A model generated the notes under the pieces. It ran no database searches and was not told where the DNA came from. It worked only from the letters and a program-made list of their open reading frames with translations. The translations under genes and the position numbers were made by a program. From contig NC_087076.1 in assembly GCF_026151205.1 (NCBI RefSeq), positions 16,453,142 to 16,517,141 of the forward strand: a DNA stretch of 64,000 bases, read 5' to 3'. Below, in pieces: positions 1 through 64,000 of this stretch. How positions within the stretch are numbered: position 1 is the first letter of the stretch; every line of letters starts with the position of its first letter. Source of the stretch: Bolinopsis microptera (taxonomy: Eukaryota).

Positions 1-958
1 CAGAATGATTAGTACCATAGTAAAGTGCATTGCAGTAGTCAAGGGAACTAATAACAAGAGATTGTACGATGATTTGCATTTGATCTTCAGAGAGGAATGG
101 TTTCATCTTTGCAATATTCCGCATCTTGTGGCAGTTTGCAGCTTTAAGCTTCTTTATTTGAGGATTAAGAGTCAGAGAGGAATCCAATGTAAAGCCAAGG
201 TTTTTAGTAACGTTAACAAGTCTTATACAGACAGAAGATTTAAGGAAGACACCACCAATTTCTAATTCTGACAATAAACGTTTTGAACCAAAAACTATAA
301 TTTCAGTTTTAGTTGGATTCAGAAGAAGGAAGTGGTTCGTCATCCAGGTCTCGATTTCTCTAAAACAGGAGGGCAGGTCTTCGCTGAGGACTTGATATTC
401 TGTGGCAGATGAAAATGACTTGTAGATCTGGTGATCATCAGCATAGCCATGGATCAGAAATTGCTTCGATTTTACAGAAGAGTAAATTGAGCGGATGTAG
501 ATATTGAACAACACAGGGCCAAGGACAGAGCCCTGTGGGACACCAAACTTTATTACAATTTCTTCAGATTCTAGGTCACCTATCTTGACTTTTTGACAAC
601 GACCACGGATGAAACTGGTGAACCATTTCAAGGCTGTTCCCGCAATCCCAATCTCACACTTCAATATATTGATCAATTTGATATGGTCAACTGTGTCGAA
701 TGCAGCACTCAGATCTAAAAGCATTACAACTGTTGCTGTGTTTTCATTAGTGGCTATGAGGAGGTCATTGACTATGGTAATGAGGAGTGTTTCTGTGCTG
801 TGATGCTTTTTGTAACCAGACTGGTGGTCAATGTTGAGATTATTCTTGGCTAGATGTTCATTGAGGCATTTTAATACGAAGCGCTCAATGAGTTTACCGA
901 TGAATGTAAGATTAGAGATGGGTCTATAATTCTTTAAGTTCTCAGTGTCTAGGGAAGC
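1..958 (-). mobile_element. Non-LTR retrotransposon (LINE) reverse-transcriptase fragment; the reading frame runs off the window start and the copy is 5'-truncated at about 958
   Basis: Reverse-complement translation is one open frame with RT motifs (…HHSTETLL…LLDLSAAFDTVDH…FGVPQGSVLGPVLFNIYI…HGYADDHQIY…). It is absent from the ORF list only because it runs off the window edge. Hand translation. Confidence 0.8.
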
Positions 959-3900
959 TCCTACTTTCTTAACATTGATGGCAATAAAAGCAATTTTGAT
1001 AGTCTATTAACTGAACTGCACCGCATTAACCAAAACTTCACCGTAATAGGTTTATCAGAAACTAACATAGGTCCTGATGAAAGCACCGTGTATTCAATTC
1101 CTAACTACAATAGTTTTTACCAGAATACTGTAGGTAATAAATCCAAAGGAACTGGTGTAGCATTATATGTTCAAGATAGACTTAGCAGTATTGTGAACGA
1201 ACTTGCGTCAGACGTTACCGAGAATTTAGAATCACTATTCGTAACTAGTCGTAAAAACTCAGAAGAAGTAACTTTTGGGGTTATTTACCGACCACCCAGC
1301 GGTAATTTTGCAAGCTTCCTGACAGAACTATCTAGAATACTCCAGATATTGCCTAAAAAATCTGCGTATATAATGGGAGATTTTAACGTCAACCTCCATG
1401 TTAATAGTAAAGAAGTTAGCAATCTCGAGGAAATAATGTTTAGTGCCGGTTTCTCGCCTCTTATATCAACACACACGCACGAGAAGCCGGGATGTAATCA
1501 AACGTGTATTGACAACATTTACACAAATGATATAAACAAGGTTGTTGCCTCAGGTACAGTATCTGACAGAATCTCGCATCATCTGCCAGTTTTTCATATT
1601 TTTGAAGACCTAGCTGTAACTAACTCTGAACCTCAAGTTAAACATACCCAATATTATGATTACAGTGAATCCAACGTTCGAGTCCTTGTTTCATCCTTAA
1701 ACCAACATTTCTCTGAGCACCCACCAAAAAACTTTATTGAATTTCACGACACATTCAAAACGAATCTAGACAAATCATGTAAACTCAGTAAACCTAAAGT
1801 CTCCAAAAGAACGCCAATGACAAATCCGTGGATAACAGGAGGATTAATCGCGTCTATAAATAAAAAACATGAGCTGCACGACCACTGGCATAAAGCGAAG
1901 AGAGAAAAATGTTTGCATAATCCAGGTAAACTTTGTCGTGAGATCAAGAAAGCCTGTCACTGCAATCCTTGTAATGATGCCAGGGAAAAGCATGCTAATT
2001 TTACTGACAAACGTAGGAGAGTTAAACACGTAATAAGACTAGCTCAACGCCTCTACACGTGCAACAAAATTGAGGAGTGTCAGGGTGACAGTAAAAAAAC
2101 CTGGCAGTTAATTAATAAAGTGCGAGGAAAGCAAAATAAGCAAATGAAACCGTCATTCATGATAAACAATGAGCGTGTTATTTGTCGACGAGTTATTGCT
2201 CATGAATTTAACAAGTACTTTGTGTCAATCGCCTCCAATCTGAACGAGGTCTATGAGAGGAGGATTGATGAAGATCCTATAATTGCTAAATCATTCACTG
2301 ACTACTTGCCACAGTCCTGTCCGTCAAGTATTTATCTTGCTGAATGTACAAGCTCTGAAATAATACAAATTATAAGTGAATTTAATAACGGTAAAGCTAG
2401 CGACATACCGGCACATGTAATGAAGCAGTGTAGTCAAACTATATCAGAACATCTTGCCAGAATTTATAACAACTGCATGAATGAAGGTGTCTTCCCTGAT
2501 CAACTGAAAACGGGTAAGATAACCCCGATATATAAAAAAGAAGATGAGGAATTACTAGAGAATTACAGGCCAGTATCAACATTACCAGTATTTGGTAAAA
2601 TATTTGAAAAAATTATTTACAGTAGATTATACAACTTTTTCTTATCTCGAGGAATAATATTCGAAAATCAGTTCGGCTTTAGAAAAAACCACTCGACAAG
2701 TCATGCTCTTAACTACTCCGTAAATCACGTCGAAGAAAAACGGAATAATAAAAACCACGTATTAGGAATATTTATCGATCTCTCTAAAGCATTTGATACC
2801 TTACCATTTGATATGCTACTTAAGAAACTTAGTAATTACGGAGTTAGAGGAAACGCACTAAAGCTGCTCTCCAGCTATCTAAATAATAGATACCAGTATG
2901 TTAGTGTACTTGGTGAAGAATCAGAGCCTCTCCCAGTTAAACTAGGCGTACCTCAAGGATCCGTTTTGGGCCCCTTGCTTTTTCTTATCTATATAAATGA
3001 CATCTATAGATGTAGTACATTAGGAAAATTTGTACTATTTGCAGATGACACAAACATCTTTGTAGCTGCTGAAACTAAGGAACAAGCATACAAAATAGCG
3101 AATGAAATTCTCGACTCTGTGTGCCAATATATGCGCCATAACCTACTGCACATTAATGTTAAAAAATCTTGTTACATGTACTTCTCGCCTACTAAACGTA
3201 AGACCATTGATAATACTGAAAATGACTTGAATCTAGAAATTGATGGGATCCCGATCAAACAGGTTACTGAAACGAAATTTCTAGGTGTAATTATTGATGA
3301 CAAACTGAGTTGGACACCTCATTTCGAGAAACTAACTAAGAAATTAAACAGCATATGTGGCCGTATTTATCGAATAAAAAACTCCCTCCCCAGCCAGCTG
3401 TACAAACAGATATACCACACTCTTTTTGAATCTCATCTAGGATACGGTATAACTGTATGGGGTGGTGTATCAATTAATAAGCTTTCACCACTATTCCTTG
3501 CACAGAAGAAATGTGTCCGAATCTTATTTGGGGACTCGGAAGCATTTAGCGACAAGTTTAAAACTTGTTCTCGTAGCAGGCCAATCCAGTGCAGTATAAA
3601 CAAGAAAGGTCAAATATCCAATGAATCAACTATACCTCACATTAAACCGTGTTCTATATGTATCAGCTTGAGGAAGACTGGTGATAAACAAGCAAGGCCA
3701 CATCGCTGCCAAATACTTGGGGCAGAATTCCACTCTAGAGAATCAACAAAACCTATTTTCCAATCTAAGGAACTAATGACAGTACATAACATATATAGAT
3801 ACAGATGCATTACTGAAACAATGAAGATAGTGAAGAGTCATCAGCCCATATCCATGTATTCTCTCTTTAAGAAGTCTGAGCTCAGAGATGACAGATTTGT

Positions 3901-4096
3901 GACACCACACTCATCTCACAATTTCGCATATAAAGGGGCAAATTTATGGAATAGGTTTCTTGAGCAGTCAAATGCACGTGGTAAAATAGGTTCACTAGGT
4001 TCAATTAAATCCCGATTGAAGCTTTCTATCATGAAGGCTCAACACCAACCTGACAATATTAACTGGCAGGACTTAAACTTCAACACTTTCCTATGA
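953..4096 (+). CDS. LINE ORF2: apurinic-like endonuclease plus reverse transcriptase (CR1/L2-type). The frame opens at 953; the 1002-aa ORF is listed from 1088
   Basis: N-terminal EEP-endonuclease motifs (GLSETNIGPDE…, GDFNVNLH). RT motifs (FGFRKNHSTSHAL, DLSKAFDTLP, VPQGSVLGPLLFLIYIND, FADDTNIF). No ORF1 upstream, so the copy is 5'-truncated. The 3'UTR (about 4097-4265) contains the hairpin GTTACACGCGGGTGTAAC. Confidence 0.85.
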   Translation, partial: GSSYFLNIDGNKSNFDSLLTELHRINQNFTVIGLSETNIGPDESTVYSIPNYNSFYQNTVGNKSKGTGVALYVQDRLSSIVNELASDVTENLESLFVTSRKNSEEVTFGVIYRPPSGNFASFLTELSRILQILPKKSAYIMGDFNVNLHVNSKEVSNLEEIMFSAGFSPLISTHTHEKPGCNQTCIDNIYTNDINKVVASGTVSDRISHHLPVFHIFEDLAVTNSEPQVKHTQYYDYSESNVRVLVSSLNQHFSEHPPKNFIEFHDTFKTNLDKSCKLSKPKVSKRTPMTNPWITGGLIASINKKHELHDHWHKAKREKCLHNPGKLCREIKKACHCNPCNDAREKHANFTDKRRRVKHVIRLAQRLYTCNKIEECQGDSKKTWQLINKVRGKQNKQMKPSFMINNERVICRRVIAHEFNKYFVSIASNLNEVYERRIDEDPIIAKSFTDYLPQSCPSSIYLAECTSSEIIQIISEFNNGKASDIPAHVMKQCSQTISEHLARIYNNCMNEGVFPDQLKTGKITPIYKKEDEELLENYRPVSTLPVFGKIFEKIIYSRLYNFFLSRGIIFENQFGFRKNHSTSHALNYSVNHVEEKRNNKNHVLGIFIDLSKAFDTLPFDMLLKKLSNYGVRGNALKLLSSYLNNRYQYVSVLGEESEPLPVKLGVPQGSVLGPLLFLIYINDIYRCSTLGKFVLFADDTNIFVAAETKEQAYKIANEILDSVCQYMRHNLLHINVKKSCYMYFSPTKRKTIDNTENDLNLEIDGIPIKQVTETKFLGVIIDDKLSWTPHFEKLTKKLNSICGRIYRIKNSLPSQLYKQIYHTLFESHLGYGITVWGGVSINKLSPLFLAQKKCVRILFGDSEAFSDKFKTCSRSRPIQCSINKKGQISNESTIPHIKPCSICISLRKTGDKQARPHRCQILGAEFHSRESTKPIFQSKELMTVHNIYRYRCITETMKIVKSHQPISMYSLFKKSELRDDRFVTPHSSHNFAYKGANLWNRFLEQSNARGKIGSLGSIKSRLKLSIMKAQHQPDNINWQDLNFNTFL

Positions 4097-5011
4097 AAAG
4101 ACCCCCATTTATATTTATATATTTTAGATTTTACACCTGTCACTCACATCATATATGCACCACAAAAGAAAAAAGATTCATTCAATCATTACATTATACA
4201 CTCACTCCACCACACATGCACACAAAACATTAAAGCATGTTACACGCGGGTGTAACGTTCACTTTATCCGAAGGGAAAAATAATACTTTACGTAACGCGC
4301 GATTTACGTCTTGGTAGCTAAATTATTCAAGTGCTATTTGTCAGAGCGACACAAATGCGCGAGCGCTTGCGCGGCTCACCTATCCAACACTCTTGTTTAC
4401 ATCGTATCAGGCAATGGTTCAGTTTAATTATGGTAAGGGCACAGCCTGTCAAAAACCCTTTTCGCATGATCCGTCGACACCGCCTGAAGGTGAATGCATA
4501 ACAACGGATCATGAACGTACGGAATCAAACGTTAATAAGCTTGCAGCTTCCGATGAAAATGTATTTAACTTTGTGTCATGCTTGAATTGGTTTTGGACCT
4601 CTTCAATGCTTTTAATTTATTTATTATTGTTATTTGGTATTATGAGCTGATATGTATATATACATACGGTATCTAAAATTAAGCGTATAGCGAGCATATT
4701 TAACAATTTTTAAGCAATAATGTATTGCGAGCAGCTGTAACTTAAATATCGCATAAAAATCATATAATTATAACACAAAACTAAAATTTTATTGGAATCT
4801 AGGTTAAACTAAGATAAAATTAATATCAGCCCCTTCGCCACTCTCAGCAGTCAACCAGGGCTCATAAAAGCTTAACAGCGCCTGGGTCCGTTCACCAACT
4901 GTGCTAATGTGAGTGGCGGTGTGGTAAAACCCATTTCAACAGCGTGAATATTTATCAAATATAAGCGCGCTAGCTGCTAGCATACTTGTATCATTTAATT
5001 TTTAATCAAAT

Positions 5012-6604
5012 TTATTCGGATATATATTTATTGATTATGTATTGAATTGGTGATAAATAATAAAATTGTCTTTTCTCAAAAAAAAAAAAAAAATTGTCTT
5101 TTCTCAGGGGAGTGAGATGTGCTAACTTGATTCCCTCCATACTTCCGGTTGAAAGAGAAACGTTGATAATATCACAAAGGGTAGGGAGGATTAGCTCAAG
5201 GTGCTCTGACAAGAGTTCTTTAGGTAGTGGATCAATCGATGAGGTTTTGATGCCAGATTCTTTGATCAATTCTCTGACTTCAAAAATAGTAGCTTTTCTA
5301 AATTCAGATAATGCCTGGCCATTGAAGATTGGAGAACTATTAGTCACAGTAGTGTTGGGAAATGATGTTCGGATTTTCTCAATTTTTTCAGTAAAATACT
5401 GGTTAAAGGCATTTACAGTTTCCTGAAGATTTTCTGAAGATGGTAAAGTGAGGTCCTTTTCTTTATCCAGGAAAGTGTCTACAAATTTGTAAAGGCTCTT
5501 TTGTGAGTGTTTGTATTTCTGGAAAGTATTAGAGAAGAACAGTTTTTTCTTTTTGAGAGTCAGCTCTGAACAGTGCTCTCGCAAATGAACAAAGATATCA
5601 TGATCAATTTCGAGACTTGACTTTTTCCAGGCTTTCTCAGCCTTTCTTCTTTCGGCTCTTGCAACTTTGTATTCGCCATCAAACCAGGGAGCAGTGGGAA
5701 TGTCTTTGATGGTTTTGGAATATTCTGGGGCATGTACATTTAGTATATGTTGACACCCATTGTTAAATTGAGTCACAACATCAGAGAAGCTCTTTTCTTC
5801 AAAAACCAACTCAGATAGAGCAACAGATAAATCACCTTTAAATTGTTCCTGATCTATGTCTCTGATCTTTCTAAAGCGTATGACTTTCTCACATTTGTCG
5901 ATGTCAGGAGGCTTATGAAGCTGAAATATAATTGGATAGTGGTCACAGGATGGGAAGCTTTTGGCCATGTTTTGCATTACCTCGACAGAAGTTTGATCTA
6001 CTACTTTGTGCGAAGAAATAACAGGATCAAGGATGTGACCTTTTTTATGTGTTGGTGAGTAGACAAGTTGATGAAGCCCAAAAGATGATAGTATGGTGTT
6101 CCACTCACTCACATGAGCAGAGATTCTATCTAGGTGCATATTAACATCTCCGCATAGCAAGAAATGCTTGTATTTTGAGAATGCATCCGTCAGGAAATCT
6201 TCAAAATCAGAGAGGAAATTTCCCAAGGACCCAGGTGGACGGTAGATACAGGAGCAGAATACGACAGATCCATCAACGAGTTTCAGTTTTGTGTTAATTG
6301 CCTCAAATGATCCGTCATTGTTGGCAAAAACCTTGATTAGACGAACACATGATTTGTAGATTATGGCAACACCTCCACCTGATTTGTTTTTGCGATACAC
6401 TTGGTAAAGTTTATAGCCATAGTTTTTTATTATTGCAGTGGTGTTGTTGCTCTCATCAGTTAGCCATGTTTCTGTAACAAAGAAAATAGATATGTTGTTA
6501 TCTTCTAAAAAGTTCATAACATGGTCAACCTTGTTGTTTAGAGAGCGAACATTCCAGCTTGCACATTTCATACTTAGGCTCTTAACTCCAGTCTTGTTCT
6601 TCAC
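5012..6604 (-). CDS. LINE ORF2 N-terminal part (AP-endonuclease domain, 530 aa), truncated before the RT domain
   Basis: Endonuclease motifs (CASWNVRSLNNK…, FVTETWL, LLCGDVNMHLD, SDHYPI). The ORF dissolves into junk (FFFFFEKRQF…) exactly at an A15 tract at 5082-5096. A different family from the 953-4096 copy. Confidence 0.75.
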   Translation of the reverse strand: MKNKTGVKSLSMKCASWNVRSLNNKVDHVMNFLEDNNISIFFVTETWLTDESNNTTAIIKNYGYKLYQVYRKNKSGGGVAIIYKSCVRLIKVFANNDGSFEAINTKLKLVDGSVVFCSCIYRPPGSLGNFLSDFEDFLTDAFSKYKHFLLCGDVNMHLDRISAHVSEWNTILSSFGLHQLVYSPTHKKGHILDPVISSHKVVDQTSVEVMQNMAKSFPSCDHYPIIFQLHKPPDIDKCEKVIRFRKIRDIDQEQFKGDLSVALSELVFEEKSFSDVVTQFNNGCQHILNVHAPEYSKTIKDIPTAPWFDGEYKVARAERRKAEKAWKKSSLEIDHDIFVHLREHCSELTLKKKKLFFSNTFQKYKHSQKSLYKFVDTFLDKEKDLTLPSSENLQETVNAFNQYFTEKIEKIRTSFPNTTVTNSSPIFNGQALSEFRKATIFEVRELIKESGIKTSSIDPLPKELLSEHLELILPTLCDIINVSLSTGSMEGIKLAHLTPLRKDNFFFFFEKRQFYYLSPIQYIINKYISE

Positions 6605-8025
6605 CAGTTTTTTTGGGTGTAATATGAGATTGAATGCTTAAGCTTGTGCTGTTCAGAGATATAGGCTGGGCATGATCTGTCTGTGGCTGAGTGTGTGTAC
6701 TGTTCATCAGTTCTCTTAGAATTTTTACAGTTAGCACAAGAGGGTTGAAAGGAATGTGTGTCTTTATTTGTACATGAGTTAGTTTCATGATCTTCAGTGC
6801 AATGAGCACAGACATGGTTAGATGCTTGGCACTGGGCTGAGTAATGACCAAACTTTTGGCATTTATTACATCGTTTGATGTAAAAGTGATCATACACCTT
6901 GCAGCGGTACAAACCTATGGATAGGAAATTGTCACGATTTTCTATCAGCTTCCGTATGGCATTGCTCACTCTAACAGAAGCTTGAAACAGTGGTTTTTCT
7001 GTTTGATAATTTCTTTGTTTGCGCACTGAGAGTACAGAAAATGTCTCACCAGAATCAATGAGGGATTTGATGTCAGGGTAAAGTTTCATAATGGTTTCGA
7101 AGAGATCATCGGGTGTGATTTCATCTCTAATCCCGGAAATGGATATCGTAGGCAATTTGGTTATAGGTTGCTTGAGAGCAGATTTGGGAAATTTTCTGGA
7201 GAAGGATTGAACTAACTTTGCTCGATCAGCTTGACTAGATGTAGTGATAACTGTCTCACCTTTCTTGTTTTCAAAGGTATTATCTACAAAAATATTATTT
7301 TCTGTGATAATAGTTTTAAGGTCAGATAATGGAACTTTTTCTCCCCCTTCAGAGACTATTACTGAAGCTGGGTGCCTCAGTTTTTCTACTCTGTTGCTGT
7401 CACACCAGGGATTTCCGACAACACCAGTAGAGACGGCAGTTGCATGGTTGCTATTAACTGGTGAAAGGGTTGGTGATATGGAACCGTTTCCTGTGGTCAA
7501 ACTTAACCCATGAAGAGTGGCAGGATTTAACAAGAGATTTTTAATGATGTCTATGTCAGCATCTAGTTTTGACATTTTTGTTTCAAGGGTGTGCACATGG
7601 GTTTTTAAATCAGCAGCGTTTCTCAGGTTTGATAATGTAACACAAGAGTCACAATGGAAGAGGAAATTTCCAAAACGTTTACCTTTCTGTTTTGATTCAG
7701 TGTTAGCATTGAAAGATTTCAGTAAGGACGGAGAGCATACATTATCAGTAAAGTTAATACGTCTATTGTCCTTCATTTCATAACAAGTAGCGTGAAAATT
7801 GCTCTTACATTCATAACAACATACCACTTCTCCTTTAGTATCGGACGAGCAGTTTCTGCAAATTCCATCAGCAGCTAACATACGTAGATCGTTCACAACA
7901 ATACAAGGGGGCTGGGGGCTGGCATTATCATCATTGTCATTATCATTACCATTGTTATCATGTTGCCCCTGTAAGACATGATTTGAGGAGCCCAGCCCCT
8001 CTGAGTTTTGATCGGGATCTACCAT
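6601..8025 (-). CDS. LINE ORF1 protein with a PHD-like Cys cluster and a CCHC zinc knuckle (474 aa); overlaps the downstream ORF2 start by 4 nt
   Basis: Cys-rich blocks (CRNCSSDTKGEVVCCYECKSNFHATC; CNKCQKFGHYSAQCQ…CAHCTEDHETNSC). Sits immediately upstream of, and 4 nt overlapping, an endonuclease ORF on the same strand, which is the typical CR1/L2 ORF1-ORF2 arrangement. Confidence 0.6.
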   Translation of the reverse strand: MVDPDQNSEGLGSSNHVLQGQHDNNGNDNDNDDNASPQPPCIVVNDLRMLAADGICRNCSSDTKGEVVCCYECKSNFHATCYEMKDNRRINFTDNVCSPSLLKSFNANTESKQKGKRFGNFLFHCDSCVTLSNLRNAADLKTHVHTLETKMSKLDADIDIIKNLLLNPATLHGLSLTTGNGSISPTLSPVNSNHATAVSTGVVGNPWCDSNRVEKLRHPASVIVSEGGEKVPLSDLKTIITENNIFVDNTFENKKGETVITTSSQADRAKLVQSFSRKFPKSALKQPITKLPTISISGIRDEITPDDLFETIMKLYPDIKSLIDSGETFSVLSVRKQRNYQTEKPLFQASVRVSNAIRKLIENRDNFLSIGLYRCKVYDHFYIKRCNKCQKFGHYSAQCQASNHVCAHCTEDHETNSCTNKDTHSFQPSCANCKNSKRTDEQYTHSATDRSCPAYISEQHKLKHSISYYTQKNW

Positions 8026-8310
8026 TCTTTTGGGAGGATGGAGACAGATGTAAAATCTTTTATGATGTACAACTCAGAAGTTTCGGGGTCCTCAAATTAT
8101 TTGTTATATAGTAGTGTTGAAAGTATAAAAAAAAATATAAGAGATACGATGATTTAACTTGTAGAAGCTTTCAATAAACATGTGTTAATCGTCGTCAGCT
8201 GAATGTGATGTGGTGGACAATGCTTATATGTGATTGAGTGGTGTCAGGGATGGAGGGTGGGGGAGATGTGGGTGGGAAAGTGAAAATTACAGTACAATGT
8301 CAATAAAAAT

Positions 8311-8700
8311 TTAGTCTTCTGTTGAGGTTGAGAAGGAAATGCCAGATGGTCTGGACTTTAAGGATTTGGCAATTTTAGGAAGAATGGGGTCCCAGAGGGA
8401 ACTACATTTGGGTGCGCGGTCTGTTCTGTTCATAGCTGGTTGTCGTATTTGTATAGCTGCGTGTTCTGTGAGGTCAAGTTGGGAGCGTGAGGTGAGGGAT
8501 TTGAGGACTTCGATGTTGTTCCAGGAGATGGTGTGGCCGGTGGTCAGGGCATGATGTGCAGGGGCTGATTTGATTCTGTCTGTGGATTCGTCGATGGCGT
8601 TGTTGAGTCTGTAACATTGTTCGTGTTCTTTCATGCGGTGGACCAAGGGTCTGTAGGTCTGTCCGGCGTATATATTGTGTATATTGTGTATATTGTTTGA
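8311..8700 (-). mobile_element. Penelope-like element (PLE) remnant: C-terminal GIY-YIG endonuclease domain, 5'-truncated and frameshifted
   Basis: Minus-strand translation gives IYAGQTYRPLVHRMKEHEQCYRLNN…, which matches the GIY-(x)-YIG / R…EH / N core of PLE endonucleases. A (TATACACAA)2 micro-duplication at 8669-8695 shifts the frame. No intact RT upstream. Confidence 0.5.
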
Positions 8701-9618
8701 ATAATTTTACTTAAAAACTTTTTGACAATTTCTTTACTTTTAGCAAACTTTATTTTAGTTGCCTGGTACACACCTTGTTCATCAAACATACCTGTTACAA
8801 ACCTTATGAGTAACTTTTCTATTCTTTTTGAACTATCTATCAAATGATATTTTTTCTGTGAAATTGCAATCAATGATCGATTAAAAACTGGATTTCTCAT
8901 AATATTGTAGGAAAACAAGTTTTAAACTGTAAAACCCGATTTACCACAGAGTTTGGTGGAAGGATGTTTCCCTTCCACTGGAAGGGAAACATCTGCGGTT
9001 AATGTTATTCGTTTTAAGCCCTATTTAGGCAGGGGAATGGAGATTGCAGCGGTAAATCAGGGTTTATGGTAAATCAGGGCGTGGTAAATCGAGGTTCTGC
9101 AGTAATCAGTATATCTGTTGTATATCAATTTAGCTATAGCGGTCAAAAATACGCCTATTTAGATGGGCTTTATAATTCTAATGTAAGATCGAATGATGGC
9201 CTTAAATTTTCTCCCATGTTTCGAGATTGAATTTCTAGTAACGTGGACTATATTTTGTTTAAAAATATCGTTACTAATTTAAATGTTAAAGCATCATTTA
9301 ACTCCACGAGACCATGAAATGACTACCAAATTACCAATCACAAATTTTCCTACCATTGCTGAAGGCTAAAGTATCATAGGGAATAAGTAATTGGGTTTGG
9401 ATATATGAGGTGGCCCAACAGGGCAATGTTGAGGACAGAAGTTTGTTCCTTCGAAGTATAGACCACTCCCCTTTAATTTTGTGGATAGGAGATGTCTATT
9501 TTACTGCACGCAATGCAGGTCATAGTTAATTAATTACACACGAAGTTGTCACAAACGTATTTCTGATGCTTTTTTACCTCATCCAAAAAATTCCTCATTT
9601 TAATTACCATATCATCAT

Positions 9619-11132
9619 CACGTCCGTCTATGTCCGCTTGTCTCATAGAATCCAAAAAGGACAGGACATAGGCGGACATAGACGGACATATACGAACATT
9701 AGCTAAATAAAATTGCTAAATAAGATGTTCAATTTTTGCTGTTATATGGGGGATCATGTTTTTGTCCGGTACCCTATATTTTCAGTACCCTCAGTCATTT
9801 AGATGCTTCCTCCTCCTACTCTTCCTCCTTCCTCCTCCTCCTCCTGATCTTCCTCAGTCCTCTTCCTCCTCCCCTCCTCAGTCCTCCTCCTACTCCTCAG
9901 TCCTCCTCATCAGTCCTCAACAGTCCTCCTCCTCCCCAGTCCTCTCCTCCTCCTGAGTCCTCCTCCTGGGTCCTCCTCCTGGGTCCTCCTCCTGGGTCCT
10001 CCTCCTCCTCTTCATCCTCTTCATCCTCCTCTTCCTCCTCAGTCCTCAGTCTTCCTCAGTCCTCCTCCTCATCCTTCTCCTCAGTCTTCCATCCTCCTCA
10101 GTCCTCCCCCAGTCCTCCTCCTCAGTCCTCCTCCTCCTGGGTCCTCCTCCTCCTCTTCATCCTCCTCCTCTTCCTCCTCGGTCCTCAGTCCTCCGTCCTC
10201 AGTCCTCGGTCCTCATCCTTCTCATCAGTCCTCCTCCTCCTCGGTCCTCTCCCAGTCCCCCTCCTTCTCCTCCTCCTATTCAGTCCTCCTCCTCCTCCTC
10301 CTCCTCAGTTCTCCTCAGTCTTCCTTCTCAGTTCTCCTAAGACCTCCTCCTGAGTCCTCCTCTTCCTCTTCCTCCTGAGTCCTCCTCCTCCTCCCTCTCA
10401 GTCATCCTCCTCAGTCATCCTCCTCAGCCATCCTCCTCAGCCATCCTCCTCAGTACTCTTCAGTACTCTTCAGTCTTCCTCCTTCTCAGTCCTCCTGAGT
10501 CCTCCTCCTCCTGAGTCATCCTCCTCAGTCCTCCTCCTCCTCCTCCTGGGTCCTCCTCCTGGGTCTTCCTGATCCTCCCCAGTCCTCTTCCTTATCCCCT
10601 CCTCAGTCCTCCTCCTACTCCTCCTCCTCGTCCTCAGTCCTCCTCATCAGTCCTCAACAGTCCTCCTCCTCCCCAGTCCTCCTCCTCCTCCTCCTCCTCC
10701 TGGGGCCTTTTCCTGGGTCCCTATATAATTTGATATAATAAGTTAAAACTATTAATAGCTTTAGTGTGATTAATAAGTCGTTTGTTTTGTACAAAATTAT
10801 AATACATAGAAGTTGCAAAAAATTCTCAAAATGTTTGTCCGCTAATGTCCACCAATGTCCGCTAATGTCCACCAATGTCCGCTAATGTCCACCAATGTCC
10901 GTCCGAGTCCGCCAATATCCGTCCGGGTCCGCAAATGTCCGTCTGAGTCCGCCAATGTCCGTCCGAGTCCGCCAATGTCCGTCCGTGTCCGCCAATGTCC
11001 GTCCGAGTCCGCCAATGTCCGTCCGTGTCCGCCAATGTCCCAAAAAACACGTCCGTTGTCTCATAGAATCCAAAAAGGACAGGACATAGGCGGACATAGA
11101 CGGACGTGACATCCCCCCGCCCCCCCCCCCCT
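9619..11132 (+). repeat. Composite repeat, copy 1. Parts in order: a 65-bp hairpin module (CACGTCCGTCTATGTCCGC…GCGGACATAGACGGACGTG); a unique 100-bp segment; a 0.9-kb strand-pure pyrimidine minisatellite (TCC/TCA/GTC units); an AT-rich spacer; an inverted array of GTCCGCYAATGTCC repeats; a second hairpin module; a poly-C tail
   Basis: Seen directly. Module boundaries are shared with the copy at 21175-23166. The 'ORFs' at 9736-10353 and 10855-11112 are repeat translations. Confidence 0.7.
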
Positions 11133-11363
11133 CTATCTATAGTTTAGGCCATAAAAGGATTTCATGTTAGCAGAAACAAATTCTGGTTTATGAGTGGATC
11201 ATCAATTAATTATTTATTAGGTTTCAATTATTTATTGCTGTGTAAAATTGTATTATATTCTATTATATTATGTTATCTGGCTTTCAATTTTAAATGGAAG
11301 GAAAATCTTTTTATTTAAGTTAAAAAGTTAAAATTTCTAAATATCAAACAGTTCAGGGATGCA

Positions 11364-14300
11364 ATGAATGACATCAAGTTGCGTGACACTGAAGATAAAG
11401 CCACTGAATTGATTAATCAGCAACTGAAAAAGATAGTTGATACAAATGACACAGAATCCCTCAATTCTGGACTTGAAGATTTTGATATACCCGAAATCAC
11501 AGTCTTACCTTCTTTAGAAGAAATATTATCTCAAGATGATCCAATAACATTCCTAGACAGTGATTTGAGGGAAGATATTGACAATGTTCTCCTTGCTGAT
11601 GATGATATTATGTCAGTTATTTCAAGCAGTTCGTTTTCATCTTTAGGGAAGGGAGGTGATATGCCAAATGAAATAAAGACCAAGAAGAAGCTTTATGGCG
11701 AAGTTGTTAAATGTACTGGCTTATCACTTTTGGGTGGAATGTGCAATCGAGATGATAAAGCAACTGCAATCACGATCAAGAACAGATTGATTTGTGTCGG
11801 ATTTAGATCAGGCAAAGTGTCTTCAATGACCATTGATGGGGAAGTAAATGGAGAAATAACAAACAATAAAGTTTATGATTCAGGTGCAGTTACTTCACTT
11901 GACATAGAAGATGGGATCCTTGCTGCATCTCATTCCACAGGTGTCATACATGTGTGGAATTTGAAGAACAACTCTCATCTTCAGAAAATTGAAGTTAAAA
12001 TCACAGACAGCACAGTTATAAAAGTCGTTGTCATTGATCGAAATCATCTTCTCTATATGGTTTCCCAAGGGTCTGTCTTCGATGTTAAGCTTACAAAAAC
12101 TTTATCTATCAGAGGCTCTGAAAGTACATGCCTGTTTTCTGGATCACATGGGGAAGTTTTGGACATTCAAAGGCTCAAGGTTGCAAAAAATCACCCATTA
12201 TTCCCATACTGCATTATTGGTTTGTGCACCTTCAAACAAGTGATGCTTATTTCATTAAACCCTTACCCCAATATCAAGTACAGTGTGCGTCTTTGGGGGG
12301 ACACAACCACTCTTCCAGTAATAAACTGGTACTACCATGAAGTAGATTGTGAAAAGCCCAAACTTGTTATCGGCCGCAGCAAGAGGTTTGTCATGTATAG
12401 TCTAAACATCAATAACAGAAATCAAATATTCCTGAGAAAACTCAAATCATGCAGCCTTGAATTTCAGCTCATTTCGATTTTTTGGTTCAACACAAACACT
12501 GTTGCTGCTTTGGATTCCTCAGAAAAAGTTCACTTAATTGATGCCCATACTCTCTCTCGTTTGCAAACTGTGACACATGTGTCAGATATAGGTCTTTGTT
12601 ATAACACAGCGTTCTACCGATCTTTAGCCACTGGTGGTAATGTCAGTAAAGCTATGTTTGCTGCTTCTCAGTATGCATGTTATAATTCAGTTTGCTCATA
12701 CCCAGGAGGTACATGGTTCTTGGGGAGCAGAGATGTTATGAAAATTGCTTCAAATCCTTGGCGACAGAGGATAGTTGATCTTAAGAATGATTTGCACTTT
12801 GCTGATGCATTGGAATTAACTCTAGCCTTTTATTCTGGAAAAGGTAAAGGGGTTTCATCATTGGTGTTTCGTGACATGGACAAAGTTAAAGATTCATGTA
12901 TGGAATTGATAATAGAGATATTTTCACAATTCATAGAAGAAACACAGCAGGATTTGAATAGACTTGGAGTTGCTCTCAAGACATGCATCAATGCCTGCAT
13001 TTTTACCAAGAACACTTCTCTTGTTTATGATGAAATTTACACCAGATTGTCAAAGATAGGAGCTGTTCAACGAGTATTTTATGAGACATTGGAACCGTTC
13101 GTTTTTAATAACAAAATAAAATCTCTAAATCCAATTCTCATGAAGGATCTGCTAGAATACTTTAAAGAAAACGATAAGCTCCAAAGTTTTGAGAAATGCA
13201 TCCTCCACTTGGATCCAGTTAATCTCGACATCCACAACACTCTTATCCTTTGCAAAGAATATGACATGTATGAAGCTATCCTGTACATTTACAATGCCTG
13301 TCTCATGGATTACACCACACCTCTCACCAACCTCCTGGATGTACTACATGCTCAACTTATCGAAAATGACAAGACACACAAACAGGTTGGTTATGTCATT
13401 CTTATGTACATCAGTGATTGTCTGATTGGAAATATTCCCGATACCATGGGAGTGATTGATGCGGATGAGGAAGTGAGGATTCAAAATCTTGTTTTCAACA
13501 ATGTGTTTTGCAAGCACAGTGGTACTGAAAATCTCTTGTATCAGGAGCCGGACTATCCTTATGTGAAGTTAATTTTAAAGCTTGATACAAGAGAGTTTCT
13601 TAATGTTATGAGTGTCACTTTTGGACACCCTATGTGCTTACCAATCCATCAGATTGTAATTGACATTCTTCTGCATGTCATGATTGAGGAGGGACAAGAC
13701 TATACACCTCTACAGATTGGACATCTCTTTACATTTTTAGCCCGACAAAAAGTGGTAAACTCCTTCTATTTGGATAAAAAGTATCTCGACCAAGCTTTAG
13801 ATTGTCTAGCTACAAATGATGTGACTGGCCACGAAGAGAGGGAACAAGCACTCTTGGAACTAGTTCTTACAATCGGTATCACAGAATTTAACGAAGACAG
13901 GCTCCTTGCATTATCTGAGTCAGCAGGGTTTTACCAAGTGTGTGAAGTTATTTATGAGAAGAGAAACGAATACGAGAAAGTTCTGTTCTGCTACTGGTCG
14001 AACACCAGCAGAGTTGACAAAGTGTTTTCTTACATCTATCACATTATGGATGGGTCATATTCAGAGGAGGTGAAGACAAAGATAAGAGAGACCTGTGTTC
14101 AAAACATTGGAAAACTGATCGCTATAAACAATGAGGACACAGCTACTCTCATCCTAAAGGCATTCAGTGAGGATATTGAGAAGATAGTGTACATGTTGGA
14201 TGACCAGCCAAGGACATTGTACTCTCTACTACAATGTGTCTATGACATCAGTAAAGGATCTGAAGAGCCTGATATAAACAATGTCGAGATTCATCATATT

Positions 14301-15710
14301 TACATCAAGCTCATGTCACGCTATAATCCTGAATTTGTCTGTCCTTATCTTAAAGTGGCAACAGGATATAAGATCGATCCCATTCTGGAGCTTTGCTTAG
14401 TGGCCAATTTAAAAGATGCTGCAGCCTTTCTCTATGAGACAAAAGGTGATCTTGAGGATGCATTCAAATTGTACTATGACGTATTGAGGGATACTATCAG
14501 AGATAAACAGCTTGTATTTGTCGAAGAAACCCTTATTAAGATAATTAATTTTTGTCAAAGGAATTCAGACCAACTTTCACAAAATGACAAAGAATCTTAT
14601 TGGTTTTCTCTGATAGATTTGTTACTTGGATTGGGCGAAGCTCCTGATTGTATTGCATTACAAGAGATACTCATCGATAACATGCTTGGGTTTGTCTCTT
14701 CTTCGAAAGTGCTTGACAAACTAATCAAGAGCTCCTCCAACAAATCCTTCAAAACATATGGCGACATAAAGAAAGTGGTTGGTAACATGCTCGATACCTT
14801 GATGTATGAAGATGTGCTTCTCAAAAGTACCAGAAAAATCGTCCAGCACGACATCTTTACTGCCTTGAGAAGGGACAAGGTAGGTTTTGTGAAAGGAATA
14901 GACATCCACAAGAACGTTTGTGTAGTTTGCTGCCAGTACATAACTCCTGTTGACACAACGTTTTTCATCTTCCATTGTGCTCATCTCGCTCACACTGGCT
15001 GTGTTGAGCATATGAGGCAGAAGTACTGTGTGCTTTGTGAATCTGATCAGACTGTTAACAAGAAAACCCAGAAAATACTTAGCCGGGTAGTTTCTATTGA
15101 CGTTCCATACCATCAAACCCACTTTGAGTCTTGGAGAGCAAACTTTAATGAGCTAAGAAAGACATTAAACGGGGAGGACAGGATGGCTCTTATACATGAA
15201 CTATGTGATGATATTGGTAGCAATGCCTCCAATGATGATGAATATGATGTTGACCTAACGGCTGACTTCAAAGATTATTGCAAAGACCTCAATCTTGACA
15301 TGGATTCATTCATGACGAGTTCTAAAGAACCATCTGGAATGTCGTCTTCACGTGGGTCCAGAACTCAGGGGAACTTCGGCACCTCAAACATTACAGACTC
15401 AACTAGATCCTTCCAAAATTCACAGTTAATACACAGATCTTCAGCACCCTCCCCAACTCCAGCACGTCATTCTCCTCAAGGTGCTTCCAGAAACACTCGA
15501 AGAAGTCCTGTAAACAATCGTAACAGTCCAGTCACTAATCGCTATGAGCAATCAAAGAATCCGTTTGGAGATGAAGACTCTAATCCTTCCACTGCAGATG
15601 ATGTTAACCCATTTGGTGCTGGAACTCCCTCGCCTACTAATAATCCATTTGATGACGAGGACACTAATCCTTTTGCTGATGATTACAATCCTTTTGCCGA
15701 AGATATATGA
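11364..15710 (+). CDS. VPS8: Single-exon 1448-aa ORF with VPS8-like architecture (CORVET subunit): N-terminal WD40-like region, long alpha-solenoid, C-terminal RING-H2, then an acidic tail with five NPF motifs
   Basis: Uninterrupted 4.3-kb ORF starting at a true ATG, with an in-frame stop 45 nt upstream. RING-H2 spacing CVVCCQYI…FHCAHLAHTGC…CVLCE. The length and domain order match Vps8 better than Vps11, 18, 39 or 41. Identity is inferred from architecture only. Confidence 0.5.
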   Translation: MNDIKLRDTEDKATELINQQLKKIVDTNDTESLNSGLEDFDIPEITVLPSLEEILSQDDPITFLDSDLREDIDNVLLADDDIMSVISSSSFSSLGKGGDMPNEIKTKKKLYGEVVKCTGLSLLGGMCNRDDKATAITIKNRLICVGFRSGKVSSMTIDGEVNGEITNNKVYDSGAVTSLDIEDGILAASHSTGVIHVWNLKNNSHLQKIEVKITDSTVIKVVVIDRNHLLYMVSQGSVFDVKLTKTLSIRGSESTCLFSGSHGEVLDIQRLKVAKNHPLFPYCIIGLCTFKQVMLISLNPYPNIKYSVRLWGDTTTLPVINWYYHEVDCEKPKLVIGRSKRFVMYSLNINNRNQIFLRKLKSCSLEFQLISIFWFNTNTVAALDSSEKVHLIDAHTLSRLQTVTHVSDIGLCYNTAFYRSLATGGNVSKAMFAASQYACYNSVCSYPGGTWFLGSRDVMKIASNPWRQRIVDLKNDLHFADALELTLAFYSGKGKGVSSLVFRDMDKVKDSCMELIIEIFSQFIEETQQDLNRLGVALKTCINACIFTKNTSLVYDEIYTRLSKIGAVQRVFYETLEPFVFNNKIKSLNPILMKDLLEYFKENDKLQSFEKCILHLDPVNLDIHNTLILCKEYDMYEAILYIYNACLMDYTTPLTNLLDVLHAQLIENDKTHKQVGYVILMYISDCLIGNIPDTMGVIDADEEVRIQNLVFNNVFCKHSGTENLLYQEPDYPYVKLILKLDTREFLNVMSVTFGHPMCLPIHQIVIDILLHVMIEEGQDYTPLQIGHLFTFLARQKVVNSFYLDKKYLDQALDCLATNDVTGHEEREQALLELVLTIGITEFNEDRLLALSESAGFYQVCEVIYEKRNEYEKVLFCYWSNTSRVDKVFSYIYHIMDGSYSEEVKTKIRETCVQNIGKLIAINNEDTATLILKAFSEDIEKIVYMLDDQPRTLYSLLQCVYDISKGSEEPDINNVEIHHIYIKLMSRYNPEFVCPYLKVATGYKIDPILELCLVANLKDAAAFLYETKGDLEDAFKLYYDVLRDTIRDKQLVFVEETLIKIINFCQRNSDQLSQNDKESYWFSLIDLLLGLGEAPDCIALQEILIDNMLGFVSSSKVLDKLIKSSSNKSFKTYGDIKKVVGNMLDTLMYEDVLLKSTRKIVQHDIFTALRRDKVGFVKGIDIHKNVCVVCCQYITPVDTTFFIFHCAHLAHTGCVEHMRQKYCVLCESDQTVNKKTQKILSRVVSIDVPYHQTHFESWRANFNELRKTLNGEDRMALIHELCDDIGSNASNDDEYDVDLTADFKDYCKDLNLDMDSFMTSSKEPSGMSSSRGSRTQGNFGTSNITDSTRSFQNSQLIHRSSAPSPTPARHSPQGASRNTRRSPVNNRNSPVTNRYEQSKNPFGDEDSNPSTADDVNPFGAGTPSPTNNPFDDEDTNPFADDYNPFAEDI

Positions 15711-16423
15711 TTCTGATAATTTCATCATTGACAATAGATTATGCTTTGTATAATACGACGTATACTTTAGTTCTGTATTATGTTAGTGTAGGGTTTAAAT
15801 AGGCGAACCTGTTTGAGAACTGAATTCTGTCAGGTTTAATTTTTAGTTCTCAAGTACGAAAATATAGCCATGTAAAGATAATCACCATACTTACGACCGG
15901 TTTTCTCGTTGATGTATGGCTTGCTGTAATATGTTGACTGCAAACAGATCAGTAATTAAATATAATATGTATATTTAAACCAGTATTCTACGAGCAGTAT
16001 CTTTAATGATGTCTTTTCTTTGATAATTTTTCAGGTTTGTGTGAAAGATGATTTGTGTTATATTGACCTCGTCGATTTGACTTTCCCGATTTACTTGTTA
16101 GGCATCGTAATTTTATTGGTGAATGAAATTCATGTGTAAAATCATATTTTGTTAAATGTTTAATGTTTATTGTAAATGGTTTTGAATATCGATTTCTGTC
16201 TAATATCCCTTTGATAAATATCATACGAGTATAATTGCTTGAGCCGTTTTTCACTTCAATCTGATTAAAGAATTTTTATTTAAATAGTTGAACTAGAAAA
16301 TGGAATCAAAGCCGATTGAATTTAATTGAATTGGTCTAATTTTGCTCTTATGTTTCTGGTGTGAAAATTCTTTAAATTTGTAACAATATGTTTGTCATGT
16401 TAACTTTGTTTTAAAATATTCAG

Positions 16424-19400
16424 GTATGTGCTGAAGGCATTAAAGTTCAACATAATGTGTGATTTGGACATCTACGATCCTCCTTGCCCAGCGAAGGACG
16501 CTCCGGTCAAATCTCGGGGACTGATAAGGTTCAATTTTGTCACGTGATTATTATATTTGTCATTAACGCATGTAAAATCAACAATTATTGGTCGAATTAA
16601 TAATTTTTATACAATTCTCAAAACTTATTTCATCATGAGACATATATTTTCCATTTTGTAATCGAAACCTAAATGCAATGAAATTGCAGGACTAAATTCA
16701 CAGAATACAGCAACACGATAACCTCAGGGATCAGTGAGCAGAGGGAAAGGGTTAACTATGTGGAGCAGAAGGTAATTGTTCAAGACGTGTTCACTGTTCA
16801 GTTTTTAAATACGTATTATACCCTATCATATTCTTATTGATATAACGATAACAATCTAAAAATAGATTCGTCTGGGATAGTGAGTGATAGTACCCGAGAG
16901 GAGCCTGGATAACTGATAGAGTGCTAAGACCTGTAGCTGTTGTCAATTTCGCGCAATTTAATAGATATTGGCATTCGTGTGTATTGAAACTAAGTTGAAA
17001 TTTGTACCAAGCCTGACGTCACTTCAAAACAAGTTGAATCACATTCCGTTGTCATGGAAAAATGGTTCACTGGTGTGTGCTAATTGATGAAGAATGGTCA
17101 AGTGACACATTTAGGTGATATTTAACTGTGGTCACGTGTCTCATGTCTGTGTGTATGTCACGTGTCTGTGTGTATGTCATGTGACTTACTGACTTAGGCT
17201 CATTATCATGGACTCATCTTTAATGGATATCTTCCACCTCTATTTAAGTGTAAAGCCCTCAACTGTGTTTCAGTGTTTCGGATTTACACAAAGATATACA
17301 CCTCTTGCACAGGAGGTGACCGGGACATGATTTTAGGCCTGACCGGGACCGGGACCGGGATACAAAATGTGACTTGACCGGGACCGGGACCGGGACTGAG
17401 ATTATCAATTTACCGTGACCGGGACCGGGACCGGGACCAATAATTTCTGGGATTTCTATCTTACCGGGACCGGGACCGGGACCGGGACCAACAATCCAAT
17501 TTTACCGGGATGACCGGGATTTGACCGGGATGACCGGGATGACCGGGATTTGACCGGGATGACCGGGACCAAAACTGGTATTCTCATATTGAAAGCTGCA
17601 ACTTTCATTTACATTATAATTAAACAATTTGAATAAGTAATAACTAGAATATTAAATTAGAAAAAACTAGAAAAAACCCGTCAATATGGGGCATGGGCCT
17701 AATGTACTACACCAATAATGTTCATGTACTGATTACTCAAGTTCACCATCATTCCTCATTCCTCAATCAATGATCCCTCAAATTATTCAACAGTTTCATT
17801 CTCCAATTCCAATTGACAATTGGGCGTAGCCCGAGTTGAAAACTTGATGTTAGTTTGCACTTATGAGTTATGTAACGATATTAGTTACCTAAACTTGTTT
17901 AGCAATTTTAAACATTGTTTTATTTGGCTCAGAGGTTGTTTAAAGATGAAATTCACAATGAATGAAAGTAAAAACTTAAAATCACAGTGAATGAAATTAT
18001 GTAAAAGATCCCGGTCAAAATCCCGGCAAATTTGAGTGATTGACCGGGACCAGGACCGGGACCGGGACCAAGAATCCTGAATTAACCGGGACCGGGACCG
18101 GGACCGGGATCATAAATCAGCATTTGACCGGGACCGGGACCGCGACCGGGATGAAAAATGTGACTTGACCCGGTTTACCGGGACCGGGACCGGGACCGGG
18201 ATAGCTCAAAATTGCCAATCCCGGTACCGGGATTCCCGGTACCGGGAATCCCGGTCACCTCCTGCTCTTGCATAATGCATTGCACTATACACACTCGTAG
18301 CTATCTCTTCGCAGGGTCTATCTACAGCGTGTATTTTGTATTTTTCAATTATAAAATCATAATTTTAAATTTAACGAATCATTAAAATTAAAATTCTAAC
18401 TCCATTATTTTTCCAGGTACTGTCTACAGTAAAGCCAGTAACGAGGTTTATCCCAATAACCTATGATACAGTTAAGAGAGTGTCTGTGATCAGTTTATGT
18501 ACTTTTTCTGGAGTTATACAGGGCAGAAAAGCTGGGGGCTTTTTCAGGAGGTTTGATTTAAACTGTTTCTTTCCACGACAAAGTTTATTAATTAAATGAT
18601 ACATATAACGATAAGATAAAATAATTTTTTGATTCTAGACAGAAATATACGCTTTAACCGATTTCGCTTGCAACTTATTTCCTTATTTCTGCCTTTCAGG
18701 ATTCTGTATCCAGTATTTGGATTTGTTGGAGGTAATGCTGCCTGTTACCCAAAACAAACCTACAGTCTAACTTCCAAAACTCTAACCACCACTTTACCTC
18801 TGGTCGCTACTGCTGGGAAGGCAACTGTTGATGGTAAGATCGGGGCAGTAGTTCAAGGAATTTAGTTGAATTAGGGAAATGTCTCCTGGTATTAATATTT
18901 ATGATGGTTTTCGCTGAAACGAACTTCTTGTCCACTCGATTGTCTTAATTGTTAATGCAATTCACTTAATGTACAACATCATATCATAATTCATTTGACA
19001 GTTATCAAATTATATATTCGCATTTATCCACACTATTTACATTACACGTACAACGTGATATTATTATCAGTGTACTGTGTTCAACACCAACTACACCGAT
19101 CAATTGCCAATCTGCGAAACATGTATTTATTATTATCACTTCGAGATGGCAGGGCCTACTCTCATGCTGTCTATATGTGATGATTAACTCTGAAAAACTA
19201 GAGGACAACTGGGGAATGATCCCAGAACCTCGACATATCGCGTGTCTTGCTCTACCTGGGATCATTCCCCAGTTGTCCCCTAGTTTTTCAGAGTTAATCA
19301 TCACATATAGACAGGATGAGAGTAGGCCCTGCCATCTCGAAGTGATAATTCATTTGACCTTGTCCTCTTGTCAGGAAGTAGATTTGTGTTCCATACGGGG

Positions 19401-19733
19401 AAGAAAGTGTCCTACTTCATATACGACAAAGTCAGTGAACAGTTCCCTGATAAATCTATCGTGGAGGAGCCCGTTTCAGATGAGCCAAACAACATAGAAA
19501 CTATTCAGGAAGCTGTTTTGATCGATGATTCATCAGAGGCTTCCGAGGACACTGTCTCTTCAGAAGAATTATCAGAAGACGTAGTTTTAGTTGAAGAACA
19601 AAGTTCTTCAGATACCGTAATTTCTCTTGAGAAGCTTCCTTTACCGACGGAGGTTCCGCCGATTGAAGAGAATCTTGGAATGGGCGACAAGGATCATGAT
19701 GATATGTACAGCACCCGATCATCACGATCATGA
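16424..19733 (+). CDS. Unidentified multi-exon gene (span includes introns). Candidate exons at about 16424-16540 (MCDLDIYDPPCPAKD…), 16690-16771 (TKFTEYSNTITSGISEQRERVNYVEQK), 18418-18550, 18699-18836 (ILYPVFGFVGGNAACYPKQ…) and 19359-19733 (…RFVFHTGKKVSYFIYDKV… with an acidic serine-rich tail)
   Basis: Stop-free segments bounded by AG/GT dinucleotides. No homolog recognised from memory. Several CAG|GTA sites are ambiguous between donor and acceptor. Confidence 0.3.
17302..18272. mobile_element. Non-autonomous hAT-like MITE, 955 bp. 16-bp TIR (CAGGAGGTGACCGGGA / TCCCGGTCACCTCCTG), flanked by an 8-bp target-site duplication CTCTTGCA. The interior is two clusters of (GACCGG)n hexamer repeats
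   Basis: TIRs at 17310-17325 and 18249-18264. Identical 8-mers at 17302-17309 and 18265-18272. An 8-bp TSD with a CAG… TIR start is characteristic of hAT elements. Confidence 0.6.
19132..19349. repeat. Near-perfect palindrome: 94-bp arms (2 mismatches) around a 29-bp loop. A hairpin-forming MITE or foldback unit, inside an intron of the 16.4-19.7 kb gene
   Basis: The left arm (19132-19225) is the reverse complement of the right arm (19255-19349). The mirrored ORFs 19005-19304(-) and 19177-19497(+) both read MMINSEKL…DNWGMIP and are artefacts of the palindrome. Confidence 0.6.
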
Positions 19734-21174
19734 TTAATTTATTAATAATACTAATTAAGTTGAATGATATGTCTCTTGGGCATTTTCTACCATGGCTATG
19801 TAAAGATCATATAGGCGTTTTGTTGTATGAAGATTTTATAAAAAATGTATTTGGTATTTATGATCGTTGAAGAACCTGTAATTTTCATTATTCAGCATTT
19901 TCTCTGTCTATCTTAACAAGCTCCTAATTTAATCTAGATTCAACTTTAGCCATCTTTCTATCTTTCTGGAATTATCATGACATTTCATGATTATTTTACA
20001 CTGCCATGATACTGTAACTGATATATCACTCTAAAGATAATGTATGGTTGATCTGTTAAAAGCTAACAGTGTATTGTAACTAATCACGTGACACTATTCT
20101 CAGTTAATGTATGGTTGATCTGTTAGATCAGTGTGCTCCACACTCATTCTACGACTCTATCACAAGTCCAACAACTTGCCCCTCCGACTATTGGGACAGG
20201 AAACCCTCCAAACTCTGGTTTTACTCTTTCTGGATTGTCGTATTCCTGTTTTATGCTATAAGGTAAGACAAAGCATCTGATGTGTGGGTATAGTTTATGC
20301 TACCAGGCAGACAATAATGAAACTGCAGATAGTGAAATGTAGTTTAAGTATAATTAAAAGACATTACGATATATATATGATCGATGAGGATTGGGACCCA
20401 TTTTTCCACTTATTAACCGTCGAAAGATCATCCGTTTCTTCAAAATCAGTCCTTCTTGTCAACATTAATTTCAATAATTTAAGATCTTTGATAGAATTTT
20501 CTGGAATTCAAACGGAAGTCAGGTTATCATTACAGGTTATGTATGGGTAACTCAGCAACTAACATTTACAAGAAAACATCTAATTATATCCGCGGATCTT
20601 CGACATCGCCAACCAAATCAGAAGAAAGCGAAATTGGTGTAGTTGTTGTCAGAGAGAGAAGGAGGTTGGTTGTTGACAATGTTTTTTAATATATATTACA
20701 TTATTTACAGTGTATTAATTAGGATGGACTGGTTTGATCCCGATCAAAAGCTTGACGGTCACACATTTGCGCAAATTAAAATCGTTTTACGTCGCGCGCT
20801 ATGAGTTTTGGTCTGGGTAGCACAGCAATGAAGCGGCGCGCGCACACACAATTACATGCATTTCGCGAAAATTCGTACGTACGTACGTTTGATCGATCAG
20901 CTAGATCTGTCTTAAATAGAATTTGCGCACTACTTCTATTTTAATTCTTGAACATGTTATTCAGTGTAATCAGCATTGCCAGACATTGACTAATTTTTAC
21001 CTCTGATTAAAAAAACTGATGCGATCTACAGTTTACAACCTGACAATGATTCTTCAGCTTCCTAGTGATTGTGTGGTCTTTTCTGTCTTTGGTTTTCACT
21101 GGAACCTTACTGTTGCTGGGATCTCTAAACCCTTTGCTTTTTTAGACTTGCACATATCAATAAAGGGGGGTGTC

Positions 21175-23136
21175 ACGTCCGTCTATGTCCGCTTGTCTCA
21201 TAGAATCCAAAAAGGACAGGACATAGGCGGACATAGGCGGACATAGACGGACATAGGCGGACATAGGCGGACATAGACGGACATAGGCGGACATAGGCGG
21301 ACATAGACGGACATAGACGGACATAGGCGGACATAGGCGGACATTAATGGACACCTAAATTGCTAAATAAAATGTTCAATTTTTGCTGTTAAAGGGGATC
21401 ATGTTTTTTGTCCGTTCGGTACCCTATATTTTCAAAACGGACAAAAAATAGAGCGGACAAAAATGGACAAAAACGGACAAAAATGGAAATAACATTTAGA
21501 TGCTTCCTCCTCCTACTCTTCCTCCTCCTCCCCCTGGGTCTTCCTGATCTTCCTCAGTCCTCTTCCTCCTCCCCTCCTCAGTCCTCCTCCTACTCCTCCT
21601 CCTCGTCCTCAGTCCTCCTCATCAGTCCTCAACAGTCCTCCTCCCCAGTCCTCCTCCTCCTCCTGAGTCCTCCTCCTGGGTCCTCCTCCTGGGTCCTCCT
21701 CCTCCTCTTCCTCCTCAGTCCTCCTCCTCATCCTTCTCCTCAGTCCTCCATCCTCCTCCTCAGTCCTCCCCCAGTCCCCCTCCTCCTCCTATTCAGTCCT
21801 CCTCCTCCTCCTCCTCCTTCTCAGTCCTCCTCAGTCCTCCTCCTCCTCCTCCTCCTCCTCTTCCCTCTCAGTCATCCTCCTCAGCCAATAGCCATCCTCC
21901 TCAGTCCTCCTCAGTCCTCCTCCTCAGTCCTCCTCCTCCTGGGTCCTCCTCCTCCTCTTCATCCTCCTCCTCTTCCTCCTCGGTCCTCAGTCCTCCTCCT
22001 CCTAGGTCCTCCTCCTCATCCTTCTCATCAGTCCTCCTCCTCCCCAGTCCTCTCCCAGTCCCCCTCCTTCTCCTCCTCCTATTCAGTCCTCCTCCTCCTC
22101 CTCCTCCTCAGTTCTCCTCAGTCCTCCTTCTCATTTCTCCTAAGTCCTCCTCCTGAGTCCTCCTCCTGGGTCCTCCTCCTCTTCCTTCTGAGTCCTCCTC
22201 CTCCTCCCTCTCAGTCATCCTCCTCAGTCATCCTCCCCAGCCATCCTCCCCAGCCATCCTCCTCAGCCATCCTTCTCAGTCATCGTCAGTCCTCCTCCTT
22301 CTCAGTCATCGTCAGTCCTCCTCCTCAGTCCTCCTCTTCCTCCTGGGTCCTCCTCCTCCTCCTCCTCCTGGGTCCTCCTGGGTCCTCCTGGGTCTTCCTG
22401 ATCCTCCTCAGTCCTCTTCCTCCTCCCCTCCTCAGTCCTCCTCCTACTCTTCCTCCTCGTCCTCAGTCCTCCTCATCAGTCCTCAACAGTTCTCCTCCTC
22501 CCCAGTCCTCCTCCTCCTCCTCCTCCTCAGTTCTCCCCAGTCCTCCTTCTCATTTCTCCTAAGTCCTCCTCCTGAGTCCTCCTCCTGAGTCCTCCTCCTC
22601 CTCCCTCTCAGTCATCCTCCTCAGTCATCCTCCTCAGCCATCCTCCCCAGCCATCCTCCTCAGTACTCCTCAGTCCTCCTCCTTCTCAGTCATCGTCAGT
22701 CCTCCTCCTCAGTCCTCCTCAGTCCTCCTCCTCCTCCTGGGTCCTCCTCCTCCTCCTCCTGGGTCCTCCTGGGTCTTCCTGATCCTCCCCAGTCCTCTTC
22801 CTCCTCCCCTCCTCAGTCCTCCTCCTACTCTTCCTCCTCGTCCTCAGTCCTCCTCATCAGTCCTCAACAGTCCTCCTCCTCCTCCTGGGGCCTTTTCCTG
22901 GGTCCTCCTCCTCCTCCTCCTGGGTCTTCCTGATCGTTCTCCTCCCTCTCAGTCATCCTCCTCAGTCATCCTCCTCAGTCATCCTCCTCAGCCATCCTCC
23001 TCAGCCATCCTTCTCAGCCATCCTCCTCAGTACACTTCAGTCCTCAAAATGTTTGTCCGCTAATGTCCACCAATGTCCGCTAATGTCCACCGACCACCAA
23101 TGTCCATCCAAGTCCGCCAATGTCCGTCCGGGTCCG

Positions 23137-23166
<30 letters not shown>
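21175..23166 (+). repeat. Composite repeat, copy 2, same orientation as copy 1. Parts in order: hairpin module plus (GGACATAGRCG)n; unique segment; a 1.55-kb pyrimidine minisatellite; GTCCGCTAATGTCC repeats; a 28-nt poly-C
   Basis: The first ~170 bp and the junction sequences (…ttgctaaataaaatgttcaatttttgctgtta…ggggatcatgttttt…taccctatattttca…; …ctcaaaatgtttgtccgctaatgtccacc…) are shared with 9619-11132. The 384-aa ORF at 21408-22562 is a repeat translation. Confidence 0.7.
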
Positions 23167-23167
<1 letters not shown>

Positions 23168-23219
23168 AAAGTAATAGCATACTTTCTAAACGAAGTAAGA
23201 CAAGTTTAATTTTAGCATA

Positions 23220-23595
23220 ATTTTCAGTTCATTGAGTAGAGATGACGATGACGATATCGCCCACGAGTTTTGGGAAGAAACGAAACATAGAGACGGAAAA
23301 ACTCGAATGAAACGTGTCCTCAAAACTTATCCACTGGTAACCAACAATTTAAAGATTTTGACATAACTTTATTTTTTACTTCCCGTGATTGAGGCATGAC
23401 AAAGGAACGTGTTCATTTCTGACTACAATCTAACCTATTAAATGACAACATCACTTTCAGGGATTTGTGAAATTGCCAGTTCCCTGTTTACATCCTGACT
23501 TCACGAGGGTGATGCTACCGAACTACGATATAATGGGCAAACTACAGTGCCGGAATGAACCTGAAGAGGAGGAGGACATAGCAAACGAAACATGA
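23220..23595 (+). CDS. Two terminal exons of an unidentified gene (…DDDDIAHEFWEETKHRDGKTRMKRVLKTYPL / GFVKLPVPCLHPDFTRVMLPNYDIMGKLQCRNEPEEEEDIANET*). Possibly the 3' end of the 16.4-19.7 kb gene
   Basis: Open segments with AG acceptors and a GT donor, ending at a stop at 23593-23595. Weak. Confidence 0.2.
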
Positions 23596-24007
23596 AGAGC
23601 TGAGAAACTGACAAGCTGGCTTGATCTGATGTTATCTTGTTTTTGTTTTCATGTCTTTGTGTGCTTTGCCGTCTGGTTGATCTACCTCGGAGTGTATTTA
23701 CTTTAATCAAGAGATCATATATCAAGAGAAAGGTGACTGAGTAGGGTTCAGCTTCAAGTTCTAGTTAATTACCTTGAAGGTTCCTTTAATTTATATTATT
23801 TACATCTATCTCCTTATTATATTAATTGTTTATTATCGTTTGTCATAGGAATGAATATCTTTTATTGACTCCAACGGGCTAATCATTTTCATTTATCTTC
23901 AATGATTTGGTTCCTAATTTACTAGCTGTTTATCGTAAGGTTATCTCATACTATATCGTTCTTGGAACGTTAACTACAAACGTTTTCTAAATTAGTATGG
24001 AATCGAA

Positions 24008-27000
24008 ATGGTAAATCTGTTCCAAGGCGATGTCATCTTTATCGATGGAACCAGCTACAATTTCAAAACAAAATCTCGGATTAAAAACACGGTCATCGAT
24101 GGCGGAGGACAAGTTTCATTTTCTTTGAACAAAAAGGTCAGAATTTCTAGTTTATTGAAATTTAAATAGCACCAGGATTCACATAAATCTATTTATTATG
24201 GCTTAGCTGTATTACAGCTGTGTAGTGTGTTAACTGGAGGTGGCCGGTGGTGAGCTAGTCGACAGCAAAACTAATGATAATAATAAAATATTGATATAAC
24301 AGGTCAGCTGTGTGCTAAGTTCGGACGTGCTAAAGTTTAAAGCCAGCTCTAGAGGGGGAACCTGCAAGAAGCTAGGTATTCCTGTCGTGTCGGAACGTTA
24401 TGTTGATGAGTCTTCTGCTTTAGGCATCAAACAGGTTTTAAAGTATATTTGAATCTTTCATGGGTTTTCCAATCGTCCTTAGGGGTCGTTCACATATTAC
24501 GTAATCAGCCGAGGGGGGGGGGGGGGGTTATATGCTTACGGTTGATTAGCTAATAGCTCACTCTTTAAAGGTTGCCTAGAAAGTCTGACGTTCTTACTAA
24601 TTTGCCTCTCCATGTTATGATCCTCTTAAATTTTAGAGTTACAGTCAATATGAGGAGTTTAGTGCACAAGAAAGGACGGATTCTGGAAAATTCCAGCTTG
24701 ATCTGGGCGAGGAACCGAGACAAGTCCTCAGTCAGGAGCGAAAGCAGGAACTCCTTTCATCCGGTGAGATCATCTCAATGAATTGGATTCGGACTGTTTC
24801 ACGTTGTCACTCAACCTTTATTTTCTTAACAATTGGTATTTTATGGAGACAATTCGCGGAAGTAGTATAATAGAACAATTCCATATTTTCAGTTACGAAA
24901 TGTGCTGTTGCTACCCTGGACACAACTGGGATGACTAGGCTAAAGCTATGTTATCTGAACAAAACTGAGCTCTGGCTCCGCAATCCGTCGTCTTATCGCG
25001 TCATTAAGCGAGGCGCTAAGACAAATTGTAAAGTTTGGGAGATGTCAGATAGGCTGGAGGCACTCTTTGTGTTCACAACCATCTCAAATAAACACTATCT
25101 GACCCAGCATCTACGCGAAAAATGGTTTGAAGAGAAACCATTTGAGGTAGAACGACTCAATCTGGAATTGAATGTTCTTCCCCATAAAATGAGAGTGTTT
25201 TCCTTGGTTAAATTCCTCTGGGATACCGCTGGGGATGCTTTACATTTACTTCGAGGTTGCCAATTTACCCTCCCGAAACTGGTTCGAATTGAAAGTATCA
25301 TATTGGATTTGATGGAAATCTTGAAAATCGAGCCACATGGTGGACAACTGATAGGAACTCTCGTTAAAGAACTTAGAGCTGCCGGTGTTCCAAATGCTTA
25401 CGCTAACGTTGTGAATTGTAGAGGGGTAAAAGATTTGGTGGTACTGTTGGACTGCATAAGGATTCTTAAGGACAGAATCCCTCTTTCTCAAGGTAAGAGT
25501 CATTCGATACTTCTAATTATAAATTGTAATCAGTCATAATACTTTTATGAATAAATTATTAAAGACGATTTGTGAATAAAGTAAGCAAAAAGTAATTTTT
25601 AAGTGAATGACTTTATGTTTATTTTTTCGCAATCTGGTAAAAGGTATTTCAGGTATCTCCACTGCTGAAGATATCTATCGAGCAGTCGGTTGCAAGATTG
25701 GACTTACTCAAATGGCAAGCAAGGAGGTTCAGTCGGCCATAGAAGCGATTAAGTAATTTAAACCTTCATTTTCCTTACTTTATCAAAAAATTTCCTGTTT
25801 TTTTGGGTTTCATCATCTTAACGAAATCACCTCACAGATCAGACAGTGGTTTCCCCGCAGTATGCTACTCACTAGAACACCCTTCCGCCGTGATGCAACA
25901 AGTCAAATACCCCTCTGCCCCCACTAAAGTTCTCTTCCACGCCACTGCTACCGCTAACGTCTGGGGCGTTTTGTCCAGGGGACTTGTTTTGCCTTGGCAG
26001 GTGGGTTGTGACAAAATGAATAATACTATTCAGCAAGTTGTGTCAGCAGCCACGTCATGTTTAAATATTGTTAGATAAGATAGTAAATCGTGCCTTTCGT
26101 TCTGATTTATTTAGCCGATAGAAAGTGAACTTTACGTTAATTTCCAATCCTGTATCATTAAATGTATGCTACATGTTTGGCAGGTTGAAAACGAACTTGG
26201 TATCATCAGAAGGGATCATGGTCGTCTGGGTCGAGGAATCTACTTATCAGAAAACCCAATGTAAGTACTCTCTACTCAATACTAGATCATACCTGGTAGA
26301 TCTTTTCGGAATTGTACTTTGATTTAAAATTATACCTAAAAGTATGATCATATCAGTCTTTAAGATTCCTCCCTATCTTACTATCTGAGATCTTTTTCAT
26401 TTGCAAAGCTACAACTTAGTAAACCCTCCTAAACTCAGCTCACTTTTCCAGGGACAGCATCAGATACTTGCACCCTACTGAACCTTCTCCCCGAGGAACG
26501 ATGTTTCTAGTGGTGTGTGAGGTGGTAACAGGACACCAGTACGCTACCTCCAAGGAACTGCTCGGTTCCGCTGCTCCTCCCTCTGGGTAGCTATTTTTCA
26601 GTGAGACTTTGCTGTGATTGAATAGAATAAATCAACGTTAGATTCAAGTTAAAAGCATGCTCGAAATTGCCGGGCGTTGTTCATCATCATTACCATCCTC
26701 ATTCCTCTGCCGAACTTACCTTCACTGATATTAAATTGTGTTTAACGCTGCAGATCATTTCAGATACGACAGCGTCGTCTCGACGACCCGTTCTGAGGAC
26801 GATTTGTCCTGTTTCGACTACAAGGAGTTCTGTATATTCGACACTACCCGTCTCAAGATAACCGGACTGATCGAGTTCGCGGTGGTGCCTGATCCGAACT
26901 TTCTGTATCCTCCCGTGCAATTACATCTTCCTTGGATTGATGAGGTGAGGGCATTTTTAAATAGACTGTTCAGTCATTCAGTGTTGGGATGTTTCGAGTT

Positions 27001-30000
27001 TAACGTAATGAATTTAAAACATACAATCATCCTAATTTCCTTGATAAAATGATTTTTATGCAATTCATATTTCTACCAACAGATCTTTTTTTTTAATATA
27101 ACTAGTTTTACTTCTAATTGACCGTTCAATTGATGCGGCAATAATTCAGGAGCCGAAACCAGAAAATGAGGATAAATATGATGATGTAACATCGCTAGAT
27201 ATTGATGACATCTTAGAAGGAACGGTGGTTAAATCTGTGGAGATCGGTCTGTTGGTTCAGGGCAGTCCAGTCCCCCTAACAACTGTCAATGTCGTGGCAA
27301 GCATTACTGATATGGTTGGTAAGTTGGCATGGGTATCCTTTGAGAAGTTGGCGCTTGTCAAGATATTACTTTGGTTGGTGGTGTGGGGAGCAGCTAGCTG
27401 ATTGGTCTATAATAACTATATGTTACACATCTAGCTTTCATATCTTTTATTCACATCTAGTCCCTTCATTCCAGGACAAGTAACAGTTCTACAATCCTAC
27501 ACTAGTTGTTGTGATGAGGAACGGGAGGCTAAGTATGTCTTCCCACTTGACGAGGGCTGTGCAGGTTGGCTAATCTAACGTTATAAGTTAATACGTGAAA
27601 TTGTGATAGCTTTTTTATTGGCTAATTCTTGATTAGCTCTATTGCAATATTATAATCATTCATAATCGCACGGCCTTCGTAAATTATAGTTCCAAAACTA
27701 TATGTTATAATTCAAAAACTATAAAGTTTAGTTCAGAAACTAAAGGAATGTATAATGTATAATGTATATCTTAAACAGTGAGCGGATTTGAGGCGTATAT
27801 AGGAGAGAAACACATAGTTGGTCAACTGAAGAAGAAAGAAGAAGCGAGGCGGGAGTATAGGCAGGCAGTAGCAGCCGGTCATGGTGCTTATCTTATGGAA
27901 CAGGAAGAGCCGGTAAGAAAATAGGGAGAAACGTTTTTCAAGGGAGATACTTTGGAATATTTACCAATACAAGTTGTTCATCAATCATCATACATATCTT
28001 CTAACAAAAATCTAATCATCATTTCAGTTTTGCCATTTGTATTGGGTATAAAGAACATGATTCAGTCATACATTCCATACATCATGTATGTATTCAATTT
28101 TCTATCAATTTCAACCTTATCTGTATCTTGGATTGATAAGGGCCCCTCTACCGCAGGACCTGTTCTCACTTTCACTGGGTAACATTCCGGCTGGCGAGGT
28201 CACCATCCACATCAAGATAATCTATGTCACCGAGTTAACTGTTCTGGACAACGATATACTCTTCACTGGTCTGTATACATCTCTGAGGTTTCGAACATGA
28301 ACTACATTGTGTGGCTTCAATATCCCTTCTAACGTGACCAATATTTCAATGATTAATTCATTATTATTTCGCGGAGTCCGCCCCATTCCCAGCGCCTCAC
28401 CCCGTCCCAAAAATGTTACTTTCATAAAAAATGATAGATGATAAATTTGTGAAGAAAAAAGGGAATAACATTTGAATGATTTCACTTTGTGTGCAGTGCC
28501 GAGTCTGTTGAGCAGTAGCAGCACAGGGTTGGATAAAATGACACAGCTGACAACTGAGACCGACCGCGTGACGTCATCAGAGACCATGTTCAACATATCA
28601 GCTAACATCACCATGCCCTTCAAGATACTGAGTATCTTCTCCTACACCCACTCTCTTAATGTCAAGGTAGAGTTTTATCTGTCAGAGCTGATCGTTTGAG
28701 CACGACGGTTCCGAGTTATAGTTATATTCTGAGTCCTGAGATCTGATATTCTTGGAAAGTTTAAAAAGCTGAAACCCCTATCTTCCTCAGATGACAGATA
28801 CCCTAGCGATGGCTAGATGGTCGGGTGTCCTAGAACCACACCAAGACTTTGAACTTCGTATCTCGGTTTCCGAAGTTAACCGGCCCCGAATGTGGGTAGA
28901 GAAATCCGGTAACACTGAGGCTGCAATGCTTACCTTCTATCCTGATATCTCTGTTAACTCCGTTGGAGGCAGAGTTAACGTCAAGATTATCATAGACTGC
29001 TCTAAGTCCATGAAACTCAAATGGAAAGGTTAGGATTAATTCCCACGTACCGTATTCCTAACCATTATGTTATGTTTGTGTCAAATATTATTAGGGTTAA
29101 CAGGGTTAACGTAGTTACACGTCAAAACAAGTGCCCCATTTTCAGGTGAGTCAGCGGGGTTATTACTACTTCTGCAAATACAGAATGAAACTTTGATTAA
29201 ATTGTAGTTATTTGATAATTAACTTACTTAACATTATACCATCCAGATACGATCCAGCAAGCGCTGTTGTTGGTGGAACGTTTGCCAGGAGAGTGCTGGT
29301 TTAATGTGTCCAGTGTTGGGGTAGGACCTGGTATTGAGTGTTTTCCAGTTTATTGTCGCGTGACCGCAACAAGCAAGAAACATGCTGTTCACTTTTTAAA
29401 GGTTTGTGCTGGTGTATCAGGGGCTTTTGTTGGCCAAGTAAATCAGCCGAGTCACCATTTATCCGTCAGACGATCGCCAAAAATGGCTTTTTGATTTTTT
29501 TTTATTGGTTAATGTCTGGGAGATTAGGAGGCGCCGTAGTATGACGTCCAAGTCACTGTTCCCAACAGAGAATCGAATTTGACGGAGAAACTTATATAAA
29601 AACTTTTCCAGCACATCCTGAAGCCTGGAGAGTACTGCACCGAACTGTGGAGCATGGTTTACAACGAGTATCTGCTGAGTAAAGATAGCCAGGATATAGT
29701 GAACATGGTGTTTGTTAGTGACGGTGTGGTGACACAACCTGATCTCTGTCTTAACCTGGCTGCTGTTCTCCCATCCAACATCCGGTTCTTTTCTGTGTTG
29801 ACCAGGTTTGTCGGGCGTAAAGATGTAGTCAGGGTTGAAGTGGAGTCTTGATATATAGCAATGTTTTTGCAATGACTTCATGAAGTCAAGTTGTAACTAA
29901 ATGAATTTAGTTACAACTTGTTAAGCAAAATTTGCCCAAAATGTTTTATTTAATATTTAATATAACGTGATATAACCCTATAATCTGATTGGTCTCCACA

Positions 30001-31565
30001 AAGATCAGATTGATATATTGCAGTCGTATTTTAATAATTTTATGATAGTTAGGTAATTGAAACGGGGATTGCCGTTAAACATGATACCCCCACAGAGAGG
30101 ACGGAAACAAACATTTCTTACAAGCATTAGCAAAACAAGGCAGCGGCTCCTTCCTCTTCCTAAACTCCAAGGAAAAGGGGAAATGGATGAACACGGTTTG
30201 TTCGATAATGACTATGTTCGTTTGTTCGTTCGTTTGCTGATGTTTTATCTCTTTTAATGTTCATGTTAGACGTAAATAGTTTGTCGGAAATAATAGTCAC
30301 TGTCACCAACTTGTAGCCAACATTGTGCTAATTTAATCGTTCGTCCAATATTTGCTACAAGTTGGTCACTAACGTATAATCATCAAATATATATATTTCA
30401 CCCTCATGATATTTGCAGAAATCACGTCCTTCAACCAAGTAAACTTTTTTTTCTAACAGTCGAGTCACGATTGATAATTTTAAAAGTAACTTGTACAGAT
30501 ACCCTAGTTTCACTTCTCCAGGTGGGGATTCTGTATGAAAAGTGCAAAGAACCAGCGTTGGACGAAGTTCAGTTAAAGTGGAATATGTACAACAGCGGAG
30601 ACACTGTTAATCAGGCTCCCCTGCTCATATCATCTCTCTTCAACAAACACAGACAGGTTTGTATCTTGATCTTAGAAAAGCCAAATGTCCGCTCTATCCT
30701 CCCAGATCCTGACTTAACTGTTTCAAACACCCTCACACTCACAGCTTCTGAAAACTTCAGATAGTGTACGGATACGTGCCCAACTGCAGATCAGCGTCTC
30801 TTCTCGCTCATCTTGGAGATCAGGTGTTGGACACGCTAGTCAGTGTGGAGGAACTTAATGTTAAGCAAGGTTTGAGGGAATCTCTTATCAATTTTTAGCT
30901 GAAAAGTTAATTTCCTACTCGTTCAGGTCGATGGGGAAGATTTTGGGATTTTGGATTGCCTGTTAATGTTCTTATTTCAAAACCGACTCGTAATATAATA
31001 CCAATCATGACGCGGCGTCATCAATTTTAAATTGATCCAATTATCAAATTAACCAGTTAGCTAGAACTTCAAACTACCCAATGATCAGGGAGTGTATTAC
31101 ACAAGCTTACTGCTCGAGCAATGATAGATGATTATGTAAATGGGGTCATGAGCGAGGACCAGAGACTACACGAGGTAAATCTCTATTTTATATTTCACTA
31201 ATAATACACTACAAGAGATCTTGTTAGGATATCAAAACGAAAGACATAACGTGCAGAACTCACTAAACTTGTACAACAATATCTGCAATTTATAATCCAA
31301 AAATTTGAAGTGGACTACGAAATTTTCACATTAAACTTAATTTTTACTTAAACTACTTCAGAGCCAGCAGCGCAAGAGAAAAGATGAAATAATATCTTTA
31401 TCCCTGGAACACTCTGTAATATCGCCCTTCACCAGCTTTGTAGCAGTTGAGGAGCGAGGTGAGGGTGAGGTGGTTCAGAAAACTGTAGATGTTGAGACTC
31501 TCCTGTCAGAGATCAGAGTGGACTGCATTCCTTACGTTGGGTACTCGGACGTTTCAAAGTTAGAG
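24008..31565 (+). CDS. PARP4: PARP4 (vault poly-ADP-ribose polymerase) homologue, multi-exon; span includes introns. Domains: BRCT (24008 to about 24460), PARP regulatory and catalytic (about 24930-26900), VIT (about 27130-28300), vWA (about 28790-29850), and a post-vWA region up to 31565
   Basis: Strong segment-wise matches to human PARP4. Window segments with their human counterparts in parentheses: GGQVSFSLNKK (GGKFSFSLNPQ); LFHATATANVWGVLSRGLVLP (LLHGSRSQNFVGILCRGLLLP); GRGIYLSENP (GSGIYFSDSL); YDSVVSTTRSEDD…KEFCIFD (YDSVHGVSQT…DEFVVYK); KYVFPLDE…GFEAYIGEKHIVGQLKKKEEARREYRQAVAAGHGAYLM (KYIFPLDD…GFEAFINGKHIVGEIKEKEEAQQEYLEAVTQGHGAYLM); RMWVEKSGNTEAAMLTFYPD (RMWVEKHPEKESEACMLVFQPD); IIDCSKSMK (ICLDCSSSMEG); FVSDGVVTQPDL (LVSDGHLQDESL); FTSFVAVEERGEGE (FTSFVAVEKRDENE). 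Start ATG at 24008. Confidence 0.8.
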
Positions 31566-31858
31566 GTTGGAAGAGTCGCATTTTTTTAATTTTTAATAAC
31601 TTGCCATGTATGATGTACAATGTACATTGTGCAATGTACATCTTTAAGATGATTTTTGGCAGTGTGTAGCCTCTTATATGTGTACATTGTATATCTTACC
31701 TGGTTCTATTGACGGAAGCATGTTAAATTGTGTGATTTTCTCATCGTTTTGGTACTCAAAGTTGGAAAATTTTTGACCCACTATTTAAATTTTATCAGTA
31801 AAACTTGTTATTGATGGTGACTCGACTACAGTAATGAGTAAATTGATTTTTTAAATCA

Positions 31859-33851
31859 CAGGTAAGGGAACAGATACGTTGCCCTGATCAGTATGATGAA
31901 ATTATAAGATTGATTGAAAAAAAAACCTCTACGTACAATGTTCCTGACTCACCCGATTCGGATTCTGGTGATTCGAAGACGGAATCCTCGTCTGACGAAG
32001 ACGAAACCGATTACTCAACGGTGGTTCTTGATCTAGGATCTCACAGGATAAAGGGAGGGTTTGCTGGAGATGATGCACCCCGAGCTGTGTTCAAGTAAGC
32101 ACATATAGATAAGAACTACACTTTTGCATTTCATTTCTTTACTTATTTCTTATAGATATCAATATTTCATGCGTATTAACCTAGAAAAGCTCAAAAGCTG
32201 TTAAAAATTATAAAATTTTGTAAAATTCCCCAGATCAGTCATAGCAATACCTGCAGCTCGTGGAGTTATGTTGGGTATGGGCGGCAAAGATTACTTCGTC
32301 GGCGATGAGGCCGTTTGCAAAGCTGGAGTAATGGGAAGACTAGATAATGCATTCGTAGACGAACCATCCAATGTTGACATTTCGGCTCTAAGGACGGAAA
32401 GTCCATTACCCTCCAGCACTGATTCTGAAGGTGAAGAAGAGGGGTCCCGAGTTGGAGTCCCACTAGTTATTGACATGGGTAGTTACATGGTCAAAGCTGG
32501 CTTTGTTGGAGATGATGAGCCTTTTGCTGATTTTCCTCCCCTCGTAGGAAGACCAAGGCATCGGGGGGTTATGGTTGGTATGGGACAGAAAGATTCGTAC
32601 ATTGGTAGTGAAGCGATGTCAAAGCGGGGCATACTAACGCTTACTAACCCTCTTGCTCCACCAAGAAGAACAGCTCAGTCTGTAGATGGTAGTCGACCAC
32701 AACAAGCGCCAACCTATGCACAAGCGCCAGTGTATACACAATGTAGTTCAACTCCTCCTGCCCCACCGGGGGCCCCGTCACCACCTCGTATTTTAGCACA
32801 GAGAGCACTGAGGCGGAGTCTTAGTGGCTGTTCTGCGCCAACTCCACCGGGTGCGCCACCTCCACCATGTGCAGCACCTCCGCCAAGTGCGCCACCTCCG
32901 CCAGGTGCGCCACCTCCGCCAAGTGCGCCACCTCCACCATGTGCGCCATTACGAGCACCGTCACCACACGCACGGCCACAACAAAGAGCAGCTACAATGT
33001 TATTCGGTTCAGCTCGAGGGCCAACTTCAGCTCTTGCCCCAAAGATGGAAATGTCTAATAGACCTGGATCAATGTTTGGAAGTTTAAGTTTTGGTGCTAC
33101 CCAGTCACTTTCCCGACCACTATATACAATAGGTGCACTACCATCACCAGATGCACGGCCATCATCAGACGGAATGTGTTCTTCTTCACGACCAATCACT
33201 GCCGCTGCACCGTTAGTCAAGAGTAAAGAATCTTCCCTTTTCTCTCAGCCTAAGTTTAGAAAGTCCCCAGATTCATGGCCAACACCGTCTACATCAAACA
33301 TCTGTGGGAGTTCTAATTTTGGTGGCTCAGAAGCACCTCCACAATTTGGAGGTGTGTATGTCTCCCAGGCACCACCACAACCTGGATCAATGTCTGGAAG
33401 TTTAAGTTTTTGTGACGCACCATTTTCAAGTGAGGATGAAGAAGTGAAGTTAATGCAGAATTATCCTCCAGGAAAGGGGTTAGGGAAGGGAGGTTCGGCA
33501 CTATCCCGACCACATGTCTCACAGGCACCACCACCACCACCCCAGGCACCATCACCACCTACATCATTCATGTGTACTATAGGGAGTGATCCAGTTGATG
33601 GTCCACAGAAAAGGTTTGCAAGGTTCAACACCAACAACAACACTTTAGCTAAAAAATCCAGTCCAGCACTGGCACAGGATCTACAATCACGAAGACAGGT
33701 GATCAAGAATGAAAAAGTATCTGATGATGTTACTTCCGATACTGATGAATGGGATAGCTCCAGCAGCAGTTATTCTGGAGCTAATATCGGATACAGTAAT
33801 GACAGAAAATGTTTTACTGCGGAGGTAAATTTTCAATTTTCTACGCCATAG
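31859..33851 (+). CDS. Two or more exons in frame with the last recognised PARP4 exon (frame compatibility between the 31565 donor and the 31859 acceptor was not checked). They encode two tandem actin-N-terminus-like modules (about actin residues 8-73), a poly-proline FH1-like tract ([11 protein letters not shown] x7) and a Ser/Gly-rich tail. Most likely the C-terminal linker of PARP4, but possibly a separate gene
   Basis: Acceptor at 31858 (cacag|GTAAGG) and donor at 32095 (TTCAAG|gtaagc). Module 1: [25 protein letters not shown]…[27 protein letters not shown]. Module 2: [60 protein letters not shown]. Compare actin: [61 protein letters not shown]. Confidence 0.5.
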
Positions 33852-34289
33852 TAAGAAGTGACTGTACAATGTAGTTCTCCTTGTGTCCAAGTCCAACGAA
33901 CGAATAAGTGAATAACAGTGAATAACTTGAGTTACAAAACGCACAACTGATTTGAGGGCTAAACGTATATTCTTATCTTTTTATTTGAAACATAAAATAG
34001 CATATGCAGAATAAACATAAATGACATTGAAAATATCCCCGCAGACCCCATTAACGTCTGCCCGGAGCATAAATTCGGGAGGGTTGGGCAGTGCCCCACG
34101 CTTCCAATTTATGGCAGGATCTGCGCTCTCTCCTCCACCAATGTCAGCACCCGTCGAAGAGTACTTGGCTCAGGACGAGGTAAGACTTTATTCTGAAAAA
34201 ATCTTATCGGAGAAAGTAGGTCAATCAGTTATTTTGGCATTAGAAGAGTAGTGTGATGCTATCCCATGAGAGTTCGACTTCCGTGGCTA

Positions 34290-35610
34290 CGTTAGTTAAA
34301 GGTGCACGTACAGTTCGTCACGTACGGAAGTTCGACACGCACTAAAGTTCGACAAGGCTGTCGAAGACACGCACTAAAGTTCGACTCTGTCGAACTTTGG
34401 TGCGCTACTTGGACTATAGTTCGACACGTACTGAAGTTCGACAAGGCTGTCGAATCTCAGTTCGATACCTGAACACTAGTCCTTCCACTTTTTCTGTTGA
34501 GGAGGTGCGGGCTGTCGCATCATCTTCTGGTTAATCTTACAATCCGTCAGATCTTGTTCCTTCTTCAAGACATCTATGAAGCGCAGAATAGTGGGATTAG
34601 TGCACTCGAAGGACTTCTCATCGCGCTTTCTGTTCAGGTAATACCGGTATCCCTCGTGGATGACGTTACGGGAGCCAGAACTGCGACCAGGAATGAAGGT
34701 GATGCATGGTAAAAACATGATGTTCGATACTAATGTTCATGTTGTACCTTATATACACATTAATGTACCGTCACTATTGTGACGGTACATTAGAACCAGA
34801 CAGAAACAAAGTGTGAAGGGCCTGATCGGAACCCCTCGGTTTAAGTTCCTTGTTTAACACTGCCGTACAGCAAGGACATTCACCGAGTTCTCCAATCTAC
34901 CATTTCCAACCTATCATCTCAGCATACGAGCTTGTTATCGCAATCAAATGCCGATGTGATCATATAGCGTGCAGCCACAGTCGGTGACCGACAACTGGGA
35001 ACCACTCATTCCGGGCTCCCACAAGTATAACATCACATGGCCCAATCAGTTACGTATCATTTGTATGTGATCCATATTATAACCATCCTAACAGCCGGAC
35101 AAACAAGAACCTGGATAGGGTTCATATGGCAGTTTAGTAAGTAGCTGTGTATTATGAAGTATATTAAGAAGTGTTTGAGCTCTCGGCATGTGTATATTAT
35201 GTTGAGTTTGAACTATCATTATCTTTTAAAAATCTTTGTCTTAATCTTAATTAATGCTGAAATACATACAGCACAGCTGTGAAATCAGTGGAAATCTGAA
35301 TGTTTTAAGTATCTCCAGAGGTTCTTAGTTGTCGGGGATATGTCATGATTGGTTCCTAGTTGTCGGAGCTGATTGGATTTCCCAAGCTTGCATGTATATG
35401 AGTAGCACCAGTGCGTTCCATAAGAACACGAACATCGATATTCGGCCTTCATTAATACCACATGATCTGTTCATGACGTGAACTGTTCGATTACAAGCAG
35501 TAAATGGAGAGGGAAAAATATTTGTCGAACTTTAGTGCACCAAAGTTCGACATGTGTGATTTTTGGCGAACTTTATTTGTCGAACTTCGGTGAGTGCTGA
35601 ACCACAGTAC
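34290..35610 (-). mobile_element. Candidate non-autonomous DNA transposon. Both ends carry clusters of short palindromes built on the motif GTCGAACTTTRGTGC / GTTCGACA, enclosing a minus-strand ORF (34476-34718) with a FLYWCH/WRKY-like motif (HEGYRYYLNRKRDEKSFEC)
   Basis: At least 8 GTTCGACA/TGTCGAAC copies at 34310-34460 and at least 4 at 35515-35600, in both orientations. The ORF is only weakly FLYWCH-like: W is replaced by F and no trailing His is present. Lies inside a probable intron. Confidence 0.3.
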
Positions 35611-37290
35611 GTGAATCTTAGTTATACATGGTGAAACCTACGTAGACTGGGTTACCTTTGTGGCAATATATTTCATTTTTTGCATGATCGTTGTCAAACT
35701 ACCCTTGTTAAACAATTTTCTCTATTTCATATTCTTTCATCATCCCTTGATGTTGTTACAATGGTGATAACCCATTTTCACAGGATGTCTCTATGACGCA
35801 GGATGTCATGTGTGACTACGATCCCACAATCGAAGATCAAGATGAGGTAATCCATTATTTCATAATCAATATTCTAGCTAGTTTTTTAGCAACAAATTAT
35901 GATTAATTACTTATTATGTAACGCTCTATTCGACATTCGGGCGATCAAGTTTGGGATCATCTACATGTATCAAAATTATATTTTAGCCCTACACTAATAG
36001 CATACGTTTGTTTAATTCGCTCTCTTATCTGCTTTCTTATCTCGCCTTGTTTAACGGCGAAATTTTGTGCCTTACACCTTGTAGCTTAGCCTTACATCAT
36101 AGCAGCTGTGAACGACGCGGAGATTGACAGTATTATGTTTAAAATTAAAGCTGAGGATTGGATGGCAAAAGTTATGAATCAATTCTGTTGTGAAGCACCA
36201 GTTGACATGACTTCTGTACAGTGCAAACATTTTTTGCTTAAAAGGTCATTAAGTTTAACGGGTAAAGTAAAGTTTGCAGCGTTTCTGTCAGAATCGATTC
36301 ATTTGGTTCACTTTTAAAATGACAAGTTAAAGAAGATGAAAAACGTACTGAGCCCAATCAAGAATCAGTTGATTGATAATCAAAAATTGGTTATCAGAGC
36401 TCAGGAATCAATAATTGACTGCAAAGAAAAACAGTCGCAGGCAGTGCAGACCGTCGTTAAATTTAAAGACACGGTAAAGTCAGTTTATATCGTACAGCGA
36501 TGCAGTTCCCCCCCCCCCCCCCCCCCCTCCCCACGAGACTTTGAAGGAAGTCGTCAAGTCTGTGGTGTGCAAGCAGAAGACCGGATCAAGAACTTGAACA
36601 GAACTGTCGGAGACATATATGAGGAGATTGGACTGAAAGTTAGAAAGTAGCAATGGAGCTCAGTAGAGTTGGCAAGTTGAAGGAGAAGACTTCTCGGCCA
36701 GTCAAGGCTACTCTTCCAGTTCCAGTACAGCCTATCAGATACTCAATCAAGCCCGAAAGCTGCGACATTCAGAGAAATTTAGTTCAGTCTTCATTAGTCC
36801 AGACCACTCATTGGAGGATCGAGTTGAGCGTAGACTTCTTGTTCACAAATTATACTGAAGACGATCACGAGTGAGATGAGTGTGGCTTTTACAAGAGTAA
36901 ACTTGTTCAATACATGTCTTGCAATTATATTAGGGACGATAGTGTTCGTAAGAGGATGGGGACTTGTCCTGTTGTGATAAACAATTTTATTTGTTGAGTT
37001 ATTCTTTTTGGCTGTTGGAGCATATAAAACTTTAAGTTTTCGCAATATTTGTCAGATGAGGTTTAAATTCCGTCGTTAAGTGCTGATCTACACTGTGTGC
37101 CTTTTTTATTAAGGGTGCATTGCCCTTGCAAGGGGTTAATAATATTTGTATTATATATTTGTTAAGATTAAAATTGGTCATTAGAACCACCCGGGCATCG
37201 TCTCGGTTTAAAATCAAAATATATATCTTGAGATGCTTATATTGTCACCAGGTAATAAGTATTACAAAAAGCGTATTTACCTAAATTTAT

Positions 37291-39990
<2,700 letters not shown>

Positions 39991-42740
39991 ATGATTTGTG
40001 TCATGAGAGGGAACAATACATCCGTTTTAGATGACGAATGTTAATGATGACTAAACTGTTGTATTATGCGTATGCGTACCGTCTTATTTTGTATGTTGTC
40101 ACTATATTTACTATGGTGGAATTTTTTTGATTTATATTTTTATTCGTGCCGTATTACATTACTTTTAAACAATTGAAGACTTCAAGTTTTGTAACACCTC
40201 AGTGGCTTCGATTCATCGACCGCAAACGCCGCAATCTACAATACCAAGTAGCTAGAGCGTTTATCATGACGAATCGTTGTCATTTCTTATATAACCTTCA
40301 TGATTTGTGATTGTTTTTATTTTTAATTTATATTGAATTATTCAGTTATACTTTCATTTCTAATAATGTGGAATCTTATTGATAAAGAAGATGGTTAGTT
40401 TTAAATGTTGAGACATTTTTGATGCTTTTAAAATATGATACATGACAAAGAAATTCGTTTTTAGTTTACAATTTTTGTTTAAATAACGGTAGATGAGTAT
40501 TACAGATTTTGAGGTTTATATTTGAATTTTATAGAGTTAATGTGCTTACATTCTACAGACATGCAGACGTGATCGGTTGTGGCTTATTAAATAATGAGCC
40601 CGTCTATTACTATTTCAAACTGCAGCGTACAGTGTAACTGTACAGCTTATGATTTGCTTATCTGTTTAGTGTTTATAGAAATAATATTTTCCGTGTAAAT
40701 GGAGTCTCATGTTCAATGTTAATATTTTAGCGGAACTTGGGAAATTGGCAGTGATTTAGATTCCATGTACAGTGTACACCCATGCCCCATACTTATTGAT
40801 ACTTATTGGTTAATTTGGTACCTCAATCCGATAACTCTGAGATATCATGATACCAAATATGTCTGTTCATAGAAACTTTTGTCTCTTCTGCCCACTCATT
40901 TTGAAGGGCTCTTTAAAGTATATTATGAAATTTGATACTTTTCACAGTACGGTGCTATCTCGAAAGGTATTCGAGCTTTACCGTAGATTGTGAATTCTTT
41001 GGAGTGCCAATCATTTATCAAAATTATCTGAGCTAAAATTCACACGGTCTATTTCGAAGATTTCCCGAGTTTCAAAGAACTTAAACTATCAAAAAATATT
41101 GTAGAGTTGCATATCGTTAAATTTTTTCTGTGAATTGATTGTTTTTGACATCATTTGTTTAATTTTTGTAAAGAAGTTTTGACCCAAGAATTAGAGACCA
41201 AAATTCCAAAGTATCCTAACATTGAACTATCAAAAAAAAGTTCTCCGATCCTTCGGTAACGAACTCAATTAATAAATCACAGTAAATCACACCTGACGAT
41301 ATTCCATGTTCCTCTTGATGAAAAAGATACTGTAAGAAATATTGAGGCACAGCATATCGAGGAATCAAGCCAGGATTTCTGCATTTTATGAAATCAGTTC
41401 AAAAGAGTAGTGACTAGTGAGCACACTCAACATTGTACAGTCCATTTGCATACATATTTCACGGCAGGCCACGCCCCACCACAGCACGTGCTATTGCGCA
41501 TGTTCCATGTGCGCGGCGCCATTTATGTCAAGGTGGCTGTTAAAAAAGTTGGGTTACAAATGTTTTAATGATTTCGCGCGCGCTCACTATGAGGTACAAG
41601 CTGAGTACACTGTGACCGGTGTAGGTAAAGTCTCCCTGTGGCACTTCAAGGAAACATGACTAACAGCTGATTGGATGCCAATTTCCACCCATTCCATATA
41701 AACGCCTCCCACCCTGTGGTTACAAGATTATTTGCCCTATTGACGGGACATCTTCACAATACTAAGTATACGAATAACAAGAAGAGCACCACGTTTAGCA
41801 ACTAGGAACTGAGGCGTACATCGGGCCTCTACACAGCACTAACAAGCGACTAATTGTTCATTATCACATGTTTGTTACTGAATTCACGTGCTGTGTGACA
41901 CGCTTCCTCCTTCTCTCAGTTTCTCAGTCTATTCTGGAGGAATCTTGAGATTATTGTGAAGTGGGACAAAGTGAGCTGTATAGTTCGTGTATAGTCTTAT
42001 TGACGAGGTGAAATTATTGATTATTATAATTTATACCGACCTGTACTTATCACACCCTCGACAAACCTCAGAGGGGGGTGATACGCGAGGTGCTATCACC
42101 GGATGTGTTATAGTTTGGCAAGATCCGCTGCATCACTACGAGTACCCCTTATCACCGGTCAGAAGCCATGATTGCAACTTCACATTTGCTGGAGACGATC
42201 ACTTCAGTACCCGTCGTGTGACGTGTCAAGTTCTTTAATCTAATCGAATTAAGGGTTGCACTACACAAAACCTAATAATTGACGTTAATGGAAGTGAAAT
42301 AGAAACCCTGGTCTCCACTGACACTTTGCCTGTGAAAAGGATTCCTGTAGGCTGGGCATTGACAGGCCAGAATGGGGGAGCCGAGACACGGGGGAGATAA
42401 CTGGAAGCCAACTAAAACACAGTAACTGGGCAACACCGCATACATTGTGTCCCTTAGTAATAGAGATAACCCACCTAAATTACACAGCATGATAGTTACT
42501 GCCATACATTGTTAACGATTCTTCGAATAATGTATCCTTAAAACTTGGGTACTTTAATGATTTTAAGATTCTTGAGGATTTCAATGTTTAGTGATGATCA
42601 TAATATGGTATTTACGTTGAACAATAAAATCTTAAATAAATGTGAATAATGTGCGTTAATAATCGTATCAATTACCTAAGGACTGTCCTATTAAAAACAC
42701 TTTACTACATGCTGTAATGGTATTATTACGGCAGTGATAC

Positions 42741-44265
42741 ATGACATTTTACTACCGCCTTGTTATTTCACATATGTTTGTTTTACTTGTTCTCCTGCTC
42801 CTGTCCACCCACCATGTACACACCTACAGCATACTCCTGACAGCACCTTTCGGTGGAAGTCACCTGGCTCTGATGTCACATCTCGCTCAAATACTCTCAG
42901 ATAACGGCCATGGTGCTGTGATCGCAACTCCAGAGCGTGACGCTGTGATCAAGACAGCCCATACTCTCCTCACGCCCAGTGATGGAGGTTTTACGAAGAA
43001 GGAAAGGTTAGTCATGTCGGCCGCCTGCATGAGGGAGATTCTTAATAAGGACACTACATAGACCACGGTAGTAGATATTGGAGCAGATTGCAGACGTGAC
43101 GCTTGGGGGAATATTCTCGAACTTTCGTCCGCCTTCTTTTTGGGGGAGATGTTTGTCGAGCAGGTACATCGGCTGAAAATTGATATTATTATAGCAGATG
43201 ATGCCAACATAGGTGATGTGGCTAAGTTGGCAGGTGACCTGAACATACCCCTCATATGTTTCAGTCCCTGGAGTAACCACTACCGGGCTAAAGAGGCAGC
43301 AAACAACTCCCCACTGCTAGCCACGGAACCCTCCCATATGTGGCCCCATTTACTAGACCAAGGCTTCTCAGTTACTGGCTATCTCCATTCTCCAAGCTTA
43401 CATCAACTATTTCAAGTTTCGAAAGTATGCTGAGCTCCGGGAAGGCAGCACAGCCGATTTAGTTGACGTGTTCCTGGTGAATGATGTGACATATTTCTCA
43501 TACCAGTACGTGACACTACCTAACTTGTATTTAGTTGGAGGGATCTACTTATCCCCACAATCCGATCCTCTTGATATGGAGTACACAAACTACACTAAGT
43601 CTCGGTATGTGGTGTATGTCTCGTTTGGTTCCTATGCTATTCCTGACTGGTTACCTTGGTTTCCAACTCTTTTGGAAGCGGTGGAATTATCTAAAGCTAG
43701 TTTGATCATAGCCAAAATCAACCGGCATCCTAGCGATCATGTTCCTAGAATATCTGATAAGATTATATTTAAGACGTGGGTTCCTCAATGTGCACTGCTG
43801 GCAAGTGGCAGGGTGAAATTGTTCATCTCACACTGCGGACAGAACAGTCGGATGGAAGCCGCTTACTACGGTGTTCCCATGTTATGTATACCACTTTTTG
43901 GGGACCAACTTCTCAACTCGTACCTCATGCAATGGAATAATTTTGGGGTGTTGTTGAAAAAGGAGGGGATAGAAATGCAGAAAGTTCGAGACTTGATAAA
44001 CGATATGCTGGTTAATGGTACAGTTTTCAGGGCCAATATTAATCGAGCCAGGTATATGTTTATGGATGATCCTGTGTCAGGGCCAGATAATTTTTTGTTT
44101 CTTGTCAACACCCTTGGGAAGAATGGAAAAGGTGCACTGAAAATATCTCATAATTCCAAAGAATCTGGAGATAACGCAGAGATTATGGGAATTATATTAC
44201 TCAGCTCGATCGTGGGAGCAACTATACTTGCTATTTCTCTGTACATTTCTAGATATAGGCGTTAA
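42741..44265 (+). CDS. UDP-glucuronosyl/glycosyltransferase (UGT) gene. Exon 1 is 42741-43006 (signal peptide plus N-terminal acceptor-binding domain). Exon 2 starts at 43094 and the coding sequence continues to the stop at 44265. There is an apparent +1 frame change near 43355-43400
   Basis: UGT signature WVPQCALLASGRVKLFISHCGQNSRMEAAYYGVPMLCIPLFGDQLLN. N-terminal FGGSHLALMSHLAQILSDNGHGAVIATPE. C-terminal TM segment IMGIILLSSIVGATILAISLYISRYRR*. The exon1-exon2 junction was verified as phase 2: AG|gttagt … gcag|A. Confidence 0.75.
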
Positions 44266-47200
44266 CCGGATGATAAAAATTTGAATGAGACAATTTGTGT
44301 GATTTTATATAATGAACAACTTTTATTAAAACAGGAAAGATCTAAAAATGGAACTGTCCCTGACTTCAGTATCAAGAATTTTCTGACTCTTTGTGAGTTA
44401 ACAACTGATCGCTGAGTAGGCACCAGGTACCCGATATAGCATATTTTAATCTAGAAAGTATCTATATTATTATATCACTTGGCCCACCACCACCTCACAC
44501 GTGCATCTTATTCCGGAGAGGTGACTTGACCACTTTCTGCCGAGACAATATTCTGAGTTTTCCTCAAACATCGTAAAATCGTAACATGATCTATTTCTGA
44601 TCAAGAGGGAAGCACATTTTTGTCTGGTGGTAGCCTACTCAAAGTAACAATCTACCCGGTGCACCGTGTACCACGACTTTGGTAAAATGCATGGTTTTAA
44701 TTGGCTACACACAGCCACGTGACCACCCTGCACGTGCTACACATCACGTGGGATGGCATCCCGGGATGGATTCTGAGGGTGAGTAGCGGGTGCCAGCACA
44801 TGAGGAAGGGAAGTCAGGACCGGGCAGGAGGCAATGTTACACCCTAAGGGGGGCTAGCACATCCAGCGGTGCAGTGTGTAATCTCTACAGTGTACAAGGT
44901 GTATTGTGCACTATTATTATACTAGGACTAACAACACTACACGCGTTGTAGAGTCCTCAATATACTGTCCAGTCAGAGATGGAATGTTTGAACTCTCGGA
45001 GAGTTGAATCTTGATTCGGTAGTACAATTAAACATAGTTTTATGTAAGAAGGTGGCTGGACTGATTGACTTTTTCTTTGTCGGTGTGAAACTTAAATGTC
45101 AAACTGCAACTAAGCTCCGGAGTGATCTTCTATTATTTAACTCGTGATTGATGATAGATAGACTGCCATGCCTCGGGTCAGGCCACGATACTTAATTCTG
45201 ATTATACCAATATGGAACATTGCAATGATTAAAACCTCTGAATGAAATGGCACCGAAGCCTCATCGGGGCAGTGAAACTTGAACATTTCACAGCTCCTGG
45301 CTAGCGTTACAGTTACATCCCCTTATTTCTAACGACCGCAGACATGTCATTACCTATTAATCGCCCTATTACACCTCCCATGTTGCCGAATCATAATCAA
45401 ATTATCGTCCCAAAACACTGCTATTATTTGAAAGAGGCAGTGAATTCTTCCAGATTTACACCGAGAACTCTTGGTACTTTTTCTGTATTATAATCGTTAA
45501 CACAGTGAAAATTAAAATCTTGAGTTCAAGTTGCTCTAAGGTTTAACACGATCAACCAAATGACGGGGCAACGTGACTAGTGTTTAAAATACTTGTCCAC
45601 ATGCCCCGGCAAGTTGAGTTCTGGACATGATCAGGGGTAGTGAGGGGGTAGTGAGGGGGTGAGGGGGTGGAGGGTGAGAGAGGGTAACAGATACATCCTG
45701 CCCAGCACCAGTACACCCAATTAAGAGGGGATCACGGGGACAGCCCCAGGTATATATTGTAATTATAATTATATTGTATGTCCGTGGTCACGTGTCTGGT
45801 CATGAGAAGGAAGGGGGGCCGTGGATTGGCAGACACTCGCCTGTGTGGACAGACCCATTACTGTCTAGATTTAATGCTGGCTGAGCGGGAGGAAGTGAGC
45901 AGTTGGAGTACAGTGTGTGCTTGTTGTTCCGCCAATCACCATTCTCCCTCGGGGTCATGTGACCTCTTCATGTACCCAGCGCCCTTTAACCCTTCCAAGC
46001 CTCAACCACGGAGCTCAAATTTCCTGTTCTTTCTAAAAAGTTATAAAACTTTGTGTATGTACAGGGTTTAAAGCAGAGACCTTGAGTGCGATGTGGACTT
46101 TCCTTGCAAGGGTGAGTCAACTGTACTTACAATAAGGATAGTCTGTGTGATAAGTTGTGAAGCCTTGTTATCGGTGAGATATTGGCATGAGCTGATAGTG
46201 AGCTGATAACTTAGTAGTTAGTATATTTTATACCGATTAGTCTTCTTATAATTAAAAGTAATATAATTATCAGTGTTTAAGGATAATATAGTTTGCTGAA
46301 AACGCAAAGCTGGGACCTACATGACAAATTGATAAACATACTGGCCACAGCTCTTTTTTTGTTCTTGAATTGGTCAAGGAGTGTCTCTTCTACCTAACCG
46401 CAATGTTCACTGTTTAATTTCTTAATGTACCGGACTTTTTTGGATGATTTCCGGTTTGACTCAATAACATCCTAGTAGTTGTGCCGCAACATTCCAGTCC
46501 TGTGCTAAACAAGCCGGTGATTTGAAGACTGCACTTTTTTGTACATTATAAACACTATTTGTGGTACAAAATTTGGCTGAGAAGTTTATATTTTGCAGTT
46601 ATGGTGTAGCAACACGTGGAGGTTTTATATGGTGTTATGAGAAATAAAACAGGAAAGTAGTATGATGGAAAACATAAGTGTAATTTATAAACAAGAGACA
46701 AAACAAGAATTACCACCAACTAAATCGACATTGGTGCTTTAATAATTTGTCAAATAATTGTTACTGTCAACGTATAAATTACTCCAATTACTGTAAATAT
46801 CATTATGTACCAAAATTGTTTGGGTCTGGGAAGAATTTGATTAATTTGAGAAACTTTATCTTGATTGAAATGGCATTTTGAATTTTCCCGTTAGCAAAAA
46901 AACAAAACACGGCTAAAATGATGCTAACAAATTCCAGTATTAGCCATAAGCAATGTTTACAAACAATATAAAAACATCCATAATCATGATACATGGTACA
47001 ACTACAGTATAAAATAAAGAGGTACAGTCACATTACCAGATAGGGTAGGCGGCGACTATTTTTGGGCGCCCATGCTTTCAGCCATGACTTCTGACTAGGT
47101 CTATTTGGCGATTTTTTGGCTGATCTAAAAATATCACTCTCAAATAGTCGCCAGATCTCTATCATTTTCCCATATAACGGATCACAGGTTGGGTAAAATT

Positions 47201-49279
47201 TATCTATGGCAAATATTAAGGGGTAAGTAGCAAACAGTATAAACAATGTATATTATGAAATAATGTAAATACTATGAAATAATGTTTATAAAGTGAGTAA
47301 AGGCTCGCTGTAGATAAAGTAGGTAAATAGTTAGAGTTACACCTCGTTAATGTTGTACTCATGCGGATAGCACCACAGTTACTATTCAAATAGTCCAGTT
47401 CCGCATTATAAAATGAGATAACGGAAGAATTAACACCAAAGAAGTAGAAACATTTTATCGATTCCGATTTAATTGATTGCTATTGGCAATACTGGTCATT
47501 TTAATTAGTCCCGAATAGACCCAATATAATGTTTCAGTCTTTAACAAATACGGGAAATATCATCTTTGCATCATCACTTCATGATACCCAAATTCCATGT
47601 AAAAATTAAAAATTATTAATCATATATACGCAAATACAATATCAAATATTCATTATCAGGCTCTCTTTTGAGCGTGTTTGCAGATTGTCATCCCTGTCAT
47701 AAACAAATAGAACTTAGGAAAGTAAACCAGTATCATTACAATCATTCAATCTAGCGAAGTCAGACAAAATCCTTAACTTTCCTAACTTCTTCAATTTGAC
47801 GATGAAGATATCAGATGCATGGTGGAGATAACAGACACATAATAATCAACCTCAAGATTCACTTATTAGTCGAATACATCTAACACAAAATGCAAATAGG
47901 CTAGTGAAGGTAAGTTGGAAGAAACAGTTTGTAAGGTCTAAGAAATACCAAAATTGGATTTATGTCGAGGACTTAAAATTTGCCGAATGACACCATGTTC
48001 TCTCTTTCGAGCTGACCTGTATCCGCTGAAAATTCGAGTCAAAATTTGTCAGGTGCAACTCCGCAATTTAGGATACATTTAGAGTAGATTACAAAAGATC
48101 TTGCAATATTTCCAGCAATGTAAGAAATTAAACTGTGTGTGCAATATTGAGACATGTAAGCAAGTGTTTGGAAAGTAAACTAGCTTCTGATTTGTGTGTA
48201 TCCAACTTACTGTCGTTGAAACCGCGTCGGTATTTTGATTTAGACCTTCCAAGGTATGATGTATCAAACATATTATGATGTGTCAAACATATGGTGTGTC
48301 AAAAGTGCCGAAATGATTAAAATAAGTAAATCACAAAAACAATCGCAATTATGGTAGAGCTATCAATGCTCGTTCTCAACATAGAGGATTTGAGAAAAAT
48401 CTAGATCAAATTTGCTTAGTATTGATCAAAAATGCTACACAAATTAATTTACATCCTTCCTATTCCGATATATTAGTAGGTATTAACACTTAGTTATAGT
48501 GATGTATAATTATATAAATTTGTATAAATTTTAATTAAAGAAATCTTACTCTGAAAATACAAAAAATAAACCCTGACATAAATTTTAATGCTTCACATAA
48601 TTTATAGCTAAAACTATAACGAAATATAGTACTATGCCGAATTTTTGAACTCAAGATATACAGGTGCAGTGGGCAATTAAAGTTGTACCACTAGCAGTGT
48701 CTAGCTTAGAAAATTTTCGATATATTGTGATGTATTGCAAATATATATCTGCCTGGATTGCTAACTACGCTTTAAAGATTTATACTTGATATGTACGATA
48801 TATAATATATGATCAAATTAAATCAAATAGCCTAATCTTCATATAAATGATTGTCCCAATAATTATGGACACTAAGAAAGATACAAACCGAGAAGATTCT
48901 CAAAGTATCCAATGATTAGTTAAAACATTCTCAAACATTCCGAGCATATTTATTAAATACAAATGCTCGGGCTACACGGCAGTCGGTTCAAAACACACTC
49001 CATCTCGGTACTGGCAAATAGAATCATAGCCGAACACAAAGTTAAAAGCGACCACGTGTAGCCCGACGAAACTCAGAACTAAAATATTGTATAGTTCACC
49101 AACAATATAGTATTGGTAGAAAAATAAATCTTAAATTGAGGAATCCATTATTCGATTAAAAGTTCTTCAATTCTCAAGGAAGAGCAATTTCTTGCAAAAG
49201 ACTCACAGTGCCATATTGTCAGTTGGTAAAAAGAACAAACTGTCTAAAAATCATGGTTTGAAGTGGAACTTCAAATGAG

Positions 49280-50799
49280 CTAAAAGACTCCAGAATGTGA
49301 CCATCTATTTGGGAAGAACGGAGCCTGTTGCTGTTGTTGCTGGTTTGTAGTTGAAGGTGACTGGTAGTTTCCTCCTCCATGCTGGTTGTTGTTGTTGTTC
49401 TGGACGTTCATCGACTGCTGAATGGAATCGATAAACATTTTCAGGGCTTGGATATCTTTCCTGTTTTCAAAGTTGGGAGAGCTGTATCCACTGTCCAAGT
49501 CAACTCTTGTCGGGTCGTAAGAGTTGGAACTGAGTTGAGTTGTAGGCTCAGGAGATGTGTTGAAGCTTCCGAAACTGCTGTAGAGACTGGGATCAGGTTT
49601 TCCCCATGTCTTGTTGCTTCCAAAAGTGGGCTGCATAGAGGGAAAGGTATCCAATGCCTTAGGAGGCATCATAGGTTTCTTCAGGTCGACATCCACTAGG
49701 TGATCTGAGTCGTCAAACATTCCTCCGGTTCTCATGGCAATGTAGATCTGGAGCTTATTCTCTGCTTCGGCGACTTTCTCAGGAGCTCCACGGATCTCAA
49801 ATATCGGTTCCTTGTCCCGAGCGGGGGTCATGATGTACGTGTCAGTTTCACTCTGGATTCTCTTGATGTTGTGTCCCTTTGGTCCAACCACAAGTCCCAC
49901 GTACTTGAGCGGTACTCTGACATGACGGACGACAGCATTTGGTCCGAGTTGAGGAGTGATGGGACTGTTATTCTCTCTTCCCTGGCGGATCTTTGTAAAG
50001 TGCTCAGCAGCTTCTTCAATTCTTCTCTTAGCTCTCTCCACATCTTCAGGGTATCCGGAAATAGTGAACACTGAAAAATTCCTTACTAAACAAAGGTTTT
50101 CAAAAGATTGGTTTCATTTTTCTATTGTTCAACTTAATTAAGGTTTGTTTTTGTTTACAATATGATATTTTATAAAGTTAAAGAACGCCACGCAGTTCAG
50201 TTACTCGAGCACATTGTCGTTTGAAACACAGATACTAGAAATTCTAAAATCAATAGACAATAGTTCTACCCTAAGTGTGTATTAAAGATTGCACTAAATT
50301 AACTTTAGCACTTACCAGGTTCCTGATCTCTTGCAGGGGTTTGGATGTAAGTTTTGGTCGAGTACCTCAGCGACTTAATCTTGCAACCTGAAAATTGGTT
50401 GATGTTAATCCTTTCCCGACTTTTAGCTATTAGTAAAAGGGCAAGGAACAATAACACACCACCTGAATTGCACCTGAACAACTATGAAGTAAAATTAGGC
50501 ACAAACAAACCTTGCTTTCCGACGATCTCGGCGACATGTTCGGAGGTGGGAACACGAACTTGAATAGACTCCGTATCTCGATTCGACTTGGCTGCCTCCG
50601 TCATGAATCCCGAAAATCCGTCCAGAGAGCTTCCAGAGTTATTCATGTTGGTCTCGTTGAGGCTCAATTTCCTCAAGTCAGGCAATTCGAAGTTCCTATC
50701 GAGAGATTTCTGAAAGTTGAGCAGCTCCTGAAGCGCGGACTGGTCGCTGAAGGTGTCAGCTTGTCCTTGACTCGAGCTTCCATACGGCATTGAGAACAT
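49280..50799 (-). CDS. MEX3: MEX3-type RNA-binding protein with two KH domains (span includes introns). Exon 1 is 50482-50799, with its ATG at 50797-50799. A micro-exon lies at about 50322-50390. The large exon runs 49280 to about 50071
   Basis: KH1: IQVRVPTSEHVAEIVGKQG|CKIKSLRYSTKTYIQTPARDQEP|VFTISGYPEDVERAKRRIEEAAEHF. KH2: VVRHVRVPLKYVGLVVGPKGHNIKRIQSETDTYIMTPARDKEPIFEIRGAPEKVAEAENKLQ. Both are near-identical in pattern to vertebrate MEX3 KH domains. The C-terminal RING is not found before the stop at 49280. Confidence 0.75.
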
Positions 50800-52137
50800 G
50801 TTTTTAAACTATAAATAAAATATGATTATTAAACTCATGATATCACTTGGAAGAAGTATGAAAATTATCAAGATTGCAGCCTTCTTGATTGTGTATTATA
50901 TTTGAAATCTTAGCAAAAAAAGGCGACGTGTTCAACAAAACCATCGTTACATACGCATATAAAGGTGATAAGATTTGCAAAGTCAAAATAATAAGAGAAC
51001 ACAAAGTGGCTTTAAAAAGTGTAACAGTTAACTTTATGCTTTTCTCGTCAAATGTGACGTGTGGTTTTCAGCAACAACAGTAAGAGCGAAAAGATTCCAT
51101 AGAATTACAGCAACGCCCAGCGAGAATTCACATCAAATCAGACATAGTCGATTTTTAGAAGAATGCTTCGAAATATGTAGTCAGTTTTCATGAATATATG
51201 CATTATATGTACAATAGAAATAGTATAATTATAAAACAAGGAGGATAAAATCTTAAAAGCTCGTTCATATTTTTTTGATTAGATGTGTACACATTTAACA
51301 TTTAAATTATTTAAGTTCGTAGAATTTTGAATTTTTTCGTATCTAAATAAATCTAAAATTCCAAATTGTCCATCTTACGAAGATTTCACCCAGTCGGTAT
51401 TCGGTGGAATCATGATGGCTAATGCTAGAAAATACATTATTGAAACAAGACAAGTGAAATCGTCCGAGTAAATTTGTTATGTGAATTCGAAGGAATAATC
51501 TAGACCGTACAATAGATGACATTATGTAATTGGCAGAGCGGTCCCTTATGCCAACAAAACAGATTAAGAGATTGGCGATTACTTAAGCTGTTACAAGCCA
51601 AACAATAACAAATTAATCCCATGAATCGACAGAATTGTTCGGGAACAAGTATACCAAATCTCTTGATAACAATATAGTGTCCCAATATAGTTTGCGGAGG
51701 GCATTACGTACTGAAGACTTTAGTTGCCGCAGAATGCATGTGGGAAGATCAAAATTGGGCGCGCGTTACATTGTATGTTGTACATGTTTGATATTACGCA
51801 TAGATCAGATACGCATGGACAAATGTATTCCATATTCACAATAAATAATTCAGAATTTAGTAATACAACGTCCGTTAAAGTCTACTTAACTTCTTTTAAA
51901 TATTTAAATATTTGTTTAATAATTGTAAGTTAGCTTGTCGCTGTTAGCCAACATTTATTTTCAAAATATATTTTTTGTGGTTCCTTCCATTTTTGATTTT
52001 GCTAGTTTATATAAATTATGATCTACTAAAACACGCGCCGACTTGGACAGTCTTATTACTTGGAGCAAATATTTTACGTGTATCATTTGTTAACTTTAAT
52101 TTCATTGCAAATTATAATTTTGACCATTGTTAATGAT

Positions 52138-52970
52138 TTGGCCCGGCGCGCGCTACTTCGTAGCTCTTGCCATTACATTTCGAGAAGAAAGCGGCGCGCG
52201 CTACTTCGAAGAAATTTAGACGAGTAACATCCGTCAAATTATAATTGCATTGATCAAATAATAATTCGATATTTCTGATTTCATTGTTCGTTCATTGTTC
52301 ATATGTCATACATTCATTAAAAATTTCGCCGCCGCGGTTAAACCACGCACGATCCATTTTCCTTACGATGTACTTGTAGCATTAATTTTTTTGAGTGAAA
52401 AGTGTTACAGGAAAAAGGTGCAACATATTTAAATATTAAATTTTTATTAATGAGTGGGATTCGTGCATGGTATGGTAAAAATTGACGATTTATTTGACCA
52501 ATGTAACGCCGCGCATCAACAATAAATTGATCCAGAAAATTGCGGAAAATAACTTTGCGAAGGAGGAACTTCACTGTAATTAATTGACACAGGGCTTGTC
52601 CATTATTGTATATCACGTCGTGACTCCCACTGTCGTTTCACACCCCACGGCCACTGTAAAGTTTATATTAACGGGTGATACTCGTAAAATATCTGTTTCA
52701 ACTCGGCGCGCGTCCTGGTAGGTTGTAAACCTACAAAGTTTATACGATACAGGGGAGCCGCGCACTCGTACTTGACGGATGTTACTCGTCTAAATTTCTT
52801 CGAAGTAGCGCGCGCTGCTTTCTTCTCGAAATGGCTTGACGGATGTTACTCGTCTAAATTTCTTCGAAGTAGCGCGCGCCGCTTTCTTTTCGAAATGTTA
52901 TGGCACGAGCTACGAAGAAATGGCCCGACCGCGGCAAGTGCTAAGAAGTAGCGCGCGCCGGGCCAGACCA
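52138..52970. mobile_element. Foldback/MITE-like element. Arms of about 100 bp are inverted repeats rich in GGCGCGCGCTACTTCG (52138-52237 versus 52843-52970). There is an internal 55-bp tandem duplication (52786-52841) and a solo motif copy at 53045-53070
   Basis: The reverse complement of 52138-52237 matches 52843-52945 with few mismatches. Seen directly. Confidence 0.6.
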
Positions 52971-54319
52971 TTAACTTAATGGTCAAACTCGTACGCGGCG
53001 GGTCATACAATGTAAAACAAGTCCATTGTTAATATATATAATTGATTAGTCCGGCGCGCGCTACTTCGTGTTGTGAAACAAGCACGTCACGCAGTACGCG
53101 TAGACACATGGCTTTGTGAACATTGAAGTAATTGCTTTCAAACTCTATCATCTATGAATCGATATCATTAATCGTTTACACTGTATTTTGAATCAATATA
53201 TACATTTTTATAGTTGATAATATCACCAATTACAAATTACTTCGAATACTTTTGAAAGAAAATAACAATTAGCTCAATTTCATAACGCTACTGTCGTATT
53301 CCTCCGTAAAAAGTGCACAATTAATTGCTCTATCCAGAGCCCTTGCGCTTGCAGGCGTGCGCTTGCCTCCCGAAAGCACATGGTTAGGTGAACACAATTA
53401 ATAAAGTTATAATACTATTTAATACGTACCAGATTAAATGTGTTTTCAATCGAGATGATATGAGAAATATAGCGCGCTTATTTAATTTTAAATTCTTAAC
53501 TTTAAAATTGAAAATGATGATCGTACTTTGTATGAAATTATAATCAGGGCAATATGCTGCGTTTACTATACTCAAATAATGTTTAATTCTCCTATCTCCA
53601 TCCAACCCTCAAATATATAAAAATAATTTCAAGTTTCAGAAATTTAAACTGAACGTGTGCCGCGCGTATTAATTACACTGACTGTAAAATTCAAGCGTTC
53701 CAGCACATCATAAAGCAATGAAAGGCATTAGTTTGGTTAAATCAAAAATTATGGCAGCTAAGGTCTAAACTTTTTATTAAGGGGATCATGTTCGGGAATC
53801 ACATTTGGGAATCACGTTCGTGTACTGATTGCAAAGTTTGGCAAAGTTGGTTATAAGTTTAAAATGACAACTAGTGGCACTCAAATGCTGCAGATACAAA
53901 ATATCCTTTAAAAGCTCGTTGTGTTGGTTTTTCAGACGTATCTATCTGAACTAAAGCTACACATAACGCCTCGTTTCCAGACAATGGATCTTTTGTAAGG
54001 ACATCCTTCAGTACTGTTTCATTGAAAGTTCCTTGTTTCATTGAGTACAAACTAATGAAGTGAACATTAGCAATTAGTCAAATATCAATTTTATGAATTG
54101 CATTGGAGTGTACTGGAAAACGGATTGAATTATGAATTATGACTACTTGCATTAAGTTCTATAGTTCTGAGGTGTCTTGGTCACATGATTTGGATTTTTT
54201 CCTTTTCCAGACATTGAAAAAGAGCTATAGATGTTAGTGTTTAAGAATTAAGACTGCAATGATAATAAGCTTCATTACAACAATGTCTGTTGCATTCTAG
54301 AATCCGGAGTCAGCTTTGA

Positions 54320-55630
54320 TGGTTTTATATTGACCATGGTGCAGGTGTTACAAACCATTATTGGGCAGTTAGCCACTGCAAACTTGGACACTTCATACTG
54401 TTTGCAGATGACACGAACATATTTGTTGCTGGAAAAACTGAACAAGAAGCCTATTTGAATGCTAATAAAGTACTTGAATCTGTAAATGACTATATGGAAT
54501 CTAACTTGCTGCACATTAACCAAAGCAAATCGGTCTACATGTTATTCAGACCTGGCCGGTACTCGTCCTGTGCACGTGCTCGTGAATATGGCTCTGAGAA
54601 CTCACTCACGTTATCAGGCAACACGCTTACACGAGTAGATAAAGTGAGATTCCTTGGTGTTATCATAGACCATGAACTATCCTGGGAACCCCAACTAGAT
54701 AACATAAAAAGTAAACTAACTACAAGTATAGCTATAATTAAACGTATTATGAAGTTTATTCCAGAAACAGAGTACCATAAGCTGTATGACTCCTTATTCA
54801 AGTCTCATATGAGCTACTGTATCAGTAGCTGGGGTGGTGTCACACCTTATAGACTATCTAAACTGTTCTCCATCCAAAAAAGATGTGTACGCCTTCTATT
54901 TGGAAGCAAACCAAGCTTTGACCGGGCAGAGTATTATGAAACATGTGCACGTGCAAGACCATACAGTGAACACATCGCAAAAAGGAGCTTTGCTTTGGAA
55001 AACACTAAGCCAATATTCAATACCGAGAAAATCATGTCAATCCACAACCTGTACACCCAACATATATCCACTGAACTGTTTAAAATCTTGAAACTGCATC
55101 AACCTATCTCTCTGACAAGTTTATTCCAAACAAGTTCCAGAGCATGTAGCCAAACTATGCGGGTCCCCCGACACAAACTTGAAATTTCTAAACACAATTT
55201 TGTCTTCAAAGGTACGACTATATGGAACAGTTTGGTTGATAAAATATTCGACAAATGCACTCCTAATGAAAACAATGTCATGGTCCCTGGCTCTAGTAAA
55301 TTTTCCGACCTTTCCTCCCCCATCTCAATTATCAAGAGCCGTATCAAAAAGCTCTTACTTGAAACCCAGCAATTGACAACACCTGGGCGTGAAATTGAGT
55401 GGCTCCCCCTAAATAGCTGGGGCATTGAACCAGCTTAGTCAATCAGCATCCCATCCCTTGCATACAACTAATTACAAAAGCGCTAATTATACCTGTTTCA
55501 AAAGCATCCTGTCTGGAAGTTCCCTGACTGCCGTGTGAATCTTTGGATCTATTTTTGGATCTATTTTTATATTGATATGATTTTTATATACCTATATAAA
55601 AAAAAAAAAAAAAAAAAAAAAAATATACCT
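54320..55630 (+). mobile_element. 5'-truncated LINE copy: the C-terminal half of ORF2 (RT thumb and C-terminal domain, ORF 54455-55438), a 3'UTR and an A25 tract at 55600-55625. Same clade as the 953-4096 element
   Basis: FADDTNIFVAGKTEQEAYLNANKVLESVNDYMESNLLHINQSKSVYMLF aligns with FADDTNIFVAAETKEQAYKIANEILDSVCQYMRHNLLHINVKKSCYMYF of the first copy. The sequence becomes non-RT upstream of about 54320. Confidence 0.75.
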
Positions 55631-56913
55631 ACCTATATATTCCTCGCATAATCTCCATGTCCGCCTGAACAAACCTGGCACCATCAAATCTTACTCTAGA
55701 AACCCCAGAACTCATCAAGCCTAGTCTGAATTCAAAACTAGTTGACCAGCTACGTACAGTTTCCTGGACAGCTGGAACCTTTTGGGCCATGCACAAGCCA
55801 ATAGCATGTATGGTCCTGCAGTGGGGTCTCCTTGTCCTTGGATCTGTGTTTTGATCCGTCTTTTCTTAAAATTTTCCATTTGTGTCACTTAGAATCACCT
55901 TTTAAAATGTTAATCGACACCACTGGTCCTAGTTAAATTTAGCCATGGCACGACTACTCGAACGTAACAGTTAAATAGGTGTGACATACTATTATATTCT
56001 TATAATTATATCATATGAATTGATTGCACTGCTAATAAATAAAATACTTTGTTTTACTAAAAATACTTTGTTTTACTGCAAATCACAGTAAATTGCCTGC
56101 TCACTTCTGGGTATAGCATCCTTGGTGGATGCTGGGGTGGACATGTTAGTGGAAAAGTGATGGTGGGGAACAATTTTTTGTAGATGTTGAAAGTGCAAAC
56201 ATTCTTGTTTGCCTTCCAAGATCTAAGCAAAGTGGCCAGTGGGCAAGACTTTTTCTTTGGTGCTCATAGAGATGTTTAATCTTATTAAGCAAATGTGGAT
56301 TGTGTACCACATTTTAGGCTGAAATTATTTCAGCTACAGCAACAGATCCAACCATAGGTACTGTCCGAAAGTACTACTTTGGCAGGCTTGGTGTGGTTTG
56401 ATTGTTCAACTTACTCGGCACATTTCTTGTGAGTAAATTTTCGTTACATCTTCGTTCAGATGCACAGCTTTCAAATAACGAATAAATAAATTGTGTGCTG
56501 CATCTTTCCTAAGTTCTTTCGAGATTTTTGGGGTGTATTTCAATGCCCCAATACCCTAAGGTACTTGAAACCTTCTATTTGTCAAAAGTAGCATGTTCTC
56601 AGCTCAATACAATTTATAATAATCTGGACTTCTTAATTTTACTTACCCATGGCCCTTTGGCTGAAAGGGACTTTCAAATCTAAATTTTTTTAATGAGTTT
56701 TAAAATGTATGCCCCTTGCCCCAGCCCAAATTTACTGTAAATCGGCCAGGGTTTGCAGAATATTATGTTTCCCTTACTTTTACTTTTCATTCTTGTCTAG
56801 TTTTAGTTATTAAAATTGTTCAGTGTAAGTTTAGTTTAGTTCAGTGTTAAATTTGTGGTTAATTGGTAAATATGGTCATTTGATCAATAATTGTTTACTC
56901 TTTTAGGTTAATC

Positions 56914-57738
56914 ATGGGGACCTCTTTTGAGTCGAGTAGTGCTGTTTTCATTCTCCCAGAGAACTCATCTAGATCAGAGGGACAGATACTAAAATTGAAG
57001 CACCCTAAAGATAATCAAACCTGTCTTGCATACCTAAGTTTGGAATCTAAATCGCTGAATGAACTATTATATCTAAAAGAAAAGCATGTTTCATGGTTTG
57101 TTGGTGATCATGTTCTTGGAGATACTAAGCTAAGTATAGGGACCCCACTTGATCCAACATTTATGATTATTCCTTACCTCCTCAAAAACGTGGACAAATA
57201 TTCTCCATTGGGTCAAATTCTTGTTGATGAAAAATATCCATCTGCAATACATTTAGAAGATCTTTTGTCAGAATCCGACCTCTCACTCGTTGCAGACATT
57301 AAACCATCACTAGATAAAATCATCAAATTCAACAAAGAAAAAACATTGAACTGGCTATCTGGCAAGGTAAGTAAAGTTGCTTCAGCTATGAAGAAATGTG
57401 GTATCTCTCCTGGATTTAACTCAACTCTATCAGACGAAGAATACACAAGGTATGCTTGTGGAATTGTTTCAGATTATATAAATTCGTCTTTGTCAGTAGA
57501 TTTACAGGACAGGCTCGGGATCCAGCTGAGTGTTGATAACAGTGAGTGTGAAAAACCCGCCAAGAAACCAAAACTGAGCAGTACAAATGATCATGATGCT
57601 TGTAAGCCTGCTAAAAATTCAGTTCCAAAAGGAAAAGAAAAGGCTCCAAAACGTAAAGCCCAAAAACAGTTAGCTCCTGTCAATACCAAAGGAATGAAAT
57701 CCATGTCTTCATTTTTCAAAAAAGTGGAAACAAAATGA
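56914..57738 (+). CDS. RNASEH2B: Ribonuclease H2 subunit B homologue, encoded as a single uninterrupted 274-aa exon
   Basis: Window segments with human RNASEH2B counterparts in parentheses: HVSWFVGDHV (HHSWFINQSV); TPLDPTFMIIPYL (TPVDPLFLLLHYL); FNKEKTLNWLSGKV (YSKEKTLKWLEKKV); YTRYACGIVSDYI (YIRYAHGLISDYI); KGMKSMSSFF (KSGMKSIDTFF). True ATG at 56914. Confidence 0.75.
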   Translation: MGTSFESSSAVFILPENSSRSEGQILKLKHPKDNQTCLAYLSLESKSLNELLYLKEKHVSWFVGDHVLGDTKLSIGTPLDPTFMIIPYLLKNVDKYSPLGQILVDEKYPSAIHLEDLLSESDLSLVADIKPSLDKIIKFNKEKTLNWLSGKVSKVASAMKKCGISPGFNSTLSDEEYTRYACGIVSDYINSSLSVDLQDRLGIQLSVDNSECEKPAKKPKLSSTNDHDACKPAKNSVPKGKEKAPKRKAQKQLAPVNTKGMKSMSSFFKKVETK

Positions 57739-58385
57739 TGCAGCGATTCTGAACTATGATATAAATTATGATCTGATAAAGTATTGTGTAACGTGTTTCA
57801 ATTCAGTTCTTTTTTTAAGTGACTGAAATAACTAATTTAACTTTATGCAAAGTTAATTTCAATATATAAATTGACATTTTTAATATTTTTATTAGATGCA
57901 AATAGCATTTTTTATTTGATATGATATGTTTCTGAATATTTTAATATTGTGAAAAAATATTAGATATTTTATATTGTGTTTGTTCAGAGATCATTTACAT
58001 ATTACGTAAGCCACATTTTAAAGCTTCCTTTCCTCTCCACAAGCCTTTAAGTAATATGTAAATGATCCCTAATGAAATATGTATTCAGGTTTATCTCACA
58101 ATTTATTAAACTGCAGCTGTTCTCAATATAAACAAAATCATTCATATTTGTATCGTTCAATTGCCTCGAAAAGCTTTTGTATGTAATGTTGTTGATACTT
58201 GAGACAGTGAAAGTTCTCATCTAGTGTTAAATTACTTCACAGTCTACATCCAGACCTTGTGTTCCGTTGTGCTCTGTAGTGTGTATGTTTGACATGAACT
58301 CAACAATAAACATGTGGTCATGAATATGCTAGTCATTAATAATAAATTATCATTTTAGGCCAGAAAGGTTCACGGAGTGCAGTCA

Positions 58386-61300
58386 TGACATCGGCTTTTG
58401 GTAAGTCAACTTATATTCTCTCAATAAACCTCGTTGTTGTTGTTAGTTTTAATTTGGCTGGCATTAAGAGTGCACGTCTTGTTCAATTCCAGCTGGTGAG
58501 TTTGTAGCTTCATCCTAACAATTGCTTCTCTTACAGATGACGACGACTTCAGGGGTAACTTCATCAATGTCAACGAATTTGAAGATGATGACGATGATGT
58601 GATGGTTAGTGATTTCTCAAGTTTTCTTTCTTGTAGTCAGATTAACAAGGACCACACTTACCTTAATCTAACACATATGGAGAGGCTGTAAATATATGAC
58701 AGTAAATATAGTACATTATATGACATATAATGCTTTTGGACACGAAGGGAAACACACAACGTAAGGCTTGAAAAAGTTGAAATCTTCGTAAAACTACATC
58801 ATAAGAGCCTGTAAAAACATTTAACTTTAAGATAAGCACTCTATCAAGTTAAATTCATATATAATCATCATAGTTTATTAACTCAAACGTAAAAATTTTA
58901 ACGAAGGCAAAATTTAATCAGTCAAAATTCGTTATATGACATATGTAGCACCAAGTTTCAAGCAAACTCAAAACACTTTCCAATGTGCTTTGACAAAATA
59001 TTGGCCACACGTAACTGCTTAACTGAAAATAAACATGCTCATCTGTACACAGGATAACTGGGAAGATGTTCTTGACGAAGAAGAAGAGGCAGAGAAGAAA
59101 AAGAAAGAGAAAGAAGCTGAGGAAGAAAGAAGTGAGTTGTGTGACTACATATCATCAATCATCATATTGAAGTGACACTGCCTTTTCAGTTTTTTACTAC
59201 ATAGATCAACAGATCAATGGTAATTTTATCTCGAGCTATAACACATTATTGTTCCCAGAGAAAAAGGAACGTGATGAGAAGGTAGCTAAGAGGGCGGCTG
59301 AGAAAGCAAAACAGGAGGAGATCCAAAGATTAATGAACGCAAAACCTTTGTCTAAAGAAGAGCAGGAAAAGTAAACGCTTAGATATTTTAGAATTTGTAA
59401 AGCACACACATTTTCTCAACCATCATATTTGAGTTTTTTGTGTAAAAGTGAAACAAATTCTACATATTATTATGGAGCCAAAGTGTGGACTGGCTACACC
59501 TGGTTAAAACACTGCCATACTATGTAAGATCTTTCTGGAACAATGTAGTGCCCAAAACAGTATCATCAGTCTTGGGACAACCTAACTTCCAGGTAGGCTG
59601 ATTACCATCTATAGAAGGATAGCAGAAGCTAAGAGTCCCAGAATATTGTACATTAGTGTGAATGTGAAATTGGCTGAAATAGTGAATAAAACACGCACGT
59701 GTACCGTCTAGTGTGTAAAATCTAGCACCACTTCCAAATATAATTTCCTATGAATCTATGAACATGGTTTCTTTTATTGAGCAATGTTGATGCTAAACCC
59801 ACCGACTAAATTCAGTCGCTATACCGCCTGTACAATAACCTCTAGTAATAAGTAGATCATATGCATGTCTGTGTCAACGTGGTCACTGGTCCCTGTAAAG
59901 GGTTTGTGTAGTTCACTTCTCCCTGGTCCCTGTAAAGGGTTTGTGTAGTTCACTTCTCCCTGGTCCCTGTAAAGGGTTTGTGTAGTTGACTTCTCCCTGG
60001 TCACTGTAAAGGGTTTGTGTAGTTGACTTCTCCCTGGTCACTGTGAAGGGTTTGTGTAGTTGACTTCTCCCTGGTCCCTGTAAAGGGTTTGTGTAGTTCA
60101 CTTCTCCCTGGTCCCTGTAAAGGGTTTGTGTAGTTCACTTCTCCCTGGTCCCTGTAAAGGGTTTGTGTAGTTGACTTCTCCCTGGTTCCTGTAAATGGTT
60201 TGTGTAGTTGACCTCTCCCTGGTCCCTGTAAAGGGTTTGTGTAGTTCACTTCTCCCTGGTCCCTGTAAAGGGTTTGTGTAGTTCACTTCTCCCTGGTCCC
60301 TGTAAAGGGTTTGTGTAGTTGACTTCTCCCTGGTCCCTGTAAAGGGTTTGTGTAGTTGACTTCTCCCTGGTCCCTGTAAAGGGTTTGTGTAGTTCACTTC
60401 TCCCTGGTCCCTGTAAAGGGTTTGTGTAGTTGACTTCTCCCTGGTCCCTGTAAAGGGTTTGTGTAGTTGACTTCTCCCTGGCCACTGTAAAGGGTTTGTG
60501 TAGTTCACTTCTCCCTGGCCACTGTAAAGGGTTTGTGTAGTTCACTTCTCCCTGGTCCCTGTAAAGGGTTTGTGTAGTTGACTTCTCCCTGGTCCCTGTA
60601 AAGGGTTTGTGTAGTTCACTTCTCCCTGGTCCCTGTAAAGGGTTTGTGTAGTTCACTTCTCCCTGGTCCCTGTAAAGGGTTTGTGTAGTTCACTTCTCCC
60701 TGGTCCCTGTAAAGGGTTTGTGTAGTTGACTTCTCCCTGGTCCCTGTAAAGGGTTTGTGTAGTTGACTTCTCCCTGGTCCCTGTAATGGGTTTGTGTAGT
60801 TCACTTCTCCCTGGTCCCTGTAAAGGGTTTGTGTAGTTCACTTCTCCCTGGCCACTGTAAAGGGTTTGTGTAGTTCACTTCTCCCTGGTCCCTGTAAAGG
60901 GTTTGTGTAGTTCACTTCTCCCTGGTCCCTGTAATGGGTTTGTGTAGTTCACTTCTCCCTGGTCCCTGTAAAGGGTTTGTGTAGTTCACTTCTCCCTGGT
61001 CACTGCAGCCCAAGGCCAAGGTTGGATCACACGGAACCTGTGAACCTACAAATCTTTAGAAATATAATGTTAAGAACGTTTAGCTTCCTTAACTGTGTCT
61101 CATCCTTCAGCTTTAAAAAAAAGCCAGCTACTGAGATAAGTATAATAATCACTTATCATAGACAACTGAAATAAAATAGTACTCGAATACATTGAATTAC
61201 TAGTAATTGACGAGTTGGCTGGATCGGATTTGATGTTCGAAATGTAATTGTAGATTTGGATCTGTATTTGATCGAAATAATTAAGTTCCAACTATTTAAA

Positions 61301-62810
61301 TCCCCAATGAAAACCACTAATAAATTCTGCTGTCTCCCATTTGCTCTGTTAAATAACCATTTAACATTTCAGAGCTCAATTGAAAGCAGCGGAAGATGCC
61401 GCAAACGACTTATTTGGATTTGAAAACGATAGACCGTCAGAATCTATGGTAGCATCATTAGTTACGTCAACTGCAGGCATATCTCTCAATAATCCCGACT
61501 CCGTTGATACCTACGTGCCTGTCGATCCAGAAGATTTTGCCGAACTTTCCAGAAGAATCGCTAAAAAGTTAAAGAATTATCAGGTGAATCTCAAATCTTA
61601 GACTACATGAATCTGAGTTACCCTTTTTCTTTCATATCTTATCTCCATGATTCACAAAATCTCAGATCTTCTTGCATCTTTTATCTTTCGATTCTGACTA
61701 ACCTTGTTTGTTTTCAGACTGACGATGGTTATATCAGCTTTATCAGAGATTTAGTTCCAGATCTCTGTTCAGAAAGTGAGTCTGTCATTATAATCTACTT
61801 ATATCTTTATATCTAACTTTATTACTCAGCGAGACTATCATACTACTGGATTGTCACCAATTTGACCTAGTAATGATCTAATGAACACCAACATGATTTT
61901 ATATATAATTTGAATATCTAGACTCTAGAGGTTTCAATTTTTGTAGAAAGTTGAGGTGTATTAAGAGCCGTTGGTCCGGTCGAGTGAGCTCAAAAGGGGT
62001 CTTGGGGTCAAATCTCGTTTACTTTAGAAAAAAAGTTTATTTCAGAGAATTTTCGGGAATTTTAGTGTAGTATCTTAGAAATCACTTTAAGGGATGTATC
62101 TCCAAGGTCTTTCATAACTGTCTATTCTCTTGCAATTTGAGATCACCAACGTCCAAACCATGACGTAATAGTATTGCTCAACAGAAATATGCTTTCTTAT
62201 TACTAGTAAGATTTACGTGTAGAAAGAAATTTTTTGTCAATGTTGGCATTTGTAATGCGCGGCGTCATTGATCCGATTCAATCTAGATTAGAAATATTCA
62301 CTGTTCAGGTTGGTATCACGATTCACGTGGGCGTTGTCCTATGCGATATTGTGTTGGAATACCAGTGAGCAACACTTATTTTACCATCAAACGTCAATCC
62401 GAACTTTTTTCAGTGACGAGCGATGATATTAAAAAGATTTCGAATCCTCTAGTTACCCTTACACACGATAAATCGCGGCAGGAAAAAGAAGTGAGTATTT
62501 TGCGTTTTTATTTCCGAAATACATTCTTAAGATACTATCTATCCAAGGTATTTGTCACTCAGACCATGTACTACACGTTTTTCTCGACGTGAAATATCGA
62601 ATCTACATATGGAACTATAAGTATAAACCATGTACTTGACTTCACTTTATGTCACCCTCAGGCTAAAAAGTTGGCACAGCAAGCTTCTTCTAAGAAGACC
62701 AGTCTTAAAGTACAGAAAAAGCAAACTGACACACGTTCAGACTTTTTGTTGAACGAATACAAGGATATGGGTAACTACGATGACTTTGATGACCTGGACG
62801 ATTTCATGTG
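58386..62810 (+). CDS. EIF3J: Eukaryotic translation initiation factor 3 subunit J homologue, at least 9 exons (span includes introns). Exons at about 58386-58401, 58537-58605, 59054-59129, 59260-59373, 61373-61586, 61728-61785, 62411-62490 and 62663-62810
   Basis: Acidic N-terminus with W motifs (DNWEDVLDEEEE). Lys/Glu-rich coiled coil. C-terminal …LNEYKDMGNYDDFDDLDDFM*, compared with human …DYEDFM*. Canonical gtaagt/gtgagt donors and (t)ncag acceptors; phase 1 was verified at the first junction. Confidence 0.75.
59879..61006. repeat. Minisatellite: about 30 tandem copies of a 37-bp unit (GGTCCCTGTAAAGGGTTTGTGTAGTTSACTTCTCCCT), within an EIF3J intron
   Basis: Seen directly. The minus-strand ORFs at 59819-60841 (NYTNPLQGPGRSELHKPFTGTREKSTTQTLYRDQGEV repeats) are artefacts of the 111-bp (3x37) periodicity. 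Confidence 0.9.
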
Positions 62811-64000
62811 ACGAGCTTTAGATAATTTTAGGGATCTTTTGTAGAATGAAATTATGTGATTTTCATTTGGGGTTAAACCTGGGTTAAATTGGAATCGAAC
62901 CGTGATTTGTAATAGCAACTTGTTACATGATTTACGGGTAATAACAGATGTCGTCCTTAAGCGTGTCCAATCCTAAAACAGCGAAGACCTCTGAAACTTT
63001 TTAGTACTTTCAATACTTTTAACACCTCTGTGGACTGTGTTACTTCCGACAAGGTGGCCTCGGTGAACATTACTACAGTGTTGAGTTGGTGAATGCAATT
63101 TGGTTTCTTCTTCAATGTATCATTGATAATTTGGTTTTTGACTATTTGAATCTTATTTTTTAAAGTTTTCAGGTTCAAAATGTTAAACGAGATTGATCTG
63201 TGAAAACTATCTTAAAGTTTCTACTATATTTGCTTGTCCTTATTTTAACTTATAAACTTGCCCAATTTTGGTTGTAGACGAAAGAAATAATAGGCTGTTT
63301 TGGTTTCGAAACAAATTGATCTCCATTGATATTGTTATCTTACAACATGATTATGATAACAAGCATATAAAATCGCTACAAACAATCAAGCTACAAACAT
63401 AAAAAGCAATGTTGGAGTAATAGGTTGGGAGTGAGGCCTTTCTAAAGTCTGGATATACCAGATATCAGCCGAAAGTTGTCCGGCCTTGGTCGTGAAAATA
63501 AGTTAGGACCGGAAAAAAGGCTGCTCTCCGGAACTTAAGCCCGTTAATATCAGATAAATTGTATTCGCCGAATCGATACATATTAGTCAATAAATTAAAT
63601 GTGTAAGAATAAAAAATACTGCAATAATAATTAATAAACATCTCGCGATGGCCACGAGTTGCCAAGTTCTGATTATAATTTCTAATCCTAAAATTGTAAA
63701 TTTATTACATCACAAACAAATATCAGCCAGGCAGGTGACTGCAAAACATCGATTCATTAACCAGAAAACTGCATCCTCACTTTATTCGTGACATTTCCAA
63801 TCTCGAAAGTAAATATAAATTTCAATACAGTATTAAGAAGGAGTTTATAATTTCCATCTTATATGAGCCAATAATACGCAGCTGAGTGCCAAAATTATCC
63901 GTCGAATCGATACCTTACATGGCTCTAATAATAACAATACCTGACCCTGAATACCTGCTCGTGTTCAGGGGTGATAATAACAACAGAGCCTGAGAGATCT

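Follow-up and report, generated by a model that had tools for sequence, protein, structure and literature searches.

Two repeat copies on either side of a VPS8-like gene are probably independent insertions of a non-autonomous, foldback-like DNA transposon family

In the stretch of Bolinopsis microptera DNA analysed here (64,000 nucleotides, referred to as the window), two same-orientation copies of a composite repeat lie 10 kb apart, and an intronless VPS8-like gene stands between them. An earlier note had described this as a gene-containing segment bracketed by the repeats. Hence, the question arises whether the two copies and the gene form one unit, or whether each copy came to its place separately. 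We argue here that the two copies very probably inserted independently of each other, and that they belong to a single family of non-autonomous DNA transposons that are foldback-like and have terminal inverted repeats.

Extent, parts and ends of the two copies

Copy 1 covers positions 9619-11131 on the plus strand and copy 2 positions 21165-23164 in the same orientation (Table 1). They are collinear direct copies, as had been proposed: BLASTN homology starts at 9618/21173 and stops at the C-runs, while the flanks of the two copies are unrelated and gave no alignment. The module order also agrees with the earlier description, with a hairpin module, a GGACATAGRC array, a conserved segment, a minisatellite, a GTCCGCYAATGTCC array with a period of 10/20 bp and a C-run. 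Motif counts ranged from 12 to 37, compared to 0 to 0.27 expected after shuffling. The hairpin module (19-nt arm and 27-nt loop) is identical in both copies, and the conserved segment of about 80 bp (9710-9784 versus 21357-21434) shows 88.75% identity; the GGACAAAAA-rich stretch behind it is found in copy 2 only. The minisatellite measures 925 bp in copy 1 and 1550 bp in copy 2. It had been called pyrimidine-only, which is too strong, as it consists of 82-83% pyrimidine and its longest pure pyrimidine runs are 27-35 nt. A clear higher-order period of the minisatellite was not found (weak peaks only at 370-480 bp), and an Rfam search gave no match inside either copy at E <= 0.1.

A perfect 19-nt reverse-complement pair had been assigned to the arms of a 65-bp module. 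The pair exists, but it joins 9619-9637 with 11090-11108, that is the opposite ends of copy 1, and it is therefore a terminal inverted repeat; the right arm inside the 5' module has two mismatches. In copy 1 the repeat core and the adjoining stretch 9638-9699 form a hairpin, and the module still has a very stable fold when single-stranded (DNA energies of -21.5 and -21.8 kcal/mol; against shuffled controls, z = -7.9 and -6.2). The 3' terminus that is canonical for the family is seen at the end of copy 1 (11048-11131). Its reverse complement marks the real 5' end of copy 2 at 21165, where GGGGGGTGT stands before CACG, and positions 21165-21197 are the reverse complement of 11083-11118 (91.7% over 36 nt). 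The terminal homopolymer, given before as C17-C28, is indeed C28 in copy 2, but in copy 1 it reads C6-G-C12. A 3' hairpin module of about 95 bp, present in every other complete copy, is missing from copy 2. Both copies look immobile now, copy 1 without a 5' G-run and without a duplication, copy 2 with its 3' inverted repeat lost.

Table 1. Features of the two repeat copies and the gene between them (window positions).
Feature	Positions	Strand	Remark
Copy 1, 5' terminal inverted repeat core CACGTCCGTCTATGTCCGC	9619..9637	+	no preceding G-run or TGT, no target-site duplication
Copy 1, 27-nt loop (9638-9664), then 3.5 units of the 10-bp GGACATAGRC subterminal repeat	9638..9699	+	
Copy 1, conserved non-repetitive segment	9700..9795	+	also in copies from other assemblies
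Copy 1, degenerate minisatellite, 82.9% pyrimidine, periods 3/10/13/16	9796..10720	+	
Copy 1, AT-rich internal segment	10721..10824	+	not in copy 2; 87% identity with the L024 copy
Copy 1, 3' subterminal array (GTCCGCCAATGTCCGTCCGN, period 10/20)	10825..11040	+	orientation inverse to 5' array
Copy 1, 3' hairpin module closing with the core GCGGACATAGACGGACGTG at 11090-11108, followed by ACAT and C6-G-C12	11048..11131	+	
Intronless VPS8-like ORF, 1448 aa	11364..15710	+	between the two insertions, outside the element
Copy 2, left target-site duplication AATAAA	21159..21164	.	directly outside G6
Copy 2, full 5' terminus: G6, TGT, CACGTCCGTCTATGTCCGC	21165..21192	+	reverse complement of 11090-11118
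Copy 2, loop, then 12.6 units of the 10-bp GGACATAGRC array	21193..21352	+	
Copy 2, conserved segment (21357-21434) and GGACAAAAA-rich stretch (21435-21492)	21353..21492	+	
Copy 2, minisatellite, 82.4% pyrimidine	21493..23042	+	at most 84.6% identity with the copy 1 minisatellite
Copy 2, short 3' array joined straight to C28 (23137-23164)	23043..23164	+	
Copy 2, right target-site duplication AATAAA	23165..23170	.	directly outside C28

The family in other assemblies

Further copies were recovered from marine metagenomes and one long-read assembly. Eleven metagenome matches to the 19-mer were obtained, and seven of these (L009, L011, L014, L015, L017-L019) were discarded as chance matches, being GC-rich with nothing in common beyond 19-26 nt. 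The end modules occur in the same order on four marine metagenome contigs, six 20-kb loci of one assembly hold at least nine element copies, and at least 45 distinct ORF clusters in ENA assemblies are translated from element ends. The 19-nt terminal-repeat core was not found in the viral contigs scanned for it. Some copies are nested in other repeats, for example within the pol ORF of a retrotransposon or in the hairpin loop of a further copy. The end modules thus recur, with their order kept, at many unrelated loci, and this bears out a co-linear unit with defined ends; modules that occur independently and without defined ends, the counter-case raised in the earlier note, are not what we observed.

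A full element is built from a G-run, T(G/A)(T/A), CACGTCCGTCTATGTCCGC, a 27-nt loop, the array (GGACATAGRC)n, a non-coding interior that varies and is prone to tandem-repeat expansion, (GTCCGCCAATGTCCGTCCGN)n, a second hairpin module that closes with GCGGACATAGACGGACGTG, ACA and a C-run, and it is bordered by a 6-bp target-site duplication. The 5' end is defined by the G-run, followed by TGT and CACGTCCGTCTATGTCCGC, and the 3' end is its exact reverse complement closing in the C-run, with arrays of a 10-bp GGAC-core repeat in opposite orientations just inside each end. The 19-nt core is identical at every 5' and 3' end examined. A target-site duplication had not been evident before. However, a perfect 6-bp duplication flanks all five copies that have both homopolymer ends, namely AATAAA at copy 2 of the window and ACTTGT, AGTAGG, CCTTTT and AATGTT at the copies in L022, L021, L020 and L025, respectively, where the register of AGTAGG and CCTTTT is ambiguous against the homopolymer runs. 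A 6-mer would match by chance in about 2e-4 of cases per copy. Five copies with an aberrant 5' end have no duplication: three independent ones (copy 1 of the window, L024 and L023a) begin exactly at CACG, with neither G-run nor TGT, and two others have GGGT only. A search of the flanks of the copies that lack the G-run for a hidden duplication or a shared motif gave nothing convincing.

The interiors vary between copies and encode nothing recognisable; the pyrimidine-rich minisatellite is confined to the two window copies. No copy encodes a protein, and the element is therefore non-autonomous; the gene tables of the fetched loci contain no transposase domain. Open reading frames across element ends are translated repeats or read-through into adjoining LINE/retrotransposon ORFs. 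Since the interiors repeatedly spawn different minisatellites, the family illustrates cleanly how a transposon can seed tandem repeats. The family appears to belong to a ctenophore lineage, because a neighbouring gene in L022, a related locus outside the window, has its nearest named relative in Pleurobrachia bachei. We found no description of ctenophore repeats like this family in the literature, and it merits an entry in repeat libraries.

Origin of the two copies around the VPS8-like gene

In related species (L001-L008), no element module is found at the VPS8-like loci orthologous to this one, so that both insertions are absent there. Around the site of copy 2, an interval of 2601 bp in the window corresponds to 360 bp in L001. 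Alignment of both sides of copy 2 to the L001 interval gave no base-exact empty site, as the non-coding DNA is too diverged. The flanks of copy 1, sought upstream of the gene in L001-L004, gave none for the same reason, and the stretch before copy 1 does not align at all. An insertion into another repeat gave no empty site either, since the LINE portion of P0145 occurs only once in the sequence examined. Copy 2 is probably situated in an intron of the gene that follows. The interval between the copies also contains an unrelated hAT-like insertion (17310-18264) with CAGGAGG ends and an 8-bp duplication, CTCTTGCA.

If the two copies and the intervening 10 kb were one unit, they could be a composite or "macro" transposon with the VPS8-like gene, or a low-copy repeat pair that arose by segmental duplication and was kept as recombination substrates. 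Orientation, modular order and minisatellite are common to both copies, which speaks for this idea, as does a tandem duplication of a gene region in L023 that has element copies in each of its units. However, copy 2 is self-contained, with its private 6-bp duplication at both its ends, and homology stops at the element ends with non-homologous flanks, which speaks against a segmental duplication as well. Nor do the outer ends of the pair make up matching termini with a shared duplication: copy 1 lacks a G-run at its 5' end, and TACCATATCATCAT differs from AATAAA. In four other assemblies, moreover, the VPS8-like gene is conserved and has no element modules in its vicinity, and the interval holds the hAT-like insertion and the start of another gene besides. 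The idea of a composite or low-copy repeat is thus largely refuted and we regard it as extremely unlikely. What looked like a "bracket" is thus no unit that carries the VPS8-like gene; two insertions of an abundant mobile element happen to lie on either side of it. Non-allelic recombination between same-orientation copies 10 kb apart is in principle a generic possibility; given that copy 2 probably lies in the next gene's intron, such a deletion would take the VPS8-like gene together with the first exons of its neighbour.

Tandem repeats make up most of each window copy, and this genome is rich in tracts of homopolymer and simple repeats, which would suit an ordinary dispersed satellite or minisatellite cluster spread by recombination or segmental copying rather than by transposition. 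This explanation is refuted by the duplications and the sharply defined, identical termini, and with unrelated flanks, some copies inside other repeats and a minisatellite that no copy outside the window contains, it is hardly credible. Somewhat less remote, though still very unlikely, is the mobilisation of single-stranded DNA by a hairpin-recognising enzyme of the HUH/Rep type, as in Helitron- or IS200/IS605-like elements, with the hairpins and not the inverted repeats as signals. The same hairpin module with equal loop orientation is found at both ends, the 3' end is always intact, and in several copies, which have no duplication, an alternative 5' boundary falls precisely at CACG, all of which would be in line with such an enzyme. 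Nevertheless, rolling-circle and peel-and-paste elements make no target-site duplication, while a fixed one of 6 bp is seen in all five copies with both homopolymer ends. The ends are true inverted repeats with the homopolymers included, and neither 5'-TC/CTRR-3' termini nor an A^T or TT target is found.

For independent insertions of a terminal-inverted-repeat transposon, the features of the ends lead us to infer a cut-and-paste chemistry, in which a transposase would be supplied from elsewhere by a putative autonomous relative. It may bind the phased 10-bp GGAC-core repeats, oppositely oriented at the two ends, with GGACATAGRC and GTCCGCCAAT as candidate binding repeats. The ends would then be paired, the element excised and reinserted at a 6-bp staggered cut. 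The window copies probably derive from a sub-lineage whose interior already held a (TCC)n-derived minisatellite, and the loss of end features would have followed as a series of decay events whose order we likewise derive from the present ends. Simple cut-and-paste with random decay, however, would not lead one to expect the CACG-start copies and the two GGGT copies, all of which lack a duplication. Homopolymer termini of variable length are also uncommon among transposase substrates. The class of CACG-start copies, the homopolymer ends inside the 6-bp duplication and the self-folding hairpins of the same orientation might point to an undescribed superfamily or to an unusual transposition chemistry, which we consider unlikely. 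These features could reflect two integration modes, or an end processing that adds or removes homopolymer, rather than decay after insertion. If homopolymer termini and duplication-free CACG-start copies do reflect mechanism and not decay, they would be of interest to transposon biochemists. The finding itself is an ordinary transposon with some odd end features.

Comparison with known transposon systems

With inverted repeats, an abutting duplication of fixed length and copies at non-homologous loci, the family has properties of Class II elements with terminal inverted repeats. It shares with MITEs the lack of autonomy, the terminal inverted repeats, the fixed-length duplication, the many copies and a frequent position near or inside genes, while its copies of 1.5-3.2 kb are much larger than MITEs usually are, with extended subterminal arrays and with interiors that are large and variable. 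Helitrons and Helentrons (no duplication, 5'-TC...CTRR-3', A^T or T^T) do not agree with the 6-bp duplications, the G..C ends and the diverse targets. The typical 8-bp duplication and 5'-YAG terminus of hAT elements differ from the 6-bp duplication and G-run terminus here; the hAT-like insertion of this window, by contrast, is a typical one, with the 8-bp duplication and the CAG terminus to be expected of it.

Dada elements (6-7 bp) and some hAT subgroups are among those with duplications of 6 bp. Termini like those of the family were not found in the literature searched on ctenophore transposons and on superfamilies with a 6-bp duplication. The TGT...ACA just inside the homopolymers recalls the TG..CA ends of integrase-type elements. 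Duplications of 6 bp are reported for IS3EU/GingerRoot and Polinton/Maverick elements (PMC10045372). IS3EU/GingerRoot termini are TA..TA, occasionally TG..CA (PMC10045372), in contrast to the G(n)..C(n) seen here. Polintons match in duplication length, but they are protein-coding elements of 15-20 kb with a protein-primed polymerase, an integrase and a capsid, and no copy of the family holds such genes; the family may be a non-autonomous Polinton/Maverick derivative.

The likeness to foldback-type transposons, pointed out in the earlier note, is apt: the inverted repeats consist of tandem short subrepeats, whose period is 10 bp at the 5' end and 10/20 bp, in inverse orientation, at the 3' end. 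The Mutator/MULE foldback group, with Drosophila FB, Tm1 of Meloidogyne (PMC3169594) and Tetris of Drosophila virilis (PMC4079207), likewise has non-coding copies and composite inverted repeats in which a short terminal motif is followed by a variable number of tandem units of 10-15 bp. In both, middle domains vary and expand into tandem repeats, and autonomous partners are rare or missing. The duplications of the Mutator/MULE foldbacks are 8-10 bp long, mostly 9 bp (PMC3169594; PMC4079207), compared to 6 bp here. Unlike in these elements, the repeat arms here, with 35-130 bp and 95-215 bp, take up only a minor part of the 1.5-3.2 kb of an element, the arrays at the two ends are diverged (78-81% identity), the termini are G/C homopolymers and each end folds into its own hairpin. 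For Tm1 (PMC3169594) and Tetris (PMC4079207), tandem short repeats within terminal inverted repeats are described as extra transposase-binding sites, along with satellite-prone interiors, and PMC3688188, as cited in PMC4079207, gives the same design for Galileo. Galileo, a member of the P superfamily in Drosophila, has long, internally repetitive inverted repeats as the family has (PMC3688188; PMC4168063). By analogy with its tandem repeats, which hold extra binding sites for the THAP transposase, the GGAC-core repeats here may have the same role. Galileo makes 7-bp duplications. Autonomous copies of Galileo are known, whereas none were found for the family, and the two have no sequence similarity. 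Galileo copies give rise to rearrangements by ectopic recombination (PMC3688188; PMC4168063), and foldback-type Mutator/MULE elements are known hotspots of such recombination (PMC3169594; PMC4079207).

Architecture of the composite unit

When 9300-11700 and 20800-23500 are read and aligned, two copies of one composite unit emerge, both in the same orientation. Their homology begins at 9618 and 21173, respectively, and ends at the C-runs; the flanks of copy 1 and copy 2 show no alignment with each other. Within the 64 kb, three sequences are confined to these copies: a 19-nt motif (CACGTCCGTCTATGTCCGC), a 27-nt loop (TTGTCTCATAGAATCCAAAAAGGACAG) and the motif GTCCGCYAATGTCC, with 12, 3 and 37 occurrences against 0 to 0.27 expected from shuffled sequence. 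Alignment and motif counts well above chance thus bear out the proposal of the earlier note that a real, collinear composite repeat is present in two direct copies. Its minisatellite was described as pyrimidine-only, however the measured pyrimidine content is 82-83%. The note also described a 65-bp hairpin with perfect 19-nt arms, but 9619-9637 finds its sole perfect reverse complement at the opposite end of copy 1 (11090-11108), which makes the arms a terminal inverted repeat. Single-stranded DNA folding is strong for the 5' modules (-21.5 and -21.8 kcal/mol; z = -7.9 and -6.2) and weaker for the 3' module (-12.1 kcal/mol, z = -2.6). Copy 2 truly starts with GGGGGGTGT ahead of CACG, the first bases of the inverted repeat core, and the 3' end of copy 1, ...CGTGACATCCCCCC, matches this stretch as its reverse complement.

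No target-site duplication had been recognized previously. However, copy 2 has one directly abutting G6 and C28, and perfect 6-bp repeats are also found at four loci of the long-read assembly ERZ25073835 (L020, L021, L022 and L025). Such a direct repeat lies just outside the runs in all copies that begin with a G-run and end with a C-run. The composite unit is a DNA transposon, non-autonomous and foldback-like in architecture, with terminal inverted repeats; the suspected resemblance to foldback transposons was essentially right.

Features of the element copies and their surroundings (window coordinates unless a locus is named)
Feature	Position	Details
Copy 1	9619-11131
Copy 2	21165-23164
10-bp array	21219-21344	12.6 units; Tandem Repeats Finder
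10/20-bp arrays	10836-11040 (copy 1); 23054-23138 (copy 2)	Tandem Repeats Finder
Degenerate arrays	9808-10701; 21505-23031	period 3/10/13/16; Tandem Repeats Finder
AT-rich segment, copy 1	10721-10824	common to L024
Duplication, copy 2	21159-21164; 23165-23170	AATAAA
Duplication, L020		CCTTTT, CTTTTG or TTTTGG, by register against runs
Duplication, L021		AGTAGG; G13 and C13 remain if two G's are counted as duplication
Duplication, L022		ACTTGT
Duplication, L025		AATGTT
VPS8-like gene	11364-15710 (+)	1448-aa ORF
hAT-like insertion	17310-18264	17302-18272 with duplications
mir-789 Rfam match	18166-18257 (+)	30.7 bits (gathering score 100)
Coding blocks beside copy 2	20534-20629 (+); 23223-23339 (+)
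LINE-type retrotransposons	1088-4096 (+); 5012-8025 (-)	directly upstream of copy 1
Harbinger-like miniature element fragment	24478-24527	GGGGTCGTTCACATAT..., then G15
Complete relative of this fragment	L001 19441-20628	TAA flanks both sides; internal C-runs
527-aa ORF	32268-33851 (+)	two actin N-terminal-like segments, then long proline-rich low-complexity region
18-bp tandem repeat	32834-32948	in low-complexity region of 527-aa ORF
Lone C20 run	36508-36527	no recognisable element nearby
Perfect (CT)113 microsatellite	39018-39243
37-bp satellite	59886-61005	30 units, 96% identity
Tandem duplication, sugar-transporter gene region	L023 1-20393	unit ~8.5 kb, 97-98.6% identity

The interiors vary widely among copies. 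Those in ERZ25073835 have a non-coding interior of 2-3 kb with its own ~150-bp repeats, and the L024 interior contains a ~110-bp minisatellite and (GATAA)n. Among the copies compared, the pyrimidine-rich array is restricted to the two window copies and was therefore already part of the master copy from which both derive. No transposase domain was detected in any copy or neighbouring called gene (gene tables of the fetched ERZ25073835 loci), and the element has no Rfam match.

Apparently defective copies and unusual ends

Both window copies look defective. Copy 1 lacks the 5' G-run and a duplication. In copy 2 a 3' module of ~95 bp, comprising hairpin and inverted repeat, is missing and was probably lost by a deletion extending into the C-run. 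Terminal homopolymers range from G3 to G27 and from C5 to C28. Since paralogous copies in L023 differ (C22 vs C26), slippage or sequencing error explains this variation in run length, but not that the termini are homopolymers. Three copies that arose independently (window copy 1, L024 and L023a) have intact 3' ends but begin precisely at CACG and lack G-run, TGT and duplication; random damage would not end at one same base in three copies. Two further copies have only GGGT at the 5' end. Homopolymer termini and CACG-starting copies are two odd end features of the family. G/C homopolymer tracts seem to be common in repeats of this genome.

The VPS8-like gene and its neighbourhood

The VPS8-like gene is a single uninterrupted ORF encoding Vps8 beta-propeller and TPR domains. 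The protein shares ~30% identity with canonical animal VPS8 and 63-89% with intronless orthologues in four other assemblies, and orthologues occur in Tara metagenomes. The gene resembles a retrogene-type VPS8 paralogue that is old and conserved; the adjacent gene has ordinary short exons. An ORF of 1002 aa for endonuclease and reverse transcriptase is present in one LINE-type copy upstream; the second copy has an endonuclease-like ORF of 530 aa and, on the opposite strand, a 474-aa ORF.

The earlier note saw the two repeats as bracketing this gene. However, element modules are absent from the VPS8-like loci of the four other assemblies. Downstream synteny with the orthologous locus L001 is retained, and the conserved blocks are separated by 2601 bp in the window vs 360 bp in L001, an excess accounted for by copy 2 (2.0 kb). 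Copy 2 lies between two + strand coding blocks and is therefore probably intronic in the next gene. The stretch between copies 1 and 2 also contains an unrelated hAT-like non-autonomous insertion, which has an inverted repeat of 16 nt without mismatches (CAGGAGGTGACCGGGA), an 8-bp duplication CTCTTGCA and ACCGGGA subterminal repeats; this insertion is probably missing from L001, whose interval is ~1.5 kb shorter. The weak mir-789 match falls on palindromic CCCGGT repeats of this insertion and is almost certainly an artefact. Thus, copies 1 and 2 are independent, lineage-specific insertions and no functional bracket; recombination between them is a generic, hypothetical risk.

Distribution and relation to known transposons

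A search for the 19-mer among JGI metagenome contigs yielded 11 matches. Four of them, all marine (L010, L012, L013 and L016), share the loop and the arrays and have a G-run followed by T(G/A)T before CACG; the other seven were GC-rich chance matches and were discarded. Translated end modules matched at least 45 ORF clusters from ENA assemblies, and six 20-kb loci of ERZ25073835 (L020-L025) hold nine or more copies in which both ends are present. Of seven further 5' ends seen in ORF translations, six have G-runs, and some insertions sit within a retrotransposon pol gene. One translation, P0153 from an ENA contig, passes from a truncated 3' hairpin loop into a G-run and TGTCACG 5' end; one element was therefore inserted in the hairpin loop of another. 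The L023 duplication carries two element copies per unit, a LINE interrupts one unit, and the breakpoints of the duplication lie outside the fetched DNA. Metagenomes of North Sea and further marine plankton also contain element copies. The origin is likely to be a ctenophore, judged from a spermidine-synthase-like gene in L022, whose closest named relative is from Pleurobrachia bachei (55% identity; next 38%).

With Galileo (PMC3688188), Tm1 (PMC3169594) and Tetris (PMC4079207) as models, the phased 10-bp GGAC-core repeats, which face opposite ways at the two ends, are taken as putative transposase-binding sites. Mutator/Foldback elements generate duplications of 8-10 bp, in contrast to the 6 bp seen here. 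IS3EU/GingerRoot elements share the 6-bp duplication but have different termini, TA..TA, and Polintons share it as well but differ in gene content (PMC10045372). The family adds a new or so far unannotated member to a kind of transposon already known, and is of modest interest.

Follow-up and report, generated by a model that had tools for sequence, protein, structure and literature searches.

An intron-free VPS8 coding sequence with an acidic NPF-motif tail conserved among ctenophores

The window, meaning the whole 64,000-nucleotide stretch of Bolinopsis microptera DNA analysed here, contains at 11364..15710 a single ORF of 1448 amino acids plus stop without an intron (forward strand, as are all features of this gene). 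It begins with an ATG whose nearest in-frame stop on the 5' side is 16 codons away. The ORF itself, family searches, pN/pS and a conserved N-terminus (M-[ND]-D-[IL]-[KQ]-L-[RK]-D, kept in five species) indicate that the coding sequence is complete, with the same coordinates and length as in the original prediction. Its product is 98% identical to P0124 and 88% identical to Mnemiopsis leidyi KAL5259692.1, a member of the 90% identity cluster of P0001; P0135 is the Pleurobrachia bachei protein (EukProt).

The gene, which we identify below as VPS8, is followed by ApoO, TUSC2 and PARP4 in an order collinear with Mnemiopsis. It had been contrasted with neighbours split by introns. This holds for PARP4, which consists of short exons collinear with Mnemiopsis gene models, as do ApoO and TUSC2; the UGT and MEX3-like ORFs encode incomplete domains. 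VPS8 is not alone in the window in lacking introns in its coding sequence: a single ORF at 56914..57738 encodes a complete RNASEH2B-like protein.

VPS8 is specific to CORVET, the endosomal tether in which it forms the Rab5-side subunit. Judged by its sequence, the ORF encodes the VPS8 orthologue of ctenophores, in which a beta-propeller and an alpha-solenoid are accompanied by a RING-H2 finger. More specifically, the VPS8-type beta-propeller (aa 132–452; 11757..12719) matches PF23410 Beta-prop_VPS8 over profile positions 25–357 of 358 (E 2.2e-65, 221 bits, cut-off 28.9). The central TPR/alpha-solenoid (aa 571–753; 13074..13622) matches the full PF12816 TPR_Vps8 profile (1–200, E 4.4e-43) and is covered by the alignment to the top PDB match, yeast Vps8 (8qx8_F), which spans aa 570–1193. 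A distal alpha-solenoid (aa 909–1169; 14088..14870) is delimited by strong conservation inside the ctenophore clade and by Pfam matches below threshold to TPR_Vps41 (aa 909–1044), a Clathrin/VPS repeat and TPR_VPS8_2 (aa 1111–1169). All named homologues of the ORF are VPS8. VPS41 was rejected as an identity because its Pfam model scores under threshold, while the VPS8 propeller and TPR models lie far over their cut-offs.

The RING-H2 finger (aa 1186–1225; 14919..15038) was located with a regular expression, C-x2-C-x15-C-x-H-x2-H-x2-C-x8-C-x2-C; no Pfam RING model matched the ORF at E<1. Its eight ligands (C1186, C1189, C1205, H1207, H1210, C1213, C1222 and C1225) are invariant in five species, and the finger can be aligned with the RING regions of canonical VPS8s, as with Trichoplax at E 1.3e-14. 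The VPS8-like architecture of WD40 propeller, solenoid and RING-H2 that had been proposed for this ORF is thus borne out by Pfam for the first two elements, and for the RING by pattern and invariant ligands. Ctenophore VPS8 shares these three elements with canonical VPS8 (yeast CORVET 8qx8 chain F, cnidarian, bilaterian), is of similar overall length (~1400 aa) and aligns with it full-length. In contrast, it is only ~30% identical to every canonical animal VPS8, whereas those of different phyla share 45–52% among themselves.

Beyond the RING, a conserved segment (aa 1231–1283; 15054..15212) with many invariant columns and a pN of 0.06 against Mnemiopsis is followed by a fast-evolving linker rich in Ser, Asp, Asn and Pro (aa 1291–1395; 15234..15548). 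Only 3 of the 105 aligned linker columns are invariant, and pN rises to 0.24 against Mnemiopsis and 0.45–0.51 against more distant species. The linker is presumably disordered; the AF2 model, being of too poor quality, does not count toward this assignment.

The protein ends in an acidic NPF cluster (aa 1399–1448; 15558..15707), defined by motif statistics and clade conservation and exemplified by the peptide NPFDDEDTNPFADDYNPFAEDI. Five NPF motifs, in exactly the contexts originally listed, start at aa 1399 (NPFGDED), 1415 (NPFGAGT), 1427 (NPFDDED), 1435 (NPFADDY) and 1442 (NPFAEDI), with their codons at 15558–15566, 15606–15614, 15642–15650, 15666–15674 and 15687–15695; a degenerate sixth motif, NPS, lies at 15582–15590. 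Whole-protein composition predicts 0.12 NPFs, against the five found, all of them in the last 50 residues. Five NPFs were never reached by shuffling, whether of the whole protein (0/20,000), the 218 post-RING residues (0/200,000) or the last 60 residues (0/200,000). Among the last 50 residues, 13 are D/E and none is K/R, and acidic residues occupy +2/+3 after NPF in four of the five motifs, +1 often being Gly or Ala.

All ctenophore VPS8s with a full-length tail, including those of Mnemiopsis leidyi and Pleurobrachia bachei, carry 4–6 NPFs, even where identity in the C-terminal part is only 42–53%. Most of these motifs are followed by acidic residues, and the surrounding linker is barely alignable. 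The four distal NPFs are invariant among six aligned species. None of 116 cnidarian or bilaterian VPS8s has an NPF cluster, and an F-x-L-x-L-x-P-P-like motif closes 77 of these proteins. Canonical post-RING tails are also shorter, at ~110–130 aa compared with ~220 aa here. Matches spanning the tail came from only three 50%-identity representatives out of 1.84 billion, all in the same ctenophore clade. In ctenophores, a variable low-complexity linker and 4–6 NPFs set among acidic residues stand in place of the canonical animal F-x-L-x-L-x-P-P-like end.

We hypothesize that the tail is a multivalent platform of short linear motifs, and that the NPF cluster probably recruits EH-domain endocytic proteins to VPS8/CORVET-positive early endosomes. 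The lineage-specific EH-domain link that had been predicted for the tail is supported, as far as sequence can speak to it, by clade restriction, by conservation against a fast-evolving background and by the acidic residues after the NPFs. The repeats could instead be a by-product of tandem duplication in an acidic low-complexity tail, serve another partner or have a purely electrostatic role. Consistent with this, 18-nt units coding NPF-x-D/E-D/E (AATCCNTTTG-NNGANGAN, family D6) are repeated at intervals of 24 and 21 nt. The proximal pair of motifs has decayed or disappeared in some species, with NPS in the window species and DPF and PDPS in others, and the post-RING tail is evolutionarily labile, being absent altogether from some insects. 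However, all six aligned species keep N, P and F in each of the four distal motifs despite saturated synonymous sites and a barely alignable linker, and NPF clusters are kept in Pleurobrachia and P0136, whose tails are otherwise unrelated in sequence. This is the pattern that selection on a short linear motif leaves. We consider a role without EH domains quite unlikely.

The partner is probably of the EHD/RME-1 type. The EH domains of EHD proteins favour NPFs with acidic residues after them, examples being MICAL-L1 (NPFEEEEED), Rabenosyn-5 and Rab11-FIP2 (PMC13282721, section 8.2), and the acidic flanks in the ctenophore tail speak for this class. The tail may then couple tethering with EHD-driven tubulation, fission and recycling, in which case it would do in ctenophores the job of these NPF-bearing Rab effectors in other animals. 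Like the three effectors, which recruit EHD1/RME-1, VPS8 is an endosomal, Rab-linked protein and has NPFs followed by acidic residues in a region that is presumably disordered. Rabenosyn-5 also bears several NPFs near its C-terminus, and the Pfam Rabenosyn-5 NPF model PF16601 gives the ctenophore tail a weak compositional match that stays below the cut-off (15.4 bits against 27.6, E 0.027). Unlike in the effectors, to which the VPS8 tail has no homology, the ctenophore motifs belong to one component of a multisubunit tether, the acidic residues usually begin at +2 instead of +1, and EH binding is predicted.

As NPF is a generic ligand for all EH domains (PMC13282721), the cluster could also be read as binding the N-terminal EH scaffolds of clathrin-mediated endocytosis (Eps15, intersectin, REPS) instead of EHD ATPases, tying CORVET to new endocytic vesicles for capture by Rab5 endosomes. 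Endocytic accessory proteins typically carry multivalent NPF clusters at the C-terminus, and the non-acidic Gly or Ala at +1 in several motifs would suit this assignment. Yet the strong net negative charge and the acidic +2/+3 positions fit the stated EHD preference, and inspection of the sequences found no DPF, FxDxF or clathrin-box beside the NPFs, unlike in usual coated-pit accessory proteins. We regard these scaffolds as unlikely partners. The +1 residues also make the match to an EHD-type flank a partial one.

Uninterrupted VPS8 coding sequence, as originally described, recurs at six orthologous loci from independent assemblies, each a single ORF. Gene span equals 3 x aa + 3 in L001, L002, L003, L005–L008 and the Mnemiopsis chromosome locus L009. 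Spliced ApoO lies 3' of VPS8 in every orthologous locus with downstream flank, and its exons are found there also in species with 75% and 63% identity. Nothing besides the missing introns would speak for an assembled cDNA contaminant. The same structure in independent assemblies, within genomic contigs of 2.0 Mb, 320 kb and 42 kb, on an 18.5 Mb Mnemiopsis chromosome and in Tara plankton metagenome scaffolds, with spliced flanking genes in conserved order, refutes this explanation and leaves it a negligible probability.

Unlike the window gene, VPS8 of Porites lobata is spread over 35.6 kb in at least 31 coding exons. An ancestral VPS8 with ~30 or more introns would have lost all of them in a reverse-transcriptase-mediated event before the sampled ctenophores diverged, by retrogene replacement or by recombination with cDNA. 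The gene is under strong purifying selection (pN 0.064 and pS 0.74, saturated, against Mnemiopsis; dN/dS ~0.02). The original prediction of a retrogene that replaced or duplicated its parent stands in part: loss on this scale fits reverse transcription, but the state is ancient, syntenic and common to divergent ctenophores, neither a poly(A) remnant nor a target-site duplication was found at the locus, and one deeply divergent relative (L011) has two introns. A recent retrogene is rejected by the shared syntenic state and the selection.

It is very doubtful that the gene is a retro-duplicate beside an intron-rich parental VPS8, its tail marking a sub- or neo-functionalised paralogue. The low identity to canonical VPS8s and the novel tail would fit a relaxed or neo-functionalised copy, and LINE-type reverse-transcriptase ORFs lie nearby. 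Selection is nevertheless very strong over the full length, ctenophore proteins are long-branched in general, and no second Mnemiopsis or Pleurobrachia protein appears among the VPS8 matches listed, a weak negative given the word prefilter.

More credible, though still somewhat unlikely in our judgement, is in-situ loss, either step by step or through 3'-biased conversion of the gene by partial cDNAs, instead of a processed retrocopy at a new locus. The two short GT-AG introns of L011 lie in the 5' quarter, in the propeller region and at non-canonical positions, and the 3.5 kb on their 3' side are free of introns, a polarity expected of cDNA-mediated conversion. The lack of retroposition hallmarks and the probable acceptor conserved just 5' of the ATG point the same way, but such hallmarks are expected to decay at this age. 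The closest introns of Porites lie 10 and 7 nt away from those of L011 and are in another phase. The L011 pair is therefore not demonstrably ancestral and may have been acquired secondarily by a gene that had once been intron-free. Taken as a whole, we favour with moderate confidence a VPS8 orthologue with ancient reverse-transcriptase-mediated intron loss and an acidic NPF tail recruiting EH-domain proteins.

With its two introns, L011 leaves room for a common ancestor that was perhaps not wholly intron-free.

Two acceptor-like AGs lie 7–12 nt upstream of the ATG (11349..11356): the cAG at 11349–11351 that had been pointed out before, and a ttcAG ending at 11356. Of seven ctenophore VPS8 loci, six have a YAG 3–11 nt upstream of the ATG, compared with a background frequency of 0.226 (p ~7.5e-4 in a binomial test that takes the loci as independent), which suggests a candidate acceptor for spliced-leader trans-splicing or a 5'UTR intron. 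Spliced-leader trans-splicing is common in ctenophores (PMC8527503). VPS8 mRNA probably still receives a spliced leader, or loses a 5'UTR intron, at this AG, and because of its conservation VPS8 is perhaps not intronless as a transcript.

Amphioxus SYCP1, a retrogene replacement (PMC5803294), is likewise a normally multi-exon housekeeping gene now without coding introns, conserved and under selection. The ctenophore VPS8 event differs in being older than the divergence of the sampled species, in retaining no retroposition hallmarks, in the two introns of a deep relative and in allowing replacement or in-situ loss. Within the VPS8 family, a cnidarian-like protein (P0071, locus L004) that shares 52% identity with Acropora and Porites likewise has its whole coding sequence in a single ORF of 4131 nt, but keeps the canonical sequence and F-x-L-x-L tail without NPFs; wholesale intron loss from VPS8 has thus occurred more than once.

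The open reading frame (ORF) at 11364..15710 on the plus strand is, as had been predicted, a single uninterrupted frame of 1448 aa with an ATG start (ORF listing of the window), and the nearest upstream in-frame stop lies 16 codons before this ATG. Judged by sequence, its product is a member of the VPS8 family, that is a subunit of the endosomal tether CORVET, with every testable defining feature present; Rab5-GTP binding and assembly with VPS11 and VPS3 into CORVET are further features by which the family is defined. More specifically, profile search supports the VPS8 assignment of the original prediction, since both VPS8-specific Pfam domains score far above their curated cut-offs: the propeller Beta-prop_VPS8 (PF23410) at aa 132-452 (E 2.2e-65, 221 bits against a cut-off of 28.9, profile positions 25-357 of 358) and TPR_Vps8 (PF12816) at aa 571-753 (E 4.4e-43, 147.6 bits against a cut-off of 27, full profile). 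Pfam matches to TPR_VPS8_2, TPR_Vps41 and the Clathrin/VPS repeat are below threshold only. Among solved structures, the best match is yeast Vps8 in CORVET (8qx8_F, E 3.9e-12), with aa 570-1193 of the query aligned to yeast residues 537-1205, and the named homologues among the matches listed in the database search are all VPS8. An identity as VPS41 or VPS11/18 is unsupported, and the protein is closer to VPS8 than to these or to VPS39, given that TPR_Vps41 reaches 20.4 bits, under its cut-off of 27, and that the best PDB chain and the named matches among those listed are VPS8.

A RING-H2 pattern, C-x2-C-x15-C-x-H-x2-H-x2-C-x8-C-x2-C, begins at aa 1186 (regular expression match), and its eight ligands show no change among five species. 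Pfam RING models give no match to the protein at E<1; an exhaustive search does align this stretch with the RING regions of canonical VPS8 proteins, for example that of Trichoplax (E 1.3e-14). An AlphaFold2 model of the C-terminal 348 aa, built from a five-sequence alignment, has a mean pLDDT of 39, which is too poor to judge a RING fold or disorder, and is therefore not used as evidence. Two minus-strand ORFs that overlap VPS8 (14597-14968 and 14721-15122) lie inside strongly constrained plus-strand coding sequence and are taken as chance.

Among the matches listed, the closest proteins are P0001 to P0004, with identities of 89, 75, 75 and 63%, followed by canonical VPS8s that are only about 30% identical to the window protein. 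The 90% identity cluster of P0001 includes GenBank KAL5259692.1 from Mnemiopsis leidyi, labelled only 'hypothetical protein' in GenBank. The window protein shares 88% identity with this Mnemiopsis sequence and 98% with the ENA protein P0124. P0135, a EukProt protein from Pleurobrachia bachei, is a more distant member of the clade, and the window is thereby placed among the ctenophores. P0002 is also found on Tara plankton metagenome scaffolds.

The tail that follows the RING is the more interesting part of this gene, more so than its structure. It carries five NPF motifs within the last 50 aa, at aa 1399, 1415, 1427, 1435 and 1442, in exactly the five contexts that had been predicted. From residue composition, 0.12 NPFs are expected in the whole protein compared to the five observed, and shuffling never produced five (0 of 20,000 shuffles of the whole protein, 0 of 200,000 of the 218 aa after the RING and 0 of 200,000 of the last 60 aa). 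The cluster is far beyond chance.

Of the last 50 residues, 13 are Asp or Glu and none is Lys or Arg. An alignment of six species shows no variation in the four distal NPFs or in the terminal D-I, and the NPFs are more strongly conserved than their surroundings: the 105-residue linker that precedes them has 3 invariant columns, with a pN of 0.24 against Mnemiopsis and 0.45-0.51 against the more distant species. From its Ser/Asp/Asn/Pro-rich composition and rapid divergence, we infer that the tail is disordered. A conserved tripeptide in a fast-diverging, highly acidic tail is, at the level of sequence, the signature of a short linear motif.

The link that the NPF repeats would make to EH-domain proteins had been suggested to be specific to this lineage, and the alignment of tails agrees as far as the motifs go: between four and six NPFs lie within the last 80 residues in all 17 clade sequences examined, whereas none of the 116 non-ctenophore VPS8s (P0005-P0120) has a tail NPF cluster. 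The sole NPF in these 116 tails is an isolated one in Tubulanus. Mnemiopsis and P0004, the latter being the most divergent of the first set, have six NPFs each. The second of the six reads NPS in the window (15582-15590, aa 1407-1409; NPSTADD versus NPFAEES in Mnemiopsis), and the same change is found in the 98%-identical ENA proteins P0124 and P0130-P0132.

An exhaustive HMMER search with aa 1100-1448 against 1.84 billion representatives returned only three proteins that match through the tail, P0004, P0135 and P0136, all of them in the ctenophore clade. The Pleurobrachia protein P0135 has four NPFs and ends in ...NPFGDDDEI; P0136, a deep relative, has six behind an unrelated SPKQP-repeat linker, and its C-terminal end is itself an NPF. 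Apart from the NPFs, the tails of P0135 and P0136 are unrelated in sequence. In the aligned C-terminal part these two proteins are 42% identical to each other and each about 50-53% identical to the query; the low identity between them indicates that the NPF cluster spans deep ctenophore divergences. A word-index search with the tail alone (aa 1231-1448) gave nothing at E<=0.01 and missed the clade's own proteins too, which makes this negative uninformative.

Most of the non-ctenophore VPS8s (77 of the 116, from corals to vertebrates) finish in an F-x-L-x-[LV]-x-x-P(P)-like C-terminal end, with a related form in Trichoplax; this canonical end is absent from the ctenophore VPS8s. We know of no function assigned to it. 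Some insect VPS8s have no tail after the RING, the hemipteran and thrips proteins stopping right behind it. The NPF units are encoded by 18-nt near-repeats with 21-24-nt spacing, a pattern compatible with their having arisen by local duplication. The extreme C-terminus, [ED]-D-I-COOH (15699-15707, aa 1446-1448), is kept in the six aligned species, with D-E-I in Pleurobrachia, and presumably resembles a class III PDZ-binding end.

NPF is a ligand of EH domains. In EHD1-4 the EH-domain surface is positively charged, and the preferred ligand is an NPF with acidic residues behind it (PMC13282721, section 8.2), as in MICAL-L1 (NPFEEEEED), Rabenosyn-5, Rab11-FIP2 and Rabankyrin-5, all of which are Rab effectors (PMC13282721). 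Because Asp or Glu occupies +2/+3 in four of the five window motifs, with one of them, NPFDDED, the only motif that is also acidic at +1, EHD/RME-1-type proteins are the favoured candidates for recruitment by the VPS8 tail. The main rival reading, in which the partners would be EH proteins of the Eps15/intersectin type, would draw on the same NPF ligand, and it is the acidic flanks that tilt the choice towards EHD/RME-1.

With EHD/RME-1-type partners, the ctenophore VPS8 tail would recruit fission ATPases to CORVET (or, failing these, another EH-domain protein), so that a single protein, VPS8, would couple the tethering of early endosomes to the fission of recycling tubules. We consider it a doubtful proposal that ctenophore CORVET itself performs such a recruitment and coupling. 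A link between VPS8 and EHD is biologically plausible, because the pathway concerned is one in which EHD1 works. Other animals differ in using separate NPF-bearing Rab effectors, such as Rabenosyn-5, instead of a VPS8 tail, and by analogy ctenophore VPS8 may work like these effectors. The Rabenosyn-5 NPF model PF16601 scores 15.4 bits on the window protein against a gathering cut-off of 27.6 (E 0.027); being below threshold, it indicates likeness at the motif level and not homology, and membership of that family is rejected.

VPS8 and CORVET belong to the core machinery of eukaryotes and their architecture is very stable, and ctenophores may be the sister group to the rest of the animals. A phylum-wide swap of the VPS8 C-terminal end for a conserved, multivalent NPF platform predicts direct contact between tether and EH protein. 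If true, it could represent an alternative or ancestral wiring of the animal endosomal system, and would add to what is known of endosomal recycling in an animal lineage that branched off early. In our literature search, no paper brought Vps8, NPF and EHD1 together or connected VPS8 or CORVET with NPF or EHD. Nor did any treat CORVET in ctenophores, the apparent matches being false, and co-mentions of CORVET, Vps8 and EHD were incidental. A 2026 review of EHD proteins does not mention VPS8 or CORVET (PMC13282721).

Turning to gene structure, the genes called at the homologous loci L001, L002, L003, L005-L008 and L009 have spans of 3 x residues + 3, and each is therefore one uninterrupted ORF. 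These include a 2.0-Mb contig (L001), contigs of 320 kb (L003) and 42 kb (L002) and a Mnemiopsis chromosome (L009). Coding introns are absent in six orthologous ctenophore loci. Downstream of VPS8, the Mnemiopsis chromosome carries ApoO, TUSC2 and PARP4, all spliced, and tblastx against Mnemiopsis recovers these three genes in the window too, again on the downstream side of VPS8 and split into short collinear exons: ApoO at ~16434-19745, TUSC2 at ~20100-20840 and 23223-23547, and PARP4 from 24017 onward. The 75%- and 63%-identical species likewise have ApoO exons downstream of VPS8. Sequence comparison thus places VPS8 at one orthologous, syntenic locus in these ctenophores, a synteny that is silent on the locus before the ctenophores arose. 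An assembled processed-cDNA contaminant is therefore excluded, the same uninterrupted structure recurring at one syntenic locus with spliced genes downstream.

Compared to Mnemiopsis, VPS8 has a saturated pS of 0.74, a pN of 0.064 and a dN/dS of about 0.02; the combination of saturated pS and low pN indicates that the ORF has remained intact under purifying selection during a long period of divergence. The lack of coding introns is real and of long standing, and the idea of a retrogene that arose recently in one lineage was considered and rejected. In the coral Porites lobata, VPS8 has at least 31 coding exons over 35.6 kb (tblastn), a count that covers only 989 of 1417 residues, so that the true number is higher. 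The loss of about 30 or more introns points, by its extent, to a reverse-transcriptase-mediated event. No poly(A) remnant was found in the 1200 nt downstream of VPS8, where the longest A-run is 5, and there is no convincing target-site duplication, the sole flanking direct repeat being 26 nt, AT-rich and 77% identical. Because such hallmarks are expected to decay at this age, their absence is uninformative rather than contrary.

The deep relative P0136, about 49% identical overall, has a different structure. At its locus L011 (ENA ERZ25071824), VPS8 spans 4535-9339 in three coding exons, with two GT-AG introns in the propeller region (5420-5551, 132 nt; 5689-5789, 101 nt) followed by 3.5 kb free of introns, and splicing out both yields an open CDS of 1523 codons. 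ApoO is not downstream of VPS8 there. It is possible that these introns were retained during a 3'-biased, in-situ loss of the others, and also possible that they were gained secondarily after a retrocopy. Their positions are offset by 10 and 7 nt from those of the closest Porites introns, and the phases do not agree; for these reasons they cannot be equated with ancestral introns, and homology to the Porites positions is rejected as unproven. Of the proposed intronless retrogene, the lack of coding introns holds in the six loci, and the retrogene reading is supported in part: the extent of the intron loss fits it, and the two L011 introns qualify it.

That the intron-free VPS8 is a duplicate beside a second ctenophore VPS8 is improbable, as no second copy appears among the matches listed in the word-prefiltered and exhaustive protein searches; this alternative keeps a small share of probability because the word prefilter and the scope of the list make the negative a weak one.

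Ctenophore VPS8 is a clean case of a housekeeping gene with a long coding sequence (4.3 kb) that lost its introns wholesale in the distant past. Intron loss is not unique even within VPS8: the cnidarian-like P0071, which has a canonical tail and is 52% identical to Acropora and Porites VPS8, is likewise a single ORF of 4131 nt (L004, ENA ERZ25066855, 3001-7131), and shows that a second lineage, a cnidarian-like one, independently lost its VPS8 coding introns wholesale. The retrogene replacement of SYCP1 in amphioxus (PMC5803294) is a comparable and well understood phenomenon of gene structure. A literature search on intronless genes of Mnemiopsis gave nothing about VPS8. In the window, LINE-type ORFs with RVT_1 and an endonuclease domain precede VPS8 at 1088-4096 (+) and 5012-6604 (-), as does a related reverse-transcriptase ORF in the 89%-identical species (L001, 5795-9154, -).

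Upstream of the ATG, the AG that had been pointed out at 11349-11351 is present, together with a second at 11355-11356. A YAG is kept 3-11 nt before the VPS8 start in six of seven ctenophore loci, against a background rate of 0.226 (binomial p ~7.5e-4, a significance overstated because the loci are taken as independent). At least 56% of Hormiphora Iso-Seq reads show spliced-leader trans-splicing, a process that Mnemiopsis has too (PMC8527503). The most economical reading is that the conserved YAG is a candidate acceptor, either for trans-splicing or for a 5'UTR intron, and VPS8 is thus intron-free in its coding sequence but probably not splice-free. The window contains no match to the 3' part of the Hormiphora leader at up to 3 mismatches, nor any to known RNAs in Rfam at gathering thresholds. 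A two-codon upstream ORF, ATG CAA TGA at 11359-11367, overlaps the VPS8 start codon; its equivalent in L001 is ATG CCA TGA, and an upstream ATG is also found in Mnemiopsis and L002. The repeats directly upstream of VPS8 form two blocks (10400-10710 and 10816-11075), one a C/T-rich CCTCCTCAG-type array that accounts for the strongly negative GC skew here, the other a minisatellite whose period is 10/20 nt (TGTCCGCCAA / TGTCCGTCCG).

VPS8 is not the sole intron-free coding sequence in the window, since an RNASEH2B-like protein (Pfam Ydr279_N and RNase_H2-Ydr279) is complete in one uninterrupted 274-aa ORF at 56914-57738 (+). Its C-terminus, ...MKSMSSFFKK, is PIP-box-like. A 527-aa ORF at 32268-33851 (+) contains two fragments resembling the actin N-terminus, followed by long Pro-rich PPPPxAPPPP stretches, and the Mnemiopsis PARP4 gene model (2279 aa, L009 from 19229 onward) also has an Actin Pfam match. 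This ORF is either a C-terminal exon of PARP4 with an actin-derived segment or part of a merged gene model.

Follow-up and report, generated by a model that had tools for sequence, protein, structure and literature searches.

The PARP4 gene and its linker

The window analyzed here is a stretch of 64,000 nucleotides from Bolinopsis microptera (contig NC_087076.1), and it contains a PARP4 orthologue, LOC134814927 (Table 1). Every residue of the RefSeq protein (P0121) is placed exactly in the window, in 30 segments. The domain order is BRCT-PARP-VIT-vWA-Actin, and a Pfam scan of the full protein finds BRCT, PARP, VIT, VIT_2, VWA_3 and two copies of Actin. The PARP domain (PF00644, residues 392–505) has an E value of 3.6e-11 (43.4 bits, cut-off 26.7), and the three residues of the H-Y-E triad can be seen, by inspection only, in FHAT, GIYLS and YKEFCIFD. 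The VIT domain follows the catalytic domain (E = 3e-31). The VWA_3 match covers positions 2–152 of the 155 in the profile, yet its 17.5 bits lie under the cut-off, and the BRCT region (residues 3–82) is also under the cut-off for BRCT_2 (E = 2e-4, 22 bits, cut-off 27.3), with E = 0.004 for BRCT. The best named relatives of the protein are PARP4, and with the 606-residue VIT-vWA stretch as the query, named PARP4 proteins are found at E values of 1e-100 to 1e-116. Having a catalytic domain, with VIT and then vWA, the predicted protein counts as a PARP4. Single upstream exons gave no matches in Pfam, as the pieces are too short and the full RefSeq protein is required. The whole 2108-residue rough model gave 2 matches only as a query, with low-complexity words probably dominating the candidate selection.

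Table 1. Features of the Bolinopsis PARP4 gene, with positions in the window
Feature	Position	Strand	Basis or remark
PARP4 orthologue LOC134814927, isoform X2, 2253 aa, 30 coding exons	24008..39991	+	RefSeq model
Exon A: acidic Ser/Asp-rich spacer (31946-32011) and first half of module 1 (actin ~2-31)	31862..32094	+	donor AA/GTAAGC, phase 2
Actin module 1, actin ~2-72 (coding 32009-32094 + 32234-32363)	32009..32363	+	BLASTP vs ACTB
Intron inside module 1, 139 bp, in codon of actin residue ~32	32095..32233	+	GT..AG borders
Exon B, largest exon, 530 codons: rest of module 1, module 2, proline repeats, low-complexity linker	32234..33824	+	donor GAG/GTAAAT
Acidic spacer, 12 residues, ahead of module 2	32412..32447	+	
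Actin module 2 (actin 8-71, 32460-32654) and conserved tail APPRR (32655-32669)	32460..32669	+	
Tandem 18-bp repeat x 6.4, encoding [C/S/G]APPPP	32834..32948	+	TRF score 153, 86% matches
Second short proline run, 13 residues	33522..33560	+	
Conserved DEWDSSS motif near exon B end	33744..33770	+	kept in 3/3 ctenophore orthologues
63-bp phase-0/0 micro-exon encoding DVSMTQDVMCDYDPTIEDQDE, with Ras/Rap switch-I heptamer YDPTIED	35784..35846	+	
R-SNARE (synaptobrevin)-like segment, then SSSQERFRCISS (Rab switch-II-like)	37333..37500	+	
Core motif of C-terminal domain, NSLLSNGLNSLGPSVSKEVISYVKLVCCSMRL, compared with PARP4 MVP-interaction domain	37993..38088	+	hhalign

The translation of exons A and B, when joined, is continuous and equals the RefSeq protein, and a frame of 545 codons is open. 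The 527-residue ORF at 32268–33851 is merely the ATG-to-stop reading of exon B. To the earlier note the modules looked like the C-terminal linker of PARP4, in phase with the preceding PARP4 exons. The phase continuity with the upstream exon that ends at 31565 is confirmed, and a place in the long linker after vWA is supported, as P0121 joins the modules to the other domains and every residue maps. The exon borders that the note gave (31859–32095 and 32246–33838/33851) are corrected to those in Table 1, which follow from the splice sites, the reading phase and the RefSeq protein. Exon B also encodes GKGLGKGG, and LINE elements are present in the window.

Loci in two related ENA ctenophore assemblies (L001 and L003) were used for comparison. 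They are collinear with the Bolinopsis gene and share its exon order, its phase and the intron that splits module 1. The orthologous exon A, with the same donor phase, is located at 9428–9651 in L001 and 9382–9605 in L003, and the intron is at the same position in both. The exon B linker around the DEWDSSS motif is unalignable among the three orthologues.

Longer arrays of GAAPP(P/R)AP are found in L001 and L003 at the place of the Bolinopsis proline repeats, and in Saccostrea and the X1 isoform of Nematostella, too, the module is followed by a proline-rich stretch. There are four consecutive prolines per unit in Bolinopsis and five in L001. A Pfam scan of the whole of P0121 finds neither FH2 nor any formin family. 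The count of seven repeats in the earlier note is about right, with 6.4 copies of the 18-bp unit by TRF. On the other hand, its assignment of the tract to the FH1 type is not supported; with no FH2 and four-proline units, "FH1-like" would describe a resemblance only.

Further downstream, the heptamer of the micro-exon recurs within the octamer EYDPTIED, twice in L001 and once in L003, and shuffles of that protein set give 0.01 exact 8-mers. The isolated R-SNARE-like segment matches Pfam Synaptobrevin with an E value of 8e-4, under the gathering score. A profile built from the segments of Bolinopsis, L001 and oyster finds synaptobrevin-2 in the PDB with an E value of 3e-7, together with other R-SNAREs, and its positions 49–63 match switch II of Rab8A/Rab1A (E = 0.04). 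In Bolinopsis a Lys stands in place of the zero-layer Arg, and the segment is not followed by a transmembrane anchor. Residues encoded by 37333–37473 are best described as a SNARE-like fragment, not a SNARE.

The core motif of the C-terminal domain may resemble the MVP-interaction domain, by its match to an alignment of PARP4 C-termini (hhalign P = 6.6e-4, probability 27%, 33 columns). The MVP-interaction domain (PF26156) is absent from the precomputed domain list of P0121, and BLASTP of the Bolinopsis C-terminus against a carrier of PF26156 (P0044) gives an E value of 2.9. The PDB profile search with this domain had no matches, and phmmer with the L001 C-terminal ORF against the PDB had chance matches only.

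The actin modules and their conservation

The two tandem modules and the proline tract described in the earlier note are present, far beyond chance by BLASTP, Pfam Actin and TRF. The reference for BLASTP and identity figures is human β-actin (ACTB). Module 1 shares 35 of 64 residues (55%) with ACTB 2–65 (E = 8e-19), and module 2 shares 47 of 64 (73%) with ACTB 8–71 (E = 1e-26). The 15-residue D-loop of module 1 is encoded at 32247–32291. In module 2, 15 of 16 D-loop residues are as in actin, and the 17-residue core of the loop is at 32544–32594. The profile search suggested in the earlier note gives a significant match to Actin (PF00022, E = 2e-22, 79.7 bits, cut-off 27), confined to two stretches and to profile positions of about 6–65 of 410 only; the Pfam scans taken together match about 2–68. 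Past actin residue ~71 the module gives way to unrelated sequence. An acidic run lies ahead of the module in every PARP4 examined, like the N-terminus of actin. As aligned, the fragment spans the acidic N-terminus, the first β-hairpin and the whole of subdomain 2, including the DNase-I-binding D-loop, ending at actin ~71.

The phosphate loop is where the modules depart from actin. The earlier note took it to be reproduced, yet DNGSG of actin is replaced by DLGSH in module 1 and by DMGSY in module 2. The complete fold of ~375 residues with all the nucleotide-binding motifs is not present in the PARP4 modules. The fragment cannot be an actin, because about 300 residues of the fold are absent and N12 and G15 of the phosphate loop are replaced.

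An alignment was made of ACTB and ten modules carried by PARP4 proteins, the latter from eight species of four phyla. The invariant residues are D11, G13, K18, P38, G42–M44, G46–G48, K50, D51, G55 and E57. N12 and G15 are replaced in all ten modules, while D11, G13 and K18 are kept. The structural residues of the hairpin (G13, G20, F21, G23, P27 and F31) are conserved alongside the D-loop. Nematostella, Hydra, Magallana, Mytilus and Macrostomum all have the 17-residue core of the D-loop unchanged, and Saccostrea has it with one substitution. The mean pLDDT from AlphaFold2 is 28.2 for both modules (3-row alignment) and 40.9 for module 2 (14 rows, including actins). As these alignments are shallow, the values are weak evidence that the modules may lack an independent fold.

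The amino-acid identity of module 2 to L001 and L003 is 80%, with saturated synonymous sites (pS 0.80). The dN/dS ratio is 0.11 for module 2 (L001–L003) and 0.19–0.24 for module 1. The rest of exon B has a ratio of 0.84 for the L001–L003 pair, and between Bolinopsis and L001 the non-module part is 30–35% identical, with ratios of 0.45–0.84. These values indicate purifying selection on the modules. The modules and the proline repeat are almost certainly a translated and selectively maintained part of PARP4, in a long, fast-evolving linker between vWA and the C-terminal domain. That they belong to PARP4 follows from the RefSeq model, the conserved ctenophore loci and the same architecture in other animals.

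A ctenophore paralogue (L2a, in L002) carries an actin module, a WH2-like LLxxIxxGxxLK motif and APPPPP. WH2 is the top Pfam match for this motif, although not a significant one (E = 0.22).

Borrowed pieces in the PARP4 family

The search of related species proposed in the earlier note finds the same insert in L001 and L003 and in the PARP4 of other animals. N-terminal actin fragments are present in PARP4 of Nematostella, Hydra, the oysters Magallana and Saccostrea, Mytilus and the flatworm Macrostomum, and annotated PARP4 of five other animal genera have the same architecture. The fragment is constitutive in Nematostella and Hydra, being found in all listed full-length isoforms. In the homologue search with the 608-residue segment, true actins dominate, and only P0001, P0053 and P0044 are informative. 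The spacing from the module to IVHRKCF in P0044 is 363 residues, compared to 361 in actin, with a partial second module in between. A whole degenerate actin is a doubtful reading of this spacing, as the partial second module intervenes.

Among 150 representatives of the PARP4 family, the borrowed pieces are all located downstream of vWA. Actin N-terminal fragments are found in 7 of the 150, ubiquitin in 15, 14-3-3 in 11, substrate-binding fragments of HSP70 in 5, VAMP in 3, calmodulin in 3, Ran or Rab in 2 and a MAP2K-like kinase in 2. The 14-3-3 forms of Branchiostoma and dictyostelids were recovered, as were ubiquitin forms. PARP4 of lungfish has a VAMP2-like segment (67% over residues 39–78). 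No similarity to actin, SNARE or ubiquitin was seen in mammalian PARP4 representatives with a small query panel.

The threshold for evidence was exact matches of at least 8 residues, or BLAST-significant alignments. Exact peptides of histone tails are found in two linkers, H3 21–30 LATKAARKSA in Sinanodonta and H4 10–18 GLGKGGAKR in P0258; the shuffle expectation for exact 9- and 10-mers is about 0.02 or less. Isolated exact 7-mers (KAVKYQS of syntaxin, RTKQTAR of H3, YGMDSRP of MAP2K1) were dropped, as shuffles yield about 6.8 in the set of 261 proteins. The PARP4-calmodulin model of Rotaria (P0146), 90% identical to calmodulin, may be a gene-model fusion and was given no weight.

An actin fragment in the PARP4 linker is of a kind already reported, if barely studied. 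In the PARP4-like PARPs of clade 5, Perina et al. (2014, DNA Repair 23:4; PMC4245714) described appended domains related to actin, 14-3-3 and ubiquitin. Those of the actin or actin-binding kind were listed for Salpingoeca, Capsaspora and Acanthamoeba, and 14-3-3 was listed for amoebae, lancelet and sea urchin. The actin and actin-binding domains were read there as a link to the cytoskeleton. These forms are of the same family as the Bolinopsis protein, with the same kind of domain at the same position after VIT-vWA. With this report, and with public models of Nematostella, Hydra, Magallana and Mytilus that carry the fragment, the view of the earlier note that no such insert was known in PARP4 has to be abandoned. 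The appended domains take up one or two sentences and a domain cartoon in PMC4245714, which does not state the restriction to actin ~1–71, the invariant D-loop with a decayed phosphate loop, the duplication of the module in ctenophores or the purifying selection, and does not name the actin form in ctenophores, cnidarians, molluscs or flatworms.

The Bolinopsis case is, with very little doubt, an instance of a widespread habit of PARP4, in which pieces of ubiquitous host proteins are placed at this position of the linker. The losses that the modules share (N12, G15 and S33 to P/T) could be convergent relaxation, which bears on whether there were single or repeated captures.

Possible roles of the modules and likeness to known systems

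We tentatively propose, as a reading somewhat short of probable, that the modules are a non-polymerizing mimic of the pointed-face surface of actin, recruiting actin-recognizing proteins to PARP4 and the vault. The linker would display the D-loop face on a flexible tether, without polymerization, and readers of this surface would bind it as they bind actin. Candidate binders are D-loop-directed enzymes and toxins (such as the ACD toxins of Vibrio and Aeromonas, which cross-link K50 to E270), D-loop proteases, oxidases of Met44/47 and DNase-I-like proteins. They would be brought beside the PARP catalytic domain, and into the vault lumen when PARP4 is vault-bound, where they could be ADP-ribosylated, sequestered or sensed.

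Mimicry is suggested because the D-loop is almost letter-for-letter that of actin although the fragment cannot be an actin, because the D-loop residues are invariant while N12 and G15 are never kept, and because the low pLDDT hints, if weakly, at no autonomous fold. The other pieces of ubiquitous proteins in PARP4 linkers, including the R-SNARE-like segment and the Ras switch-I motif of Bolinopsis, are also consistent with it. A piece of a pathogen-targeted host protein is kept faithful here, in the identity of the D-loop across phyla, and K50 is the residue that ACD toxin cross-links to E270 of actin (PMC3448709). The C-terminus of PARP4 anchors at the vault waist, with the disordered regions in the lumen (PMC12280208), and the corresponding mammalian exon was proposed as a host-pathogen interface (PMC4038475). 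There are several points on the other side. With its hairpin conserved as well, the module looks more like a unit that folds or co-folds than like a plain linear bait, and the neighboring proline tracts and the WH2-like motif of L2a speak for endogenous actin machinery. R177 and T148, the classical sites of actin toxins, are outside the fragment, and the Bolinopsis C-terminus is no more than a candidate for MVP binding. Moreover, the arrangement is ancient and has stayed stable (it is shared by ctenophores and molluscs, with actin domains reported in unicellular relatives too, PMC4245714), so that a housekeeping adaptor fits at least as well as an arms race. The mRNAs of actin, ubiquitin and HSP70 are abundant and the likeliest sources for capture, so the repertoire alone is no proof of a link to pathogens.

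In a wider form, which we consider unlikely, the variable linker would be a cross-eukaryote array of integrated mimics of pathogen-targeted host proteins, shown inside the vault. The pieces would be the actin D-loop face, ubiquitin, 14-3-3, calmodulin, the substrate-binding domain of HSP70, the VAMP SNARE motif, Ras switch I, Rab switch II and histone tails, on the tether that joins the PARP catalytic module to the vault shell. If an effector bound a mimic, cut it or modified it, the effector would be trapped or become ADP-ribosylated, or PARP4 would be released from the vault as an alarm.

A close rival to mimicry, possible if somewhat unlikely, is a tether to the cytoskeleton or profilin. 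The D-loop of the module would dock in the hydrophobic cleft of the barbed face of G- or F-actin, as a neighboring subunit does, and the proline tract would recruit profilin-actin or SH3/EVH1 proteins, with PARP4 and the vault tethered to actin or regulating its assembly. In F-actin the hydrophobic D-loop residues V43, M44 and M47 contact the next subunit, and all three are invariant in the PARP4-borne modules. The position of the proline-rich repeat directly after the module in Bolinopsis, L001/L003, the Nematostella X1 isoform and Saccostrea, the pairing of module, WH2-like motif (E = 0.22) and APPPPP in L2a, and the cytoskeletal reading of such domains by Perina 2014 (PMC4245714) all agree with such an adaptor. 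However, each Bolinopsis unit has a run of just four prolines, outside any FH2 or EVH1-type context, a lone D-loop contact is weak by itself, and the pieces of ubiquitin, 14-3-3, HSP70, VAMP, calmodulin and GTPases at the same place are left unexplained. The linker of vault-bound PARP4 is also inside the lumen (PMC12280208), beyond the reach of filaments.

A cis-acting region is improbable. The linker would string together copies of heavily modified proteins, offering acceptor or pseudo-substrate sites to PARP4 itself or to kinases and further modifiers, and would tune activity or vault loading with no outside partners. PARP4 automodifies, and the KS motifs of histone tails are targets of PARP1/HPF1; the exact H3 (Sinanodonta) and H4 (P0258) peptides and GKGLGKGG in exon B would fit. 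A 70-residue module with a conserved hairpin and D-loop is nevertheless far larger than an acceptor site has to be, actin 1–71 has no known ADP-ribosylation site, and folded domains such as ubiquitin and 14-3-3 are unsuited to the role. That the modules have no function at all is scarcely credible, whether they are taken as an exonized retrocopy of actin, a fragment of a pseudogene, junk within an intron, or a separate small gene that gene prediction joined to PARP4 in error. Actin mRNA is a common source of retrocopies, the window has LINE elements, and the model LOC134814927 is computational. Against this stand the 545-codon open frame with consistent splice phases, the same exons and intron in three species, dN/dS ratios of 0.11–0.24 with saturated synonymous sites, and the fragment in PARP4 of cnidarians, molluscs and a flatworm, constitutive in the Nematostella and Hydra isoforms. 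Frame continuity and purifying selection exclude both a pseudogene and the separate novel gene abutting PARP4 that the earlier note had offered.

For decades, to our knowledge, there has been no agreement on what PARP4 and the vault particle do. The sole evolutionary clue to their role was one disordered, fast-evolving mammalian exon. In early-branching animals the equivalent exon is readable, with selected copies of defined actin surfaces, and with ubiquitin, 14-3-3, HSP70 and VAMP in relatives. A vague "specificity interface" thereby becomes concrete bait sequences that are open to testing, and the actin piece and the other borrowed pieces may give a handle on what PARP4 recognizes. An array of mimics, if true, would provide a concrete innate-immune function for vaults and PARP4 and account for the positive selection on the mammalian exon. 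Even in an adaptor, a 17-residue D-loop that is exact over several hundred million years (our own estimate) in a non-actin fragment would make the module a useful natural experiment on what reads this loop.

The tandem short XPPPP(P) units of the FH1 region of formins and of Ena/VASP and WASP are as in Bolinopsis, and L2a has a WH2-like motif, but the PARP4 tract comes with no FH2, EVH1/EVH2 or VCA domain. In the POTE-actin chimeras of primates, some of which are among the actin matches of the 608-residue segment, a complete and recent actin retrogene is fused in frame to an unrelated protein. PARP4 has an in-frame actin fusion as well, but keeps the first ~70 residues only, anciently and under selection. 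The integrated decoys of plant NLRs and the "tripwire" regions of NLRP1/CARD8 are copies of pathogen-targeted proteins or sites borne by a host protein. NLR decoys and PARP4 linkers both have a diverse, lineage-specific repertoire and mimics faithful to the original. This is an analogy only. Typical NLR-IDs are far younger and less stable than the insertions in PARP4, and we know of no effector that touches PARP4 linkers and of no signaling output.

The closest comparison is within PARP4 itself. The disordered exon 30 of mammalian PARP4 has repeatedly been under positive selection, and it was suggested to be a host-pathogen interface (Daugherty et al. 2014, PLoS Genet; PMC4038475). No similarity to actin, SNARE or ubiquitin was reported for it (PMC4038475). 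It and exon B of Bolinopsis are likened by position and character: each is the largest exon, between vWA and a C-terminus that binds MVP in mammals and may do so in Bolinopsis, and both are mostly disordered and fast diverging.

Actin-like modules in the PARP4 gene

The actin-like segment is encoded by two exons, 31862–32094 and 32234–33824 (+ strand; these borders replace those of the earlier note). Spliced in frame (donor AA|GTAAGC, phase 2), they encode 608 residues. Module 1 (residues 48–111) is 55% identical to human β-actin 2–65 (BLASTP, E=8e-19), and module 2 (residues 155–218) is 73% identical to β-actin 8–71 (E=1e-26). The Pfam Actin match (E=2e-22) is limited to positions ~6–65 of the 410 in the profile. 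These matches, and that of Tandem Repeats Finder, confirm the actin-like modules and the proline repeat first noticed in the sequence. A 139-bp intron interrupts module 1, and an acidic Ser/Asp/Glu run lies ahead of each module.

A rough gene model used as query retrieved 'uncharacterized protein LOC134814927 isoform X2 [Bolinopsis microptera]' (P0121, 2253 aa; Pfam PARP, VIT, VIT_2, Actin), a computational RefSeq gene model from this lobate ctenophore. Each of its residues is placed exactly on the window, in 30 exons (24008–39991) that include both actin-module exons. The whole protein shows BRCT (weak), PARP, VIT, vWA (weak) and two Actin stretches in Pfam, and its VIT-vWA portion retrieves named PARP4 proteins. 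Its C-terminal domain gave no clear match to the PARP4 domain that interacts with the vault protein MVP; hhalign against PARP4 C-termini finds a likeness at the motif level only (P=6.6e-4). Short ORF pieces at 20100–23574, ahead of the RefSeq start codon (24008), have 75–92% protein identity with two related ctenophore assemblies from ENA (L001 and L003), and could belong to PARP4 as additional 5′ exons or to a gene that precedes it.

Features of the window
Feature	Position	Strand	Description
LINE-type retroelement ORFs	953–4093, 5015–6637, 54320–55435	+, –, +	Endonuclease/exonuclease/phosphatase and reverse transcriptase; 953–4093 has 1047 codons and appears intact
Pro/Ser/Leu-rich low-complexity repeat block	9700–10750		Open in several frames; GC skew strongly negative, –0.32
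VPS8 homologue	11319–15707	+	One uninterrupted 1463-codon ORF, seemingly intronless (neighbouring genes have many introns); Beta-prop_VPS8 E=2e-65, TPR_Vps8 E=5e-43
Pro/Ser/Leu-rich low-complexity repeat block	21400–23200		Open in several frames; GC skew strongly negative, –0.45; just upstream of PARP4 start
Proline repeat	32834–32948	+	Tandem Repeats Finder, 18-bp unit × 6.4, coding for [C/S/G]APPPP
Symmetric PARP4 micro-exon, 63 bp	35784–35846	+	Codes for DVSMTQDVMCDYDPTIEDQDE, including CDYDPTIEDQD
R-SNARE (synaptobrevin)-like segment	37333–37473	+	PARP4 C-terminal exon; Pfam E=8e-4
Long (GA/TC)n microsatellite	38950–39300		PARP4 intron between exons 38466–38576 and 39713–39799
UDP-glycosyltransferase gene	42700–44300	+	
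KH-domain protein gene	49280–50810	–	
RNase H2 subunit B-like protein gene	56880–57740	+	
Tandem ~37-residue repeat	59820–60880	–	TTQTLYRDQGEVNYTNPLQGPGRSELHKPFTGTREKS, open in frame

Conservation and anatomy of the modules

Exon for exon, the window and both L001 and L003 are collinear over 20.1–38.6 kb; both assemblies share the two actin exons, and in them too the intron falls inside the codon of actin residue ~32. Module 2 with the following NPLAPPRR has 80% protein identity between Bolinopsis and L001/L003 despite saturated synonymous sites (pS 0.80), and its dN/dS between L001 and L003 is 0.11; dN/dS for module 1 is 0.19–0.24 (all Nei-Gojobori). In comparison, the remainder of exon B, the large exon, has a dN/dS of 0.84 (L001–L003, Nei-Gojobori) and just 30–35% identity to Bolinopsis. 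The modules thus stand out as patches under purifying selection in the region after vWA, a linker that otherwise evolves almost freely. This selection rules out that they are a pseudogene, intronic junk or a gene of their own, including the novel gene abutting PARP4 that the earlier note had offered as an alternative.

In an alignment of ten PARP4-borne modules with actin, D11, G13, K18, P38, G42, V43, M44, G46, M47, G48, K50, D51, G55 and E57 are invariant, and N12 and G15 are kept in none of the ten. The DNGSG phosphate loop, at first thought to be reproduced, is instead DLGSH or DMGSY in the two Bolinopsis modules. The 17-mer of the DNase-I-binding loop (D-loop, actin 35–51) occurs unchanged in PARP4 of Nematostella, Hydra, Magallana, Mytilus and Macrostomum, with one substitution each in Bolinopsis module 2 and Saccostrea. 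Likeness to actin ends at residue ~60–71. AlphaFold2, run on shallow alignments, predicts no structure confidently: pLDDT is 28 for both modules, and 41 when module 2 is modelled with actin rows in the alignment. The segment is coding, lies within PARP4, is under selection and is incomplete as actin, with a D-loop identical to that of actin.

Pieces of other proteins in PARP4

The PARP4 linker that hosts the actin modules holds pieces of other hub proteins in other lineages. Among 150 PARP4-family representatives (full HMMER scan with VIT-vWA), BLASTP with a 40-protein panel finds downstream of vWA ubiquitin in 15, 14-3-3 in 11, actin (the N-terminal fragment only) in 7, an HSP70 substrate-binding fragment in 5, VAMP and calmodulin in 3 each, and a Ran or Rab5-like GTPase and a MAP2K-like kinase in 2 each. 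Piece-bearing PARP4 is found, among others, in Nematostella, Hydra, Magallana, Mytilus, Macrostomum, Branchiostoma, lungfish, dictyostelids, Pelomyxa and Bodo. Several of these proteins are read from one unbroken ORF on a metagenome contig or are transcriptome-derived, and are thus not gene-model fusions; some other integrated domains, such as Rotaria calmodulin at 90% identity, may be annotation fusions. The actin module is constitutive, present in every listed full-length isoform of Nematostella and Hydra.

A second ctenophore PARP4 lineage (P0122, P0123, P0179 and P0231, from Mnemiopsis and other assemblies; ~35–49% identity in VIT-vWA) has, in place of the actin N-modules, two ubiquitin repeats ending LRLRGG and followed by Pro, an actin-C-terminus-like (I/V)VHRKVF, and a diverged HSP70 substrate-binding fragment. 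L001:15500–21527 holds another copy of the actin-type gene, in tandem with the first and starting ~2 kb past it; the Bolinopsis window has no such copy downstream. A further ctenophore locus (L002:266–11953) has three ORFs in tandem, of 1067, 774 and 650 aa. They lack PARP, VIT and vWA, and are built from a coiled-coil-like N-terminus, one actin N-module and the MVP-interaction domain of PARP4. A WH2-like RQDLLQSIQSGLMLKS occurs in one of them, and the database protein P0044 in addition bears GGGPMIVHRKCF, the actin C-terminus. The ORFs could encode vault-targeted proteins in their own right, or could be alternative terminal exons.

The micro-exon contains YDPTIED, the Ras/Rap switch-I heptamer. 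EYDPTIED is found in C-terminal ORFs of the orthologues, twice in L001 and once in L003, as compared to 0.01 exact 8-mers expected by shuffling. The profile of the R-SNARE-like segment finds synaptobrevin-2 in the PDB (E=3e-7). Within 37333–37500 this part is followed by SSSQERFRCISS, with a weak Rab switch-II-like QERFR motif (E=0.04); L001 has GQERFRSITTA at this site, close to Rab8/Rab1 switch II. In a Saccostrea (oyster) PARP4-like protein, a synaptobrevin fragment is fused directly to the actin fragment. Histone-tail peptides are also observed: GKGLGKGG in exon B (33471–33494) is identical to H4 7–14, and other PARP4 linkers have GLGKGGAKR (H4 10–18; P0258, residue 1123) and LATKAARKSA (H3 21–30; Sinanodonta P0242, residue 1887). 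Such 9- and 10-mers are far above shuffle expectation. Isolated 7-mer matches to the panel are at chance level.

Possible functions of the modules

From these sequences we infer that whatever constrains the module must read real actin as well, and hence that the module serves as a mimic of the actin surface. We tentatively favor a role as bait, by which actin-recognizing proteins would bind the module and so be brought to PARP4 and the vault. Toxins directed at the D-loop might be among these proteins; one such toxin, ACD, crosslinks actin K50 to E270 (PMC3448709). Close behind, and somewhat less probable, is a role in tethering directly to actin and profilin, for which the proline tracts and the WH2-like motif in L2a, an L002 paralogue, would argue. 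It is improbable that the module serves as a pseudo-substrate in cis, and a module without function is very hard to credit.

The actin insert was at first believed to be new to PARP4, but Perina et al. 2014 (PMC4245714) had already noted that PARP4-like proteins can carry actin, 14-3-3 and ubiquitin-related domains, and raised a possible connection with the cytoskeleton. Our literature search found no paper that analyzes the actin fragment itself or proposes mimicry. The feature is real and of a kind already known but barely characterized, and its context is unusually suggestive. In mammals, the largest exon of PARP4 is disordered and shows recurrent positive selection, and it has been proposed as a host-pathogen interface (Daugherty et al. 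2014, PMC4038475). The PARP4 C-terminus sits at the waist of the vault, whose lumen contains the disordered regions (Lodwick et al. 2025, PMC12280208).
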